DNA of 64,000 bases from a bacterium (GCA_018335295.1 JAGXKI010000008.1:635-64634); one strand, 5' to 3'. Positions 1-64,000 are shown, counted from the stretch's first letter. The notes: a model not told the origin generated them from the sequence alone. Translations and numbers: made by a program.

Positions 1-1118
1 AGCAGGTTATCAAAATTATTCGGGAAGAACTGACATCTATTCTCGGGAAGGAATCCCAAGAATTGAAATTCACTTCCCCACCACCTTCTGTGTTCATGTT
101 GGTAGGTCTTCAAGGTTCTGGAAAAACAACGACATGCGGCAAACTGGCTCGATGGGTTTTGAACTCTCAAAAAAAACCTCTTATGGTTTCTTTTGATTTG
201 AAACGTCCCGCTGCCCAGGATCAATTGAAGATGATCACTCAACAACTCAATATTCCTTTTTATGAATTTTCTAAAAAACAGCTGGGTTCTCCCAGAAAAG
301 CTCTTCAGGATGTGGTCGAATATTCCAAGAAAAAGGGATTTGATCCCTGTATAGTGGATACAGCAGGAAGACTTCATGTGGATGAGGAACTGATGAAAGA
401 ATTGAGGATGACCAAAGATGTTTTGAACCCCAGTGAAGTTATGTATGTGGGAGATGCCATGACCGGCCAAGATGCAGTGAAGAGCGCTCAGTTGTTTGAG
501 GAGAAAGTTGGATTGACATCGGTTATTCTGACTAAGCTGGATGGAGATGCCCGAGGAGGAGCAGCTTTATCTGTGGTTTCTGTGTTAGGAAAGCCTATTA
601 AATTTGTGGGAACAGGGGAAAAATTTGACAAGTTTGAAGCTTTCCATCCAGAGAGAATGGCCTCTCGTATCCTGGGAATGGGTGATATGTTGAGTTTGAT
701 TGAAAAAGCCGAACAGAAAGCAGATATGAAAGAAACAGAAGAATTAGCCCGGAACCTTCGCAAGCAGGAGTTCAATCTCCAGGATTTCAAAAAACAATTA
801 GGTCAGTTTAAAAAAATGGGTTCTTTATCCCAGTTTATGAGTATGCTTCCCCAAGGGGGCCCTTTCAAGAACCTTAATAAGGTCAACATCGATGATAAAA
901 AAGTTTTTCACTATGAAGCCATCATCAATTCCATGACCATCAAAGAACGAATCAACCCAAAAATAATCAACGGGCGGCGCCGGTTAAGGATCGCTAGGGG
1001 AAGTGGAAGACCTGTGTTTGAAGTGAACCAGCTGTTGAAGCAGTATTTTGAGATGAAAAAGATGATGAAAAAGTCTAATTTTCAGAAATTAATCTCTTCA
1101 TTCCCTTCTTCTCACTAA
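1..1118 (+). CDS. ffh: Signal recognition particle protein Ffh (5' end cut by window edge; reading frame is open back to position 1)
   Basis: GLQGSGKTTT P-loop, DTAGR, Met-rich M-domain; conserved ffh-rpsP-rimM-trmD-rplS synteny. Confidence 0.9.
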   Translation, partial: QVIKIIREELTSILGKESQELKFTSPPPSVFMLVGLQGSGKTTTCGKLARWVLNSQKKPLMVSFDLKRPAAQDQLKMITQQLNIPFYEFSKKQLGSPRKALQDVVEYSKKKGFDPCIVDTAGRLHVDEELMKELRMTKDVLNPSEVMYVGDAMTGQDAVKSAQLFEEKVGLTSVILTKLDGDARGGAALSVVSVLGKPIKFVGTGEKFDKFEAFHPERMASRILGMGDMLSLIEKAEQKADMKETEELARNLRKQEFNLQDFKKQLGQFKKMGSLSQFMSMLPQGGPFKNLNKVNIDDKKVFHYEAIINSMTIKERINPKIINGRRRLRIARGSGRPVFEVNQLLKQYFEMKKMMKKSNFQKLISSFPSSH

Positions 1119-1209
1119 AAGAAAGTTCCCCGATTATTTCCTACAGTCATCGAAAAATCAAAGGAGTGTCTCAAAACTTTAAAAAGGTGAACTGCGTTCG
1201 CTTAAAAAT

Positions 1210-1238
1210 TTGACTTATGAATGGATTTTAGATAATAT
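1210..1238 (+). promoter_or_regulatory. Candidate sigma-70 promoter for rpsP operon: -35 TTGACT (1210-1215), 17-nt spacer, -10 TAATAT (1233-1238)
   Basis: Hexamers read directly about 45 nt upstream of rpsP start. Confidence 0.35.
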
Positions 1239-1280
1239 CTAAATTTAAAATCTAGAAAAGGAAAAGAAGCGAATAATAAA

Positions 1281-1541
1281 ATGGTAAGTATACGATTGAT
1301 GAGGAAGGGAGCAAAGAAAGATCCTTTTTACAGGATAGTGGTGATTGATTCCCGACAGCCAAGAGAAAGTAAAGCCAAAGATATTATTGGCTATTACGAT
1401 CCTTTAAAAGAACCCCCTGACATAGAAGTGGATTTAGAAAAAGCAAATTATTGGTTGGAAAGAGGAGCTCGTGCATCCAACACTGTGAAATCCCTTTTAA
1501 ATAAAGTTAAAGTTTCAAACTCTGAGGAATCATCCAATTAA
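1281..1541 (+). CDS. rpsP: 30S ribosomal protein S16
   Basis: MVSIRLMRKGAKKDPFYRIVVIDSR... classic S16 N-terminus. Confidence 0.9.
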   Translation: MVSIRLMRKGAKKDPFYRIVVIDSRQPRESKAKDIIGYYDPLKEPPDIEVDLEKANYWLERGARASNTVKSLLNKVKVSNSEESSN

Positions 1542-1562
1542 CAAAACTTAAAGGAGGTTACA

Positions 1563-1799
1563 GTGAAAGATCTCGTTGAAATGATTGCCAAATCATTGGT
1601 GGACAATCCGGAGAGTGTTCAAGTTTCCCAACTAGAAGGGGAACAAACCACAATTTTAGAACTCAAAGTTGCTCCGGAAGATTTAGGTAAGGTCATTGGA
1701 AAGCAGGGTCGAACGGCGAGGGCTATTCGAATTATCCTTGGTGCTGCTGGAATGAAGCTGAAGAGGAGATTCAATCTGGAAATTATTGAGAAAGGATAA
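1563..1799 (+). CDS. khpA: KH-domain RNA-binding protein (UPF0109/KhpA family), GTG start after GGAGG
   Basis: [15 protein letters not shown] motif; position between rpsP and rimM. Confidence 0.7.
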
Positions 1800-1800
1800 T

Positions 1801-2305
1801 TGGTCAGCATCGGAAGAATTGTTAAGAGTCACGGAAAGCGAGGCGAACTAAAAGTACATATTCATCCAGAATATTCCAAAGGCCCTTTTTTTTTAAATTA
1901 TTCCTGAAAAAAAGGGGGGAATTTGAAGGTTTCAAGGTCCAATCAGTGCGCCCTCATGGAAATTATTTCATCATAAAACTGGAAGGGGTAGATGAAATAA
2001 GCCAAGCTCAATCATTGAGGGAGCAGGAGTTGTTCCTTCCAGAAAAAGACTTAATGACTTTAGAGAAGGGACAATTTTATCATTACCAGATTATTGGGTG
2101 TAAGGTTTTCACAAAGAAGGCCACAAGAGTAGGGAAAGTTAAAGATATATGGGAAATACAAGATAACCAGCTGCTGGTTGTGGAAAAAGGAGAAAAAGAA
2201 ATTTATATCCCTTTCACCCAACAGATATGCACAGAGATTAAATTGGAAAAAAAGGAAATCATTGTTGATCCCCCTGAAGGTCTTTTAGAACTCGATGAGA
2301 TTTGA
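1801..2305 (+). pseudogene. rimM: 16S rRNA processing protein RimM, reading frame broken at a T9 homopolymer (1886-1894); N-terminal part in frame 1 (1801-1905), remainder in frame 2 (1826-2305)
   Basis: LVSIGRIVKSHGKRGELKVHIHPEYSKGPFF (frame 1) continues as ...FKVQSVRPHGNYFIIKLEGVDEISQAQSL... (frame 2); both halves fit the RimM pattern. Confidence 0.7.
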
Positions 2306-3053
2306 TATAATTACAATTCTCCCTTGCTTATTTGATTCTGTTTTTTCGGGAGGAATTTTAAAAAGAGCCATCGAAAAAGGTCTCATACAGGTTCAGATTC
2401 ATAATCTGCGGAATTATACCGAGGATAAACATAAACAGGTCGATGACCGCCCATTTGGGGGCGGGCAGGGAATGGTAATGAAAGCTGAACCTATATTTAA
2501 TGCCGTGGAACATATTCAGGAGAAAAAAGGTTCCCCTGTTTATTTACTTTCTCCCCAAGGAAAAAAATTTGATTCGGGCAAGGCAAAAAAATGGAGTGAA
2601 TATGAACAGATCATTCTTGTTTGCGGCCGGTATGAAGGAGTGGATGAAAGAGTGATCCGATATTTGATAACCGATGAAATTTCTATTGGAGATTATATTT
2701 TATCGGGAGGAGAATATGCTTCCCTTGTTATTGTGGATGCGGTGTCCCGGTTTATTCCAGGGGTTGTGGGCAAGGAAGAATCCGTCCAACAGGATTCGTT
2801 CTCTAAAAATCTTTTTGATTTCCCTCAGTATACCAGACCCCGGGATTTCAGAGGAATGAAAGTTCCCTCTGTCCTTTTTTCAGGGGATCATCAAAAGATT
2901 GGACAATGGCGGAGGGAAGAATCTTTAAAAAAAACCTGGATTCGAAGGCCTGATTTAATGGATAAGGATTTATCTGAAGAAGATAAAGCGATCCTTGGGA
3001 AAATAAAATCAGAAAAGAAAGGAAAGAACCATGAATCAGATGAATCTTGTTGA
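2295..3053 (+). CDS. trmD: tRNA (guanine37-N1)-methyltransferase TrmD
   Basis: [10 protein letters not shown]...[17 protein letters not shown] fold motifs; overlaps rimM stop. Confidence 0.9.
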
Positions 3054-3372
3054 AGAAAAACAACTCAAAAAGGATTTACCACCTTTTAGAGTGGGAGATA
3101 CGGTCAACGTTCATGTGCTTATCAGGGAAGGGGATAAAACAAGAGTGCAGGTTTTTAAAGGTCATGTGATATCCAAGCGGGGTTCTGGAATGAGTTCTAC
3201 CTTCACAGTTAGGAAAAATTCATTTGGTGTGGGAGTGGAAAGGATTTTTCCTATGCATTCGAAAATGATTAAAAAGATCGAATTGGTAAAAAGAGGAAGG
3301 GTTCGAAAAGGAAAACTGTATTATCTTCGCAAACTTAAAGGTAAAGCAGCTAAAGTTAAAGAAATAAGATAA
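3031..3372 (+). CDS. rplS: 50S ribosomal protein L19
   Basis: [11 protein letters not shown]...RKGKLYYLR. Confidence 0.9.
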
Positions 3373-3500
3373 TTTTTTTGTAAACCTCCGTTTTTTTCTT
3401 TACATTCATTCTTTTTCTAAAGAAGTTTTTTCCTGGATAAGTTTTTTTCTTAGTTCGAAAATAGCTTGTTTGATCAAATTTTTAGGGGGGATCATTCTAA

Positions 3501-3531
3501 AGCGAGAAAGGAGAGACGGGCGAGAAAAGCG
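3501..3531. repeat. 31-bp intergenic repeat (core GAGACGGGCGAGAAAAG, GCGAGAAA submotif), second copy at 21394-21424
   Basis: About 27/31 identical between the two loci; both followed by a T/G-rich tract. Confidence 0.6.
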
Positions 3532-3639
3532 TTCATTTTGTTTATTTGGTCTGTTTGGTCTTTTTGATTGTTTCAGTTGAATTCCCTCAACCTTAACCTA
3601 AACCTCAACCTCTATTAAACTTTTGATTTTTGAATGAGT

Positions 3640-3666
3640 TTGAACTTTTTTTCTGTGTGTTATAAT
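3640..3666 (+). promoter_or_regulatory. Candidate extended -10 promoter for rnhB: -35 TTGAAC (3640-3645), TGT-TATAAT (3658-3666)
   Basis: TGnTATAAT read directly; about 47 nt upstream of GTG start. Confidence 0.4.
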
Positions 3667-3699
3667 ATTCAACGGGTTGATTATAAAATGTTGAATATT
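3664..3699. promoter_or_regulatory. Perfect 10-bp inverted repeat AATATTCAAC-N16-GTTGAATATT overlapping the -10 element (candidate operator or 5'UTR hairpin)
   Basis: Reverse complement verified by hand. Confidence 0.4.
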
Positions 3700-3712
3700 T
3701 CTTTAGGCTAAG

Positions 3713-4345
3713 GTGAGTAAGTTGCCCGATTTTCAAATGGAAAGGAAGGTAGTGAGAAAGGGATTCCAGGCTGTAGCTGGAGTGGATGAAGTAGGACGAG
3801 GAGCTCTCTTTGGGTCGGTGGTGGCAGCAGCCATCATATTACCTCTCCAGTATATCACTGGAAAATGCCCAGAATGGATTGGAGAGATTGATGACAGCAA
3901 AGTTCTTTCTCCGGCAAGGAGGTTAAGATTAGCTAAAGAGATACACAGTCAGGCCCGTGCTGTAGGGATAGGTTGGTCCACCCATGAGGAAATTGACCGT
4001 GATAATATTTCCAATGCTACCCTTATGGCTATGGAGAGAGCTGTTCAAGCTTTAGCCGTTCCTCCAGATTTTTTATTGATAGATGCGGTTTCACTCCAAG
4101 GAAATGATTGTCCCCAGATGAAACTTTCCCAAGGGGATAAAAAATGTGTATCTATTGCCTGTGCATCCATTGTGGCTAAGGTTCTTCGGGATGAAATGGT
4201 CATTCGGTTGGACAGGATTTTTGATGGTTATTCCTTGGCAAAGAATAAGGGTTATGGGACTCGAGAACATTACCAGATGTTGAAGGAGTTAGGACCTTCT
4301 CCTTTCCATAGACTCAGTTTTAACTTAAAAGTTAAGGGTAAATGA
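3713..4345 (+). CDS. rnhB: Ribonuclease HII
   Basis: VAGVDEVGRGALFGSVVAAAII, DDSKVLS motifs. Confidence 0.85.
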   Translation: MSKLPDFQMERKVVRKGFQAVAGVDEVGRGALFGSVVAAAIILPLQYITGKCPEWIGEIDDSKVLSPARRLRLAKEIHSQARAVGIGWSTHEEIDRDNISNATLMAMERAVQALAVPPDFLLIDAVSLQGNDCPQMKLSQGDKKCVSIACASIVAKVLRDEMVIRLDRIFDGYSLAKNKGYGTREHYQMLKELGPSPFHRLSFNLKVKGK

Positions 4346-6507
4346 TGAAAGACCCTAAAAAGAGGACAAAAATAGAAGCTCAAGCGGAAAGACTTGTTAA
4401 GAAGGGAAAATTTGGGGAAGCCATCCGGAAATACCAGGAATTATTGACAGGAAATGAACAGGATGTCCAGTTGAAAAACATCATCGGAGACCTTTATGTT
4501 AAATCCGGCCAAAAAGATAAAGCTGTCGAAGAATTTAAAAAAATTGCTGAGTATTATGAAGACAAAGGATTGCATTCCAAATCCATAGCTATCTATAAAA
4601 AAATAAACAAAATAAACCCCAATGATCTTCCCTCGGCTCAGAAATTGGCCGATTATTATAAGAATCAGGGTTTCACTTCCGAAGCTAAAAAGGCTTACCT
4701 GAATTTGGCTAACATTAGGAGCAAAAACGGGCAAAATCAGGAAGCCATACAGAGCTATGAGAAAGTTTTGGATTTGGATCCTCAGGATACCAATTCCAGG
4801 ATGTCCTTAGCTGAGATTTATCAAAAAGAAAAAATGAACGACCAGGCTTTGGAAGAACTCAATAAAGTTGCCGAATCCAAAATCAGCCAGAATGACCTCA
4901 AAGAGGCAGAAAAAGTACTGGGCCAAGCCAAAAAATTAAAAGAGGATCATCCCCGAACTCTGGCAAATTTGATGGAACTTCTTAAAAAACAGAATAAAAG
5001 AAAAGAAGCTTCCTCTCTCCTCGATGAAATCCTGAAGAAGGATAAGAACAACCTAAAAGCTCTTTATTTACTCGGAAATTTCTATTTGGAAGATAAAGAT
5101 TACCGAAAAGCGGGGGAAACATTTTCCAAAATCCTATCTTTACAGCCCAAAGAAGTGAATGCCAAGGTCAAATTAGGGAAAATATATATTCAACAACAGA
5201 AATTCAATCAGGCTTATGAATTGTTTGAGCCTTTGGTTGAAGCATTGCTGCGTAAACGCAGAGTGAAACAGGCCATTGGTTTGCTCGGGCTTATTTTGTC
5301 TTCAAAAAAACCCCATCTTCCTACCTTGGAAAAATTATCTTCTGTTTATAAACTGCAGCAAAAAACAGAGGATTTGGTTCTTGCTTATAAAGTGCTCATA
5401 AAAGAATATGAGAACAGAAATTTCAAGGAAAGACTTTATTCTGTGTTAGAAGATTTGGTTCGCCTTCGACCTGAAGAGGAGGATTATTATTCTCAATACA
5501 AAAAATTGAAAAAGGAGTTGGGAAAGCCTGAAGAAAAGGAAGAAAGGGGCTGGGAGAAAAAAGAGGAGAAAAAGGAAGAAAAGAAAGAAGGGAAAGAAGA
5601 GAGGGGAAAAGAGGCTCCTTCTGATGAGGAAAAGACCCAACAAATCGATTCTTTTCTGAAAAAGGCTGATTTGTACGTGGAACAGGGTTTGATCCGGAAT
5701 GCAAAGAGAATTCTTGAAAATTTAAGGCTGGAATATCCTGATGATCCCCGGATCAATCAGAAATTAGCAGAGATTAAAGATATTGTTTCCGAAGTCAAGG
5801 ATGAAGAAATACCGGAACAGCTAAAAAGAGTGAAGAAGAGGGAAACTCAACTTTTTGGAAAAGAAGGTTCGGCGGAGAATCAAGAGAGGGAGGAAGAGGG
5901 AAGTGAAGAGAAACTCACCTCCGCGGATATATTCGCTGAAACCGATATCATACCCATGGTTTCTCAGGAAGAAGGTGAAAAAAAATACTATGATTTAGGA
6001 AATAAAATAGAAGAAGAGCAGGAAGCGATCCAGGCCACTCTGAATTATCAGAAGAGGGGAGATACTACCATCGTGGAAAAGCCTCTTCAGGATATTCTTT
6101 CCGAATTCAGAGAAGCTCTGGAAGAGAAGGTGGATAAGGAAGATTATGAAAGTCGGTACAATCTGGGAATAGCTTTCCTGGAGCAGGAATTACCAGATGA
6201 GGCGATTGAAGAATTTAAATTGGCTGCTAAAGATGAAAAATTAACTGTGGAGAGTTACAGCCTTGTCAGTTTTTGCTACAGACAAAAAAAGGAATTCAAG
6301 GAAGCTCTAAAGTGGATGGAAAAGGCTATGGAACTTGCTTCTGAAAACTCTAACCAGATTTTTGCGTTGAAGTATGAATTAGGAGCTCTGTATGAAGATA
6401 TGGATGAAAAGGAAAAAGCATTAAAATTATTTAAAGAAGTCAAAAAATGGAACCCGGATTACCGGGATGTAGACCAAAAGATAAAAGCCTTAGAGAAAAA
6501 TAAATAA
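4342..6507 (+). CDS. TPR-repeat protein with internal Glu/Lys-rich low-complexity tract (about aa 395-425)
   Basis: Multiple TPR-like helices (AxxYYxxxG, NPxD); purine-rich EK repeat 5520-5640. Confidence 0.65.
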   Translation: MMKDPKKRTKIEAQAERLVKKGKFGEAIRKYQELLTGNEQDVQLKNIIGDLYVKSGQKDKAVEEFKKIAEYYEDKGLHSKSIAIYKKINKINPNDLPSAQKLADYYKNQGFTSEAKKAYLNLANIRSKNGQNQEAIQSYEKVLDLDPQDTNSRMSLAEIYQKEKMNDQALEELNKVAESKISQNDLKEAEKVLGQAKKLKEDHPRTLANLMELLKKQNKRKEASSLLDEILKKDKNNLKALYLLGNFYLEDKDYRKAGETFSKILSLQPKEVNAKVKLGKIYIQQQKFNQAYELFEPLVEALLRKRRVKQAIGLLGLILSSKKPHLPTLEKLSSVYKLQQKTEDLVLAYKVLIKEYENRNFKERLYSVLEDLVRLRPEEEDYYSQYKKLKKELGKPEEKEERGWEKKEEKKEEKKEGKEERGKEAPSDEEKTQQIDSFLKKADLYVEQGLIRNAKRILENLRLEYPDDPRINQKLAEIKDIVSEVKDEEIPEQLKRVKKRETQLFGKEGSAENQEREEEGSEEKLTSADIFAETDIIPMVSQEEGEKKYYDLGNKIEEEQEAIQATLNYQKRGDTTIVEKPLQDILSEFREALEEKVDKEDYESRYNLGIAFLEQELPDEAIEEFKLAAKDEKLTVESYSLVSFCYRQKKEFKEALKWMEKAMELASENSNQIFALKYELGALYEDMDEKEKALKLFKEVKKWNPDYRDVDQKIKALEKNK

Positions 6508-6608
6508 TTTCACCTCACTTTTATGTAAGTCCAAATGAGAAAAAGAGGGATTTCCTCACGTTATTTGTACTGAAAAGAGGATCAGACTTTTAATAAAGGC
6601 TTTTTTGG

Positions 6609-8078
6609 ATGATAACTTCGGCCGTTGCTGGTAAGAAAAATCCATTATGTTTGAAATTGTTGAATTTAATCAAGGAAGAAGTACCGGTTGATGAGATTTG
6701 TTTTTTCTCTGGGGATGGAAAGGATTCCGGTTTTCTTGAAAATGCCCCTCCATTATCTTTAGGAGTCAATACCAATCTCCGAGAGAAGATAATGAAGAAA
6801 GCTTTCCGGGATGAAAATCCTGTTTTCATTCCGGATCTCCATAAGGAAACTTGGTTGAAAGTGAATATTCAGGAGAAGGATGAAAGAGGCCGAAGCATTT
6901 TCTGCTTTCCTTTGTTGGTGAAAAATAAACCAGCCGGTATATTGTACTTGGAACGGTCCCATAAATATGGCCCTTTTTCCCGACGTGAGATGAAACTCAT
7001 AATGGCTTTATCCAGGCCTTTGAACTTTTTGCTGCCGGAGCATCCACAAAGGAGAGCTATCCAAGGACCCCCTTTATTGGATTCTGATACGGGCTTGGTG
7101 GGGGAGAGTCCTCAGTTTATGAATCTTCTCCGGTTGATTGAAAAAGTGAAGGATATAAATGCATCTGTGATGATATGGGGAGAAAGCGGAACAGGAAAAG
7201 AAATGGTAGCCCGGGTCATCCATGAAAAGGGAACCCGGAAAAAAGGAAATTTTGTGGCTCTTAATTGTGGAGCCGTGCCTGATTTTCTGTTGGAAAGTGA
7301 ATTATTTGGTTATGTGAAAGGAGCCTTCACTGGAGCTACCAGAAACAAGCCTGGTCTTATTGAAGAAGCCGAAGGAGGAGCTTTTTTTTTGGATGAAATA
7401 GCGGATCTTTCTCCTCATCTTCAAGCCAAGCTTCTTCGGGTTCTTCAAGAAAAGGAGATCCGCAGGATTGGTGAAAATCAAGTTCGTTGGGTGAACACAA
7501 GATTTTTAAGCGCCACCAATAAAAATATTGAGGAGGAGATCAACAAGGGGAAATTCAGGGAAGACTTGTACTACCGTTTGAACATACTCACTCTTCGGAT
7601 TCCCCCTTTAAGAGAAAGAAAGGAAGATGTGCTTGTTCTCCTAAATCATTTTGTGGATAAGTACTGCAGCTTGTTTCATTGGAAAGAACGCCCTTTTTTT
7701 TCTCCAAGGGCCGTGGAAATGATGATGGATTATTCTTGGCCCGGGAATGTCAGAGAACTCCAGAACGAAGTCCAGAGATGTTTGATTATGAGCAAAGAGG
7801 AGGGATTTATTAAGGAGGATCATTTGTCTTCAAAAATAAATCCATCTGGTCAGAAAAAGTGTGGATATGCCTACGATTTTTTCAAAGCCAAAGCTGAGTT
7901 TGAAAAACGTTTTCTTTGTCAAGCTTTAGCCCGGTGGAATTACAACAAAGCTAAAACAGCGGAGAAGATAGGATTAAGCCGTCAGGGACTTTTCAAATTG
8001 ATCAAGAAGCATAAACTTAATTTCCCATCCAAGTTCTCCCGTATCCCTGAAAATGTCTCTTTTTCCGGATGGGAATAA
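6609..8078 (+). CDS. Sigma-54-dependent transcriptional activator (GAF-like N-terminus, AAA+ sigma-54 interaction domain, Fis-type HTH)
   Basis: GESGTGKE Walker A, GAFTGA, ESELFGY, C-terminal KAKTAEKIGLSRQGLFK. Confidence 0.8.
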   Translation: MITSAVAGKKNPLCLKLLNLIKEEVPVDEICFFSGDGKDSGFLENAPPLSLGVNTNLREKIMKKAFRDENPVFIPDLHKETWLKVNIQEKDERGRSIFCFPLLVKNKPAGILYLERSHKYGPFSRREMKLIMALSRPLNFLLPEHPQRRAIQGPPLLDSDTGLVGESPQFMNLLRLIEKVKDINASVMIWGESGTGKEMVARVIHEKGTRKKGNFVALNCGAVPDFLLESELFGYVKGAFTGATRNKPGLIEEAEGGAFFLDEIADLSPHLQAKLLRVLQEKEIRRIGENQVRWVNTRFLSATNKNIEEEINKGKFREDLYYRLNILTLRIPPLRERKEDVLVLLNHFVDKYCSLFHWKERPFFSPRAVEMMMDYSWPGNVRELQNEVQRCLIMSKEEGFIKEDHLSSKINPSGQKKCGYAYDFFKAKAEFEKRFLCQALARWNYNKAKTAEKIGLSRQGLFKLIKKHKLNFPSKFSRIPENVSFSGWE

Positions 8079-8128
8079 ACGAATGAGAAATTGCGAAATT
8101 TTTTTATTTTTGTTAAATTTCCAGTGGA

Positions 8129-8404
8129 ATGGAAAAGAAAAAGGGTAAATCAAAAGTGTTTAAAGTTAAATGTCCCCTATGCCATTCTTTCCTTTGGATT
8201 GATTCCCAGAATAAAGAAGTTATTCATTATGAAAAGGCAGAAAAGAAAAAAGGGTCTTTGGAAGACCTTTTGTCCCAAGAGAAGCAAAGAAAAAAGGAGT
8301 TTGGACGAAGGTTTGAAGCCACTGCTGAATTGAGTGAGGAGAGGAGAAAAGAAGCTCATAAGAAATTCAAAAAATATTTAAAAGAGAGGGATAACGAAGA
8401 ATAA
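8129..8404 (+). CDS. Hypothetical small Lys/Glu-rich protein with single CPLCH motif
   Basis: ORF only; weak RBS; overlaps an alternative-frame ORF 8091-8333. Confidence 0.3.
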   Translation: MEKKKGKSKVFKVKCPLCHSFLWIDSQNKEVIHYEKAEKKKGSLEDLLSQEKQRKKEFGRRFEATAELSEERRKEAHKKFKKYLKERDNEE

Positions 8405-8516
8405 CTCCTCTAAAGGATTGATTGAGTTTGAAAATAACTCTTTAGAGTCTCCAGGATAAAAGCGAACTCTATACACCTCCAATTTTCTCCGGGGATGAAA
8501 TGCTTCCTAGAGATAA

Positions 8517-9944
8517 TCAGCTTCCGATTTGAGTTTCATCCTCTCTGATTTTAGGAGCCATGGTTATTTTGGTGAATCCAAAAAGAGCCAAGATGATGAC
8601 TGAAGCATAATTCATAATTGCCCAGGGTAGGTAAGTGAAGGTGGAGACCCCAATAGTCCCGGTGATGTAAACTCCCGCCATACTCCAGGGGATAAGAGGT
8701 ACCATAATGGCACCACTTTCTTCAACAATCCGGGATAGGTTTTTAGCGGCCAATTTCTCTTTTTTATAAATGGGAGAGAGAAGTTCTCCGGGGATGATCA
8801 TGGAGAGATAGGAACTTCCGGTGACCAGAGCTGTCACGATGGACGTACTGATAGTGGTCAAGACAATACTCCAAACTTTATTGGCGAATTTCATCACTCG
8901 GTCGAGAATTACAGAGAGAAGTCCGGTGCGCTGCATGATACCCCCAAAACTGAAGGCAGTGAAAGCAACGAGTAGAGTTTCCATCATGCTCATCATTCCT
9001 CCTCGGGAAATGAGTTGGTCCACTTGTTCCACACCTGTATGAGCCTGGTAACCCGTGTTGACAGCGGTGGCGATTTCAGTGACAGGAGCTTTTTGAAAAA
9101 CAACGGCTAAGATACCCGCAATGAAAGAAGAAAAGAGCATTCCAGGGATGGTAGGCTTTTTGGTGGCGGCAAAATAAAAAACCACCACCATAGGAAGAAG
9201 AAGGAAAATATTGAAGTTGAAGTTTTCCTTTAAAGTTTGAGTAATAAGGGTCATGGATTCAGATTCCACTTTTTCGGTTCCGTACTGGAGTCCTACTAAA
9301 AAATAAATCAAAAGTCCCAGAAGCCAGGCTGGGGTTGCTGAAAACATCATGTGCTTGATATGATCGAAAAGGTTAGATCCTGCAGCCACAGGTGCCAAAT
9401 TGGTCACGTCAGAAAAAGGAGACATCTTGTCTCCAAAATAAGCTCCAGCAACAATGGCTCCAGCGGCAGGACCCAGAGGTATTCCCAGGCCCATAGCAAT
9501 GCCGATGAATGCCACCCCCAGAGTGCCGATGGTTCCCCAAGAAGTTCCGGTGGCAATTGAGGTTAAAGAACAAACAAAGCATGCTGTAACTAAAAAATAT
9601 TGGGGGGAGATGAGCTTGAGTCCATAGTATATCACCATAGGTATGGTTCCGCTGGCAATCCAGGCACCAATAAGTATTCCTACACAAAGCATAATCAGGA
9701 TGGCCGGCATCGCCTTGTGGATGCTGTCCACGATTCCTCTTTCCATATCCTTCCAGTTCCAGCGTAAAATAAAACCGAGACATCCCGTAATAAAAGCGGC
9801 AGCCACCAGAAGAACTTGCGGCCGAATTTTGTATATCCCATAGCCCACACCAAGAAGAATACCCATGGCGATTAAAGGAAGTAAGGCCACTCCAAAACTG
9901 GCCTTTTTGGGTTCTCTTTTTATATTCTTTTTTTGTTGATTCAT
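8517..9944 (-). CDS. nhaC: Na+/H+ antiporter NhaC family membrane protein
   Basis: About 12 TM helices, NhaC-family conserved blocks (GTSWGT, GAYFGDKMSP). Confidence 0.7.
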   Translation of the reverse strand: MNQQKKNIKREPKKASFGVALLPLIAMGILLGVGYGIYKIRPQVLLVAAAFITGCLGFILRWNWKDMERGIVDSIHKAMPAILIMLCVGILIGAWIASGTIPMVIYYGLKLISPQYFLVTACFVCSLTSIATGTSWGTIGTLGVAFIGIAMGLGIPLGPAAGAIVAGAYFGDKMSPFSDVTNLAPVAAGSNLFDHIKHMMFSATPAWLLGLLIYFLVGLQYGTEKVESESMTLITQTLKENFNFNIFLLLPMVVVFYFAATKKPTIPGMLFSSFIAGILAVVFQKAPVTEIATAVNTGYQAHTGVEQVDQLISRGGMMSMMETLLVAFTAFSFGGIMQRTGLLSVILDRVMKFANKVWSIVLTTISTSIVTALVTGSSYLSMIIPGELLSPIYKKEKLAAKNLSRIVEESGAIMVPLIPWSMAGVYITGTIGVSTFTYLPWAIMNYASVIILALFGFTKITMAPKIREDETQIGS

Positions 9945-9956
9945 GGCTTTATCTTC

Positions 9957-11135
9957 CTAGGTTTTTCTGTTGAGAGTGCTTTTGGCCCAGATTTTCCCTG
10001 AAGACATCATGATTTTTCCCATGGCCAAACAATCAGAGAGCTGATAGTCTTTATTCAAAAGAATGAGATCGGCGTCTTTTCCCTCTTTGATTTCCCCCTT
10101 TTGAGGTAATTGATAGAATTGAGAGGGGTTTGTAGAAAAAAGGCGGATGGTGTCTTCCAGGGCGAGAGTATTGGTTTGGAGAAGAAACCTGAAGTTTTCA
10201 AGAAGGCTTTTTTGAGTTCCTACAGTTAATCCCACCAGTTGGCCTTTCTCATCGAAAACAGGAAGGCTTCCATTGCTGTCTGAACTTATGGTGATTTGTG
10301 AGAGCGCTGCCTTTTTTTCCTGACAGAGTTGTAGGCACTTCGGAAGAGTTAATTCGGAGCCATGGGGAGATTGAGGGTGTGGAGGAGCGGTGATATCGAT
10401 AGTGCCTCCTTGGTGGATAAACTTCACTGCTTCTTCAAAGAGTTCTGAGTTGCGGTTGGTATGCGTGGGGATAACTTGAGTAGGAGGGATTTCAGTTTCT
10501 TTAATCAGTCGGAAAAGCATATCCAGCTTCCGGGGCCCACTCCCAATATGACAGTGTAAGATACCGGGCTTTCCCCCTAAAAGCCCTCCCACACGGCATT
10601 GAGAAGCAAGACGGGCAAATTCCTCGAAGGTGGGTTGAGAGGATCGGTGATCCGAAACCGCAATCTCTCCAGCTCCCAGAACCTTATCTATAAGAGTGAG
10701 GTCCGTGCACACATCTTTGGTGATGGTGATCACCGGAAATTGATAGGAGCCGGTGAAAACATAGGTGGAGACACCTTCTTCTTGGAGACCTCTGGCCTTT
10801 GCCAGGAGAGATTCCATATGACGAGTGGTTCCATCCGTTCCTAAACAGCCGATGACTGAAGTCACACCGCTGGAGATGATATCTTGGATAGTGATTTCAG
10901 GTGCTCTTGTGGCTGGGCCTCCTTCACCTCCTCCTCCGAGAATATGAACATGAGTGTCGATGATCCCCGGGATAACAATCTTTTCTGAGGCATCGATTTC
11001 CTTCAAGGAAGCTCCTTTGATTTGGATTTCTCCAGGGGAGCGTATAGCTTGGATTTGACTTCCGGCAATGAGAATATCTTTTCGACCCAAAGAGTGAGGG
11101 GCAAAAACATGTCCTTTTTTGAGCAGAGTGAACAT
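9957..11135 (-). CDS. iadA: Isoaspartyl dipeptidase / beta-aspartyl peptidase (amidohydrolase); likely start is ATG at 11135 with GGGAGG RBS, not the longer ORF reaching 11318
   Basis: GIIDTHVHILGGGGEGGPATR metal-binding motif. Confidence 0.75.
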   Translation of the reverse strand: MFTLLKKGHVFAPHSLGRKDILIAGSQIQAIRSPGEIQIKGASLKEIDASEKIVIPGIIDTHVHILGGGGEGGPATRAPEITIQDIISSGVTSVIGCLGTDGTTRHMESLLAKARGLQEEGVSTYVFTGSYQFPVITITKDVCTDLTLIDKVLGAGEIAVSDHRSSQPTFEEFARLASQCRVGGLLGGKPGILHCHIGSGPRKLDMLFRLIKETEIPPTQVIPTHTNRNSELFEEAVKFIHQGGTIDITAPPHPQSPHGSELTLPKCLQLCQEKKAALSQITISSDSNGSLPVFDEKGQLVGLTVGTQKSLLENFRFLLQTNTLALEDTIRLFSTNPSQFYQLPQKGEIKEGKDADLILLNKDYQLSDCLAMGKIMMSSGKIWAKSTLNRKT

Positions 11136-11449
11136 ATTGTCCTCCCTTACTTCATTTGACACAAAGGATAATTCGGACGGTAAATTATCATGGAATGTTA
11201 AGGGATTCAAGAAATTTATAATGAAAAGGGTTCTGGAGTTATGGGTTCGGAACCACGCCGAATTTTCCCAGCGAGAAAATCCGGCTCGATTCCAGCCTTC
11301 GTTCTCTTTTCGTTTCACTCAAAGAACCCTGCCCACTCAGGCTTCCATACGGGTTCTTCCCCATCACTCCCTCACCAGGAAAAAACGGATGATGTTTAAA
11401 AGGCTAAGGTCAAATGAATTCAAAAGTCAAAAATCAAAATTCAAAAAGA

Positions 11450-13387
11450 TTAAGGAGATTTTTCACTTCCGTACCGAGACAGAACATTATCAATTACCTG
11501 CTGGAGACGATCGTATTTGATTTTAACTTTTTTCTTTTCCCTCAGTTGATTTATATAGGATTGAAAAAATCTATTTCTTTTTTCTTCAAGAAGGTTTTTT
11601 CTGGCTTCTTTTTTATTTTTTTCGAATTCTTCTTTGGTCACTAGGCGACGATCCAAAGGTCGGACGATCACGTAGCCTCCTTCAAATTCCACAGGTCGGC
11701 TGGGCTTTTTTAATGGAAGAGAAAAAGCCAACTTGTCGATGGTTTTATTTTCCCCAACGATACTTAAATACTGCCCTCGTTTATGCTTATTCACAGTTTT
11801 ATATTCCAGATCATGTTGTTCTGTAAGCTCTTCGAGAGATTGTCCGTTTATTCTTTCCTTTAATTTTTTCATTATCTGCAAAGCTTTCGCCTTCTTGTTT
11901 ATTTTCTGGAAATCCTTTTTAACCTGATCTTGAACTTCTTGGAATTGAGCTTGTCTCGGAGGCTCTATGTGAAGGAGTTGAGCTAGACTCACTCCGTTGT
12001 GGGTATAAATAGGGGAAGTGATTTTATTTTTTTTGGTGTTGAAGAGTGCTTTGCTTATGGAACCCGAAGGGTCGATGTTTTGAATGGATTCTCCCTTTTT
12101 TATAAGACCCGTCTTTTGAACTTTGTATCCAAGCTGTTGAGCAGCTGCTTCCAAGCTCTTTTCTTTTTTAGCCCTTTTTTGGAGTTGAGAAATTTTCTTT
12201 TCAGCCACCTTTCTGGATTTTTGATCTTTAAGGATTCTGGAAATCCTTTCTTTCACTTCTTCAAGGGGTTTCACCCGGGAAGGATTCACTTGAGTGACTT
12301 TCAAGATGGCCGCTCCTTTTTCCAGCTCCACCACTCCAGAAACTTCTTCTTCGGATAGATTTTGGATAGTTTTCTGTTCTTGAGAAGATAATTTTTTCCA
12401 TTCATAAAAGCCCCAATCTCCCTTTGTTTGGGCCTTTTCACCTTCGGAGTATTTTTGAGCTAACTTTCCAAAATCTTCGCCCTGTGTGGTTCGATCCAAA
12501 ATGTTTTGGGCTTGTTCCCGAATTTTTTCCTTATTTTTTTCTCCATAAGGAAGATAAATTCGGCTGACTTTCACTTTTTGGGGTTCTTTAAAGCGGGATT
12601 TGTTTTCTTTATAATAATCTTCAATTTTGGATTCTTCCACCTTTATTTCTTTTTTCAATTCTTCGGTGTCGAGAAAAACAAAGACTCCCTTTCTTTTTTC
12701 GGGGATTTGATAATCCTGTTTATTTTTTTCGAAATAGGCTTTGAGTTCTTTTTTGGAGGGGGATTCTTCTATCTGGACCTTATCTGTTTCCAAAACAGCA
12801 AACTCGATCTGGGCGGTCTCGTTATTGTGTTTATAATTTTTCCATAGTTCTTGTTGAGTGACCGTAATGCCGGAAGTCAGAACGTCCATGGCTTTGTTTA
12901 TAACGATTTCTTTTTTGAGACTTTCTTCAAATTCAGATACGGAGATTCGGTTCCATTCCAGAACCTTTTTGTACCGCTCAAAACCCACAAATTTTCCATC
13001 TTTTTGAAAAACAGGATAACTCATGATTTTTTCTCGAATTTCCTCTTCAGTAGCCTGGATATTCATTTTTTGAGCTGTTTGGTAAAGAAGGGTTTGCTGG
13101 ATCATCTGCTGCAGGATCTGTTGGGGGATGTTCAACTGTTGGATGAATTTTTGATTTAATTCATCCATTTCTTTTTGCATCATCTCCAGTCTTTGTCTCA
13201 AATTCTGAAGATAGGCATTAACAGTGATTTTCTCTTTTCCTACTTTAGCCAGCGTGTTGGCCCCTCCAGATTTGCCCAGCCGACCGGCACCTCCCCATAC
13301 CGCGAATATGGAAATGATGAAGGCCACTAGGACAAACCAAAGAACCGGGGACAGGGACTTTAGGTTCTTTCTCATTGATTTAAGCAT
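11450..13387 (-). CDS. Periplasmic chaperone PpiD/SurA-like peptidyl-prolyl isomerase (N-terminal TM anchor)
   Basis: N-terminal TM, SurA_N-like region, parvulin-like segment, 645 aa. Confidence 0.6.
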   Translation of the reverse strand: MLKSMRKNLKSLSPVLWFVLVAFIISIFAVWGGAGRLGKSGGANTLAKVGKEKITVNAYLQNLRQRLEMMQKEMDELNQKFIQQLNIPQQILQQMIQQTLLYQTAQKMNIQATEEEIREKIMSYPVFQKDGKFVGFERYKKVLEWNRISVSEFEESLKKEIVINKAMDVLTSGITVTQQELWKNYKHNNETAQIEFAVLETDKVQIEESPSKKELKAYFEKNKQDYQIPEKRKGVFVFLDTEELKKEIKVEESKIEDYYKENKSRFKEPQKVKVSRIYLPYGEKNKEKIREQAQNILDRTTQGEDFGKLAQKYSEGEKAQTKGDWGFYEWKKLSSQEQKTIQNLSEEEVSGVVELEKGAAILKVTQVNPSRVKPLEEVKERISRILKDQKSRKVAEKKISQLQKRAKKEKSLEAAAQQLGYKVQKTGLIKKGESIQNIDPSGSISKALFNTKKNKITSPIYTHNGVSLAQLLHIEPPRQAQFQEVQDQVKKDFQKINKKAKALQIMKKLKERINGQSLEELTEQHDLEYKTVNKHKRGQYLSIVGENKTIDKLAFSLPLKKPSRPVEFEGGYVIVRPLDRRLVTKEEFEKNKKEARKNLLEEKRNRFFQSYINQLREKKKVKIKYDRLQQVIDNVLSRYGSEKSP

Positions 13388-13535
13388 CTTTATCCTCTAT
13401 TCATTAATATTTATTTTCCTCGAATTGTTTGAAAAGAATTCATCCCTTTTAATTGTACACGATTTGGGGTTTTCTATAAATAGGTTAAAAGGTTGATTTC
13501 TGAAACGAAGGTGTGGTTCTGTGATTCAGGATTCA

Positions 13536-14681
13536 TCAGTATTCTTCCTGCAGACAACGAGATATGACCAAACGTTGGATTTCAGAGGTCCCCTCATAAA
13601 TAGACAGTACACGAACATCTCTATACAACTGTTCGATCAAATATTCTTTGGAATAGCCGTAGCCTCCATGGATCTGTAAAGCCTTGTCCACAATTTTATG
13701 GGCCGCTTCGGAAGCATACAATTTGGCCATAGCTGCTTGTTTGGTGAACGTTTTCTTTTTATCATAAAGGTTGGCGGCCCGATAAGTGAGAAACCGAGCC
13801 GACTCAAGAAGAGTGGCTATATCCGCTAACATAAACTGGATGGCTTGGATTTGAGATAGTTTTTTTCCAAAGGCTTCTCTTTGTTTTGCGTAAGAAATGG
13901 CTTCTTCAAAAGCTTTCTGAGAGATTCCCAGAGATTGCGCTGCGATCCCGATTCGAGAGCCGTCCAAACAATGCAAAGCGATGGAAGCCCCCTTTCCCTC
14001 TTCGCCTAAAAGATTTTCTTCAGGAACTTCGCAATCTTCCAGGACGATTTCTGAGGTTCCTGAAGAGTGGAGCCCCATTTTTTCTTCCACTTTGGATACT
14101 TTCAGTCCAGGAAAGTTTTTTTCCACGATAAAGGCATTCAACTTTTTTTCTCTGGCCTCAGAACCAGCTTTGGTGAAAATAATAAAGGCATCGGCATCGC
14201 TTCCCGAAGTCACCCATGCCTTAGTCCCGTTTAATACCCAGGTCCGGCCTTTTTTCACAGCTCTCGTTTTAAGATTGGTAGCATCTGAGCCCGCCCCTGA
14301 TTCAGTCAAGCTGAAGGCTCCGATAATTTCTCCCTTAGCCGAAGGAGGCAGATATTTCTTTTTTTGAGAAGATGTACCGAATTTATTGATGGAATAACAA
14401 AAAAGGGAGGAATGAACACTGAAAATAACAGCCAAAGAAGGAAAGATTTTACTGATTTCTTCGATAGCCAAGACCAGGGAAAGATAGTCGGTTTGACATC
14501 CCTCATATTGGGTGGATACCGTCATGCCCAGCAGCCCCAGCTCTCCCAGTTTGTTTAAAAGTTCACGAGGAAATTTATGTTCGTCTTCCAGCGATTTCGC
14601 TCGAGGAACTACTTCTTTCTGGACAAATTCACTGACCATTTCTTGGAGCAATTTTTGATTTTCTGAAAGCTCAAAATTCAT
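13536..14681 (-). CDS. Acyl-CoA dehydrogenase (short/medium chain type)
   Basis: ACAD N/M/C domain pattern, 381 aa, GGYGYSKEY C-terminal motif region. Confidence 0.85.
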   Translation of the reverse strand: MNFELSENQKLLQEMVSEFVQKEVVPRAKSLEDEHKFPRELLNKLGELGLLGMTVSTQYEGCQTDYLSLVLAIEEISKIFPSLAVIFSVHSSLFCYSINKFGTSSQKKKYLPPSAKGEIIGAFSLTESGAGSDATNLKTRAVKKGRTWVLNGTKAWVTSGSDADAFIIFTKAGSEAREKKLNAFIVEKNFPGLKVSKVEEKMGLHSSGTSEIVLEDCEVPEENLLGEEGKGASIALHCLDGSRIGIAAQSLGISQKAFEEAISYAKQREAFGKKLSQIQAIQFMLADIATLLESARFLTYRAANLYDKKKTFTKQAAMAKLYASEAAHKIVDKALQIHGGYGYSKEYLIEQLYRDVRVLSIYEGTSEIQRLVISRCLQEEY

Positions 14682-14728
14682 TGATGAATCCTTTTACGGC
14701 TAAAATTGTTTCTCCCAGGAGAAAACTT

Positions 14729-15208
14729 TTATGTAAAGAGAGGTCGAAGACGCTTATAGGTGGTTTGAAGGTCTTCAATGAGAACTTTGGTTTTTCCCAC
14801 GATGGGCATAAAGTTGGAATCTCCAGCCCAACGGGGGATGATATGGAGGTGATAGTGATCGGTGACTCCAGCGCCGGCACTTTTTCCCAGGTTCATTCCT
14901 GTGTTGAACCCTTGGGGGTTGTAGTTTTTTCTTAGTTTTTCCAGACACATTTTCAGTAGATCAGTGAGTTCATGAGTGGATTCGTTTCCAGCCTGTTCGG
15001 GAGAATGGAGATGTTTGTAAGGGGCAATCATCAGATGTCCAGGATTGTAAGGGTATTTATTGAGCATGATAAAATTATGTGTACCTCTGTAAATGATAAA
15101 TCCTTTTTCATCGTCATTGAGTTTCAGAGCCCGACAAAAAATACATCCTTTCATTTTAAACACATTTTTGACGTATTTTTCTCTCCAAGTGGCAGAGATG
15201 TAATCCAT
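14729..15208 (-). CDS. HIT-family nucleotide hydrolase/transferase (Ap4A phosphorylase or GalT-like)
   Basis: HYHLHIIPR histidine triad; CIFC near N-terminus. Confidence 0.6.
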   Translation of the reverse strand: MDYISATWREKYVKNVFKMKGCIFCRALKLNDDEKGFIIYRGTHNFIMLNKYPYNPGHLMIAPYKHLHSPEQAGNESTHELTDLLKMCLEKLRKNYNPQGFNTGMNLGKSAGAGVTDHYHLHIIPRWAGDSNFMPIVGKTKVLIEDLQTTYKRLRPLFT

Positions 15209-15483
15209 TATTGATTGATGAGATTTTTTAAAATCTTACTGGGCTTAAAATACAAGACCTTTTTGGGAGGAACGTTCACAGCTTCTCCTGTCCGAGGATT
15301 TCGGCCGACCCTACCTCCCCTCTCACGGAAGCGAAAACTTCCAAATCCTCTCAATTCGATTTCTTCTCCTTTTTGAAGGGCTTCTTTGATAGTGTCAAAA
15401 AATAAATTCACTCCGGTTTCTGCTTCTTGTCTGGAAATATTCATTTCCTTAGCAATTTTTTTGACTAAATCAGCCTTAATCAT
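15208..15483 (-). CDS. HU/IHF family DNA-binding protein
   Basis: GFGSFRFRERGGRVGRNPRTGE arm motif. Confidence 0.85.
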   Translation of the reverse strand: MIKADLVKKIAKEMNISRQEAETGVNLFFDTIKEALQKGEEIELRGFGSFRFRERGGRVGRNPRTGEAVNVPPKKVLYFKPSKILKNLINQ

Positions 15484-17239
15484 CCTTTTCCTCCTTTTTT
15501 TCTTCTTTTTCTTTAGTATTCTTTTTAGGGGGGTCGATGTGTTTAAGTTGGTCTTTCATGATATCTCCCAATTTTAAACTTCGATCCTGATTTTTTAGGT
15601 ATTTCTGGTATTCTTTTTTTTGAATTTCGATTTGAGCCTGTTTGAAGCTGAGAGAAATTTTTTTCTCTTTTTTATTTAATTTAATGATTTTTGCCGTTTT
15701 TACTTCCCCAACAGAAAAAGCTTCTTCGGGGTTCTCGATTTTTTTATCGGCTAATTCGGAGATAAAAACTACCCCTTCGATTCCGGGAATTATTTCCACA
15801 AAAGCTCCAAAATGAGTGAGGCGGACAATCTTAACGTCCACCAAATCTCCCACTTTATGTCTTTTGAAGAAATCTTCCCATATATCTCCCTGGAGTTGTT
15901 TGATCCCTAAAGATAATTTTTCATTTTCCACGTCAATATTAAGGATGACTGCTTCCGTTTCCTGGCCCACTTTCACAACTTCGGAAGGATGGCCAATCTT
16001 TTTCCAGCTGAGATCTGAAATATGAATGAGACCCTCGATATCTTTTTCTACTTCCAAGAAAGCTCCAAAGTTTGTGATGTTGGTTATTTTTCCTTTTACT
16101 ACCGAACCTGGGCTGTGTTTTTCCTTGAAAAGTTCTAAAGGATGGGGTTGGGCTTGTTTGAGCCCTAAAGAAATCCTTCGAGCTGGAGGATTGATGTTCA
16201 AAACCGAAACTGTCACTTTTTGTTCTGGAGAAAGAATTTTTTTGGGATGGACATTTTTCCGGGACCAGGATAGATCAGAAATGTGAGCGAGGCCTTCTAC
16301 ACCCTTTTCGAGTTCAATAAACGCCCCAAAATCAGTGAGACTGACTACTTTACCTTCAACATTTTCTCCTACCTGGTATTTTTGTTCTATGTTCTCCCAT
16401 GGGTCAGGGGTCAGTTGTTTATACCCCAGGGAAACCTTTTCTTCTTTTTCGTTGTAATCAAGGACCATAACTTCAACCTCTTCTCCCGCACGAAAGATTT
16501 CAGATGGATGATTTATTTTTCCCCATGACATATCCGATATATGGAGAAGTCCTTCTATACCCCCTAAATCGATGAAGGCTCCAAATTTGGTCAACGATTT
16601 GACCTTTCCTTTAATCTTTTTATTGGGGGCCAACTTGTCAAATACTTGCCTTTTTCTTTTTTCTTTTTCATCTTGAAGGTAAAGCTTGCGGGATAAAACA
16701 GCATTTTCGTTTTTTCGGTCAAATTTAATGACTTTAAATTTATACCGGTTTCCAATTAAACTTTCAGGGTTTTTCACGGGCTTTACATCGGCATGGGAGT
16801 CTGGGAGAAAGGTATTGATCCCTACATTCACAGTATAACCACTTTTGGACTTCTTGGTGATTTCCCCGATGATCCAATTATTTTGATGGTAAGCCTTTTC
16901 TAAATTATTGAGAGCCTTTTGGGCCACAGCTTTGCTTTTGGAAAGGATGAGATAGCCTTCTTCGTAGTCTCTTCTTTCCAGGACGGCTTCAATATCATCG
17001 CCCGGATTTATATTTTGGACATTTTGGTGATTTTTAAAATCTTCGTTGGGAATAAGACCCTCCGATTTATAGCCTATATCCACAAGAACATAATTTGAGG
17101 TCACCTTTACCACTTTGCCCTTGACGAGTTTTCCCGGAGTCAATTCTTTGAGATTGAATTGATATTGATCGATTAAATTTTCGAATTCTTTGGGATTGAT
17201 TTTTTCCTCTTTGTTGGAATCTTTATTTAACTCTGACAT
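15476..17239 (-). CDS. rpsA: 30S ribosomal protein S1 (multiple S1 domains, KE-rich C-terminal tail)
   Basis: Repeated GxVxGxVxxIxxFGAFVxL S1 domain signature. Confidence 0.9.
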   Translation of the reverse strand: MSELNKDSNKEEKINPKEFENLIDQYQFNLKELTPGKLVKGKVVKVTSNYVLVDIGYKSEGLIPNEDFKNHQNVQNINPGDDIEAVLERRDYEEGYLILSKSKAVAQKALNNLEKAYHQNNWIIGEITKKSKSGYTVNVGINTFLPDSHADVKPVKNPESLIGNRYKFKVIKFDRKNENAVLSRKLYLQDEKEKRKRQVFDKLAPNKKIKGKVKSLTKFGAFIDLGGIEGLLHISDMSWGKINHPSEIFRAGEEVEVMVLDYNEKEEKVSLGYKQLTPDPWENIEQKYQVGENVEGKVVSLTDFGAFIELEKGVEGLAHISDLSWSRKNVHPKKILSPEQKVTVSVLNINPPARRISLGLKQAQPHPLELFKEKHSPGSVVKGKITNITNFGAFLEVEKDIEGLIHISDLSWKKIGHPSEVVKVGQETEAVILNIDVENEKLSLGIKQLQGDIWEDFFKRHKVGDLVDVKIVRLTHFGAFVEIIPGIEGVVFISELADKKIENPEEAFSVGEVKTAKIIKLNKKEKKISLSFKQAQIEIQKKEYQKYLKNQDRSLKLGDIMKDQLKHIDPPKKNTKEKEEKKEEKDD

Positions 17240-18105
17240 TGGACAGACTTCTCCCTTTGGTGTTGGATTTGGAGGAAAGAGTTGATTTTTTCGACTGTTT
17301 CCTGGAGAGCTTCAGGAGGAGTCGAAGCACCACCTGAAATTCCGATGTTTTGAGCTCCCTTTAACATGGAAGGAACGATTTCCTCAGCTCTTTCAATGAA
17401 AAAAGTATTGGGCAAAACCTTTTTAGAAATTTTATACAATTTATTGGTGTTGGAACTGTTTTTTCCACCCACTATGAACAGAGTATCAACTCGCGAAGCC
17501 AGGTGGAGTGTGGATTTTTGATGGGTTAAGGTGGCTTTGCAGATAGTATTGTACACACTTAATTTCTTAGTTTTGTCTAGGAGAATGGAGACAATCTTTT
17601 TAAATAGATCCATATCCTGAGTGGATTGAGCCAGCACAGCTCTCTTTTTTTTATGAGGAAGAGTTTTAGCTTGGGTTGAGTTTTCCACAACATGGCCTTT
17701 CTGATGACTGTATCCGATAAGACCTTTGGTTTCAGGATGATTTTTGTTCCCCACGATGATGATTTCTTCTTCCGATTGGGATAAAGATTTCACCAGGCTT
17801 TGAATTTTTTTAACAATGGGACAGGTTGTATCAACCACCTCAAATTTTCTCTTTTTAAGTTGTTGGTAGAGATGAGGTGAAATTCCGTGACTTCGAGTGA
17901 TGATAACCCCGGATTTCAATCCTCTGAGATTTTCTACAGATCGAATCCCTTGTTTTTTTAATTCCTCAATGACTTGAGGATTATGGACCAGATTTCCTAG
18001 TGTATAGACGGGTCCTTTTTTCTTCTTCCGAGTGCTCTTTGCTATGTTGAGAGCCCTTTGGACTCCGTAACAAAGACCTGCATCTTTAGCTATTGATATA
18101 TTCAT
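17227..18105 (-). CDS. ispH: 4-hydroxy-3-methylbut-2-enyl diphosphate reductase IspH/LytB
   Basis: GLCYGVQRAL, TTCPIVKK, HNPQV motifs; ispH-rpsA adjacency. Confidence 0.9.
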   Translation of the reverse strand: MNISIAKDAGLCYGVQRALNIAKSTRKKKKGPVYTLGNLVHNPQVIEELKKQGIRSVENLRGLKSGVIITRSHGISPHLYQQLKKRKFEVVDTTCPIVKKIQSLVKSLSQSEEEIIIVGNKNHPETKGLIGYSHQKGHVVENSTQAKTLPHKKKRAVLAQSTQDMDLFKKIVSILLDKTKKLSVYNTICKATLTHQKSTLHLASRVDTLFIVGGKNSSNTNKLYKISKKVLPNTFFIERAEEIVPSMLKGAQNIGISGGASTPPEALQETVEKINSFLQIQHQREKSVQCQS

Positions 18106-18244
18106 TTGAATGAATGATGACTTATACTATCTCAGTTAAACCAGCTTTGTCAATCCTAAATGCAGGTAAAATCTTCATTTACCTTTATTTTAGGAAAAAA
18201 TAAAAAAGTCTCTTCGATTTTTCAGGAAGATTTCACGATTGGCT

Positions 18245-18256
18245 CTTCACGTGAAG
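18245..18256. promoter_or_regulatory. Perfect 12-bp palindrome CTTCACGTGAAG in ispH upstream / scpB downstream region
   Basis: Read directly. Confidence 0.3.
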
Positions 18257-18298
18257 GAGTGCTTTTTAGAAATTTAAAACTTGTCGAAGAAAGATTGG

Positions 18299-18844
18299 TC
18301 ATTTTTCGTTTTTTCCCTCTTCGATGATTTGATTGAGCTCTTCTGAAGAAGGGAGATCTTTGATACTGTTGAGACCAAAATAAACTAAGAATTTATCCGT
18401 GGTCCTATAAATAAGAGGCTTTCCAGGGGCTTTTTTTCTTCCCACAATTTTCACCATTTTTTTCTTGAGTAAAGTTTTGATAGAGTGAGCCGAGTCTGTT
18501 CCTCTCAGAGCAGAAATTTCCGATAGGGTAGTGGGTTGGTGATAAGCCACAACCGAAAGAGTTTCCAGGGCGGCTGGAGAGAGCTTGTTCTTCTTTTCTT
18601 CCTGCATCAGCCGCCTTATCCACGGGTCCAACTGTGGTTTTGTGGAGAAAAGATACCCTCCTCCCACCTGGATGATTTGAATTCCTTTCTGGGAAGTTTT
18701 ATAATTTTTTCGGAGGTCTTGAATAGCCTTTTTGATTTGTTCTTCAGAAAATTCACTCAATGTATTCTTGATTTTTTCGAAGGAAAGAGGTTCCACCGAT
18801 ATAAATATCAAGGACTCGATGATATTTTTCAACTGTTCATTCAT
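18299..18844 (-). CDS. scpB: Segregation and condensation protein B
   Basis: LIFISVEPLS N-terminus, winged-helix pattern. Confidence 0.85.
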   Translation of the reverse strand: MNEQLKNIIESLIFISVEPLSFEKIKNTLSEFSEEQIKKAIQDLRKNYKTSQKGIQIIQVGGGYLFSTKPQLDPWIRRLMQEEKKNKLSPAALETLSVVAYHQPTTLSEISALRGTDSAHSIKTLLKKKMVKIVGRKKAPGKPLIYRTTDKFLVYFGLNSIKDLPSSEELNQIIEEGKNEK

Positions 18845-19550
18845 TACAAAACCAAACTTTGATGGGATGAAAAGGCTTTTCTTGAACAGCCATAACGGTT
18901 TTCGTTTTGATAAACTCTAACAGACAAAAGAAAGAAATGAGAGCTTCCTCGATGGTTTCCTGTTGGTTGAAATAATCGAAGAAGTCCAGATAAGAGTGTT
19001 TTTGGAAATAATTCCTCATTTCTTTCATCTTTTCTTCCAGAGAAACTTCTTTACTCGGAAGGATCTGGATATTCTCTTGTTCCTTTCTTTTCATTAAGCT
19101 GAAGAAGGCTTCGGCGAGGTCAAAAAGAGATACCTCCATGAATTCCTCTTCCTCCCTCCACTTGGAAGAAGGAAGAGAAGCCCTTTGCCACTTGAGCTTT
19201 TGATTCTCCTCTTTTTCCTTAAGAACAGAACAGGCTGCTTTGATTTTTTGGTATTCCTGAAGCCGGTTGACCAGAGTCCGTCGTGGGTCTTCTTCATTCG
19301 TTATTTCTTCCCGGGGCAGGAGCATCTGAGATTTTATATAGATGAGAAGTGTGGCCATGAACAGAAATTCTCCCTCTCGTTCCAGATTGATAGAATTCTT
19401 TTGTTCCAGGTACTGCAGGTATTCTCTGGTGATGGAAGCAATGGGAATATCTTGGATATCGATTTTCTTTTTTTTTATGAGAAAAAGAAGAAGGTCGAGA
19501 GGGCCTTGAAAAACCTCTAAATTCACCTTGTAATCGTGTCGGTTGGACAT
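18837..19550 (-). CDS. scpA: Segregation and condensation protein A
   Basis: FQGPLDLLLFLIKKKKIDI motif. Confidence 0.85.
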   Translation of the reverse strand: MSNRHDYKVNLEVFQGPLDLLLFLIKKKKIDIQDIPIASITREYLQYLEQKNSINLEREGEFLFMATLLIYIKSQMLLPREEITNEEDPRRTLVNRLQEYQKIKAACSVLKEKEENQKLKWQRASLPSSKWREEEEFMEVSLFDLAEAFFSLMKRKEQENIQILPSKEVSLEEKMKEMRNYFQKHSYLDFFDYFNQQETIEEALISFFCLLEFIKTKTVMAVQEKPFHPIKVWFCNE

Positions 19551-19562
19551 TTTAAGAGCAGT

Positions 19563-20579
19563 TCAGCTTTTCATAGCAAAACCAATGGCTGACCTGACTT
19601 CTTCCATGGTCTTTCGAGCTGTGGTTCGAGCCTTTTGATTGCCTTTGTCTAAAATTTTCCAGACTTGAGATTGGTCTTGTTCCAGTTGTCTCCTTGTTTT
19701 CCAGAAAGGAGTGAGGATGTGAATCAGAGTATCGATCACCACTTTCTTGCATTCCAGACAGCCGATTTGAGCTGTTCGACAGGACCGAGCCAAGGAGTCT
19801 CTTTTTTCCCGAGGTACGAACGCTTTATGAAGAGTAAAAACGGGACATTCTTCAGGAACTCCGGGATCAGATTTCCGCTTCCGTCGGATATCTGTTTTCA
19901 TAGTAGAAATTTTTTTCCTGATTACGTCCGGAGGGTCTTTTAAGTAAATCGCATTCCCGTAAGATTTGCTCATCTTCCGGCCGTCTGTTCCCGCTAATTT
20001 GGGGACTTCAGTCAGAAGAGTTTGGGGTTCTGGAAAGACTTCACCGAAAAGACGGTTGAACCGCCGGGTTATTTCTCGAGCTAATTCGAGATGATAAGAT
20101 TGATCTTCACCCACGGGTACCACTTGAGCTTTATAAATCAGAATGTCAGCAGTTTGAAGCACGGGGTATCCCAGGAAGCCATAAGTATTCAATTCTTTAT
20201 CGGGGAGTTCTCTCTGCATCTCTTTAAAAGTGGGAACCCTTTGCAGCCAGGGAAGAGGGATGATCATGGAAAGGAGAAGATGGAGTTCAGCGTGTTCTTT
20301 CACCTGGGATTGGAGGAAAAGGACGCTTTTTTCAGGATCCAACCCGATACTCAACCAATCGGCGGCCACTTCAAAAGTGTATTCCCGAATATGGCTGAAC
20401 TGCTGGTAATCGGAACTGAAGGCATGCCAGTTGACAATGGAATAAAAGCAATGATATTTTTTTTGAAGATCAAGCCAATTCCGGAGAGCCCCAGCCAGAT
20501 GACCGAGATGGAGAGGTCCCGTGGGCCTCATCCCGCTGAGAACGACTTTTTTACTTTTTTGATTCATTTTCTTTTCCAT
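19563..20579 (-). CDS. trpS: Tryptophan--tRNA ligase
   Basis: GMRPTGPLHLGHL (HIGH) and KMSKS motifs. Confidence 0.9.
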   Translation of the reverse strand: MEKKMNQKSKKVVLSGMRPTGPLHLGHLAGALRNWLDLQKKYHCFYSIVNWHAFSSDYQQFSHIREYTFEVAADWLSIGLDPEKSVLFLQSQVKEHAELHLLLSMIIPLPWLQRVPTFKEMQRELPDKELNTYGFLGYPVLQTADILIYKAQVVPVGEDQSYHLELAREITRRFNRLFGEVFPEPQTLLTEVPKLAGTDGRKMSKSYGNAIYLKDPPDVIRKKISTMKTDIRRKRKSDPGVPEECPVFTLHKAFVPREKRDSLARSCRTAQIGCLECKKVVIDTLIHILTPFWKTRRQLEQDQSQVWKILDKGNQKARTTARKTMEEVRSAIGFAMKS

Positions 20580-20591
20580 GATTTTTGAGCT

Positions 20592-21272
20592 TTAACTCAG
20601 TATTATAGTAGCGATTAAAAAATAGATAGGTCTAAAAATAAGATCCAAAAAGCCGATGAAAAGCAGCCCCAGGATGATTAAAAACCCATAAGGACGTATT
20701 TTCTCCAGTTTCTCTGCAGCTTCTTCCGAAATGATCCCCATAGCCACCCCGCTTCCGTCCAGAGGGGGGATGGGAATGAGGTTGAAAACAGCCAGAAAGG
20801 TATTGATGAGGACTCCGTAGAAAAAAAGAAGGGCCAAACCTTCTAAGGGATGAAATCCCTGGGAGAGAGAGGTTTGTCCTGTGAGTACGGATCGAAAGAA
20901 ATGCACAATCTGAGGGTCCACAAATTTGAGGATCACAATCCCTATCAAAAAAGAGAAGGCAGCGGTCAAATTGGATAAGGGCCCTGATGCTGATATCCAT
21001 AAGTTGTCGCGGCGGGGGTCTTTCAGGTTTAAGGGATTGACCGGAACCGGCTTAGCCCAGCCAAAAAAAGGGATGCCTGTGATCATCATGACCAGAGGAA
21101 GGAGGATGGTTCCGATGGGGTCAATATGGGGAATGGGGTTGAGGGTGATTCTTCCCAGTTGGTGGGCGGTGGGGTCTCCAAATTTATAGGCGGTCCAACC
21201 GTGAGCCGATTCGTGGATGGTTATGGCGAAGAGAAGGACAAAATAGGCGATAACTCTGGTGATGATTTCCAT
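20592..21272 (-). CDS. Site-2 protease family (peptidase M50) membrane metalloprotease
   Basis: HESAHG (HExxH) in TM helix, multiple TM segments. Confidence 0.75.
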   Translation of the reverse strand: MEIITRVIAYFVLLFAITIHESAHGWTAYKFGDPTAHQLGRITLNPIPHIDPIGTILLPLVMMITGIPFFGWAKPVPVNPLNLKDPRRDNLWISASGPLSNLTAAFSFLIGIVILKFVDPQIVHFFRSVLTGQTSLSQGFHPLEGLALLFFYGVLINTFLAVFNLIPIPPLDGSGVAMGIISEEAAEKLEKIRPYGFLIILGLLFIGFLDLIFRPIYFLIATIILS

Positions 21273-21323
21273 TTGAGAGCTATTTATAGCACAACCGCCT
21301 TTTATCGTAAAGGAGGGGAATGA

Positions 21324-21383
21324 GTTCGAAAATAGCTACTAATGAATCATATTCTTTTTATGGATGGGTCCTGTCACGGGATG
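21324..21383. repeat. Intergenic repeat family copy A (GTTCGAAAATAGCTACTAATGAATCATATTCTTTTTATGGATGGGTCCTGTCACGGGATG)
   Basis: About 93% identical to 32871-32930. Confidence 0.7.
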
Positions 21384-21393
21384 TATTTGATTA

Positions 21394-21545
21394 TGCGAAA
21401 AAGGCGAGACGGGCGAGAAAAGTGATCCTTGTTCCTTGCGTCGGTTTTGTTAATCGCGTTGCTTGCGTGTTTAGCGTTCCTTGAGTTGATTGCGTTTATT
21501 GCGTTGTTTGGGTTGAGAGAAAGCGAGAAATGCGAGAAAAAATGA
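21394..21545. repeat. GCGAGAAA-containing repeat (copy of 3501-3531) followed by 6-7 tandem degenerate TTGCGT/GCGTT units and further GCGAGAAA motifs
   Basis: Read directly; low-complexity, non-coding. Confidence 0.55.
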
Positions 21546-21627
21546 GATAAAAGAATATCCACAAGCTGGACTTAGTCCTTCAATTCAGACAACCATGCAA
21601 AATCGACCAGATGAGCTTAAACTGAAA

Positions 21628-23208
21628 TTAACTGTTCAGGATTTTTTCGGCCTCTTCCTTGTCCACTTCTGTGATGTAAGGGATTCCGCTTATATCGGCA
21701 GCCTCTTTGGTGAGGGATGCTAAATCATCTCGAGAGATATAAGAAAGATTGAATTTTCGGTTTCCGGCCATCAGCTGACGGACTCCCTGCTGAAGTCTAT
21801 GGTAATAGCTGTAAAGACCCAATGCGCCGGTGGGAATGTCCGTGAATCTATCTTTGTACATCTGTTTGATTTCAGGAGCCGTGACAAAGATCTCTTCAGC
21901 ACTGTCACCGAATCGTTCCACATAAACCGGGATCTGTCCCTCATTGATTCTTTTCCCGATGGTTTTTCCTACCATGGTGGCGGCCACGGGTCCCCGGGCC
22001 ATACTCACCAATTTGAAATAGGGCGCTCCCAAGGCCAAGGCTTTGTAAATCTGATCTTCAAGAGTGATTCCCCCAGCAACAGCCACGTCGGGGATGTACT
22101 CTCCCTTATCATCGAGCTTTTTAAGGTATTGGTAGAGAAGAGACCAGATTTCCACACTGGGGATTCCCCATTCATTCATCATCCGCCAGGGGCTCATTCC
22201 TGTTCCTCCTCCGGCTCCGTCGACCGTAAGAAGGTCCAGCTTGGCTTTAGAGGCAAATTTGACAGCTCGAGCCAGGTCGGCCGGACGAAAAGCTCCTGTT
22301 TTGAGGAAGATATATTTGGCTCCGGCTTTCCTGAGTTCTTCCGCTCTTTTCATGAAGCTTTCTTCATCCACCATTCCCAGGCGGGAATGTCTTTCAAATT
22401 CTTTGAAGCTGCCTTTTTCGAATGATTTGATGACATTGGGGTCTTCCGGATTAGGGAGAACAATGTAGCCTCTTTTCTTTAATTTTTGGGCTTTTTCAAG
22501 GTCTTTGATTTTGACTTCGCCCCCGATATCCTTGGCTCCCTGTCCCCACTTCATTTCTACAGTATCCACCCCTAATTTGTCCATTACGTATTCCTGAACT
22601 TTCAATCGAGTGTCTTCTACGTTGGCCTGAACGGCCACTGTGCCGTATCCGTCCTGCTGCCAGTCTTTGAATAATCGAACCCGTCTTTCCATATCCGGGG
22701 AGCGGATAACTCTTCCGTTTTTTATTTCTGAATCCGGATCCATCGCGCACACATTTTCTCCAACCGAAAGAATGGTCCCTGATATAGCCGCTCCAATGGC
22801 CAAACCATCCCAGTTTTGTTTAGCCACATTGGTGGAACCCATGGCTCCAATGATAAAAGGAATTTTCAGCTTGAGCCCTTTATCGTGACCGATGGCTGTT
22901 TCGATGCTCACTTTGGGGAATATCGCCTTGTCGCTGTCGGCTTCCACACCATAAGCTCCTACGGCCGTACCCATAATGCTGAAGTGAGAAAGATCCACAG
23001 GATATTCTTTTTCTGAGGCGGACGTGATAATCCCGAAAGGTTGGGGGTAGAGGACTTCCGCACCTCGGTAAGCTGATTTTCCGATCTCACACATCCCGAT
23101 GCAGCCGTCCACACAAGTGGTGCACATACCGCTAAACGGACTGATAGAGCCTTCGGTCCTGTTTTTGGTTAATGTGGCCGCGCTTCGATTGAGTTTTGTA
23201 TAAGCCAT
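21628..23208 (-). CDS. Glutamate synthase FMN-binding domain protein (GltB domain-2 like, PF01645-type) with N-terminal Cys cluster; no amidotransferase domain
   Basis: TVDGAGGGTGMSP (cf. GltS HDGGTGASP), CTTCVDGCIGMC N-terminal cluster. Confidence 0.7.
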   Translation of the reverse strand: MAYTKLNRSAATLTKNRTEGSISPFSGMCTTCVDGCIGMCEIGKSAYRGAEVLYPQPFGIITSASEKEYPVDLSHFSIMGTAVGAYGVEADSDKAIFPKVSIETAIGHDKGLKLKIPFIIGAMGSTNVAKQNWDGLAIGAAISGTILSVGENVCAMDPDSEIKNGRVIRSPDMERRVRLFKDWQQDGYGTVAVQANVEDTRLKVQEYVMDKLGVDTVEMKWGQGAKDIGGEVKIKDLEKAQKLKKRGYIVLPNPEDPNVIKSFEKGSFKEFERHSRLGMVDEESFMKRAEELRKAGAKYIFLKTGAFRPADLARAVKFASKAKLDLLTVDGAGGGTGMSPWRMMNEWGIPSVEIWSLLYQYLKKLDDKGEYIPDVAVAGGITLEDQIYKALALGAPYFKLVSMARGPVAATMVGKTIGKRINEGQIPVYVERFGDSAEEIFVTAPEIKQMYKDRFTDIPTGALGLYSYYHRLQQGVRQLMAGNRKFNLSYISRDDLASLTKEAADISGIPYITEVDKEEAEKILNS

Positions 23209-23270
23209 TATAACTACCTCCTTATTTCCTCATTTATTTATAAACGAATAGGATAAGGCTAAGATATTCA

Positions 23271-23993
23271 TTATTTATGACCAGCCTTTTCCTTAGTCTC
23301 CTTTTCCGGGCCTTCCTTGACACATGTGCCGCAGCGGCCGGCATCATACATCCAGCACTGGAGTTCCTCATAGTAATCGAGACAGGTGGGATCCATTTGT
23401 AAACAGGCATTGCAAACCGTTGTGTCTGGATCGGGACCGTGACATCTCAATTGGCAGGCCGGACAGATGTACATGCAACCTCCGCACAGCCGGCATTCTT
23501 CGGAGCGCATATCAAAGGGGGTAGAAATCCTTCGTTTGTATCCTCTGTTTTGGAAGCCGATGGCCTTTCCCCCCATTTGTTCTCTGCACATCCGCACACA
23601 AAGCCCGCAGAGAACACATTCCTCATTTCGGACTTTAAACCGGCACTGCTTCACTCCGAATTTGGAGGCCAAATCCTGGATGGTTTTGGAATTGGGTGCT
23701 ATAGCCAGCATCAGTTCGATCATCATCCGCCGGGTCCGGATGACTCTTTGGGTGTCTGTATGAACCACCAGTCCTTTATGTACAGGGTAAGTGCAGGAGG
23801 AAACCAGTTTGGTTTTGGGAGTTTCTCCGATTTCCACAAGGCAGAGACGGCATCCTCCATACACACTCAGCCCTTCGTTGTAGCAGAGAGTGGGGATTTC
23901 GATGCCGTAAAATTTGGCTGTGTCCAAGATAGACCAGCCTTCTTCGGCTCTGACCTCTAAACCGTTCATTATTATATTGATCATTTTGACCAT
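23271..23993 (-). CDS. Ferredoxin-type subunit resembling NuoG/HydA N-terminal region (2Fe-2S plus two 4Fe-4S), lacking any catalytic domain
   Basis: CRLCLVEIG...SSC 2Fe-2S pattern; CVLCGLCVRMC and CRLCGGCMYICPAC clusters. Confidence 0.7.
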   Translation of the reverse strand: MVKMINIIMNGLEVRAEEGWSILDTAKFYGIEIPTLCYNEGLSVYGGCRLCLVEIGETPKTKLVSSCTYPVHKGLVVHTDTQRVIRTRRMMIELMLAIAPNSKTIQDLASKFGVKQCRFKVRNEECVLCGLCVRMCREQMGGKAIGFQNRGYKRRISTPFDMRSEECRLCGGCMYICPACQLRCHGPDPDTTVCNACLQMDPTCLDYYEELQCWMYDAGRCGTCVKEGPEKETKEKAGHK

Positions 23994-26900
23994 CCTAAAG
24001 CTTCTTTCCCGTCTTCTGTTTCCAGTTCACATCTCAAACATCTTCGAGCTTCTTTAATAGCTGTCTTTTCGTCGAATCCTAATAACACTTCTTTATAATT
24101 CTTTTGTCGGTCTTTCACAGACAGCTTAGGCATTTCTGGACGTTCGGCTTCCTCTATTTCCTTTTCAGTAAGTTCCACCGGTTCTACATACATAGAAGGA
24201 CGGGTGAGCTTGTGTTTTATAGAAAGGGATTCTCCCTTTAGGTATTTTTGAATGGATTCGGCGGCTTTTTTCCCTGAAGCCAAAGCTTCCACCACAGTGT
24301 TTGGGCCTGTGACCACATCTCCTCCTGCAAAAACTCCTTTTTGACCGGTGAGATAAGTTCTTTCATCAGCCACAATCGTGTTCCATTTGGTGATATTGAG
24401 GGAATCGCTTTCGGAAAGGAATGAAATATCAGGTCTTTCTCCAATGGCGGGAATAAGGGTGTCCAGTTCAACAGTAAATTCAGACCCTTCAATGGGGATG
24501 GGTCGTCTTCTTCCGCTGGAATCCATTTCTCCTAATCTCATCCGCACACATTGAACTCCTTTAATTTTTCCGTTTTCACTGATAACTTTTACTGGAGAAA
24601 CGAGAAATTGAATGTCGATTCCTTCTTCTATCGCAAAGTCTACCTCTTCTTCAAAGGCAGGCATTTCTTTCCGTGTTCTTCTATAGAGAACGGTTACTTT
24701 TTGACAATATTTATTTCTAATGGCCACCCGGGCTGCATCAATGGCAGCATTTCCGCCACCAATAATACCTGCCCTTTCTCCCAGATCGATGTCTTCTCCT
24801 AAGTTCGTAGCTTTAAGCAAATCCATAGCTTGGACAACTCCCTTGGATTGTTCTCCAGGAATGTTGAGTTTCATGGATTTATGAGCTCCGGTTGCCAGGA
24901 ACACGGCCTGGTATCCTTGATGAAAAAGGTCTTGGATAGAGAAATCTTTGCCTAAACGAGTGTTGGTTTTAAACTCGATTCCGCAGTTTTTGATGTATTC
25001 AAGATCGAATTCAAGAAAGGGTTTAGGCAGTCTGTGATCAGGAATTCCTATGGACAACATTCCTCCCAAAACAGGCAAGGCTTCAAAGAGGGTCACTGGA
25101 TATCCCTTTAGGTTCAGAGAGTACGCAGCAGCCAGGCCTGCGGGTCCAGATCCGATGACAGCCACTTTCTGTGTTTTGGAGGGTTCCCTATTTGGGGTGG
25201 AGCCTTTATATTCTTTTTCTCTGGCCCAATCTGTCACAAATCTTTTTAGGCCCCGAATCGCAATGGGTTTGCTTATTTCTCCGGCCCGACACACTTCTTC
25301 ACATGGATGATGACAAACTCGTCCACACACAGAGGGGAGGGGATTGTCTTTTCTGATTATATCCATAGCTTCCTGGAATTTTCCTTGGGCGATGAGGGCG
25401 ATATAGACAGGAGCTTCTTGGTCGACAGGGCAAATATATTGGCAGGGGGATGAAACTAGCTCTGTACATACCAAAGCCGGACATTGTTTTTTTTGAATGT
25501 GGGATTCGTATTCATCCCTGAAATATTTAATTGTAGAAAGGACTGGGTTCGCCGCCGTTTGACCTAACCCACATAAAGAAGCATCTTTAACTGCTTGAGC
25601 CAGTTCTTCCAAAAGATCAATGTCCTCTCTTTTTCCTTTTCCCAGGGAAATATCATTCACGATTTCCCACATATGTTGAGTTCCTTCCCGGCAGGAAAGA
25701 CATTTGCCGCAGGATTCATCTCGGAGAAAATTCAGAAAGTATTTGGAGACATCCACCATGCAGGTGCTTTCATCCATAACAATCATTCCCCCTGAACCCA
25801 TTATAGATCCGACTTCGGCTAAGCTTTCATAGTCAATAGGAAGGTCCAGTTTCTCTTTGGGAATACATCCTCCAGAAGGGCCTCCGGTTTGAACGGCCTT
25901 GAATTGTTTTCCTTCAGGAATTCCTCCCCCAATATCGAAGATGATTTCTTTGAGGGTAATCCCCATTGGCACTTCTACTAAACCGGTATTGTTGATTTTT
26001 CCCACTAAAGAAAAGATTTTAGTACCTTTACTTCCATTGGTCCCGATTTGGGAAAACCAATCCGCTCCGTTTTTGATAATGATGGGTATATTGGCCCAAG
26101 TTTCCACATTGTTGATATTGGTGGGCTTTTTCCATAAGCCTTTAACTGCAGGAAAAGGAGGACGTTGGCGGGGTTCTCCCACTTTTCCTTCTATAGAAGC
26201 AATCAAGGCTGTTTCTTCACCGCAGACAAAAGCTCCGGCTCCTTTAGCTATGTGAAGGTTAAAATTGAATCCAGTACCCAGTATGTTTTTACCCAGCAAT
26301 CCCATATTTTTGGCTTGAGTGATTGCTTTGGAAATGTGTTTGACCGCCAGCGGGTATTCATCTCTCACGTAGATGTATCCTTCTTCGGCTCCGATGGCAT
26401 AGGCACCCAGGAGCATACCTTCCAGAACTCGATGAGGATTTCCTTCCAGTAAACTACGGTCCATGTAAGCCCCTGGATCTCCTTCGTCGGCGTTGCAGAT
26501 GATGTATTTGGGATTTCCTTTGGCTTTGCGGGCGAATTCCCATTTTTTTCCGGTCGGGAAACCTGCGCCGCCTCTTCCTCTGATGCCGGATTCCTTGACC
26601 CTGTCAATGACTTCTTGAGGTTTCATTTCCTCTAGAACTTGAATCAAAGAACTGTACCCGCCTATAGACAGATAATCTTGAATGTCTTCTGGGTCGATCA
26701 ACGTATTATCACCCAGCACAATGCGTTTTTGTTTTTTATAGAAAGGAATATTTTTTTCTTTATAGATTGTTTGACCAGTTTGAGGGTCTGTAAACAGAAG
26801 ATGTTTAATAGGTTTATCTTTGAGAACTGTTTGATTGATGATCTCAGTGGCATCTTCAGGTTGGACGTGTTGATAGAATAAATCTTGAGGTTGAAGAATG

Positions 26901-27145
26901 ATATTGGGTTCTGCTTCACAAAAACCATGACAGCCAGTGATTTTAAGCTCGACTTGATCTTTTAACTTCTTTTTTTCAATTTCCTGTTTTAAAGCTTCCA
27001 CCACTTTAAGGGATCCTCTGGCTTGTCCGCAGGTTCCCGCCGAGACAGTGAGAATTTGGCGTTTATCAGAGTTCCTTTTTTGGACTTCTTTTTCAATGGT
27101 TTGTTTTAATTCTTGTGTTGATTTAATTCTCTTGAGGTTGTTCAT
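23981..27145 (-). CDS. Fusion protein: thioredoxin-like 2Fe-2S domain + NuoF/HydB-type NADH:FMN 4Fe-4S module + GltD/NfnB-type 2x[4Fe-4S] FAD/NAD(P)H oxidoreductase
   Basis: GRGGAGFPTGKKWEF, ESCGKCLSCREGT, SLCGLGQ (NuoF); CGRVCHHPCEEVC and VAVIGSGPAGLAAAY (GltD). Confidence 0.8.
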   Translation of the reverse strand: MNNLKRIKSTQELKQTIEKEVQKRNSDKRQILTVSAGTCGQARGSLKVVEALKQEIEKKKLKDQVELKITGCHGFCEAEPNIILQPQDLFYQHVQPEDATEIINQTVLKDKPIKHLLFTDPQTGQTIYKEKNIPFYKKQKRIVLGDNTLIDPEDIQDYLSIGGYSSLIQVLEEMKPQEVIDRVKESGIRGRGGAGFPTGKKWEFARKAKGNPKYIICNADEGDPGAYMDRSLLEGNPHRVLEGMLLGAYAIGAEEGYIYVRDEYPLAVKHISKAITQAKNMGLLGKNILGTGFNFNLHIAKGAGAFVCGEETALIASIEGKVGEPRQRPPFPAVKGLWKKPTNINNVETWANIPIIIKNGADWFSQIGTNGSKGTKIFSLVGKINNTGLVEVPMGITLKEIIFDIGGGIPEGKQFKAVQTGGPSGGCIPKEKLDLPIDYESLAEVGSIMGSGGMIVMDESTCMVDVSKYFLNFLRDESCGKCLSCREGTQHMWEIVNDISLGKGKREDIDLLEELAQAVKDASLCGLGQTAANPVLSTIKYFRDEYESHIQKKQCPALVCTELVSSPCQYICPVDQEAPVYIALIAQGKFQEAMDIIRKDNPLPSVCGRVCHHPCEEVCRAGEISKPIAIRGLKRFVTDWAREKEYKGSTPNREPSKTQKVAVIGSGPAGLAAAYSLNLKGYPVTLFEALPVLGGMLSIGIPDHRLPKPFLEFDLEYIKNCGIEFKTNTRLGKDFSIQDLFHQGYQAVFLATGAHKSMKLNIPGEQSKGVVQAMDLLKATNLGEDIDLGERAGIIGGGNAAIDAARVAIRNKYCQKVTVLYRRTRKEMPAFEEEVDFAIEEGIDIQFLVSPVKVISENGKIKGVQCVRMRLGEMDSSGRRRPIPIEGSEFTVELDTLIPAIGERPDISFLSESDSLNITKWNTIVADERTYLTGQKGVFAGGDVVTGPNTVVEALASGKKAAESIQKYLKGESLSIKHKLTRPSMYVEPVELTEKEIEEAERPEMPKLSVKDRQKNYKEVLLGFDEKTAIKEARRCLRCELETEDGKEALGWSK

Positions 27146-27617
27146 TTTCTTTCTCTTTTTTATGATAGGTCTTTAAGATCGAACCGACCTTGCGGATGTT
27201 GGTGTGGGAATAATAATTTCCGTCAACCACCACAACGGGACCTATGGCACAGCATCCCAAACAAGCCACGGTTTCCAAGCTGAATTGTTTGTCTTCTGTA
27301 GTTTCTCCAGATTCGATTCCCAGTTTCCTTTCAAACTCTTCCAGGATTTTGGGGCCTCCGCGGACATGGCAGGCTGTGCCCATACATACAGTGACCATAT
27401 GTTCTCCTTTAGGCTCAAGACTGAACGACCTGTAAAAAGTGGCCACACTGATAATGTCAATGAGGGGGATCCCTAAAGTTTGGGAAACGAATCTCAAGGC
27501 TTCTGCAGGGAGATAATTGTATTCACCTTGAATGTCTTGAAGGATGGAAATGAGGGCTTGTTTTTTTGAATCATGTTTTTCTATAAAAGATTTGATCTTT
27601 TGAGTTTCGGCATTCAC
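27123..27617 (-). CDS. NuoE/HoxE/HndA-type thioredoxin-like [2Fe-2S] subunit
   Basis: CMGTAC...ACLGCC cluster motif. Confidence 0.8.
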   Translation of the reverse strand: MNAETQKIKSFIEKHDSKKQALISILQDIQGEYNYLPAEALRFVSQTLGIPLIDIISVATFYRSFSLEPKGEHMVTVCMGTACHVRGGPKILEEFERKLGIESGETTEDKQFSLETVACLGCCAIGPVVVVDGNYYSHTNIRKVGSILKTYHKKEKENEQPQEN

Positions 27618-27747
27618 GGAAACTTCTCCCTTATGATTGATTTATAGGAGGAAAAGGATGAAAATATTAATATAAAATTGAGTTTTTAAATATTAGAAAA
27701 AAAACCTATTATTCCTCCTCTTAACCTATATTAATTAATAACCAAAA

Positions 27748-27777
27748 CATATACCAGATATAAATTTCAGTTGTCAA
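27748..27777 (-). promoter_or_regulatory. Candidate promoter for the nuoE-like operon (minus-strand TTGACA at 27772-27777, TATATG-like -10 at about 27748-27753)
   Basis: Hexamers in AT-rich 220-bp upstream region; weak -10. Confidence 0.25.
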
Positions 27778-27837
27778 GAAATTTTTTGGCCTTTAGAGGG
27801 AGGAGAATCAAAGAAATGTTGGAATGATGAAAAGGAT

Positions 27838-29244
27838 TTATAGAAAAGGCAGGTATTTTTGAATTTCATAGTCGCTGACCTGTTTATCAAATTCTGTGGT
27901 CACATTCTTGGTGTATTCTTCAATTTCCCATTTTTTATTGGAGATGAATTTGTTGAAAACATGCTCTCCCAATGTCTCTTTAACCAAAGCGCTGTTTTTA
28001 GTGAAGGAGACAGCTTCCTTCAATCCTTGGGGAAGAACTTTGATTTTTAATTTTTTTTGTCTTGATTTGCTCATTTCATAGATGTTTTCTTCTACAGGGT
28101 CTTCCAGTACATATTTGTTTTGTATCCCTTTCATCCCGGCCATCAGCATGATAGAAAAAGCCAAATAGAGATTGCAGGAAGGATCGGCAGCTCTGAGTTC
28201 GATTCGGGTGGCCTGTTCCTTTCCTGGCTGATACTCTGGAACCCGGATGTAAGCCGAACGGTTCCTTTGTCCCCAGGCCACATAAACGGGGGCTTCATAA
28301 CCTTCAATCAACCGTTTGTAAGAGTTGACCCATTGACAGAGCAGAGAAGAAATTTCTCCCGAGTGAGCCATCAGTCCCGCTATGTACTGACGGGCCTTTT
28401 GCGAAAGTTGGTAGGTGTTTTTTGGGTCAAAGAAAATATTTTTTCCATTCTTCCATAGAGATTGATGGACATGCATGCCGCTTCCATTTTGGGCGTTGAG
28501 GGGTTTAGGCATAAAAGTGGCATAAAGATTGTGCATCCGGGCCACTTTTTTGACCAGATACCGGAAGATCATGGAACTATCAGCCATATCTAAGGCAGAA
28601 AGATATTTGAGGTCAATTTCGTGCTGCCCGTGAGCCACCTCGTGATGGTCATATTCGGATTTTATCCCCATTTTTTTGAGTAAAAGTTGGACCTCTTTTC
28701 GAATCTCTCCCTGTCGGCCTCCAAAAAAGTAACCTCCTTTATCTAAAGCCACAGCCTCTTTATCGTTGGGAAAGAGAAAAAATTCTAGTTCGGGGCCAAT
28801 TTTGAAGTCATCGATCCCCCATTCTTTCTTTCCCCTTTCCAATGCTTTTTTCAAGACAAGCCGGGAATCTCCTTCATAAGGCTCCCCTCCTGGTTTGAAA
28901 ATATCTCCAAACATGATGGCTTCTCTCCATATGGTGTTTTCGTCAAATCCATGATAAGACCAGGGGAGAACTCGAAAGGTAGAAGCATCGGGTTTGATGA
29001 TCAAGTCGCTTTCTTCGATACGAACAAAGCCTTCTACCGAAGAACCATCAAATCCCTTGCCTTCTTGGAATGTTTTTCCCAGTTCATGATTGGGAATAGT
29101 GAAGTCCATAGGTCTCCCTAGAATATCGGGAAATATGATGCGGACAAATTCGATTTTGTGGGAAGGATCTAATACCGTGTCCAGTACCTCATCGGAGTTT
29201 TCATAACCAAAAAACTTTATATCGGAATGAAAGCCACTTTCCAT
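27838..29244 (-). CDS. glnA: Glutamine synthetase, type I
   Basis: 468 aa, GS beta-grasp and catalytic domain pattern (EVAHGQHEID, NGSGMHVHQS). Confidence 0.85.
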   Translation of the reverse strand: MESGFHSDIKFFGYENSDEVLDTVLDPSHKIEFVRIIFPDILGRPMDFTIPNHELGKTFQEGKGFDGSSVEGFVRIEESDLIIKPDASTFRVLPWSYHGFDENTIWREAIMFGDIFKPGGEPYEGDSRLVLKKALERGKKEWGIDDFKIGPELEFFLFPNDKEAVALDKGGYFFGGRQGEIRKEVQLLLKKMGIKSEYDHHEVAHGQHEIDLKYLSALDMADSSMIFRYLVKKVARMHNLYATFMPKPLNAQNGSGMHVHQSLWKNGKNIFFDPKNTYQLSQKARQYIAGLMAHSGEISSLLCQWVNSYKRLIEGYEAPVYVAWGQRNRSAYIRVPEYQPGKEQATRIELRAADPSCNLYLAFSIMLMAGMKGIQNKYVLEDPVEENIYEMSKSRQKKLKIKVLPQGLKEAVSFTKNSALVKETLGEHVFNKFISNKKWEIEEYTKNVTTEFDKQVSDYEIQKYLPFL

Positions 29245-29597
29245 GAGACCTCCTCTTTGAATGAAAAGCGATGATTCTTTTTATTTTTCTACCTGCACTA
29301 TTCGTAAAAAAGGCCCAGCATAATGAATAACCCACACAACCATCCATGGGCTCAGAGCCCAAAGTGTCTGATCCCATTTTTTTGATATTTTATCTTAAAA
29401 TCAGCCTTTCAGGCGAGTCGGACTGGACTCGTTAATAATCAAGGCTATTTGGGGAGATCTCTTTCATCACCCAAATGAATTTTGAAAATAATTTTAGGAA
29501 AAAATTGTACATATGTCAATTAATGAATTAAAATAATGTGTAAATGCATTGATTTTAGATGAATATGAAAACATAAGCCCACAGTAGGGAGGAGAAA

Positions 29598-30041
29598 ATG
29601 ATGGATGAAGTTGAAAGGAAAATAATCCGGTCACTGAATCAGAACGCCCGGAAGAGCTTTCGAGAAGTGGCCAAGGAAGTGGGAGTTTCTGTGACATCGG
29701 TCATAAACAGGGTGAAAAAATTTGAAAAGTCCGGGATAATCAAAGGATACATTCCTGTGGTGGATCCTCAGATTATAGGACTTAAGTTGACTGCGATCAT
29801 TGCTCTGAGAATTTCCAAAGGAAATTTACTGGAAACTCAAAGGAGAATTGCTGAAGATTCCCGGATTGTGAGCGTATATGATATTACTGGAGAATGGGAT
29901 TCCATGGTTTTAGGGTATTTTAGAGATAGAGACGACCTGAACGAGTTCATAAAAAACCTTCTATCTAAAGAAAATATTGACCGATCGGTCACTCATGTGG
30001 TTTTGAATGTGGTGAAAGAAGAAAAAGGAATTCAAATCTGA
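29598..30041 (+). CDS. Lrp/AsnC family transcriptional regulator
   Basis: N-terminal HTH (RKSFREVAKEVGVSVTSV), C-terminal RAM domain. Confidence 0.85.
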   Translation: MMDEVERKIIRSLNQNARKSFREVAKEVGVSVTSVINRVKKFEKSGIIKGYIPVVDPQIIGLKLTAIIALRISKGNLLETQRRIAEDSRIVSVYDITGEWDSMVLGYFRDRDDLNEFIKNLLSKENIDRSVTHVVLNVVKEEKGIQI

Positions 30042-30282
30042 ATACAGAAGGGATTATTTTCCAGCCCCTTACTCCCCGCTGTAAAAATTCTTTATAATAG
30101 GACAAATAAAAAAGAAAAAATAAGTCTTTTTCATAAAGGGAAATGGGTCTACGGTTCCCAGGGGAATAAACTTTTGCAAGAATCTGGCATAAAATTTGCC
30201 TTAGATACAGGATGAGTGTTGTGTTCCATAGAAATGAAAAGCCATTTTTTTTTAAAATGTTCATTTCTGCTAAAATAAATAG

Positions 30283-32871
30283 GTGAATGCTATGGTGTTG
30301 AGAAGAGTTTTCGCTTTATTTATAGCCCTTTTTTTTATGGGGAATTTCCTTCCTGCTCAAACGGCAGACCTGGGTCAGTTTATTTCTCAATTTAAGGAAA
30401 GCCTTGAAGAAAAAGATTTTTCCAGATATGTGAAAGCTTTTTCTCCAGAATTGAGGGAGGAAGAAAGAAAATTCCTGGACAAAATGTTCGATTCTTTGGA
30501 TATGGAGCGTGCTTCGGTCCACCGGGTTTATAAGAAGAAAAGAGAGGGGGATGAAGCTCGGGTTTACATGAATGTATTATTCCAGAATTCATATTCAGTG
30601 GTCATTGAGAATTGGCATTTGATTCTTCGTCAAAGAGAAGGGAAATGGTGGGTCAAGGAGAAAAGAGCCCCTGGGAAAATGAGGCACTTGTACCGACTGA
30701 AAATTCCCTCCCCAAGAGTGGAAAGAGTGGATCGGGTGGAGATAACCCATGTGGATATTCAGATTACCTTTAGGGATGCTCTGGTATTCTATGACAACCT
30801 TCCTCATCATGAAACGGCCCTTTTGATCATGGGGAAAGGGCAGATTTATTTTTCTCCCTCTTCTCCTATTGAAAAGCATCAGCTGGAAATGATTTATGAT
30901 AAGAAATTTCTTAAAGATAAGCTTGAATATGCTTATTTCCGGTTTTCTGATTCTTTTTTCAAAAACAACATTCAGATGAGCCAGGACAGTGAAAAAGATA
31001 TCCCCGTGGATCAGAAAGATAAAAATAAGGCTCATTCTCTTTTTTCCAAACATTATCCCAGATCTTTTACCGTGAGAAGTTCCATTAACAACGAGTTGCT
31101 TTCTTTTATACCTCAAGGAAAGGAAGCGGTTTTCGAATTTGAGGGAAAAGATATTGGGAATTATACTTACATTTATTCTCCGTTTTCGCGAGAAGAAGTG
31201 AATCTTTATCAATGGAAAGAAGAGAGGATTGTGAACCTCTATTCTCCGGGGGAGGGGGAGGATAAAAAAAAGCTTTTTCTCTCCTTTGACCAGATGTTTG
31301 ATGTCATGGATTATCAAATTGATATTGATTTTGATCCCCGAAAGTCTTATCTATCGGGAAAGGCTGAAATATTGATCTCTTCTAAAGTGGAATCCCTCGA
31401 TGGAGTGAAATTGAAGATCAACCCTCAAATGGAAATCCTTCAAATTCTCAATGAAGACAGACAAGAACTTCTTTACACCAAGGATGAACTCCGGAAAACA
31501 CTTTATGTTTATTTTCTTCGTCCCCCAGGTAAAGACCAAAAGACCTCCATTGAAATCTATTACCGGGGTGAGGTGGAGTCTAAAAAACCTTCTTCCGGGG
31601 TGCAAATGCACCGAGAAGGGAATTCTTTGAATATTTTAACTCCTCGATATGAAAGTTATCTCTACACTCGATCTTCTTATTGGTATCCGGCTCCGTTCAA
31701 GGATGATTATTTTACAGCCCGGTTGAAAATCATTGTTCCTCCCAAATACAGCATACTTTCCACCGGGAAACTCCTAGAAAAGAAAGCAGAGGAAGTGATA
31801 GAAAAGGAAAAAAACACGGCTTACGTTTTTGAATCAAAAACTCCTGTGAAATACCTTTCCTTTCTGGTAGGAAAATTAAGGCAGATAAAACAAGGCACCC
31901 AGCCGCTTCCTATTCAATACTTTCGGTCCATTGAAGTTCCTTCTTTAAGATTGAATACATTTAGGGAGACCCAAAAAATAATCCAGTTTTATGAAAGCCG
32001 ATTTGGAAATTACCCATTCCATAAACTGGACATTGTTCACAGACATTGGCCCACGAGTGGAGGTCAAAGCTCGGCTTCGTTGGTGGTTTTGAATATTCTG
32101 CCTGTGACACCCGCACGACATGCTCTTGTCAAGTCCACCAATCCCGTGGACCTGTCCAAATGGGAAGAATATTATCTGGCTCACGAAATTGCTCATCAAT
32201 GGTGGGGACAAGGGGTCACTTGGGAATCCTATCATGACCAATGGGTCAGTGAAGGGTTGGCTCAATATTCGGCAGCCCTTTACTTGAAAGAAAGGTATGG
32301 ACAAGGAGCCTTTCACCGGATTCTTAAAAAATTCAATAAATGGACTGAAAAAAAAGCCCACTGGGGACCGATCATTTTGGGATCGAGGATCAGCCATTTT
32401 GATTTTAAGGCCTTTCAAGCGATTGTGTATAATAAAACCTCTTTGGTCTTGAATATGCTCAAGGATGTAATTGGGGAAGAGACGTTTTTTAAAGGATTGA
32501 AAAAGTTTTTCCAGGATTATCGATTTAAGAGGGCCAGCAGTTATGATTTTTTTAGAACCATCAATTCACTCACAGACAAAGATATGGGGTTATTTTTTGA
32601 GAAATGGTATGAAACTTACCAACTGCCGGAATCCCGCATTTCTCACCATGTTCAGAGGATACAGAATGGATATCTGCTTAAGCTGAAGGTGGAGCAGATT
32701 GAGGACAAATTTGTTTTTCCTCTTTGGGTGGAATGGAAGGAGGAAGGGAAGAGAGTCACCCGAAAATTCATTGTCCGTGAGAAAAATCAAGAATTCTTGA
32801 TCCGCTTAGATCATAAACCAAAACACATCACCATCAATCCCCATCACAAGGTTCCCGGAAAATTCCATTAG
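30283..32871 (+). CDS. Secreted M1-family (aminopeptidase N-like) zinc metallopeptidase
   Basis: Signal peptide; HEIAHQWWG...WVSEGLAQY (HExxH-x18-E gluzincin). Confidence 0.8.
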   Translation: MNAMVLRRVFALFIALFFMGNFLPAQTADLGQFISQFKESLEEKDFSRYVKAFSPELREEERKFLDKMFDSLDMERASVHRVYKKKREGDEARVYMNVLFQNSYSVVIENWHLILRQREGKWWVKEKRAPGKMRHLYRLKIPSPRVERVDRVEITHVDIQITFRDALVFYDNLPHHETALLIMGKGQIYFSPSSPIEKHQLEMIYDKKFLKDKLEYAYFRFSDSFFKNNIQMSQDSEKDIPVDQKDKNKAHSLFSKHYPRSFTVRSSINNELLSFIPQGKEAVFEFEGKDIGNYTYIYSPFSREEVNLYQWKEERIVNLYSPGEGEDKKKLFLSFDQMFDVMDYQIDIDFDPRKSYLSGKAEILISSKVESLDGVKLKINPQMEILQILNEDRQELLYTKDELRKTLYVYFLRPPGKDQKTSIEIYYRGEVESKKPSSGVQMHREGNSLNILTPRYESYLYTRSSYWYPAPFKDDYFTARLKIIVPPKYSILSTGKLLEKKAEEVIEKEKNTAYVFESKTPVKYLSFLVGKLRQIKQGTQPLPIQYFRSIEVPSLRLNTFRETQKIIQFYESRFGNYPFHKLDIVHRHWPTSGGQSSASLVVLNILPVTPARHALVKSTNPVDLSKWEEYYLAHEIAHQWWGQGVTWESYHDQWVSEGLAQYSAALYLKERYGQGAFHRILKKFNKWTEKKAHWGPIILGSRISHFDFKAFQAIVYNKTSLVLNMLKDVIGEETFFKGLKKFFQDYRFKRASSYDFFRTINSLTDKDMGLFFEKWYETYQLPESRISHHVQRIQNGYLLKLKVEQIEDKFVFPLWVEWKEEGKRVTRKFIVREKNQEFLIRLDHKPKHITINPHHKVPGKFH

Positions 32872-33016
32872 TTCGAAAACAGCTACTAATGAATTATATT
32901 CTTTTTATGGATGGATCCTGTCACGGTATGAGAGGAATGGGGTCGTGTCTTGCATTATGACATTTTCCCCTGAAATGAATTTGTTGAGGGAGGCGGAGCC
33001 GCCATGGGGAATTAGC
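32871..33016. repeat. Composite intergenic repeat copy B (modules shared with 21324-21383, 55867-55908 and 61470-61510)
   Basis: Three separable modules each matching another locus; contains GGCGGAGCCGCC hairpin. Confidence 0.7.
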
Positions 33017-33028
33017 TTTTTCCTTTAG

Positions 33029-34420
33029 TCAGGAGGAGAGGATATCTCGGGTGTCGATATCGAGTCTTTTGATCATTTCGTTCAGAGTAGTGGGCTTGAC
33101 TCCTAGAAATCGGGAAGCCTTTTTTTGAACTCCGTTGGCCTTTTTTAAGGCATCAATGATCGCTTTCTTTTGGTAGTGCTTCATTTGTTCTTTGAGGGTC
33201 ATGTGAGCCGAGGCGGAGGTGGTATTTTCCTTTTCTTGGGGCGGGGCTAAGAAAGAGGGAGGAAGATTTTTTCGAGTAATGATTTTGGTCTTGGTTAAAA
33301 CCACGGCTCTTTCGATAAGATTTTCTAATTCTCTGATGTTTCCAGGCCAATCATAGTTTTCCAAAATTTCCATCACATCTTGGGATACTTCTTGGATTTC
33401 CTTGTTGTTTTCTTTGCTGTAGATGTTCAGAAAATGCTTAACTAAAAGAGGAATATCTTCTTTTCTATCCCTTAAAGGAGGAAGTTCAATTTTAATGACA
33501 TTCAACCGGTAGAACAGATCTTCCCGGAATTTATTCTGGTTGATGAGCTCTTCTAAATCAGCATTTGTGGCTGCGATAACCCGAACATCTACTTTTATGG
33601 TACTGGTTCCTCCGAGCCTCATAAATTCTCGGTCTTGCATGACTCTTAGAAGTTTGGCTTGAGTTTCCATGTTGAGAGTGGATATTTCGTCAAAGAAAAT
33701 AGTCCCCTTATCTGCGGCCTCAAACAATCCCTCTTTTTGCTGTACCGCCCCAGTGAAGGCTCCTTTGACGTGACCGAAAAGATGGCTTTCCAGTAAATCA
33801 GGGGGGAGGGAACCGCTGTTGACAACAATAAATGGATAATCCGAGCGGTTGCTGTTTTGGTGAACTGCTCTGGCGACCAGTTCCTTTCCAGTTCCACTTT
33901 CTCCTTGGATAAGAATGGTGCTTCGAGAGGAGGAGGTGGCTTTTATGGTTTCGAAAACATTGTTCATTAATTTGCTTTTGCCGATTATACTGTTAAAACT
34001 AAATTTCTTCTGGAGCTGACTTTTTAACCGGAGATTTTCTTCTTGAAGTTTCTTATGTTCAAGGGCTCTTTTAACCGTCATCAGCAGGTCTTCGTGTTTA
34101 AAAGGTTTCTGGATGTAATCATAAGCTCCTGTTTTCATAGCGGAAATAGCGGATTCCACCGAAGCATAGGCGGTAATGATGATGATCACGGCCGTAGGAT
34201 CCCTTTTTTTGATCTTTTTAAGGACTTGAAGGCCGTCCATTCCAGGCATGAGCAGGTCCAAAAGGATGAGGTCAAACGGTTGGGAGGAATGTTTTTTTAA
34301 AGCTTCCTCTCCCGTCGAGGATATTTCAAGTTCATATCCTTCAGAGGAGAGAAGATCTCCTAAAATTTCATGGATGATGGGTTCATCATCCACGATGTGA
34401 ATGATTCCTTTTTTACTCAT
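33029..34420 (-). CDS. NtrC-family sigma-54-dependent response regulator (REC + AAA+ + HTH); PilR-like by context
   Basis: DLILLDLLMPGMDG receiver, GESGTGKE, GAFTGA, C-terminal HTH. Confidence 0.85.
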   Translation of the reverse strand: MSKKGIIHIVDDEPIIHEILGDLLSSEGYELEISSTGEEALKKHSSQPFDLILLDLLMPGMDGLQVLKKIKKRDPTAVIIIITAYASVESAISAMKTGAYDYIQKPFKHEDLLMTVKRALEHKKLQEENLRLKSQLQKKFSFNSIIGKSKLMNNVFETIKATSSSRSTILIQGESGTGKELVARAVHQNSNRSDYPFIVVNSGSLPPDLLESHLFGHVKGAFTGAVQQKEGLFEAADKGTIFFDEISTLNMETQAKLLRVMQDREFMRLGGTSTIKVDVRVIAATNADLEELINQNKFREDLFYRLNVIKIELPPLRDRKEDIPLLVKHFLNIYSKENNKEIQEVSQDVMEILENYDWPGNIRELENLIERAVVLTKTKIITRKNLPPSFLAPPQEKENTTSASAHMTLKEQMKHYQKKAIIDALKKANGVQKKASRFLGVKPTTLNEMIKRLDIDTRDILSS

Positions 34421-34430
34421 TTTTTTTCTC

Positions 34431-37265
34431 TCATGAAGATTGGGTCATTTTCCTTTTATCCAAGTCCATGGGAATATAAATAGTAAAAAGGGAGCCTTTT
34501 CCTTCTTCGCTTTCCACACTCAAATGACCTTCATGTTCTTTGATGATGGCATAACTAATAGAAAGTCCTAGGCCTGTTCCTTTTCCTATGCCCTTGGTGG
34601 TAAAGAAAGGATCAAAGATATTGGGCAGATGTTGTTCTTTGATTCCTGTCCCCGTATCTTTGATCGTGACGATGGCTTGATTATCCGTGTTGGATAATTG
34701 GATTTTAAGGGTTCCTCCGTTAGGCATGGCGTCGATGGCATTAAGGATGATATTGATGAAGACTTGCTGGAGTCTTTCCCCTTGAGCCCATATGGAAGGA
34801 ATAGAAGGAAGTTCCAGTTCTAAGTTGATCTTCATGTTCTTCAGTTTATAATCAATCAGGGATAAGATCTCTTCAATATTTTCTTTGAGCTTCACTTGGT
34901 AAAAAGAGGATTCGGAAGGATTCCGGGCGAAATTAAGGAGATTTTTAACAATTTTTCCTACTCTCTCTGTTTGGTTTTCGATCTTGTCCAAGATTTGTGA
35001 ATGAGAATCATTGGTGAGTTTTTTCTGTAAAAGCTGTACGTAACTGGAGATACCCGTAAGAGGGGTGTTGATTTCATGAGCCACTCCCGCTGAAAGGAGT
35101 CCCACAGAGGCCAGCTTTTCTGAAGTGAGAAGCTGCTGTTGGAGAGAGAACTTTTCCGTGATATCTTCAAAGACGATGACTGTGCCATAAGGGTTCATCT
35201 GGTTATCCAACAACGGAGTTTTGGCAATATCAAAGATTTTTTTCTCTCCAGAAGGCATTTCCAGAGTCACTTCACTGAGCAAACGAAATCCTTTCTGGGT
35301 GTCTGGAGGAAAAAGGGCCGCATAATTCTCTTCTCCCAACACTTGAAGCAGTTTTTTATCCATAACCTCTTCTTTTTTATGAGAAAAAGTTTCTTCCATG
35401 ACCCGATTCCAGCCCATGATTTTTCCCGATTGGTCCAGTACAGCCACTCCCACAGTCAGACTTTCAATGATGTTTTCACTGTAGTCTTTCAACATTTCCA
35501 GTTCTCGAGCTCGACTCTGAGCCTGGTTATACAGATAAGCGTTTTCTAAGGCCAGTCCCACCGAGGAAGCGATGGTTTTGAGCAACTCCCAATCTTCACT
35601 GTTCAGGTAAGTGTTATCTGTCTTTTTCCCCATAGCCAAGCAGCCTACCATCTTATCTTCAACCTTTAATGCCAATAAATGATGAAATCCTCTGGAGGAG
35701 AGGTTTTTCAATTTATCTTTCAAGGTCCTTTTTTCAGAAAGGGAATCCGCGGAAATGAAATTCTCTTTTTTTAAATGGTGGTAAATTTGGGGATCAAAAG
35801 TGATTTGTTTCTCTGGAGAGGAAGAATTTCCCATGGATTTCAAGATGTAAAAGGAATCCTTGTTGTTTTCATCTGGGAGAAGAAGAGCGATGTATTGGAG
35901 CGATAGAGCATTGGAAATGAGATTGAGAAGGGATTGAGAAAGTTTTTGAAGGTTTCTCTCTTTATTGAGCTGTTCGCTGATGGAAAGAAGGGTCTTCCGG
36001 TAATGATAGCTTTTTTTGTATATGACCCTATCCAGAAGAGATTGGAAAAGATTTTTTAAAGGTGAAAAAAGAGTGGCTCCCAAAATAATGGCGAGAATGC
36101 CCAGGATGAGAGCATTGAGTCTATTTTCAGAGAAGATTTTTGTTTGTGAGCTGACGATAAAATAGACTATAGCGATCACCACATAGGAAGAGATGAGAGT
36201 GACGGCTTTTTTGAGTATAATTTCGAGATCAAAAAATTTATACCTGGAAATGGAATAAGCGAAAGTTAAAGGGATGAGAGCTTGGAGGATGACTGTAAAT
36301 TCAGCCCCCTTGGAGGGGACATTTCCTAAAAGAAAAGGAAGGATATAGATAAGAGTGAATGGGAGGATGGCAAAACAGAGGCCGTAGACGATGCCTTTCA
36401 GCTGCTTTTTAATGATAGGATTAGGAGATTTAAAGATTCCCATGACGAGAAGTCCCACTGTGAACAGGGAATAGAGGCCAAAATGAACCAGATCCAGTGT
36501 TTCAGAAGTTTTGTGGAGGTTTAATACCGTAAATTCATTAAGAGAGACAGTATGGAGGACCCCTTTGAAGGAAAGAAGAAGGAAGGCAGGGATGTATAAA
36601 AGGATAGAAGAGCGGAGTATGCTTTTTAAGATTTTTTTTCTCTTGGGAAAAGTGTTGAAAAAATGGAGCATCAAAGGTGGAAAAAACAGAAAAGCTATTT
36701 TATCCAGCCAGAAAAACAAAGAGTCCCAAACATCCAGTTGGCCGGTTGGAGAAAATGTATAAAAAGCAAAGAAAGTCACACAAAGAAGAAAAAAGAACCC
36801 ATAAGGAAGGAAAAAAGGTTTATCCGAGCTGAAGAAAACGATGAGCCCGATGGCCAGGGTGGTGATTCCCACTAAAGAAAGGAAAAAGTAAATAAGGTTA
36901 GTTCCCTTTTTCCGGAGATAAAATGAGGGGTGAGCCAGATTTCCTTCAAGGTTTCCTTCCCGAGCGATCTCGTAGGTGACCTTTTGGTTCAGTCCATCCG
37001 CTTCCCATAATTTTTTGGAGAGGTCAATTTTGTTCTTTATGGGAGTGTCGTTGATTGAATAAAGAATATCCCCTTTTTTGATTCCATGTAAATAAGCTGG
37101 ACTCCCTTCTTCTACTTTTACAGCCGTGAGGCCTTCCGGAGTTTTTTCCCAAATGACTCCGTCGGTGGGTTCTTTCCAGGTGGCTTTTCTGTATATATTC
37201 AATGCCCCCAGAGCGAACAACAGAAGTAAAGGCGGTATTACCAGGAGATAGATTTTTTTATTCAT
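34431..37265 (-). CDS. Sensor histidine kinase: TM + periplasmic PDZ + 7 TM helices + GAF + PAS + HisKA + HATPase_c (ORF extends to 37334; MNKK at 37265 with AAGGAA RBS is the likelier start)
   Basis: PDZ-like GSPAYLHGIKKGDIL; AHEINTPL H-box; GTGLGLS G-box. Confidence 0.8.
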   Translation of the reverse strand: MNKKIYLLVIPPLLLLFALGALNIYRKATWKEPTDGVIWEKTPEGLTAVKVEEGSPAYLHGIKKGDILYSINDTPIKNKIDLSKKLWEADGLNQKVTYEIAREGNLEGNLAHPSFYLRKKGTNLIYFFLSLVGITTLAIGLIVFFSSDKPFFLPYGFFFLLCVTFFAFYTFSPTGQLDVWDSLFFWLDKIAFLFFPPLMLHFFNTFPKRKKILKSILRSSILLYIPAFLLLSFKGVLHTVSLNEFTVLNLHKTSETLDLVHFGLYSLFTVGLLVMGIFKSPNPIIKKQLKGIVYGLCFAILPFTLIYILPFLLGNVPSKGAEFTVILQALIPLTFAYSISRYKFFDLEIILKKAVTLISSYVVIAIVYFIVSSQTKIFSENRLNALILGILAIILGATLFSPLKNLFQSLLDRVIYKKSYHYRKTLLSISEQLNKERNLQKLSQSLLNLISNALSLQYIALLLPDENNKDSFYILKSMGNSSSPEKQITFDPQIYHHLKKENFISADSLSEKRTLKDKLKNLSSRGFHHLLALKVEDKMVGCLAMGKKTDNTYLNSEDWELLKTIASSVGLALENAYLYNQAQSRARELEMLKDYSENIIESLTVGVAVLDQSGKIMGWNRVMEETFSHKKEEVMDKKLLQVLGEENYAALFPPDTQKGFRLLSEVTLEMPSGEKKIFDIAKTPLLDNQMNPYGTVIVFEDITEKFSLQQQLLTSEKLASVGLLSAGVAHEINTPLTGISSYVQLLQKKLTNDSHSQILDKIENQTERVGKIVKNLLNFARNPSESSFYQVKLKENIEEILSLIDYKLKNMKINLELELPSIPSIWAQGERLQQVFINIILNAIDAMPNGGTLKIQLSNTDNQAIVTIKDTGTGIKEQHLPNIFDPFFTTKGIGKGTGLGLSISYAIIKEHEGHLSVESEEGKGSLFTIYIPMDLDKRKMTQSS

Positions 37266-37350
37266 GTTCCTTGGTCGTGAACCGGAAAGTCCCAATTTTG
37301 ACTCAAAATCCAAAAAATTGAATCGCTCTGACAAAAAATATATGGGTCGT

Positions 37351-37629
37351 TCAATATAAAATGTGTTTTTCTTCGGACCTGATGGCCCATTTTATGTTGG
37401 ACTGGTTGAGAAATTTTTTCAGATCCTTGTTTTCCTTGAGACCTAACGGTTTGGTGTTCCGAGATAAAAAAGTACTCATATAATCATATTTCCCCTTTTT
37501 TACAGTCTGTGGAGCTCCTTCTTTGAGTTTACTCCATAAGGACCCAGACGAGTAACCCTTATGGATAGAGGACAAAATGAAGGCGGAAAGAAGAAACAGA
37601 AGAACCATCCCCACTTTTTTGTATCTCAT
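37351..37629 (-). CDS. Small secreted hypothetical protein (92 aa, signal peptide, C-terminus ...KHILY)
   Basis: ORF with N-terminal hydrophobic signal; 17 nt upstream of the kinase gene. Confidence 0.4.
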   Translation of the reverse strand: MRYKKVGMVLLFLLSAFILSSIHKGYSSGSLWSKLKEGAPQTVKKGKYDYMSTFLSRNTKPLGLKENKDLKKFLNQSNIKWAIRSEEKHILY

Positions 37630-37711
37630 TTATCTTTAAAATAATATTTTATATGGATTTTGTCAACAAGGCCAGAGTCCGTGTTTCCCCTTAAAACCCT
37701 AGGGGATGAAT

Positions 37712-37740
37712 TTGACAAATTTCAGGGTATGACCTAATAT
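37712..37740 (+). promoter_or_regulatory. Candidate sigma-70 promoter for pilC-pilB...: -35 TTGACA (37712-37717), 17-nt spacer, -10 TAATAT (37735-37740)
   Basis: Read directly. Confidence 0.4.
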
Positions 37741-37776
37741 GAGGAGGTCTTTTGTACTATTTTATCCAATTTGAAG

Positions 37777-38982
37777 ATGCCATACTATCGCTGTCGGTTA
37801 GCTGGGGAAAATGGACTGATTACATCCCAGTCTTTTTTTGCTCCCTCTTCTCAAGATTGTCAAAAATATTTTGAAGAGGAAGGGTATTGTGTTCTTTCTG
37901 TAAAAAAGGATTGGAAGAAAATAAAGCTAGGAACTTTTCCTTTTGAAAAGAAAATCAAAGATAAAGATTTTATTGCCTTCAATCAAGAATTCATAGCCCT
38001 TATAAAGGCCGGATATCCAATCCTGAAAAGCATCGGGATTATCATCAATCGAGTCGAGAATGTTCATCTCAAAGAGATTTTGATGAATGTAGAGAAAGAG
38101 ATTCGAGCGGGAAAGTCCCTTTCCGAAGCTTTTTCTCCGTATGAAAAGATGTTCTCCAAAGTTTATACCGCTTCTCTTATCGCCGGAGAACGGAGCGGAA
38201 ATCTTCCCAGCACTCTGAGCAGGTTCATCGGGTATTCCCGAAGAATTTCCCAGACTAAATCCAGGATTAAATCGGCCCTCACTTATCCCACCCTTCTTCT
38301 TATTTTTTCTTTATTTCTCATGGGGATACTGATTAACTTTGTTATTCCCCGCTTTTCTGGATTTTACGCTGATTTTGAAGCCCAGCTCCCCCTTATCACT
38401 CGGATACTTATGTCCTTTTCCTTGACAGTGAGAAATCACCTTGGGTATATACTGGGGGGTTTCCTTGTACTAATTTTGCTTTATTTTCAGTTAAAAAAGA
38501 GGAGTCATATGCGGGTTTATCTAGATCAGATGAAATTGAAAATTCCCTATGGAAAGGGCCTTTGGTTGGAGTCTTCGGTTTCCATTTTTTCAAGGACATT
38601 GGCCATCCTGTTGGGAGGAGGCATCTCTTTGCTCCAAGCAGTGGGAGTGGCTTCACAAGCGGTGCCCAATCAATATTTATCCAGGAGGATGGAAAATCTT
38701 CCCCCGGATATAAAAAACGGGGATAGTTTGTCGGCTTCCCTTCGAAAGATCGGTCTTTTTCCCCCTTTGGGATTGGATATGATTCGTATAGGGGAAACAT
38801 CAGCCAACCTTGAGGGGATGCTTGAAGAGGTAGCTGATATCTATGATGAACGGATACGGACCAAAGTGGAAACTTTTGTTTCTCTTATCGAACCTGTTAT
38901 CATAATACTGATGGGAATAGTGGTAGCGTTCATGCTGCTATCCGTGTATTTACCCATATTTAACCTGATAAGAGTGACCTGA
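37777..38982 (+). CDS. pilC: Type IV pilus platform protein PilC / GspF family (ORF track starts at TTG 37771; ATG 37777 preferred)
   Basis: Two T2SSF domains, 3 TM helices, AGYPILKSI / ERSGNL motifs. Confidence 0.85.
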   Translation: MPYYRCRLAGENGLITSQSFFAPSSQDCQKYFEEEGYCVLSVKKDWKKIKLGTFPFEKKIKDKDFIAFNQEFIALIKAGYPILKSIGIIINRVENVHLKEILMNVEKEIRAGKSLSEAFSPYEKMFSKVYTASLIAGERSGNLPSTLSRFIGYSRRISQTKSRIKSALTYPTLLLIFSLFLMGILINFVIPRFSGFYADFEAQLPLITRILMSFSLTVRNHLGYILGGFLVLILLYFQLKKRSHMRVYLDQMKLKIPYGKGLWLESSVSIFSRTLAILLGGGISLLQAVGVASQAVPNQYLSRRMENLPPDIKNGDSLSASLRKIGLFPPLGLDMIRIGETSANLEGMLEEVADIYDERIRTKVETFVSLIEPVIIILMGIVVAFMLLSVYLPIFNLIRVT

Positions 38983-40613
38983 TGAAAGACAAACTCAAAG
39001 AAAAGGAACAAAAGAAACAAAAAAACAGTCTGTCCGAAGAGGAAGAAACCCAACGTCTAGCCCGGAGGTATCAGGTTTCCACCATTGACCTTTCCTCATG
39101 TGCTTTGGATAGGGATTTGATTCAATCCTTTCCTGTTGATTTTCTTTACCGGTCTTGCTTCATTCCTGTTGAAGAAAATGAAGAGGGAATTAAAATCGCC
39201 ATTGCTGACCCCTCCGATATTGAAACCATCGATTCGATTGAATCTTTTAAGGGAAAGAAGGTTGAGGTGTGTGCGGCACCTCGTCAGGCCATTTATGAAG
39301 CTCTGCGGAAAAGTGAGACAGCGATACAGCTTCTCAGGGATGCCACCGAAGGGTATGTCATGAAGGTGGTGGATAAAGAAGGCACTGAAGAGGGAGAAGA
39401 TGCGATTTCGGTAGAAAAACTAGCTGATCAAGACGGCTCTATTATCAAACTGGTGAATTCCATCATTTTCACCGCTGTTCAAAAAAGAGCCAGCGATGTG
39501 CATATTGAATCCCGGGAAGAAGGGGTGATCATCAAATATCGGATTGACGGGGTTTTGAGTGAGGCTATGGAGCCGATCGATAAAAGATTCCATTCGGCCA
39601 TCATATCTCGGATCAAGGTGATGTCAGATCTGGATATAGCTGAGCGGAGAGTCCCTCAGGATGGACGGTGTCGTTTGAAAATCAAAGACAAGACCATAGA
39701 TTTTCGAATTTCCATCATGCCCGGGATCTATGGTGAAGATGCGGTGATTCGGGTCCTGGATAAAGAAATGATTACTGAGGCTATATCCGAATTGAGGTTG
39801 GATTTGTTGGGACTTTCTGAGGAACTTCTTTATAAATTCCGGAAGCATATCTTCCAACCCTATGGAATGGTGCTGGTCACCGGTCCCACAGGAAGCGGGA
39901 AAACCACTTCTCTTTACGCAGCTTTGACTGAAATCAAGTCTCCGGAAGATAAAATCATCACCATAGAGGATCCTGTGGAGTACCAAATCGACGGTATCAC
40001 CCAGGTCCCGGTGAATGAGAAAAAAGGGCTTACTTTTGCTCGAGGATTGAGGTCAATTTTACGTCATGATCCGGATAAAATCATGGTGGGAGAAATCAGG
40101 GATCCCGAAACAGCTCAGATCGCCATTCAGTCAGCTTTGACCGGCCATCTTGTGTTCACCACTGTCCATGCCAACAATGTCTTTGATGTCATCGGACGAT
40201 TCCTCCATATGAATGTAGATCCCTACAGTTTCATTTCATCTTTGAACGGCATCATGGCCCAAAGACTGGTCCGGGTCCTGTGTCCTTACTGCAAGAAATC
40301 AGTGAAGTATGAACCTTCTCAATTGAAAGAATCCGGGCTGAATCCTGAGACATTCCAGAATCAGGATTTTTATGAGCCTCAAGGATGTCCTCAGTGCCGG
40401 TTCACGGGTTTCCGGGGAAGAACCGCCATTGCGGAGCTGCTGGAGCTTTCCGATGAGATCAGAGAGATGATCGTGGATAAGAAACCCCTCTCTGAAGTGA
40501 AAAAAAGAGCCAAGGCTGAAGGAATGGTCTTTTTAAGAGAAGAAGGGATAAAAAAAGTGTCCCAAGGGCTTACCAGTCTTCGGGAATTGAATAAGGTGAC
40601 TTTTGTGGAGTAG
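38982..40613 (+). CDS. pilB: Type IV pilus assembly ATPase PilB / GspE family with N-terminal GspE_N domain and tetracysteine zinc site
   Basis: VTGPTGSGKTTS Walker A, Asp box, His box, CPYC...CPQC. Confidence 0.9.
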   Translation: MKDKLKEKEQKKQKNSLSEEEETQRLARRYQVSTIDLSSCALDRDLIQSFPVDFLYRSCFIPVEENEEGIKIAIADPSDIETIDSIESFKGKKVEVCAAPRQAIYEALRKSETAIQLLRDATEGYVMKVVDKEGTEEGEDAISVEKLADQDGSIIKLVNSIIFTAVQKRASDVHIESREEGVIIKYRIDGVLSEAMEPIDKRFHSAIISRIKVMSDLDIAERRVPQDGRCRLKIKDKTIDFRISIMPGIYGEDAVIRVLDKEMITEAISELRLDLLGLSEELLYKFRKHIFQPYGMVLVTGPTGSGKTTSLYAALTEIKSPEDKIITIEDPVEYQIDGITQVPVNEKKGLTFARGLRSILRHDPDKIMVGEIRDPETAQIAIQSALTGHLVFTTVHANNVFDVIGRFLHMNVDPYSFISSLNGIMAQRLVRVLCPYCKKSVKYEPSQLKESGLNPETFQNQDFYEPQGCPQCRFTGFRGRTAIAELLELSDEIREMIVDKKPLSEVKKRAKAEGMVFLREEGIKKVSQGLTSLRELNKVTFVE

Positions 40614-41547
40614 GAGGAAGAATTCTTTGATAAACAAAATAAAAAATTTCTTTATCCAACCCTCCTCTCTTCATTCCGCTTTCCAGTTTTCTTCTCAGTA
40701 CGGAGGAGGAATTCTTATATCTCCAAGAAATAGAGCTGTCAGGGAATGTTTTTTTGTCTCTCTAGGAAATGGTGAAATCATACGGCCTTCCTTTCATAAA
40801 AAAAACATCCTCAACCCCTCTCTTTTAGAAAAAAAGATGAAACCAGAAATCCAAAAGCTTCAGCTCGACGACCCAAGGGTGATTTTTCTTCTTCCGGATT
40901 TATCCCAAAAGGCTCTTGTTTTCACTTTGGATTCCTTTCCCCGGTCTCCTCAGGATAGAGAGCAAATATTGTGGTACCGAATCAAAAAACAAATCCCCCT
41001 GCTGCCTTCCGATGTTCGACTCTCCTATGATTGGTTTTTTTCTGGAGAAAAAATTAGAGTCCTTACTTCGGTAGCCCGAAAATTGGTTATAGAGGAATAT
41101 GAAAATTTTTTCCGAAAATTTCAATTGAGAGTGGGAATCGTGGGAGTTGTTTCCCTGAGTTTGCTCAGTCTTCTCAAAAAAGAAAAGAATTTTATACTTG
41201 CCAATATTGAACAGGACTCCTTCAGTTTGTTATCCACGGTCGATGGAAATCTGGTTCTCTATCGCCAAAAATCCCTTCCCTCTGTTCCTCTCCAGTCTCT
41301 CAATAAAAGTTTGGATGTTCTTGTCCAGGAGATAAAGAATACAGCCAACTATCTCGAAGATAGAGAAAAGAAAAAAATCCCAAACGTATGGATACGTTTG
41401 GGATGGGTGGAAAAGGAAGAAGAGGTGTTTCATCGGTTAAAGGAAGAGCTTCCTTTTTCGGTCAAGAGAATTGAAAATTCGATTCCCTATTCCATGAAGG
41501 GGAGAGAAAAAAGAGTCCTCTCTCCTTCCATAGGACAGTTCGGATGA
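40603..41547 (+). CDS. pilM: PilM-like (actin-like) type IV pilus assembly protein
   Basis: Size, position before a PilN-like gene, weak PilM-like segments; assignment mainly contextual. Confidence 0.5.
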   Translation: MWSRRKNSLINKIKNFFIQPSSLHSAFQFSSQYGGGILISPRNRAVRECFFVSLGNGEIIRPSFHKKNILNPSLLEKKMKPEIQKLQLDDPRVIFLLPDLSQKALVFTLDSFPRSPQDREQILWYRIKKQIPLLPSDVRLSYDWFFSGEKIRVLTSVARKLVIEEYENFFRKFQLRVGIVGVVSLSLLSLLKKEKNFILANIEQDSFSLLSTVDGNLVLYRQKSLPSVPLQSLNKSLDVLVQEIKNTANYLEDREKKKIPNVWIRLGWVEKEEEVFHRLKEELPFSVKRIENSIPYSMKGREKRVLSPSIGQFG

Positions 41548-42104
41548 ACCATCAGCAGCCTTTGAGAATAAACCTGGCAAGCAGACCTTTGAGAAATAGA
41601 CGATTGTTCTTCATGCTTTTAGCTGTAGGAGCATTGGGTATCCTCTTCCTGGCGGTTGTGAGTGGGAGTGCTTTCGTCTCTTATAAAAAGAAGAATGCAA
41701 ACCTGCATTCTTCTTTAATTCAGGTTCAGGAACAGATTGAGAAGAGCCAAAACACCCACAACCAATTATCCAGGAAAATCAAAAAGGTGGCTCAGAAGCA
41801 CCGGAAAAAGATTGACCGGCTGAATGAAATTATACATAAAAAAAGTTTTTCCTGGGTGGATTTTCTTTCTGCTTTGGAAAATTCTCTTCCCTCTTCCTGT
41901 TATATCGTTTCCCTCTCTCCGTCACAAAAAGGAGAATCCCAGTTAGAAGTGAGGTTTAGGGTGGTTTCTCCCCATTTGGATGAACTTTTGAAATTTATTG
42001 ACCGGATGAATGCCCAGAATTTCAAAAAAATCCGGGTTATAAGCGAATCCAAGAACGAAAAGGGAGATTTGATTTCAGAGATTTCGTTTACTTATGAATC
42101 CTAA
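41544..42104 (+). CDS. pilN: PilN-like bitopic pilus assembly protein
   Basis: N-terminal INLASRPLRNRR (cf. PilN INLLP motif), single TM, coiled coil. Confidence 0.6.
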   Translation: MNHQQPLRINLASRPLRNRRLFFMLLAVGALGILFLAVVSGSAFVSYKKKNANLHSSLIQVQEQIEKSQNTHNQLSRKIKKVAQKHRKKIDRLNEIIHKKSFSWVDFLSALENSLPSSCYIVSLSPSQKGESQLEVRFRVVSPHLDELLKFIDRMNAQNFKKIRVISESKNEKGDLISEISFTYES

Positions 42105-42660
42105 AGAAATGTTTAAATTTTTTGACCAGAAAGAGAGAAAAATATTAGGGGGGATGGGTCTTATTCTTTTCGCCCTGATCTTGTTCCATTTTTTCATTGC
42201 TTTGGGGGAGAAAAGAGCCTATCTTCATTCCAGGGAATTACTGGAAGTCAAAAAAAATAAACTGCAGAAGATGGAAAAGGAAAAGATTCAGTTAGAAAAG
42301 GAGTGGGAGCGATGGGTTCAGGCGCGGCAGGATATGAAAGAGTTGAAGGAAAATTATCTCTACACCTCCGAAGAAGGGGTAGAAATATTGAGGAAAGACC
42401 TCCAAAAAATTTTTAGAGGGTCATCGGTACAGATATCCCCATTGAGGTATGATTATCCAAAGTCAGAGGAGAAAAATATCCAGAGAATTCAAGTAAGCTT
42501 TGATGCGACGGGTTCTTATTTTTCTTTGAAAAAATTCATCCATGACATCGAGATATTCCCCAAGTTTTTGACCATAGAAAAAATTGATTTTATAGATATC
42601 AATCCGGAATCGGGGATTCTCAAATTAAATTTAGTGGTATCGGGATACTATGAAGACTAA
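42094..42660 (+). CDS. pilO: PilO-like bitopic pilus assembly protein
   Basis: Single TM + coiled coil + C-terminal domain; gene order. Confidence 0.5.
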   Translation: MNPKEMFKFFDQKERKILGGMGLILFALILFHFFIALGEKRAYLHSRELLEVKKNKLQKMEKEKIQLEKEWERWVQARQDMKELKENYLYTSEEGVEILRKDLQKIFRGSSVQISPLRYDYPKSEEKNIQRIQVSFDATGSYFSLKKFIHDIEIFPKFLTIEKIDFIDINPESGILKLNLVVSGYYED

Positions 42661-43147
42661 ATATTTTATCTTGGCCTTTTTATTTTTAAGTTTAAGTTTT
42701 ATGGGGGAAGGAAGTGAACAAGAAGAAAAGTCTGTAGACCGGGAAGGAAAAAAAATGGAGAAGCCCCCGCTGGTGAGGATAGATTTGTTGGATTGGAAAG
42801 AAGAAAAATTAAAGCCTCCGGCTCGAAACATATTTTCTTCCTCATTATCTTCATTTGAACCTTCTCACCCTGTTGAAAAAGAATCGATGACCCATCCTCC
42901 CGCTCAAGAAGAAAACGCCCCCAGCACTCCCTCCCCTTCCTTTATAAGGCTTCGTTATGTCGGGTGTGTCTTTTCAGGCGAAAAAATCGTGGGTCTTGTG
43001 ATTTTTGAAGGTGAAACGTTAGCGGTGGAAAAAGGAGACTCCCTAACTTCAAAGTTTCAGGTGAAGGAAATCACTCCCCAAAAAATAGTGGTGCAAGGTT
43101 CTGATTCCCATAAAAAGTCTTATCCTCTGGAAGGAGAGGAGAAATGA
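42650..43147 (+). CDS. pilP: PilP-like secreted/lipoprotein pilus assembly protein
   Basis: Signal peptide, Pro/Ser-rich linker, C-terminal beta domain; gene order before secretin. Confidence 0.4.
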   Translation: MKTKYFILAFLFLSLSFMGEGSEQEEKSVDREGKKMEKPPLVRIDLLDWKEEKLKPPARNIFSSSLSSFEPSHPVEKESMTHPPAQEENAPSTPSPSFIRLRYVGCVFSGEKIVGLVIFEGETLAVEKGDSLTSKFQVKEITPQKIVVQGSDSHKKSYPLEGEEK

Positions 43148-45288
43148 AAAAAATATCTGTTTTGATCGTAATAAGTTTACTGTTTTGGAGCTGTGCTACG
43201 TTCAGCCGGAACTATAAATTGGGAACAGAGGAAGCCGTGAATAAAAATTGGGATAAGGCTGTGGAATACTACCAGAAAGCTCACTTGAACCATCCTAAAA
43301 ATTCAGTCTACCGTCTCGCCCTGATCAGAGCTAAGATCTCAGCCAGTTACTCTCATCTTATGAAAGCCCGAAACCTCGCTTCTCAGGGAAAAAAGGAAGA
43401 GGCTGTCCAAGAATATGAAAAAGCCTTCTCTTATGATCCCTCAAACCGAAGGATTGCCCAGGAAATTAAAGAACTCACTGAGGAGAAGGAAAAAGAAGAA
43501 GAAAAAACTCTCAAGAGAGAGATTGAACCTCCGGTGAAGCTTCAAGTGAGGGAGGAAAAGTTAGATCTTAAATTTCATGAAGCCAGCCTCCGGTCTATCT
43601 TTATGGCTCTGGGCAAACATGCGGGAATCAACATCATGTTCGATCAGCAGTTTAAAGATATTCCCTTTACCATCAATCTGGAAGGAATGACCTTTGAACA
43701 AGCGATGCATTCGCTCTGTCTGGCATCCAAAAATTTCTACAGGGTGATCGATGCGAAAACTCTTATTGTGGTCCCTGACCAGCCTGTTAAGAGAGCCCAG
43801 TACGAGATTGAGGCCATCAAAACCTTCTATCTTTCCAACATCAAAGCTGAAGAGATTCAAGGTTCTCTTCAGCAGATGCTCCGGACTCAGTACAAAGCGC
43901 CCACTATCATTGTGGATAAAAACCTGAACTCCTTGACCATAAGAGATTCTCCTCAAGCGGTGGAATTGGCCCAAAAGGTTATCCGCCTTTGGGATAAGCC
44001 GAAAGGGGAAGTGGTTATCGATATGGAAATTATGGAGGTTTCCAGGAAAAGGATGAGAAAATTGGGACTGGACTTCAATCAATACATCGTGGGCATGAGA
44101 TATGGAGGAACTGGAGGTGGGGGAGAGACAGAAGAATCCGGATGGGTCAATATGAAAGATATCGATTTTTCCAAGGCAGAGAATTATCAATTTAGTCTTC
44201 CTTCTTCCCTGCTTCAATTTTTAGAGACCGATTCGGATACCAAGATTATTTCTCAGCCTCGGCTGCGGGGAATTGGAGGTGAGGAGATCGAATACATGGT
44301 GGGAGATCGAATCCCCATTCCCCGTACTACCTTCCAGCCGATGGCTGCCGGCGGGATCAGTCAGCAGCCGGTAACCTCCTTTCAGTTTGAGGATGTGGGG
44401 ATCAATGTGAAAATCACCCCCAGAATTCATAAGGAAAGGGAGGTAACCTTGGAATTGGAGATGGAGATCAATGCCCTAGGGGGCTCCGGTTATGCAGAAA
44501 TCCCTATCATTTCCTCAAGAGAAGTCAAGAATACCCTCCGTCTCCGGGATGGAGAAACCAATATCCTGGGTGGTTTGCTTAAAGAGGAAGAGAGAAAAAC
44601 CATGAAGGGAATTGCGGGCCTAAAAAGCATCCCTATTTTGGGAGATTTGTTTTCCAACACCGATCAGACTATTGAGCAGACCGATGTGATTCTCACCATT
44701 ACTCCCCGGATCATTCGGGAAATTCCTTTGACTGAGGAAGATTTAAAGCCTTTATGGGTGAATTTATCTGGAATCTCTCCCACCCAGAAAGGCACCCAGA
44801 AAGTGCCTGAAGAAGAACTTATGGAACGTATGCGGAGGGAAAGGAGGACCCCGGAAAAAGAAGAACAGGCTGGAGAAAATCAGGTGTTCCTTCATCCCTC
44901 TGACTTGAGTGTTCCTCAAGGTCGGGAATTTCGGGTTAACGTGAATCTTCGGAGCGCTAACGAAATCTCCAACCTCTCGGTCAATGTGAATTTCAACTCC
45001 CAAATACTGGAATTAAAGGAAGTGGTTCGAGGCACGGCTGTTCGGCAATTAGGAGAAAAGGCTCCGTTTTTGAGTAATATTGACAATTCTTCCGGGAGCT
45101 GCACCATCGGTTTTTCCAGTCCCGATGTCAGCCAGGGATATAAAGGAACCGGAAGGTTGGCCACGTTGGTATTTGTTTCAGAAGCAAAAGGAGAGACCGA
45201 AATTTCTTTATCCAGTGTCACAGCCAATGCTCCTTCTGGGGAACCGGTCTCTTTGAACAGAGGAACTTCCCAAGTTAAAGTCAAATAA
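43144..45288 (+). CDS. pilQ: Type IV pilus secretin PilQ with N-terminal TPR lipoprotein-like module and C-terminal cohesin-like extension
   Basis: Signal/lipobox-like LFWSC; TPR helices; Secretin_N (NolW) segments; secretin core ...GIAGLKSIPILGDLFS...VILTITPRII; about 190-aa C-terminal beta-sandwich-like tail. Confidence 0.85.
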   Translation: MKKISVLIVISLLFWSCATFSRNYKLGTEEAVNKNWDKAVEYYQKAHLNHPKNSVYRLALIRAKISASYSHLMKARNLASQGKKEEAVQEYEKAFSYDPSNRRIAQEIKELTEEKEKEEEKTLKREIEPPVKLQVREEKLDLKFHEASLRSIFMALGKHAGINIMFDQQFKDIPFTINLEGMTFEQAMHSLCLASKNFYRVIDAKTLIVVPDQPVKRAQYEIEAIKTFYLSNIKAEEIQGSLQQMLRTQYKAPTIIVDKNLNSLTIRDSPQAVELAQKVIRLWDKPKGEVVIDMEIMEVSRKRMRKLGLDFNQYIVGMRYGGTGGGGETEESGWVNMKDIDFSKAENYQFSLPSSLLQFLETDSDTKIISQPRLRGIGGEEIEYMVGDRIPIPRTTFQPMAAGGISQQPVTSFQFEDVGINVKITPRIHKEREVTLELEMEINALGGSGYAEIPIISSREVKNTLRLRDGETNILGGLLKEEERKTMKGIAGLKSIPILGDLFSNTDQTIEQTDVILTITPRIIREIPLTEEDLKPLWVNLSGISPTQKGTQKVPEEELMERMRRERRTPEKEEQAGENQVFLHPSDLSVPQGREFRVNVNLRSANEISNLSVNVNFNSQILELKEVVRGTAVRQLGEKAPFLSNIDNSSGSCTIGFSSPDVSQGYKGTGRLATLVFVSEAKGETEISLSSVTANAPSGEPVSLNRGTSQVKVK

Positions 45289-45387
45289 GAAAAATTTACA
45301 TCCTTACTCGATTCGTAATCAATAGGAATCTTTTTTGGGGAATGAAGCACCTTTTTCCAGAGATAATGGCTGTTTTCTTTATAAAGA

Positions 45388-45495
45388 GGATGGGTGGCAC
45401 GGGATACCCTACCGCCCGCCCGCAGCGGAAGGGACCCACTGGGGGATGGGTGGAGTGAGGACGGACGGAGGGTATCCCGTGACAGGACCCATCCT
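45388..45495. other. GC-rich structured intergenic element: 13-bp inverted repeat CACGGGATACCCT / AGGGTATCCCGTG around a 48-nt GC-rich loop; its 3' end is an inverted copy of the repeat-family core (CCGTGACAGGACCCATCC)
   Basis: Read directly; composition contrasts with AT-rich surroundings. Confidence 0.35.
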
Positions 45496-45561
45496 AAAAA
45501 AATTCTTGTTGGTAACCCCCGATTGACTATTGCGGGTGATTGGGCTAAAATTCACCAGACT

Positions 45562-45635
45562 GGCGGTGTAGCTCAGTCGGTTAGAGCATGCGGCTCATAT
45601 CCGCAGCGTCGGGGGTTCGATTCCCTCCACCGCCA
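45562..45635 (+). tRNA. tRNA with CAT anticodon: elongator tRNA-Met or tRNA-Ile2 (lysidine). Not initiator, since base pair 1:72 is G:C
   Basis: Cloverleaf folded by hand: 7-bp acceptor GGCGGTG/CACCGCC, D and T arms, anticodon loop CTCATAT; no encoded CCA. Confidence 0.85.
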
Positions 45636-45731
45636 TTTATTTTTGTTTTTGATGAGCACTGAGAAAATTTGCTCTTTTGCATTCGTCTTTCAGACATCCA
45701 GATATTTTAGAGGGGATAAAGAATTCCATAG

Positions 45732-47147
45732 GTGAATAATAAATTTCAGAGGGGTAGGCCTTCCATGATTCTTCAGAAATTCAAACAGTTCATCGAAAAG
45801 AAGGGTCTGTTGGAAAAAGGAGAAGGGGTCTTGATTGCTTACTCGGGAGGTATTGATTCCACAGGGCTTCTTTCTTTGTTTCTGGAAATCAAACAAGAGT
45901 GGAATCTTCATCTTTATCTGGCTCATTTCAACCACCGGTTGAGGTCCACGGCCTTCAAGGATGAACTGTTTGTCAGAAAAGTGGCTCGGTCTTTTTTTCT
46001 TCCCTTGTTTGTGGGATCCCAGGATGTTCGCTCCTATGCTCAGGAGAAGGGGGTGAATCTGGAGGAAGCCGGAAGGAGGCTCCGTTATGAGTTTTTAAAC
46101 CAGACAGCTTTGGGTGAAGGGATTCAGAAAATAGCTACTGCTCACACCCTGAATGATCAGGCCGAAACAGTTCTGATGAGGATTCTGAGGGGAACCGGTT
46201 TGAAGGGACTGACAGGAATTTCCCCTCAGGTCAATGGGAATATAATCCGGCCTCTTTTGAATATCGAAAAAAAAGAAATCCAGGATTATCTCCAGAAAAA
46301 GGGGATGTCCTTCTGTGTGGATGAAAGCAACAAGAATCGGCGTTACACCCGAAACAGGATTAGAGAAGAGTTGATCCCTTATCTGGAAAGAAATTATGCT
46401 ACAGGAATCATTCCTCGATTGGGGCGTCTGGCCTCTCTGGTTCAAGAAGAAGAGGCTTATCTTGAAAAAAGCGCCAAGGAAAAAGCTCGAGAATTTTTTT
46501 CCCTAAGAAACAACCGCCTCTGTCTTCAAGCAGATTTGACCTCCCGAATCCCTTTAGCCTTGGCTCGGCGGGTTGTGCGGGAGTTTGTTTCCAAGATCAA
46601 GGGAGATTTGCGGGGAGTCTCTTATGAGGATGTGGACCAAATCCTGAGTTTGGAGGGAGGGAAAAAGTATTCCTTGAAAGGGGGGATTCTTTTATGCAGA
46701 GAGAATGATTGGATATTTTCAAAGGAAAAGAAATCTTTCCCTTTGAATTATGAATATGAATGGTCCGGTAAAGAGCTTTTAGAGATTAAAGAGATCGGTT
46801 TGAAGTTCAGAGGAGCGAAGCAAAAACTGGAGGGAATGATTCCTGATTTCAATGACAATCAGAGAGTTTGCCTGGATCTTGCCAAATTGGATTTTCCCCT
46901 TCGAGTCCGCAACCGGCGGAAAGGAGATAAATATCAACCCTTGGGAGCACCAGGTCGGAAAAAGCTCAAGGAGATTATGAGATCCCGAAAGATTCCTCGA
47001 GGGGAAAGGGAAAAACGTCCGGTTTTTCTCTCCGCGGGAGAGATCGTCTGGATTTTGGGACTTCCTGTCTCTGAAAAGTTCAAAATCACTGAAGATACCC
47101 TAGAATCCTTCAAAATCGAAAAGATAGAGTCCTATCTTTCCAAATAA
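45732..47147 (+). CDS. tilS: tRNA(Ile)-lysidine synthetase TilS (GTG 45732 per ORF track; ATG 45765 after GAGGGG is the likelier start)
   Basis: LIAYSGGIDST PP-loop (SGGxDS), 471 aa. Confidence 0.85.
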   Translation: MNNKFQRGRPSMILQKFKQFIEKKGLLEKGEGVLIAYSGGIDSTGLLSLFLEIKQEWNLHLYLAHFNHRLRSTAFKDELFVRKVARSFFLPLFVGSQDVRSYAQEKGVNLEEAGRRLRYEFLNQTALGEGIQKIATAHTLNDQAETVLMRILRGTGLKGLTGISPQVNGNIIRPLLNIEKKEIQDYLQKKGMSFCVDESNKNRRYTRNRIREELIPYLERNYATGIIPRLGRLASLVQEEEAYLEKSAKEKAREFFSLRNNRLCLQADLTSRIPLALARRVVREFVSKIKGDLRGVSYEDVDQILSLEGGKKYSLKGGILLCRENDWIFSKEKKSFPLNYEYEWSGKELLEIKEIGLKFRGAKQKLEGMIPDFNDNQRVCLDLAKLDFPLRVRNRRKGDKYQPLGAPGRKKLKEIMRSRKIPRGEREKRPVFLSAGEIVWILGLPVSEKFKITEDTLESFKIEKIESYLSK

Positions 47148-49042
47148 TTCTCTTTCCAGATTTCAAACACCAAAAGGGACCAGAGTTGATGGCTGAAATT
47201 TTCTCTTCCTTGAAGATGGGCATCGATCATTCTCTTAATCTGCGGGAAATGAAAGAGTCCTTCTTTTTGGATCCTTTTCTCATTGAGATAATCCAGCATA
47301 AGGTCTTTGAGTTCCGTTCTGAGCCAGTGTTTTATGGGGATGCTGAATCCTTCTTTGGCCCGGTATATATTTTCTCGGGGAAGCCAAGGGTCCATGGTCT
47401 TTTTGAACAGCCATTTGGTGGTGAGATGATGGATTTTCAGTTTTCCGGGAAGATGAAACATGAATTCCACAATTTTATGATCCAGGAGAGGCACCCGTGT
47501 TTCCAGAGAGGCGGCCATACTCATCCGGTCTACTTTGACCAGGATGTTATCCACCAGGTAGGATTTAAGGTCCAGAAAGAGTTCTCCGGTCACTGGATCA
47601 GATTGAGTGAGCTGAGGGAAGATTTGACTGAACGGAGGGAGTTCTAAAATTTCTCTGTTTCCTCCTAAAGAATGGATGAAATGAGGAGAGTATAGTTTCC
47701 CTTTTTCTTTAAGGGAGAGAAACATCATCCAGCGAAGATGCCTCAATTGGGGATTGTGTTCGAAGCCTTGAAAGTACCGGCGGAGTTTATTCCAAACTCC
47801 CTTTTTTTCAGGAGCCGGAGGAAATTTTTTGATGAGGGAGGGCATGAAGAAGGAAAAAAGAGAGGGAGGAACCAGACGGGAAAGCTTTTGGGCCTGGTAA
47901 TGTTCGTAGCCTCCAAAGATTTCATCCCCTCCATCTCCGGAAAGAATTACCTTCACATGATCCCGAGCCATTCGGGAGACCAGGTAAGTAGGAAAAATGG
48001 AAAAATCTCCCAGGGGTTCGTCCAGATGCCGGACTAGTTTTTCTGTAAGGTCCAGAGCCTGAGGTTGGACGATGAACTCGTGATGCTCGGTGTCAAATTT
48101 TTTGACAATTCTCCGGGCGTGTTTCAATTCGTTATAAGAAGCTTCCTTGAATCCTATGGAAAAAGTTTTGAGAGGAGAGGCTCCCAATTTTCTCATCAAT
48201 CCCACAATAGCCGAGGAATCAATCCCTCCACTTAGAAAACTTCCTAAAGGGACATCACTGAGGAGTCTTAATTTTACTGATTCCTGGAGAAGGGAAAACA
48301 GTATTTCCTTGAGTTCCGGCAATGTTTTTCCAGCGAGATTCGGGGACTCCTCAGAAGGAGCTTTCACGTCCCAGTATTTTTGTATGCGGACATGACCCTT
48401 CTTATAAATAAGCATGCAGCCGGGGGGAAGTTTAAAGATATTCTGGAAAATAGAGAAAGGAGAGGGAATGTATTCCAGGGTCAAGAACAGGTTGAGAGCT
48501 TGAGGTTCAACGGCCCGGTGGATCCCTGGATGGGCCAGGAGGGCCTTCAATTCAGAACCGAACACCAGGGTTTTGTCTTGGAGAATAGAATAATATAAAG
48601 GTTTGATTCCCATCCGGTCTCTGACCAAAATAAGTTTATCTTTATTTCCGTCCCAGAGAGCAAAAGAAAACATCCCTCTGAGCTTATGCACAAACTCTTC
48701 CCCCCATTCTTCATAGGAATGCACGAGGGTTTCTGTGTCCGTCCTTGTGGAAAAATGGTGACCTCGCTGGATAAGTTTGTCACTGAGAGAAGGAAAATTG
48801 TAGATTTCGCCATTATGTGTTACCCAAATGGATTGGTTTTCGTTGGATAAGGGTTGGTGTCCCTTCTCCACATCAATAATGCTCAAGCGCCGGGTTCCCA
48901 GTCCCACATTTTTTTGAGTGAAAAGTCCCTGGTCATCCGGACCCCTGTGGTAGAGAGTTTGGCACATGGAAGAGAGGAGCGAAGGAGAAACTGTTTGATA
49001 AGCCTCTTTTTTCAGGATTCCACATATTCCACACATTGTCAC
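47132..49042 (-). CDS. asnB: Asparagine synthetase (glutamine-hydrolysing) AsnB
   Basis: MCGICGI N-terminal nucleophile, SGGIDSS PP-loop, 636 aa. Confidence 0.9.
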   Translation of the reverse strand: MTMCGICGILKKEAYQTVSPSLLSSMCQTLYHRGPDDQGLFTQKNVGLGTRRLSIIDVEKGHQPLSNENQSIWVTHNGEIYNFPSLSDKLIQRGHHFSTRTDTETLVHSYEEWGEEFVHKLRGMFSFALWDGNKDKLILVRDRMGIKPLYYSILQDKTLVFGSELKALLAHPGIHRAVEPQALNLFLTLEYIPSPFSIFQNIFKLPPGCMLIYKKGHVRIQKYWDVKAPSEESPNLAGKTLPELKEILFSLLQESVKLRLLSDVPLGSFLSGGIDSSAIVGLMRKLGASPLKTFSIGFKEASYNELKHARRIVKKFDTEHHEFIVQPQALDLTEKLVRHLDEPLGDFSIFPTYLVSRMARDHVKVILSGDGGDEIFGGYEHYQAQKLSRLVPPSLFSFFMPSLIKKFPPAPEKKGVWNKLRRYFQGFEHNPQLRHLRWMMFLSLKEKGKLYSPHFIHSLGGNREILELPPFSQIFPQLTQSDPVTGELFLDLKSYLVDNILVKVDRMSMAASLETRVPLLDHKIVEFMFHLPGKLKIHHLTTKWLFKKTMDPWLPRENIYRAKEGFSIPIKHWLRTELKDLMLDYLNEKRIQKEGLFHFPQIKRMIDAHLQGRENFSHQLWSLLVFEIWKENYLER

Positions 49043-49503
49043 TACGGAATGATTTCCAGGTTGAAAAAGACACCTAAATATCTTTTATCCCTGGATTCTT
49101 CCTCTTCAAAAGCAGGAACAGCTCCTTTTTCTGCTTGGATTTTGATTTTATAAAGGTGAAATTTTTTCATTTGGAATCCCTTCCTCGGGAAAAAAGAAAG
49201 ATCAATCCTAAAAAACAGGCCACAGTTTTGGTTTGAGAATTCATCAGATTAACCAATATCATACCGCAGGTTAAAATTCAATGAGTCTCCCTGATTAACC
49301 CTTTTCGATGGGAAAAAAATCCACATAGGGAGGAGGGGAAAACTCTGTAAAATCATCTTTAGGGGCTATTGACTCAAATACAGATATTATTTATGTAATG
49401 GAAGTAAGTGAAAAAAGTCTAAGTAATGATTGCAAAAAGGGAAAAAAGGGTGTAAAATTGAGCCAATTTTGGGCATGAAAGGCAAAGGGAAAATCAAATC
49501 AAT

Positions 49504-50064
49504 ATGTATTCTTTAAAAAAGATTGCTGACAGAGAAAAGATTTTCGCAGGGTCTCCAAAGGGTTTTACTTTTATCGAGATTGTGGTGGTGGTGGCTATTA
49601 TAGGGATGATGGCCCTGGTCCTTTATCCCAGTATCAATAATTCTTTGGAAACCAGAAACCTGGAGAATACAGCTAGAGAAATCCTTTCCACCATGCAGAG
49701 AGCCAAGTTCCAGGCTGTGAAGACCAAGTTTAACCATAGAGTGAGGTTTTATCAGGACAACGATCACTGGGTTTATACAGTAGAGAGGGAAGAAACTCCC
49801 GATACCTGGACCCGGATGCCCGGGTTTATTCAAAAATCCATTCCATCTAAATTTAATGTGACATTGAATTTCCCTGATTCCTCCGGCTCCAGCGGGAAAA
49901 GCATCCAGTTTTCTTCGCTGGGTTTTATCGAAAATTATGATAAAGATAAAAACACACTGACGATTCAGAGCGACAAGCTTTCGGGATACAATCAAATGGA
50001 CCAAAGAGAAGTCCGGGTGTATGGAGGAGGCTCGGTGGATTATGTGAAGTCTGAGAGTGGATAA
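49504..50064 (+). CDS. Minor pilin/pseudopilin of FimT/GspH type (prepilin N-terminal methylation motif KG/FTFIE, 21-aa leader)
   Basis: GFTFIEIVVVVAIIG class III signal; GspH-like body. Confidence 0.7.
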   Translation: MYSLKKIADREKIFAGSPKGFTFIEIVVVVAIIGMMALVLYPSINNSLETRNLENTAREILSTMQRAKFQAVKTKFNHRVRFYQDNDHWVYTVEREETPDTWTRMPGFIQKSIPSKFNVTLNFPDSSGSSGKSIQFSSLGFIENYDKDKNTLTIQSDKLSGYNQMDQREVRVYGGGSVDYVKSESG

Positions 50065-50512
50065 AATGAGAAAGGATATGAAAACTTTTCACCTCACAAA
50101 AAAGAAAAGAGAAGGATTTACCTTGATTGAAGTGCTGGTGGGGATATTTTTAGTGGGAGCGGCTTTGATCGGTTTGGCTCAGATGTTTACTTACGGAGTT
50201 TTGAATAATTATCGGGCCGACAATCTCACCAACGCCACCTTTCTAGCTCAACAGCAGATCGACAATATTCGAAACCTCACCGGAGATGAAATCAGTGCCC
50301 TTTCTTCACCACTGGATGAGACACTGGATACCAACAAGGACGGGACCCCCGATTTCCGACGGATCACTCAGATCGAGTTTACTTCGAATGTTTGGAATAT
50401 CCGTGTAATGGTCTTTCCGGCTTCCCAATTGGGAGAGGATCTCAACTCTCTTACCAGCAACCCTATCCAGAATGAGGTCCGGGCCGATGTGAGCACCACC
50501 ATCGGGAGGTAA
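50057..50512 (+). CDS. Minor pilin PilV-like (prepilin motif G/FTLIEVLV)
   Basis: Class III signal peptide; small size. Confidence 0.7.
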   Translation: MDKMRKDMKTFHLTKKKREGFTLIEVLVGIFLVGAALIGLAQMFTYGVLNNYRADNLTNATFLAQQQIDNIRNLTGDEISALSSPLDETLDTNKDGTPDFRRITQIEFTSNVWNIRVMVFPASQLGEDLNSLTSNPIQNEVRADVSTTIGR

Positions 50513-50516
50513 ATAG

Positions 50517-51593
50517 ATGACACCTAGAAAGGGATTCACTCTTATTGAGCTTATCATCGGAAGCGCTCTTATGCTGGTCATCATTCTGGCAACTCTTTAT
50601 ATCTATTCGGAAAGCAACCAGGTTTCTGTGGACCAGCAGCAGTTGGCTGAGCTCCAGCAGGATGTCCGCTCCAGTATGTATTTTATCTCCCGGGATGTCC
50701 GGAATGCCGGAGTGGGGCTTCCCGGCGAGTTTTCAGGATATTTCCTGGAAGGTGAGGACAATGAAGACCAAGGAGGAGAAGTCACTCCGGACCGGTTGAA
50801 GGTTATAGGAAATATGGAGGACCCTTTGAACCTGAATATCGCCAACTACCAGGGCGCCGCAGCCAACCTTTCTCTGGATGATTACAGTTTAGAAAAATTT
50901 CCCTATCCTGACAGCTACTATGAGGATAAAGTGGTCCTCATCCTTCCCAATCCTGAATCGGCCTGCCGCAGCGGAGAGTTGAGACAGATCACCCACGTGA
51001 CCCATTCTCAAACAGGAACCAACGAGAAATTGAATTTTTCTCATGGGCTGGCCAAGGAATTCAATCCTCCTCAGGGTTTGAAGGGAAGTTGTCCCAGCTC
51101 CAACGATTATGATGGAGGACTGGTGGCATTCATCAACGTCAAAGAATACTGGCTGGATGTCACCGGGAGTTACTCCGGGTTGACTAAGGGTGAAAACGGG
51201 TACATCGGTGAGCCCGGGGTGCTTTATATGACTCATAACGGAGTTCACTATCCTCTAGCCAAGGATATCGAAAACCTTCAATTTCAATACAATGGGGATT
51301 TCGACAATGACGGAAGTCTGGATGGATTTGTGAACTGGCAGGAGACTTGGACGGGAGATTCGGTGATGGTGAGCCGGATCAAACAGGTCCGGATGTGGAT
51401 TCTGGGAAGAACCCCGGAGCGGTTTGTGAGCGTTTCGGGAAAACCTCCCGATGACCTTCATCTTTATAAAAGGCCGGCTGTGGCCAACACTCCGGAGGCT
51501 TCTCAGGATGATATGCACCGGCGGTTTCTTTTGGACTCCACAGTCACCATCCGGAATCTGTCTTTGAGCCTTTACAATCTGGGAACCCGATAA
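50517..51593 (+). CDS. Minor pilin PilW-like (MTPRKG/FTLIELIIG, 6-aa leader)
   Basis: Class III signal peptide, 358 aa. Confidence 0.7.
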   Translation: MTPRKGFTLIELIIGSALMLVIILATLYIYSESNQVSVDQQQLAELQQDVRSSMYFISRDVRNAGVGLPGEFSGYFLEGEDNEDQGGEVTPDRLKVIGNMEDPLNLNIANYQGAAANLSLDDYSLEKFPYPDSYYEDKVVLILPNPESACRSGELRQITHVTHSQTGTNEKLNFSHGLAKEFNPPQGLKGSCPSSNDYDGGLVAFINVKEYWLDVTGSYSGLTKGENGYIGEPGVLYMTHNGVHYPLAKDIENLQFQYNGDFDNDGSLDGFVNWQETWTGDSVMVSRIKQVRMWILGRTPERFVSVSGKPPDDLHLYKRPAVANTPEASQDDMHRRFLLDSTVTIRNLSLSLYNLGTR

Positions 51594-51594
51594 G

Positions 51595-52206
51595 ATGAAA
51601 GAATACAGTCAAAAGAGAAAACAAAGAAAAGGAGTAGCTCTGATCATTGTTATCGTAGTACTGGCTTTTCTCCTTTCGGTGGGTCTTATGCTCATCACCG
51701 TGACCAGTACAGGAAAGAAAATTTCCGGGAATGTCAGGGCTCAGGGGGAGGCCTTCAACGCGGCTGAGGCGGGGTTTGATACCGGATGGATTGCCGTCGA
51801 AGAATCTTTTGCCAACAATGAGTGGACCAGCTTTGAGGGGCATTATCTTACCCAGCCTACCGGGATTGACCTCCCGTATCATGAAAATTATTTTCGTAAA
51901 AAAACGGATATTCAGATTTTAAACATGCTGGATCCCGATGGAGACGGAACTCCCGATTATCAGAATGTAATTTTCTACAAACAACCTTACATCCAGGATG
52001 AAAACGGCAATCTGGACCCCCGCTACACATACACTGCCTTTTTGATCGATGATGAGGCCGGAGTTTTGGAGAGCGGGGGTTCTTCGGACCCCAGCGATGC
52101 CTTAATGGTGTGCATCGGAACTGCTGGGACCGGAGATGATATGAATACCGGTCGGTTAGAGATTGGATTAGCTGTGGAACTTCAGGGAGTCAGCCAGTCG
52201 GATTGA
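51595..52206 (+). CDS. PilX-like minor pilin / pilus assembly protein
   Basis: N-terminal hydrophobic GVALIIVIVVLAFLL; position between pilW and pilY1. Confidence 0.55.
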   Translation: MKEYSQKRKQRKGVALIIVIVVLAFLLSVGLMLITVTSTGKKISGNVRAQGEAFNAAEAGFDTGWIAVEESFANNEWTSFEGHYLTQPTGIDLPYHENYFRKKTDIQILNMLDPDGDGTPDYQNVIFYKQPYIQDENGNLDPRYTYTAFLIDDEAGVLESGGSSDPSDALMVCIGTAGTGDDMNTGRLEIGLAVELQGVSQSD

Positions 52207-52254
52207 GAATAAAATAGGGGGGATCCCTAAAAAGAAAAATAAAAGAGGAAAAAA

Positions 52255-55200
52255 ATGAAAGAAAAAAAATACATTTTTGGAGTTTTTCTTTTGGTTGTGG
52301 CTATAGCCTTTTTAACTGTGAAATTCTGGGCAGACCCTGATGATTGCGTGGAATACACCAATACATTTGTGGAAAGTTTTGACACCACAGACTATAAAGA
52401 TGAAGTTCACAGTGCGGTAGCCAATTGGGGAAGAGGGTACATTACTCTCAATCAGAAAGGAGCGAATTTTTCGGTCACCGAGCCTTCGGGTATGGGAGCC
52501 AAAATCTATGTGTGCGACGCGGGGGATTTCACAGGAGATGGGTACCCGGATTTGGTGGGATTGGACATAACCCATAATCCCACTTCCCGGCTGGTTTTGG
52601 TTCGGAACCATTTTGAGGATGCCAATAACGATGGGGTCGACGATGATGGAGTGATTTTTCAGGTGGATAAAAGTGAAAAATATGATCAATTCAAAAACCA
52701 CATCGGCCCAGCCTCCATCACGGTGGCGGATTACAACAACGATGGCCTTCTGGACTTTTTCTTTTATAAAGACCAGGACGACGATTGGAGTTATGATAAC
52801 TTTGTGGCCGCCATGTACATTAATCAAGGAACAGCCGATGACCCCGATTTTCAACCTTATAATCTTTATCCCAACCTGGATTTTACCAGGGCTTTTATGA
52901 GTGCGGGTATTTACGCCAACTGGGCGGGAGACCATTTTTGTTCGGTTGATATCGATGAAGATGGGGATATGGACATTCTGGCCATAAGTCAGGACAAAAT
53001 CTTTTTGATCAAAAGCAGTCTGGGATCGGCACCGCTTGATCCCGGGAATTTTGATGTGGATGATTTCACAATAACAGAACTCAATTATAATGAACCCACT
53101 GGTTTCACTTCCGGGCGGGGAGGCTCTTCGGTGGATGCGGCTGATTTCGATGGTGACGGAGACATCGACGTCATAGGGGGAACTGTGGAAGACTATGCCT
53201 ACCTGGTGTACTATGAAAATGACGGGAATGGAGTGTTCACCCGCCACGAAATCCCTATTCCCAACGACAACTGTACCGGGACGGTAGCCACCTGTGTGAC
53301 CGATTTCAACCATGACGGGCGCCTGGATATCTTTGGTGCCACTGACAGGTGGAATGCCGGTAATGAAGCCCGGATGTGGTTTATGAAAAACACGGGAAAT
53401 GTGGAGGGAGGAACTCCTCAATTTGATTTTCGCTGTCTGAATAACTGCCAGCCCATCCTTCCCGATCCCCATGATGTGGACATGAGCGCTATGTTGGACT
53501 ACGACCAGGATGGCGATATGGATGTGGTCTTGGCTGATGCCAACCATTCCGGCGACTACTATCTGGTTGTCAATGAGTTGGCTCCGGTTTATGTTCTTTA
53601 TGGGGAAGCCTGGTCAGATAACATTTCAGAGGAGCTGGACCCCAAGCGTGATGCCATCACCAAGGTCCAGATCACCAACCTTGAGCAGGGGATCGAAGGG
53701 TTCTCTGCAGAGGGGCTTTCGGTCGAGTATTATGTCTCTTCCAACGGAAAGGACTGGGAATTCTACAAAAGGTATGAGGGAAATGAAATCCATAATGACA
53801 GCAACCTCCCTGTCCATGAATTTTCACACTATGGGTCCTCACTCAAATGGAAGGCCATTTTGGAAGCAGAAGAGGATGAAATGCCCGAGTATGATGATGC
53901 CTCATTCGAGAGCCCTCGGATCGGTGAGATTGAGTTCGAGTATACTTATGTGGAAAAAAAAGAGTATTCCCGCACTTCGGTGGTGACCAAAGTGGAAACG
54001 GAAGGAGGCGAAAAGGAAAAATTGATGATTGCGGGAACCTTTTATTTTCCCAGCTGGGAAGGTCATCTCAGAGCCTATGACATCTCATCTATGTCCCCTC
54101 AAACCACCCCCTATTCAGAACTAAGGACCATCACCCGTCCGGACTTAGATGAACCCTCAGGGAGAGAAATTGTTCCCGAAGGAGTGACCATCAAGTGGGA
54201 TGCCGGAGAACTCCTGGATTCCCGGGATGCCCCCAACCGGACCATTTACACGGCTGTTCCCGATGACTCCGGCCTGCAAGGAATCGAATTTACCACAGGA
54301 AATGTGGATACCTTAAAGGATAACGGTCTGGATGACGACAATAACGATGAGGAAGGACTCATCCAATTTGTAAGGGGAGAAGATCGAGACTGGAAACTGG
54401 GGGACATCAACCATTCCAACCCTGCGGTGGTGGGTCCTCCGGACAGCACCCCATCCTTAATGGGACCTGGGTATGAGGATTTTGTCACCACCTGGGAGGA
54501 CCGGCAGAAGGTGATGTATGTGGGAGCCAATGACGGAATGCTCCACTGTTTTGATGTGGTGACCGGTGAGGAGCTGTGGGGGTATATCCCTCACAACCTG
54601 ATTCCCAAATTGAACAACATGAGGGGGATCGATACCGCTAACGATACCCAGTACTTTGTTCGGGATGTGTATGTGGACGGAAGCCCGGTGACTGCGGATG
54701 TGTTTATCGACTCCGATGGAGACGGGAGCAAGGAATGGACCACCATTCTGGTTTGCGGCCAGGGACCCGGAAAGGGAAGTGCCACCGGAGGAGGAGCCAA
54801 CTATTACTTCGCTCTGGATGTAACGGACCCTCAAGACCCCAAACCCCTCTGGGAATTTACCCACGAAAAAATGGGAGAAACCTGGTCGGTTCCTGTTGTG
54901 GGGAAAATCATTAAAGATGGGGATGATACTTGGGTAGCCTTTATGGGCTCGGGTTATGATAATGTGACTGGAAGCGAAGTTGAAGGGAACCGCTTCCATG
55001 CGGTGGATTTAAACAGCGGAAGTGAATTATGGGGTTTCAACGCTCCTGAAGTGGATACTTCCGGGGATTGGGGAAACAATATTCCCGTGGCTATACCTGG
55101 CTCGCCTTCGGCTGTGGATATCGATAATGACGGATACACCGACCGAATCTATGTGGGAGATTTGGAAGGAAGATTGTGGAAAGTGGATGTGAGCTCCGAG

Positions 55201-55857
55201 TTTACAGGAAGTGATTCCTGGGAGGAAGAGGTTATCTACGAGGATTCCCATAACTATCCCATCATCACCAAACCCGCTGTTTGGATCAACCCCAGCAACG
55301 AAAACAATGTGCCCCGCCTTTATTTCGGAACGGGCGGGGACGATGAGGCTCCCGATACCGCCACCTATTCTTTTATCGCCTTAAAGGATAAAGAGATTCC
55401 GGAAGTGGAATGGTTTATAGGAAGCCATTCGGAATTGAATCTGCCTAAATCCAAAGATAAAGGAGACCTGGTAAGCGGCGAAAAAGTTTGGGCAGACCCA
55501 AAAATTTCTGACTACATCGTCTATTTCAGTACCTTAACCGGAGATATTGAAAGTGTGAATCCCTGTGAGAGTTTGCAGGGAATGGGGAGACTCTATGCCC
55601 GTTATATTTGGGCGAAAGGTGCTACGGTTCTCGGGGGAACCGCCTTCACCACGGATTCGGGAGACCAGGAAAGTCTCCAGCTTGAGATCAAGACCCGTTC
55701 GGCCGTGACTCTCGGAGAATCCACCCGGGCCGGTGGATCCCGGAAGAGAGAAGTGTACATCCAGGAGTATGATTCCACCGTCCAGAGGCTGGAACAGCGA
55801 GTGGGGGCTCTCTTGAAGATCAAATCCTGGCGTGAGATTTATAAAATCATCAAATAA
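52255..55857 (+). CDS. pilY1: PilY1-like pilus tip adhesin (1200 aa): signal/TM + FG-GAP/VCBS-type Asp-rich repeats + C-terminal PilC/PilY1 beta-propeller
   Basis: YVGANDGMLHCFDVVTGEELWGYIP, DSDGDGSKEWTTILVCG, SAVDIDNDGYTDRIYVGDLEGRLWKVDV (PilY1 propeller); repeated DxDGDG / DFxGDGxxD motifs in the N-terminal half. Confidence 0.8.
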   Translation: MKEKKYIFGVFLLVVAIAFLTVKFWADPDDCVEYTNTFVESFDTTDYKDEVHSAVANWGRGYITLNQKGANFSVTEPSGMGAKIYVCDAGDFTGDGYPDLVGLDITHNPTSRLVLVRNHFEDANNDGVDDDGVIFQVDKSEKYDQFKNHIGPASITVADYNNDGLLDFFFYKDQDDDWSYDNFVAAMYINQGTADDPDFQPYNLYPNLDFTRAFMSAGIYANWAGDHFCSVDIDEDGDMDILAISQDKIFLIKSSLGSAPLDPGNFDVDDFTITELNYNEPTGFTSGRGGSSVDAADFDGDGDIDVIGGTVEDYAYLVYYENDGNGVFTRHEIPIPNDNCTGTVATCVTDFNHDGRLDIFGATDRWNAGNEARMWFMKNTGNVEGGTPQFDFRCLNNCQPILPDPHDVDMSAMLDYDQDGDMDVVLADANHSGDYYLVVNELAPVYVLYGEAWSDNISEELDPKRDAITKVQITNLEQGIEGFSAEGLSVEYYVSSNGKDWEFYKRYEGNEIHNDSNLPVHEFSHYGSSLKWKAILEAEEDEMPEYDDASFESPRIGEIEFEYTYVEKKEYSRTSVVTKVETEGGEKEKLMIAGTFYFPSWEGHLRAYDISSMSPQTTPYSELRTITRPDLDEPSGREIVPEGVTIKWDAGELLDSRDAPNRTIYTAVPDDSGLQGIEFTTGNVDTLKDNGLDDDNNDEEGLIQFVRGEDRDWKLGDINHSNPAVVGPPDSTPSLMGPGYEDFVTTWEDRQKVMYVGANDGMLHCFDVVTGEELWGYIPHNLIPKLNNMRGIDTANDTQYFVRDVYVDGSPVTADVFIDSDGDGSKEWTTILVCGQGPGKGSATGGGANYYFALDVTDPQDPKPLWEFTHEKMGETWSVPVVGKIIKDGDDTWVAFMGSGYDNVTGSEVEGNRFHAVDLNSGSELWGFNAPEVDTSGDWGNNIPVAIPGSPSAVDIDNDGYTDRIYVGDLEGRLWKVDVSSEFTGSDSWEEEVIYEDSHNYPIITKPAVWINPSNENNVPRLYFGTGGDDEAPDTATYSFIALKDKEIPEVEWFIGSHSELNLPKSKDKGDLVSGEKVWADPKISDYIVYFSTLTGDIESVNPCESLQGMGRLYARYIWAKGATVLGGTAFTTDSGDQESLQLEIKTRSAVTLGESTRAGGSRKREVYIQEYDSTVQRLEQRVGALLKIKSWREIYKIIK

Positions 55858-55866
55858 AATTAGGGT

Positions 55867-55908
55867 TGTGTCTTACATTACAACATTTTCCCCTGAAATT
55901 AATTTGTT
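55867..55908. repeat. Intergenic repeat copy C (GTGTCTTACATTACAACATTTTCCCCTGAAATTAATTTGTT), matching 32943-32983
   Basis: About 37/41 identical; sits between convergent pilY1 and pilD. Confidence 0.65.
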
Positions 55909-55946
55909 TGGGGTAACTAGGCTGATAGGAGAAATGAAGTTGATTG

Positions 55947-56717
55947 TTAGGGGGATTTGTAAAGACTCAAGTAAGCGTGGATGATTCGTTCTCCCCATAA
56001 GAGGGCCACAAAGGCCGCCGGAGCGAGAAAAGTCCCGAAGGGAAGAGAGTACTGGAAGTTTTTCCTTTTAAAAAGAATCAACAAAAGGCCCACCAGAGCT
56101 CCTACAAAAGAAGCTAGAATCAAAGTGAAAAAGGCCATTTTCCATCCCAGATAAGCGCCTACCAGGAGCATCATAGTGACATCCCCCATCCCCATCCCTT
56201 CCTTTTTGCGCAATAGATAATAAGACCCATACACCAAAAAGAGAAATCCGGCCCCTACCGCTGCGCCCAGCAGTGATTGGGTGAACCCTAAGTCTTCACG
56301 GACCAGGGAATAGACCAGAGCCAAACCCAATCCAGGAAGAGTGAGCTCATCGGGGAGAACTTGATGGAAATAGTCAATAAACCCTAGAACAATCAATAAA
56401 CTGGCAAAAAGGCAGGAAGTAAAGAAATGAACTTTTCCTCCATAATAGAGGAAAAGGAGGACAAAACACAGAGGGGTGAGGATTTCCACAAGGGGGTAGG
56501 AGAACGGGATTTTGGCTCCGCAGCTCCGGCATTTTCCTTTCAACAGAAGATATGAGAAAATAGGAATGTTGTCATAGGGTTTTATTTTTTGACCACACTG
56601 GGGACAGGAAGAGGCGGGTTTGATGAGGCTTTTCCTTCGAGGAAGACGGTAAATCACCACATTGAGAAAGCTTCCCCAAACCAGACCGAATCCAATGATG
56701 GCGATTATCGTTTCCAT
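55947..56717 (-). CDS. pilD: Prepilin peptidase (A24 family) PilD
   Basis: CPQCGQKI...CRSCGAKI zinc motif, multiple TM helices, catalytic Asp region. Confidence 0.85.
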   Translation of the reverse strand: METIIAIIGFGLVWGSFLNVVIYRLPRRKSLIKPASSCPQCGQKIKPYDNIPIFSYLLLKGKCRSCGAKIPFSYPLVEILTPLCFVLLFLYYGGKVHFFTSCLFASLLIVLGFIDYFHQVLPDELTLPGLGLALVYSLVREDLGFTQSLLGAAVGAGFLFLVYGSYYLLRKKEGMGMGDVTMMLLVGAYLGWKMAFFTLILASFVGALVGLLLILFKRKNFQYSLPFGTFLAPAAFVALLWGERIIHAYLSLYKSP

Positions 56718-57541
56718 GGGATTGTGGGAGGCTTCACTTGACCGGTTTCCGGTTTGTACACATAACTCTGTCCATCCAGATCCTTAGGAACGGACTCCAA
56801 GTAACCGGTCTTCACCAATTTAGATAGACTTTGAGGGTAATGGCCGTAGTGGTTTTTAAATTTTTCCAGGGCTTTTTCGATCCTCTGGATATCTCTGGTG
56901 GCCTTGACCCGGTAAAGATGATTGGAAGCAATCTTTTTGATGCGTTTGGTTTCAGCTTGTTTGTAGATTTCCCGCCAGTGGTTCCATGAAGTTTGATAGT
57001 CCGACATCTTAAAAGCTGCATGAGCGTAAAGTCTCCGGGCTATCGGAGGAGAACCTTCGATGTTCATGGTTTTTTTGTAGTATTTGCGGGCCCGTTTGTA
57101 ATTTTTTTCGATCATCTGGGCATAATGCCCGGCCTGAAAAGGGAAAATCCATTGGTCCGGGTTTTTTTTCAGTCCTCTATCCAGAATTTTGTAGGCCAGT
57201 TCCAGGTCTTTCGCTTCATAAACCGCGATGATGGCTCCCAGTTCATAGGGGTCCAGGTAGTGGGGGTCCAGTTCAGCAACAATGGAAAAGATGTGGTCCA
57301 GGTATTGGAATCGGTTGGGGATGGTGGTGGTGCTGAAGTACTGGATAGCCCAGAGATAAATCAGGTCGGCCATCAGAGATGAATAGCCGAAGGTGGCGTA
57401 CTTGAGGTATTTTCCTGAGGGGAGATAAATGATGGACGAGCCGGGTATTTTTTTTTGAGGGAGCTGGTCGATTTGAAGCTTCAACCCCATGAAAATGCCG
57501 CAGGTTGCGATGAGAAGGATGATCAGCCACTTTTTTTTCAT
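56705..57541 (-). CDS. Hypothetical N-terminally anchored protein with TPR-like helices, operonic with ABC-2 transporter and pilD
   Basis: N-terminal hydrophobic segment; no recognisable catalytic motif. Confidence 0.45.
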   Translation of the reverse strand: MKKKWLIILLIATCGIFMGLKLQIDQLPQKKIPGSSIIYLPSGKYLKYATFGYSSLMADLIYLWAIQYFSTTTIPNRFQYLDHIFSIVAELDPHYLDPYELGAIIAVYEAKDLELAYKILDRGLKKNPDQWIFPFQAGHYAQMIEKNYKRARKYYKKTMNIEGSPPIARRLYAHAAFKMSDYQTSWNHWREIYKQAETKRIKKIASNHLYRVKATRDIQRIEKALEKFKNHYGHYPQSLSKLVKTGYLESVPKDLDGQSYVYKPETGQVKPPTIPWKR

Positions 57542-57544
57542 TTT

Positions 57545-58309
57545 TTAGACAAAATCTCTTTTTTTGAAAATAAGAATGGCTATGAGCAAAACAAAACCGG
57601 TGTAAAAAATTCCGTAGGCCGTGGAATAAAAATAAGATTGGGGAGGAATGGAAAGATGATGGACTACTTCCGTTTTGAAATTGAAATTTTCCAGGTCTGG
57701 AAGAAAAGTGTAGAGGATTTGAACCAGAGTCTTTCCCACTCCCGGTTTCATCTTTTTGAGGATAGTCTCCAGGCTCCAGGAAAAATGGCCAATGAGGTAA
57801 AAGGAGAGGGAAAAAATTGAGCTCAAAATAGGAGTGGAAAAGCAGGAGAAGAGAATGGCCACTGAAGTGATCAGGCACATCTCCAGAAAGATGAAGGCCA
57901 CGGAAATCATTATTTCCCAAGGGATGGAAAAAGTGTGGAAAAAAACAACGCCCAGAAAAACGAGACTCATAAGAGAAAGCATGATAAACAAAGTGAGGAT
58001 GAGTCCAAAAAATTTCCCCAAAATAAATTGATACCTCCTCACAGGCTTGGATAACAAGGTGCAAATGGTTTTCTTGTCGATTTCTTTATACACCAAGCCT
58101 GTTCCCATCAGAATGGCCATGAGCACTCCAAAAAAGGATAGGGAAGCCAGCCCCACATCCTTGATTATTTTAACTTTATTTCCCACCGTAAGAAGAGCTA
58201 AAATCCGGGAAAAGACGATACAGACAGCTGCGAAAAAGAGAAGAAGATACAAGATGCGGTCTCGGATGGCCTCTTTAAAAGTGTTGAAAGCGATGGCTTT
58301 GATTTTCAT
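57545..58309 (-). CDS. ABC-2 family transporter permease
   Basis: 6 TM helices, ABC-2 pattern. Confidence 0.7.
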   Translation of the reverse strand: MKIKAIAFNTFKEAIRDRILYLLLFFAAVCIVFSRILALLTVGNKVKIIKDVGLASLSFFGVLMAILMGTGLVYKEIDKKTICTLLSKPVRRYQFILGKFFGLILTLFIMLSLMSLVFLGVVFFHTFSIPWEIMISVAFIFLEMCLITSVAILFSCFSTPILSSIFSLSFYLIGHFSWSLETILKKMKPGVGKTLVQILYTFLPDLENFNFKTEVVHHLSIPPQSYFYSTAYGIFYTGFVLLIAILIFKKRDFV

Positions 58310-59223
58310 GTTTGTTTAACCATTCCCACAAACAGATCTTCCAAGGTCTCTGTTCGGGGAGTTAGAGAGTGAAGGGTGCCCTTTCTGGACTGCACAAGCT
58401 GGATGATTTTTCTCTTTTTTTCTTCTTCAAATACTTTGAGAAAAATTCTTCCTCTGTGGATAGAGTAGATTTCTCCCAGCTCTTCCAGTTCCTTAGGGCT
58501 GACTCCGGACAAAGCTACTTCTGTGAATTGGATTTTTTCTGAAATCAGATCCTGGAGTTTTCCCTGGTTGATGATTTGTCCGTTTCCCAAAATAGCCACC
58601 TTGTCGCATATCATCTCGATATCTTGAATGATATGGGAACACAGGAACACGGTTTTTCCCTCTTCTTTGAAACGGAGAATGATGTCCCGGATTTCCTTCC
58701 GGCCGATAGGGTCAAGACCTCCCAGAGGTTCATCGAGAAGAACCAAAGAAGGATCATTCAAGATGGCTTGGGCCAGCCCCACTCTCTGAAGCATTCCCCG
58801 AGAAAATTTTCGAAGCTGGAGGTGAGAGGCTTCCTCCAACCCCACGATTTTGAGAAGGGTGTTGATTTTTTTGAAGTTGTGGGGTTTGAGGTTAGGACAA
58901 AGCTGACTGTAAAAGTCCAGAAATTCAGAGGCAGTGAGATAATCGTAGAAATAAGGGTTTTCAGGTAAATATCCAGTTTTTTCTTTGGCTTTCAGAGAAA
59001 AATAAGGATGGTCCCATACCTCTATCTCTCCCTTATCCGGGTGTATCAATCCCAGGATGCACTTCAGAGTGGTGGTTTTTCCGGCTCCGTTGGGGCCCAA
59101 GTAGCCGAAGATTTCCCCTTTTCCCACCTCCAAAGTGATTCCTTTCAGAATTTTCTTTTTTTTGGGGATAAAACCCGTTTGAAAGGACTTGTGAAGGTCA
59201 GCGATTTTCAGGGCTGTTTCCAT
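58306..59223 (-). CDS. ABC transporter ATP-binding protein
   Basis: GPNGAGKTT Walker A, LSGGM-like signature (FSRGMLQRV), Walker B LLDEP. Confidence 0.9.
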   Translation of the reverse strand: METALKIADLHKSFQTGFIPKKKKILKGITLEVGKGEIFGYLGPNGAGKTTTLKCILGLIHPDKGEIEVWDHPYFSLKAKEKTGYLPENPYFYDYLTASEFLDFYSQLCPNLKPHNFKKINTLLKIVGLEEASHLQLRKFSRGMLQRVGLAQAILNDPSLVLLDEPLGGLDPIGRKEIRDIILRFKEEGKTVFLCSHIIQDIEMICDKVAILGNGQIINQGKLQDLISEKIQFTEVALSGVSPKELEELGEIYSIHRGRIFLKVFEEEKKRKIIQLVQSRKGTLHSLTPRTETLEDLFVGMVKQT

Positions 59224-59283
59224 TAGCTCCTATCCTATTATAGACTTCTTAGGGATCATTTCAAATTTTCTTCAAATCCAGGG

Positions 59284-59844
59284 CTAGTCAGGAACTACAT
59301 GTTTCTTCGTATCCGGGTTGATGGTGATGTAAAAATCGCTTCCCAGGTAAAGAAGAGGATTGACCTTCCCTGCGTCCAGAACTCCTTCTTGATTGAAGCA
59401 ATTTTCGTCTTCATGAATAGCCAGAACTTCTCCTACAAACAAGTCATGGTCTCCATAAGCTTTGATGTCCGCTACCTTGCACTCAAAGCACACATAGGCT
59501 TCTTCGAGCACAGGAGTTTTGATGATTTTGGACGGAGCCAACTGAACCTGGAATTGTTTGAGTTTATCTGTATCGTATCCGGAAGTTCTTCCCAATTGAG
59601 CGGAGAGTTTGACCCTATCTGCCTTAAGGAAATTCACTGTAAATTCTCTGGAGTCAGATATCACTTTATGAGTCAACCTCTTTTTGGAGACAAGGACACC
59701 AAAGAGAGGGGGATCAAAGGATAAGGCGGTATGCCAGGCACAGCTCATATAATTGATTTGATTTTTTGACTTGGCTCCAATGATGTTCACTGTGTAAGGA
59801 TAGAAATGCTGAAATTTTTTAAATTGAGTTAAAACTTTTTTCAT
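59284..59844 (-). CDS. Flavin reductase-like FMN-binding domain protein
   Basis: PF01613-like pattern (MSCAWHTALSFDPPLFGV). Confidence 0.7.
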   Translation of the reverse strand: MKKVLTQFKKFQHFYPYTVNIIGAKSKNQINYMSCAWHTALSFDPPLFGVLVSKKRLTHKVISDSREFTVNFLKADRVKLSAQLGRTSGYDTDKLKQFQVQLAPSKIIKTPVLEEAYVCFECKVADIKAYGDHDLFVGEVLAIHEDENCFNQEGVLDAGKVNPLLYLGSDFYITINPDTKKHVVPD

Positions 59845-60064
59845 AGCTACCTCCTAAAAGGACAAGACAAAAATCCTCCTTTGCCTGCGGTTATTATCTT
59901 TTCAGAATTATAGTGCTTTTTTTGAAGAATGAAAAGGATGAACTTAAGTCCTTCTTTTCTTTAGAAGCCTTGAAAAATTCTTTTAACTCATTCATACTCT
60001 TTGTCTTACTGTAAGTCCGAACTTTTTTTATGAATAATTCAGAATCATTATTTTTGAGGTTTAG

Positions 60065-60934
60065 ATGACAGATTGGGGAGGAGCCCTCAAAAAGGCTCTT
60101 GATTTTCAGGTTGCTATTTTGGGAGTTCCTTTTGATGAAAAATCAAGCTATATGAAAGGCCCTTCCCTGGCTCCTCAAGCCATCCGGAAAAGCTCCACGA
60201 GTGGAGCTATAAATTGCTTCACTGAGTCAGGATTAGATTTACATAGCGAAACGGTTTTAACAGACCTGGGAAATGTGGAAATGAGGGGAGATTTTTCCTC
60301 GGTTTTTTCTAAGGTTGAGAAAAAAGTTTCCCATATCCTTGGAAAAGAAGCCATGCCCGTGATTTTAGGGGGAGATCATTCGGTGAGCAATCCAGTGATT
60401 CAAGGGTTTTGTCACAAGTTTTCTTCCTTGGATATACTCCATTTTGATGCCCATCCCGATATGTACGAGGAATACAAAGGGGATCGGTTCTCTCATGCCT
60501 GTCCTTTTGCCCGTATCCTGGAGAAAGGGATAGTCCGTCGTCTTGTTCAAGTAGGGATAAGAACGGCTACCAAGGAGCAAAGAACCAAAGCATCTCAGTA
60601 CAATGTTCAAATGATGGAGATGAAAGACATTCCTCCTCATTTTTCCTTGGAGTTTGAGAATCCTCTTTATATTTCTGTGGATATGGATGTCTTGGATCCA
60701 GCCTTTGCTCCGGGAGTTTCTCACTGGGAGCCAGGCGGACTTTCCACAAGGCAGCTTTTAAACATGGTCCTGGGTTTAAAGGCTCAAATCGTGGGAATGG
60801 ATGTGGTTGAGCTCAATCCTCTTCGAGACCATTTGAATGTTACCGCGGCCGCGGCAGTGAAAATCATTAAAGAGGTGATTGGCAAGAAGGTAAAAAATGA
60901 GAAAGAAAAGGAGATTAAAGAGCGGATTAAATGA
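60065..60934 (+). CDS. speB: Agmatinase / arginase-family ureohydrolase
   Basis: GGDHSVS, DAHPD, SVDMDVLDPAFAPG Mn-binding motifs. Confidence 0.85.
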   Translation: MTDWGGALKKALDFQVAILGVPFDEKSSYMKGPSLAPQAIRKSSTSGAINCFTESGLDLHSETVLTDLGNVEMRGDFSSVFSKVEKKVSHILGKEAMPVILGGDHSVSNPVIQGFCHKFSSLDILHFDAHPDMYEEYKGDRFSHACPFARILEKGIVRRLVQVGIRTATKEQRTKASQYNVQMMEMKDIPPHFSLEFENPLYISVDMDVLDPAFAPGVSHWEPGGLSTRQLLNMVLGLKAQIVGMDVVELNPLRDHLNVTAAAAVKIIKEVIGKKVKNEKEKEIKERIK

Positions 60935-61385
60935 GAGTTACAATTTCTTCGAGGTTCTCTTTATCCACTGAAGAGAACGCATCAAATTCTTGACTGTCTA
61001 TATCCAGAACCCCCCACACTTCTTTGGATTCGTTCCACAGAGGAACCACCATTTCTGAGTTGGAGCGGCTGTCGCAGGCAATGTGTCCTGGAAATTCATG
61101 AACATTGGGTACAATGAGAGTCTTTCTCTGGAGGAGGGCTGTCCAGCATACCCCCTTGTTTTTTTCTAGGACTTGACAGGCAAGGGGGCCTTGATAAGGT
61201 CCTACAATTAAGTTTCCTTGGTTGAGAATGTAAAAACCTGTCCAGAAAAACCGGGGCATTTTATGATGGAGAAGAGCAGCCACTGTGGCCATTCGAGCTG
61301 TTTGATTTTCGGTTTGGTTCAATATTTTTTGAAGTTGGGAGTAAATTCTTTTGTAGCGGTCATTTAAAAGATCAGAATTTATCAT
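60927..61385 (-). CDS. GAF domain protein (free methionine-R-sulfoxide reductase-like)
   Basis: 152 aa GAF fold pattern with conserved Cys residues. Confidence 0.7.
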   Translation of the reverse strand: MINSDLLNDRYKRIYSQLQKILNQTENQTARMATVAALLHHKMPRFFWTGFYILNQGNLIVGPYQGPLACQVLEKNKGVCWTALLQRKTLIVPNVHEFPGHIACDSRSNSEMVVPLWNESKEVWGVLDIDSQEFDAFSSVDKENLEEIVTLI

Positions 61386-61469
61386 TGATTCCCTTCTTCA
61401 GGAAAATTTAACATGGCAGGTATGCGGAGTCAAGATTTCAAGATGTTTGATTTAGATTTTCGAACCATT

Positions 61470-61510
61470 TTCATTTGTTGAAAGCGGCGAAGCCGCCATG
61501 GGGAATTAGC
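61470..61510. repeat. Intergenic repeat copy D (TTCATTTGTTGAAAGCGGCGAAGCCGCCATGGGGAATTAGC), matching 32975-33016
   Basis: Shared GGCG(G/A)AGCCGCCATGGGGAATTAGC block. Confidence 0.65.
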
Positions 61511-61956
61511 CTGGAATCATTATTTTGAATGTGTTGAATGTTGTTTTGATTAGAAAAAGATAAGATATTTTTATACTTTTATATAACTATATATACTTAT
61601 TATGTGATTTCAAGAGATCAAAAAAGAGACGGGAACCATTGAATGAACCGAGGAGGAAAATGGATGAGTGGAATAAGGGCGGGCTGTTGTCAGCAAAAGG
61701 GGGGTTGATGATGGGAACCAAAAAGGTGGGAGTTCTCTCCAGCCCGCACAAGAGAACCAAACTAATTATTACAGAAAAACAATAATTTGTAAAGGAAAAA
61801 AATAAATTTTTATATAATATATTTAATATCGATGACCTCTTACCTTCCCATATCCCAAAGCGTTTTCCGCTATATGGAAGAGAGTGATTGATATAACATG
61901 AAGAGATTTTTAAGATAAAAATTTCCGATTTGCCTTGACAATCGGGAAAAATTATC

Positions 61957-61984
61957 TTGACATTAAGGTTCATTTCGTATAAAT
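61957..61984 (+). promoter_or_regulatory. Candidate promoter: TTGACA (61957-61962), 15-nt spacer, TATAAA(T) (61978-61984); second TTGACA at 61935-61940; 8-bp palindrome AAGCGCTT at 62014-62021
   Basis: Read directly in 670-bp AT-rich intergenic region. Confidence 0.3.
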
Positions 61985-62057
61985 AATCTTCAGAAGATAG
62001 GATAAAGCGTTTAAAAGCGCTTGCGTTCTTCCTTGAATTTTTTTAGGAGGTAGATGA

Positions 62058-62255
62058 ATGGCTTATGAATTCACTAATTCTAAAGGGGTTAAATATTTCC
62101 TTCATCATAAGGATGTGAATTTGAAAGGTGGAAGAACCCAGAGAATCTATTATTTTGCTAGAGATATAAGAGAAGGGGCGATGGATCAGATTCCTCCTGG
62201 GTATAAAGTTGAGGAAACCCGAAGAACAGGAATGCCCATACTGAAAAAAATATAA
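62058..62255 (+). CDS. Small hypothetical protein (65 aa, basic) with strong RBS AGGAGGT
   Basis: ORF + canonical SD 7 nt upstream; paired YYL / YYF motifs. Confidence 0.5.
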   Translation: MAYEFTNSKGVKYFLHHKDVNLKGGRTQRIYYFARDIREGAMDQIPPGYKVEETRRTGMPILKKI

Positions 62256-62410
62256 CCCTAAAAAACAAGTTTATCTTTAAAAAAGAGGGAGAGGATCCCT
62301 TGACCTAAGGGTTTTTGACTTTTAAAAAAGAGTTAAATCTATACCGACAAAAACTCTGCCTGAAATTCAACCTATTCTTTTATTTTTACCTTATTTTTCT
62401 ATTCCTAAAT

Positions 62411-62504
62411 CCTTTGAGGATGGGGAGGGCGGAAAAGTCTTTTCTATGACTATTTAAGCTGTCACCTGTCCCCATATGGTGACAGATAAGACCTTTGAGG
62501 ATAG
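62411..62504. promoter_or_regulatory. Direct repeats CCTTTGAGGAT(G/A)G at 62411-62423 and 62492-62504 flanking an inverted repeat CTGTCACC-N11-GGTGACAG (62459-62485)
   Basis: Read directly; 50 nt upstream of the next gene start. Confidence 0.4.
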
Positions 62505-62553
62505 TTTTTATATTGGCATATATTTTGCTTTCTAAGGAACTAGAAAGGAGTTC

Positions 62554-64000
62554 TCATGAAAAGGCATTTTATTTTTCTCTTTTGTTTCTTCCTAGCGGTT
62601 GGTTTTGCTTTTTCTTCGACATCCCCAAGATACAACCAAAATGATCACGCCCGGATTTGCTACACAAAAGGAGATGTGTATGTCCAAAGGGCTGAAGACT
62701 TAGGCTATGAAGAAGGCATCATCAACTTAGTTCTTATAGAGGGAGATAAGTTAGGCACTGAAAAGGGACGGACTGAGATCCATTTAGGAGAGAGGAATTA
62801 TCTTCGGTTAGGCAAAAACACACAACTTGATATAGTGGAGCTTCCCCAAAATGAAGGAGAGTCTTATGGGTTTCATTTACTTTACGGGAAAATTTACTTG
62901 AGGGTGAATTTTCAACGAATCGAAAAGGAGTTTGCCGTTCATACTCCGGATGCTTCCTTTTATATACTGGAAAAAGGCCTTTATCGATTGGAAGTGCAAG
63001 AGGACGCTAAAACGAAAATATACGTTGAAGAAGGTTCAACAGAAGTTGCCGGAGAAGAAGGTTCGGTCCTTGTTAGAGAAGAAGAAGAATTGATAGCTTC
63101 CCAAGGTTATGTTCTTTCTGGTCCGGATTTTGTAAGGATGAGTATAGAGGATAATTTTTCCCAGTGGAATCGAAGCCGGGAGGCCCTCCATAATCGAGCC
63201 ATTACCCGGAGACGCCTTCCTTCTGAGTTGTATGCTTATGAAAGGGAATTGGCTGATAACGGCCGATGGGTCTATGAACAGCCCTATGGCTATGTATGGG
63301 TTCCTCGTGTTTCCCATTATTCCTGGAGGCCTTATTATTTTGGGCGGTGGGTATGGTATCCTGTTATCGGTTGGACCTGGGTTTCTCAGGAACCTTGGGG
63401 ATGGTGTGTCAGTCATTATGGAAGATGGCACTGGAGATCCAGCTTAGGGTGGTACTGGATTCCGACCACCACATGGGGACCTGCATGGGTTCATTGGTAC
63501 AGAGGATATGATTATGTGGGATGGTGCCCTTTAAACTACTATGGATCTCCTGTGGTAGTAATCAACAATCACTTTATCCTTCATTCTAATTTTAATTTTT
63601 ATCCTACCCAATCCAGAGCTTTGGTTGTGGTCCGGAAAAATCAGCTACAGAGTTCCCAGGTCTCCCGCATGGCTCTGAGTCAAGGAGAAGTGACCCGCCT
63701 CAAAAAGATTTCTCTTTCCAGAGCTCAGCCTGAACTCAAGTCTGTGGTGAGAAAAAAGGCTCTTCAGAATAAAGAGGCAGCCAGAGTTCTTTCGAGGGAA
63801 AAAATTAGAAAGGTTCAGAAAAGTTATCTTTCCCGAACTTCCTCTTCTTATAGGATGAAGAAGGGGGTACATAAGAAATCTTCTTCGATTCCTTCTCCGG
63901 TCACCAACCATCATTTATCTAACGTGTCAAGAAAAAATTTGAATGCGGGGCAGGGAAGTATGGCTTCCCGTCATCCATCTGAAGGAATGAGAGAAAGAAA
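62554..64000 (+). CDS. Secreted protein with FecR-like beta-sandwich domain and Trp/Tyr/Gly-rich repeat region; ORF runs off window end (absent from ORF track because no stop is reached)
   Basis: Hand translation: MKRHFIFLFCFFLAVGFAFS signal; ...YGYVWVPRVSHYSWRPYYFGRWVWYPVIGWTWVSQEPWGW...; no stop to 64000; RBS AGGAG at 62543-62547. Confidence 0.7.

Follow-up and report, generated by a model that had tools for sequence, protein, structure and literature searches.

A PilQ-type secretin of Acidobacteriota with a lipoprotein-like TPR N-terminus and a C-terminal cohesin domain

In the 64-kb window of bacterial DNA that was analysed here, the secretin of a type IVa-pilus-like machine combines three parts in a single protein. 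Its secretin body is preceded by a signal peptide with a lipobox cysteine (Cys17), about three TPR motifs and a charged linker leading to N0, and the single N3 domain and secretin core that follow are succeeded by an EEDxKPLW motif, a tether and a C-terminal cohesin (Table 1). In the Aminicenantes and the Vicinamibacterales, two lineages of Acidobacteriota, this architecture is the norm. We propose that the protein is a self-piloting liposecretin, in which the TPR module would replace a separate pilotin, and that it bears a periplasmic crown of tethered, partner-binding cohesins; on this proposal as a whole we are evenly divided. That the TPR module acts as a pilotin, that Cys17 is lipidated, and that the cohesin lies in the periplasm and binds a ligand are inferences from the evidence set out below.

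Table 1. Secretin gene, its parts and the neighbouring pilus genes (positions within the window)
Feature	Position	Strand	Basis
PilR-like sigma-54 response regulator, divergent	33029-34420	-	Pfam domains
PilS-like histidine kinase, divergent	34431-37334	-	Pfam domains
pilC	37771-38982	+	operon member; Pfam T2SSF
pilB	38982-40613	+	operon member; Pfam T2SSE+MshEN
pilM-like	40603-41547	+	operon member
pilN-like	41544-42104	+	operon member
pilO-like	42094-42660	+	operon member; Pfam PilO
pilP-like	42650-43147	+	operon member
Tripartite secretin ORF	43144-45288	+	ATG start, 714 aa
Signal peptide and lipobox, residues 1-17 (...LLFWS-C17)	43144-43194	+	conserved Cys
TPR module, residues 18-112 (~3 TPR motifs and capping helix)	43195-43479	+	Pfam, AF2
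Charged linker 1, residues 113-140	43480-43563	+	composition, AF2
N0 domain, residues ~141-212	43564-43779	+	FecR_C (N0/STN-like fold) match at 142-209 (Pfam)
Single N3-type domain, residues ~224-300	43813-44043	+	Pfam Secretin_N
Secretin core, residues 355-526	44206-44721	+	Pfam Secretin
Conserved post-secretin motif, residues 527-541, IPLTEEDLKPLWVNL (EEDxKPLW)	44722-44766	+	alignment
Hydrophilic tether, residues 542-578	44767-44877	+	composition, AF2, alignment
C-terminal cohesin, residues 579-714, and stop codon	44878-45288	+	Pfam, AF2, Foldseek
Minor pilin set	49504-52206	+	Pfam N_methyl, PilW, PilX_N
PilY1-like protein	52255-55857	+	Pfam T4P_PilY1 with FG-GAP
Prepilin peptidase PilD	55947-56717	-	Pfam A24_N_bact, Peptidase_A24

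The ORF lies exactly where a sequence-only reading of this DNA had placed it, with the length given there, and its start overlaps the stop of the pilP-like gene by 4 bases. It encodes a PilQ-type secretin of a type IVa-pilus-like machine, because it is the last gene of a pilC-B-M-N-O-P-Q operon (upstream part 37771 to 43147, plus strand) and genes for PilS/PilR, minor pilins, a PilY1-like protein and PilD lie nearby; the PilQ assignment made from the sequence is therefore upheld by the gene context, in particular by the pilMNOPQ order and the PilW, PilX, PilY1 and PilD homologues. The operon order is kept in nearly all of the best 80 orthologous loci, with pilS adjoining pilC in 51 of the 80 and minor pilins and PilY1 downstream in about 20, and a Vicinamibacterales locus with PilM_2 and PilN matches has the same operon. 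The protein belongs to the secretin superfamily (PF00263), as revealed by a core above the gathering threshold (residues 360-525, 122 bits) and by the N0 and N3-type domains, the latter a Secretin_N match present in one copy only (residues 226-287, 41.8 bits). The core aligns with the cryo-EM chains of GspD, PilQ, pIV and RcpA as far as the last barrel strand, and its mean pairwise identity among the orthologues is 0.72.

Family models taken by themselves point towards a type II secretion system (T2SS). The best NCBIfam score is that of GspD (TIGR02517, 157 bits), ahead of PilQ (TIGR02515, 128.7 bits); T2SS secretins are the best PDB sequence matches, and many homologues are named "general secretion pathway protein D" in the JGI annotation. 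The protein might accordingly be a GspD whose extra domains recruit substrates for protein secretion rather than serve pilus biogenesis, a reading that we hold to be very unlikely. Both scores fall far under their cutoffs (351.35 for GspD and 284.35 for PilQ), and the domain set is N0 plus a single Secretin_N domain, not the N0-N1-N2-N3 set of GspD. The neighbouring genes follow the pilM-N-O-P-Q order, and homologues of PilW, PilX_N, PilY1 and PilS/R are present, as is PilD, which is shared with the T2SS. In place of a gsp operon context (GspC, L, M and the pseudopilins G-K), the neighbours are pilM/N/O/P-like, and neither gspC, gspL nor gspM was found among the neighbours scanned. An AMIN domain, which is typical but not universal in PilQ, gave no Pfam match at E <= 0.1, the N-terminus being occupied by the TPR module.

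As the source is a metagenome-assembled genome, the three-part ORF could in principle be an artefact of mis-assembly or of read-through joining separate genes; nothing else speaks for this, and we give it practically no credence. About 76 independent species-level genomes encode the architecture as a single ORF of 705-730 aa, independent studies yielded hundreds of protein clusters that have it, a second lineage shares it at about 30% identity, and the domains are under purifying selection; these comparative data rule out a fusion artefact. A genome scan with full-length alignment detected the architecture in 541 species-level genomes. The orthologue statistics given here come from the best 80 of these 541 genomes (about 76-77 sequences aligned), among which the named ones are mostly Aminicenantes; the Vicinamibacterales share the architecture at about 30% identity, in the same operon. 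The sequence-only reading had called the secretin unusual and had proposed a survey of related genomes for the same fusions. The fusions do recur in both lineages, and the secretin is indeed unusual when set against those of model organisms, but it is no rarity, because two large Acidobacteriota lineages have it as their standard form. Across both, the TPR module, post-secretin motif and cohesin co-occur in the homologues compared, and in the aligned orthologues the TPR module and cohesin are conserved at fixed length while the tether varies; as judged from the alignment, both extra modules are under constraint. The architecture is nowhere described in the literature that we searched on secretin-cohesin proteins, TPR/pilotin fusions, liposecretins with TPR, Aminicenantes type IV pili and Acidobacteria, and in PMC4311626 "fused" denotes the attachment of FLAG tags and no natural fusion.

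The N-terminus has the features of a liposecretin, namely a type II signal peptide and a conserved cysteine on the secretin itself. Cys17 is invariant across 30 aligned homologues, and every orthologue from the 80 genomes whose N-terminus is complete has a lipobox-type cysteine at about position 17-19, behind a hydrophobic core and preceded by G, S or A, in forms that include LSGC, LAGC, LAAC and LGGC, many of them consensus-like. Distant homologues (about 30% identical) also keep this cysteine, in AGC, AAC, SGC and TGC forms. The lipobox of the present protein, F-W-S-C, is atypical against E. coli-type lipoboxes in having Trp at -2. The lipoprotein-like signal (..LLFWSC) noted in the sequence is borne out by the conservation of the cysteine, and Cys17 is predicted to be lipidated.

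Directly behind the cysteine, Pfam and AF2 agree on a TPR module. TPR_2 scores 33.7 bits (cutoff 27; best stretch residues 70-101), and TPR_1 matches residues 24-53 at 26.3 bits, slightly below its cutoff of 27.8. The full-length AF2 model has helices at residues 22-32, 36-49, 54-80, 84-97 and 102-112 (pLDDT 82-89), and a profile search of the PDB retrieved consensus TPR proteins (E 4.5e-31). The module has a mean pairwise identity of 0.55 and a fixed length of 95-97 aa in 76 orthologues. The two to three repeats seen in the sequence thus amount to about three motifs. The linker behind them consists of 64% charged residues, falls to pLDDT <50 at residues 115-128 and is 26-29 aa long in Aminicenantes and longer in distant homologues. 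The idea of a "built-in pilotin", also put forward in the sequence-only reading, holds as a functional analogy but not as homology: the TIGR02521 score (PilF/PilW/Tgl) is 20.9 bits against a cutoff of 154, there are about three repeats rather than the six of PilF/PilW/Tgl (PMC10653833), and the best PDB sequence and fold matches are generic TPR proteins, with no known pilotin among them. By sequence comparison, the TPR module is no homologue of PilF/PilW/Tgl. A 721-aa TPR protein encoded at 4342-6507 was considered as a separate pilotin and excluded because it has no signal peptide.

At the other end, the secretin domain stops at about residue 526, where GspD chains go on into the S-domain and PilQ chains stop. 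Beyond this point lie 188 residues, in agreement with the extra region of about 190 aa reported from the sequence. They begin with the post-secretin motif, in which D533 and W538 occur in 76 of 77 sequences and P536 in 72 of 77; homologues of about 30% identity have the similar motif T-x-[ED]-D-[LV]-x-x-[IL]-[WY]. Charged residues make up 46% of the tether (mean hydropathy -1.8), which lacks any hydrophobic or amphipathic stretch able to cross a membrane and is modelled at pLDDT <50, as part of a low-confidence linker at residues 539-576 in the full-length AF2 model. Its mean pairwise identity is 0.21 and its length 30-56 aa among the orthologues, and in Vicinamibacterales it reaches about 150-170 aa and is Pro/Ala-rich; this range, from about 30 to about 170 residues, fits a leash.

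The C-terminal 136 or so residues are a bona fide cohesin fold, so that the cohesin-like beta-sandwich suspected from the strand pattern is confirmed by three approaches. Cohesin (PF00963) matches residues 589-698 at 44.5 bits (cutoff 24.1; E 2.3e-11). AF2 gives a beta-sandwich at residues 580-714 in the full-length model (pLDDT about 78-93) and, for the domain modelled alone, a pLDDT of 94.5 and a pTM of 0.88, with the nine-stranded jelly-roll characteristic of cohesins. In Foldseek searches of the PDB, all 50 of the top 50 matches were cohesin modules, the best being 2XDH (E 1.3e-11, TM 0.83). Profile searches and structure prediction of both termini, as the sequence-only reading had advised, therefore return a TPR N-terminus and a cohesin C-terminus. 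The cohesin is conserved at fixed length (mean pairwise identity 0.50 among the orthologues), and of the 120 closest homologue clusters a single one lacks a PF00963 match, which the distant ones checked also have. Conservation peaks on strands b5 and b6 and the b5-b6 loop; we take these two strands to belong to the dockerin-binding 8-3-6-5 sheet of cohesins.

The early description had allowed this domain to be either extracellular or periplasmic, and the periplasm is now much better supported. Because the secretin domain aligns exactly to the start of the GspD S-domains, and because the charged tether has no membrane-crossing segment, the cohesin is probably periplasmic; the S-domains of secretins are periplasmic binding sites for pilotins (PMC12531336, PMC4453517). 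The competing view is that the cohesin sits on the cell surface, where the pilus portal would anchor dockerin-bearing extracellular hydrolases or adhesins in a minimal cellulosome-like arrangement. Characterised cohesins do work extracellularly, the PDB structural neighbours of the domain are all scaffoldin or surface-anchoring cohesins, and its closest non-secretin relatives are multi-cohesin, scaffoldin-like proteins, one with a dockerin and one with a T9SS sorting domain. In addition, flow cytometry suggested extracellular C-termini for the type IV pilus secretins BfpB and PilQ, as C-terminal tags on both could be reached from the cell exterior (PMC4453517). However, the 16-strand monomer topology of that study differs from the double barrel shared by later cryo-EM structures (PMC12531336), and the literature searched contained no later structural paper on an extracellular secretin C-terminus. 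In GspD, the homologue of the last secretin strand comes just before the periplasmic S-domain, and passage of 12-15 folded 136-aa domains through the channel would be hard to square with passage of the pilus. Nor was a dockerin motif found within the 64-kb window. A surface cohesin therefore appears improbable, though somewhat less so than a GspD identity.

The search for a partner of the cohesin covered the same window. A regular expression for dockerin-type Ca loops gave a single match, inside the FG-GAP region of the PilY1-like protein; Pfam detected no Dockerin_1 in essentially all window genes, and no other obvious cohesin partner is encoded within the 64 kb. The DxDxDGxxD loops of the minor pilins and PilY1 were rejected as dockerins and judged to be generic integrin/FG-GAP-type Ca loops. 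The named organisms among the closest non-secretin cohesin relatives are Ca. Desantisbacteria, not Acidobacteriota, and nothing in these relatives points to a cohesin-dockerin system in Acidobacteriota.

In the mechanism that we propose, signal peptidase II would cleave the precursor and Cys17 would then be lipidated. The TPR module of about 95 aa, directly behind the lipid anchor, would remain as a ring beneath the membrane, with the charged linker of about 28 aa leading from it back down to N0. The secretin could thereby pilot itself, by analogy with the liposecretins HxcQ and BfpB and with the trans-acting PilF/PilW/Tgl/TadD. The last barrel strand would end periplasmically, at the site of the pilotin-binding S-domain of T2SS secretins, and lead through the EEDxKPLW motif and the flexible hydrophilic tether to the cohesin, so that the assembled 12-15-mer would carry a periplasmic crown of tethered cohesins, acting as docking modules for a partner.

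It is also conceivable that the TPR module and the C-terminal region form an in-cis pilotin/S-domain pair that clamps the ring, a purely structural device that recruits nothing; either the post-secretin motif or the cohesin, from the same protomer or an adjacent one, would lie in the TPR groove in the manner of TadD and RcpA. TadD, a TPR lipoprotein, forms a ring around the secretin RcpA and holds the last residues of the RcpA tail in its groove (PMC10499894). Several features of the present protein are compatible with such a clamp: the EEDxKPLW motif stands exactly at the expected S-domain start and is nearly invariant, being kept even at about 30% overall identity; TPR module, motif and cohesin always occur together in the homologues; and both termini would be expected just beneath the outer membrane. 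On the other hand, the full-length monomer AF2 model has no confident contact among TPR module, motif and cohesin (pTM 0.31), and a tether of up to about 170 residues would be needless in a fixed clamp. We regard a clamp of this kind as unlikely, albeit the strongest of the rival readings. Equally doubtful in our estimate is a combination of the two, in which a periplasmic cohesin crown recruits a specific partner while the TPR module and motif act as the in-cis pair; in that case, the partner at the pilus portal might be, for example, a peptidoglycan-anchoring or pilus-associated protein with a dockerin-like or new cohesin-binding tag.

How secretins are targeted to and inserted in the outer membrane, and how they are anchored in the envelope, is still debated for type IV pili. 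In a secretin with its own, predictedly lipidated, TPR module, nature has carried out a fusion experiment, which lends support to the view that TPR pilotins work at the inner leaflet and pair 1:1 with the secretin. The secretin cohesin would carry cohesin biology from extracellular cellulosomes into the diderm envelope. If the combined reading, which we hold to be unlikely, is true, this would be the first cohesin-based assembly system at work in a Gram-negative periplasm, and Acidobacteriota would have their own specific way of targeting and anchoring a secretin, one that takes the place of both pilotin and AMIN domains. The architecture is environmentally widespread, because the two lineages in which it is the norm are abundant in sediments and soils, and as Vicinamibacteria have cultured members, it would lend itself to experiments. 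Until a cohesin partner is found, the practical gain is modest.

Compared with the PilQ of the type IVa pili of P. aeruginosa, M. xanthus and V. cholerae, the secretin described here likewise consists of N0, N3 and secretin domains and likewise closes a pilM-N-O-P-Q operon accompanied by minor pilins, PilY1, PilD and PilS/R. In contrast to these proteins, it has a lipoprotein signal and TPR module in place of AMIN domains, and 188 extra C-terminal residues, including the cohesin, where the matched PilQ chains of V. cholerae and P. aeruginosa end at the last strand. Two liposecretins provide precedents. In the P. aeruginosa T2SS, the lipid anchor of HxcQ makes this secretin self-piloting (Viarre 2009, as cited in PMC12475490 and PMC4311626), and in BfpB of the EPEC type IVb pilus, which has no S-domain, an N-terminal lipidated domain bridges N0 to the outer membrane (PMC12531336). 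A lipidated N-terminal cysteine on the secretin itself, predicted here, and a segment bridging the outer membrane to N0 are thus common to all three, as is an N0-N3-secretin body that, according to PMC12531336 and to Viarre 2009 as presented in PMC12475490, has no N1/N2 or classical S-domain. The bridging segment, however, is an extended helix-plus-strands "LG domain" in BfpB and a linker in HxcQ, whereas here it is a folded TPR module, and HxcQ and BfpB lack the C-terminal cohesin.

The trans-acting pilotins PilF/PilW/Tgl of type IVa pili and TadD of the Tad pilus similarly have a lipoprotein signal followed by TPRs and are devoted to the secretin of a type IV filament (PMC10653833, PMC10499894). 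They are separate proteins of about 250 aa with five or six TPRs, whereas the module here has about three TPRs (about 95 aa), lies in cis and matched none of them specifically in sequence or in fold. As in the S-domains of the T2SS/T3SS secretins GspD and InvG and in the RcpA tail, which contact a lipoprotein ring, the C-terminal extension leaves the last strand on what is probably the periplasmic side (PMC12531336, PMC10499894). Those extensions are short helical segments or peptides; this one joins a short conserved motif, through a long disordered tether, to a beta-sandwich of 136 aa that is a domain in its own right. Finally, the sandwich has the same nine-stranded jelly-roll as known cohesins, especially the non-cellulosomal 2XDH of Archaeoglobus fulgidus, and scores over the Pfam gathering cutoff, yet it shares only 13-22% sequence identity with known cohesin modules and, unlike them, is placed on an outer-membrane channel of a diderm, probably in the periplasm.

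The secretin gene begins with an ATG that overlaps the stop codon of the preceding gene, in the pilP position, by four bases, as is typical for translationally coupled operon genes. Domains of its product were called with Pfam at curated thresholds (table). In a PDB sequence search, the secretin domain aligned with secretins of T2SS, T4P and Tad systems and with phage pIV, and the alignments extended as far as the conserved last strand (...VILTITPRIIRE, residue ~526). At the equivalent of this residue PilQ chains stop (for example, 6W6M, 569 of 571 residues) and GspD chains run on into the S-domain; the present protein has 188 further residues, in agreement with the extra region of about 190 residues noted in the sequence-only reading.

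Features of the secretin, its gene neighbourhood and the rest of the window (nucleotides for genes, residues of the Pfam match for domains; identity is the mean pairwise value among 76 complete orthologues)
Feature	Position	Strand or setting	Match or remark	Identity	Length in orthologues
TPR protein, 721 aa	4342-6507		nearly all TPR repeats
Redox protein cluster	21628-27617	-
PilS-like histidine kinase	34431-37334	-, divergent
PilR-like sigma-54 activator		divergently transcribed
92-aa ORF	37351-37629	-, between pilC and pilS
PilC		upstream, same orientation	Pfam T2SSF
PilB		upstream, same orientation	Pfam T2SSE with MshEN
Four small genes in pilM, pilN, pilO, pilP positions		upstream, same orientation	PilO match weak
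Last of these (pilP position)	42650-43147	precedes secretin
Secretin, 714 aa	43144-45288	+	ATG start
TPR_1	24-53	domain	slightly below cutoff
TPR_2	70-101 (best stretch)	domain	33.7 bits, above cutoff
TPR, whole		region		0.55	95-97 aa, fixed
N0-like	142-209	domain	FecR_C, above cutoff	0.64	72-74 aa
N3 (Secretin_N, one copy)	226-287	domain	above cutoff	0.66	77-78 aa
Secretin core	360-525	domain	122 bits, above cutoff	0.72	172 aa, fixed
Secretin-cohesin tether		region		0.21	30-56 aa, variable
Cohesin	589-698	domain	44.5 bits, cutoff 24.1	0.50	134-138 aa, fixed
tRNA-Met (CAT)	45561-45636	between pilQ and tilS
tilS		downstream
asnB-like ORF		downstream
Four prepilin-type proteins		downstream	N_methyl, PilW, PilX_N
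Three of the minor pilins	50057-52206		calcium loop
PilY1-like protein, 1200 aa	52255-55857	downstream	FG-GAP repeats
Prepilin peptidase PilD		downstream

Among NCBIfam models the protein scored best with GspD (157 bits, against 129 bits for PilQ), both far below their cutoffs. A role in type II secretion is contradicted by the gene context, which together with the single N3 domain argues for a PilQ-type role; the secretin belongs to a type IVa-pilus-like machine. A relative is encoded in 541 genomes (GTDB contigs, one genome per species). The best 80 of these (53-64% identity, mostly matched end to end, nearly all to at least residue 702) retain the gene order pilC-B-M-N-O-P-Q and a divergent pilS at every locus with sufficient flank.

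Several neighbours have features of their own. Of the 80 related loci, 41 have tilS after pilQ. The PilS-like kinase is unusually elaborate, with an N-terminal PDZ domain and a 7TM region followed by GAF, PAS, HisKA and HATPase domains. The loops in three of the four minor pilins are of the DxDxDGxxD type (DTNKDGTPD, DFDNDGSLD and DPDGDGTPD), and in the PilY1-like protein the FG-GAP repeats precede the PilY1 propeller. The 92-aa ORF, which would be the first gene in the divergent pilS-pilR unit, has a hydrophobic N-terminal segment and matches no Pfam family. By tblastn it is present in 50 of the 80 loci, matching at 45-77% identity over 43-71 aa of its C-terminal part; in 46 loci it keeps its relative position immediately upstream of pilC, and it may serve the pilus locus in an accessory or regulatory role. 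Elsewhere in the window, the 721-aa TPR protein adjoins RNase HII, is without a signal peptide and, as far as tested, is unrelated to the secretin TPR. The redox cluster includes a 1054-aa protein in which a Nuo51-type FMN/NADH module is fused to a pyridine-nucleotide-disulphide oxidoreductase, as well as 2Fe-2S thioredoxin-like, ferredoxin-type and glutamate-synthase-like proteins, and as a whole resembles an electron-bifurcating or NADH-dependent oxidoreductase complex.

The combination of domains is widespread. The databases list the identical sequence, from an unclassified MAG, as a 'hypothetical protein'. Among the best 120 homologue clusters (58-90% identity; where named, Candidatus Aminicenantes, 'cohesin domain-containing protein' or 'general secretion pathway protein D'), the secretin domain is accompanied by a cohesin in 119 and by TPR in 119. 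When the cohesin region alone was searched against 1.84 billion representatives, it recovered its own family, many multi-cohesin scaffoldin-like proteins and several proteins of 700-850 aa with a single C-terminal cohesin. Four full-length examples of the last group again have TPR, Secretin_N, Secretin and Cohesin, and a fragment (P0214) has Secretin and Cohesin; their sources are Aminicenantes, candidate division B38 and an 'Acidobacteria bacterium', and their overall identity to the query is 29-43%. The most divergent, P0283, belongs to a large family of 3,623 matches at E <= 1e-20 whose named members are all Vicinamibacterales, where the gene lies within the same operon (pilC-pilB-pilM-pilN-x-x-secretin-pilin); members without precomputed TPR or cohesin matches display both by eye (for example, P0343). 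The three-part architecture is thus standard for this secretin in two Acidobacteriota lineages at least, and an assembly artefact is excluded by these comparative data.

Three individual loci deserve mention. An Aminicenantes contig (CAVYOD010000015.1, 8001-10139) encodes a full-length 713-aa TPR-secretin-cohesin homologue with an intact lipobox and none of pilB/C/M/N/O/P within 8 kb; either this locus was rearranged or the gene is an orphan second copy. In JAUWNW010000052.1 (around 8001) the orthologous ORF ends after 306 aa and tblastn matches extend to residue 714, a likely frameshift, pseudogene or assembly error. In Vicinamibacterales DASUKM010000047.1, a small lytic transglycosylase gene (SLT domain, 3532-4203) lies immediately upstream of pilC, with a larger SLT+LysM protein further upstream; the small enzyme may be a dedicated peptidoglycan remodeller for the pilus machine. 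The window has no SLT gene at that position.

The N-terminus was earlier read as a lipoprotein-like signal followed by TPR repeats, and both parts were confirmed. In the query lipobox, F-W-S-C, the Trp at -2 is unusual. Cys17 is invariant in 30 homologues, and every N-terminally complete orthologue in the 80 genomes has a Cys at position ~17-19, directly behind the hydrophobic core and preceded by G, S or A. L-W-G-C and F-W-G-C are the most frequent forms, textbook LSGC, LAGC, LAAC and LGGC are also seen, and homologues only ~30% identical have consensus-like AGC, AAC, SGC or ATGC. From this family-wide pattern a type II signal peptide is still the clear reading, and lipidation is predicted. 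The following region matches consensus TPR proteins in a PDB profile search (E 4.5e-31). A full-length AF2 model built from 30 homologues had low overall confidence (pLDDT 68, pTM 0.31), as can be expected when a single chain of an oligomeric barrel is modelled and that chain has flexible linkers (residues 115-128 and 539-576, pLDDT <50). Helices 22-112 (pLDDT 82-89), N0 (about 85) and a C-terminal beta-sandwich (580-714, about 78-93) were modelled confidently.

No pilotin takes the liposecretin HxcQ to the outer membrane; its own lipid anchor does so (Viarre 2009, as cited in PMC12475490, PMC4311626). The secretin BfpB, also a lipoprotein, has an N0-N3-secretin layout without an S-domain, and its N-terminal 'LG domain' connects N0 to the lipidated Cys, which sits in the outer membrane (PMC12531336). 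PilF, PilW, Tgl and TadD are inner-leaflet TPR lipoproteins required by their secretins (PMC10653833, PMC10499894), and TadD forms a ring around RcpA (PMC10499894). The present secretin unites these features: a predicted lipid anchor, TPR, a charged linker of ~28 aa and then N0. With these precedents, it is likely a self-piloting liposecretin: the anchor would bring the protein to the outer membrane with a putative pilotin in cis, and the TPR would be retained as a ring beneath that membrane. The pilotin role is a functional analogy only: PilF/PilW/Tgl-type pilotins have six repeats and the query ~3, the score on the PilW model (cutoff 154) is 20.9 bits, and no pilotin was among the best sequence or structure matches of the TPR.

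The C-terminal domain, earlier described as cohesin-like, does belong to the cohesin family and is divergent within it. Modelled in isolation, the last 138 residues reached pLDDT 94.5 and pTM 0.88, and the top 50 Foldseek matches in the PDB were cohesin modules only, led by the non-cellulosomal cohesin 2XDH of Archaeoglobus fulgidus (E 1.3e-11, TM 0.83, 16% identity); the four best PDB matches of its sequence profile were also cohesins, weak ones (E 0.045-0.1). Conservation peaks at strands b5 and b6 and the intervening loop (0.78-0.83); these strands, which in cohesin-dockerin complexes are part of the 8-3-6-5 sheet that contacts dockerins, may form the binding face here.

In the PDB alignment the chain exits the barrel where the S-domain of GspD begins, a region that is periplasmic because inner-leaflet lipoprotein pilotins bind there (PMC12531336, PMC4453517). 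Charged residues make up 46% of the tether, its sequence has no hydrophobic or amphipathic segment, and its length differs several-fold among lineages, reaching ~150-170 Pro/Ala-rich residues in Vicinamibacterales. Display of the cohesin on the cell surface is suggested by usual cohesin biology and by a flow-cytometry report in which C-terminal tags on BfpB and PilQ were externally accessible (PMC4453517). Folded domains would then have to cross the outer membrane; that the tether is hydrophilic, and that the extension is homologous in position to the S-domain, speaks against this. The cohesin is thus most likely a mobile periplasmic domain, tethered outside the barrel just below the outer membrane, and a 12-15-mer would bear 12-15 of them. 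Directly behind the last barrel strand is a short motif, IPLTEEDLKPLWVNL, in which D533, P536 and W538 are near-invariant and which is retained in recognisable form at ~30% overall identity. The TPR might bind this motif or the cohesin as a clamp in cis, an idea made attractive by the TadD-RcpA analogy; such a clamp may coexist with self-piloting and a tethered periplasmic cohesin.

Full-text searches of the literature library used here returned no paper on a secretin with a cohesin domain or on a natural TPR-secretin fusion, and no account of Aminicenantes or Acidobacteria pilus machinery at this level. Public annotation pipelines already name some homologues 'cohesin domain-containing protein', so the domain content was machine-visible yet uninterpreted. 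The kind of each component and the liposecretin principle were known; the combination of domains, the probable periplasmic setting of the cohesin and the breadth over two Acidobacteriota lineages are new. As cohesins are protein-binding modules, a putative docking role is the default, and no partner was identified in the window. Classical PilQ has AMIN domains, which this secretin lacks and which its cohesin resembles in position and tethering; by this analogy, it is plausible that the cohesin anchors or localises the machine.
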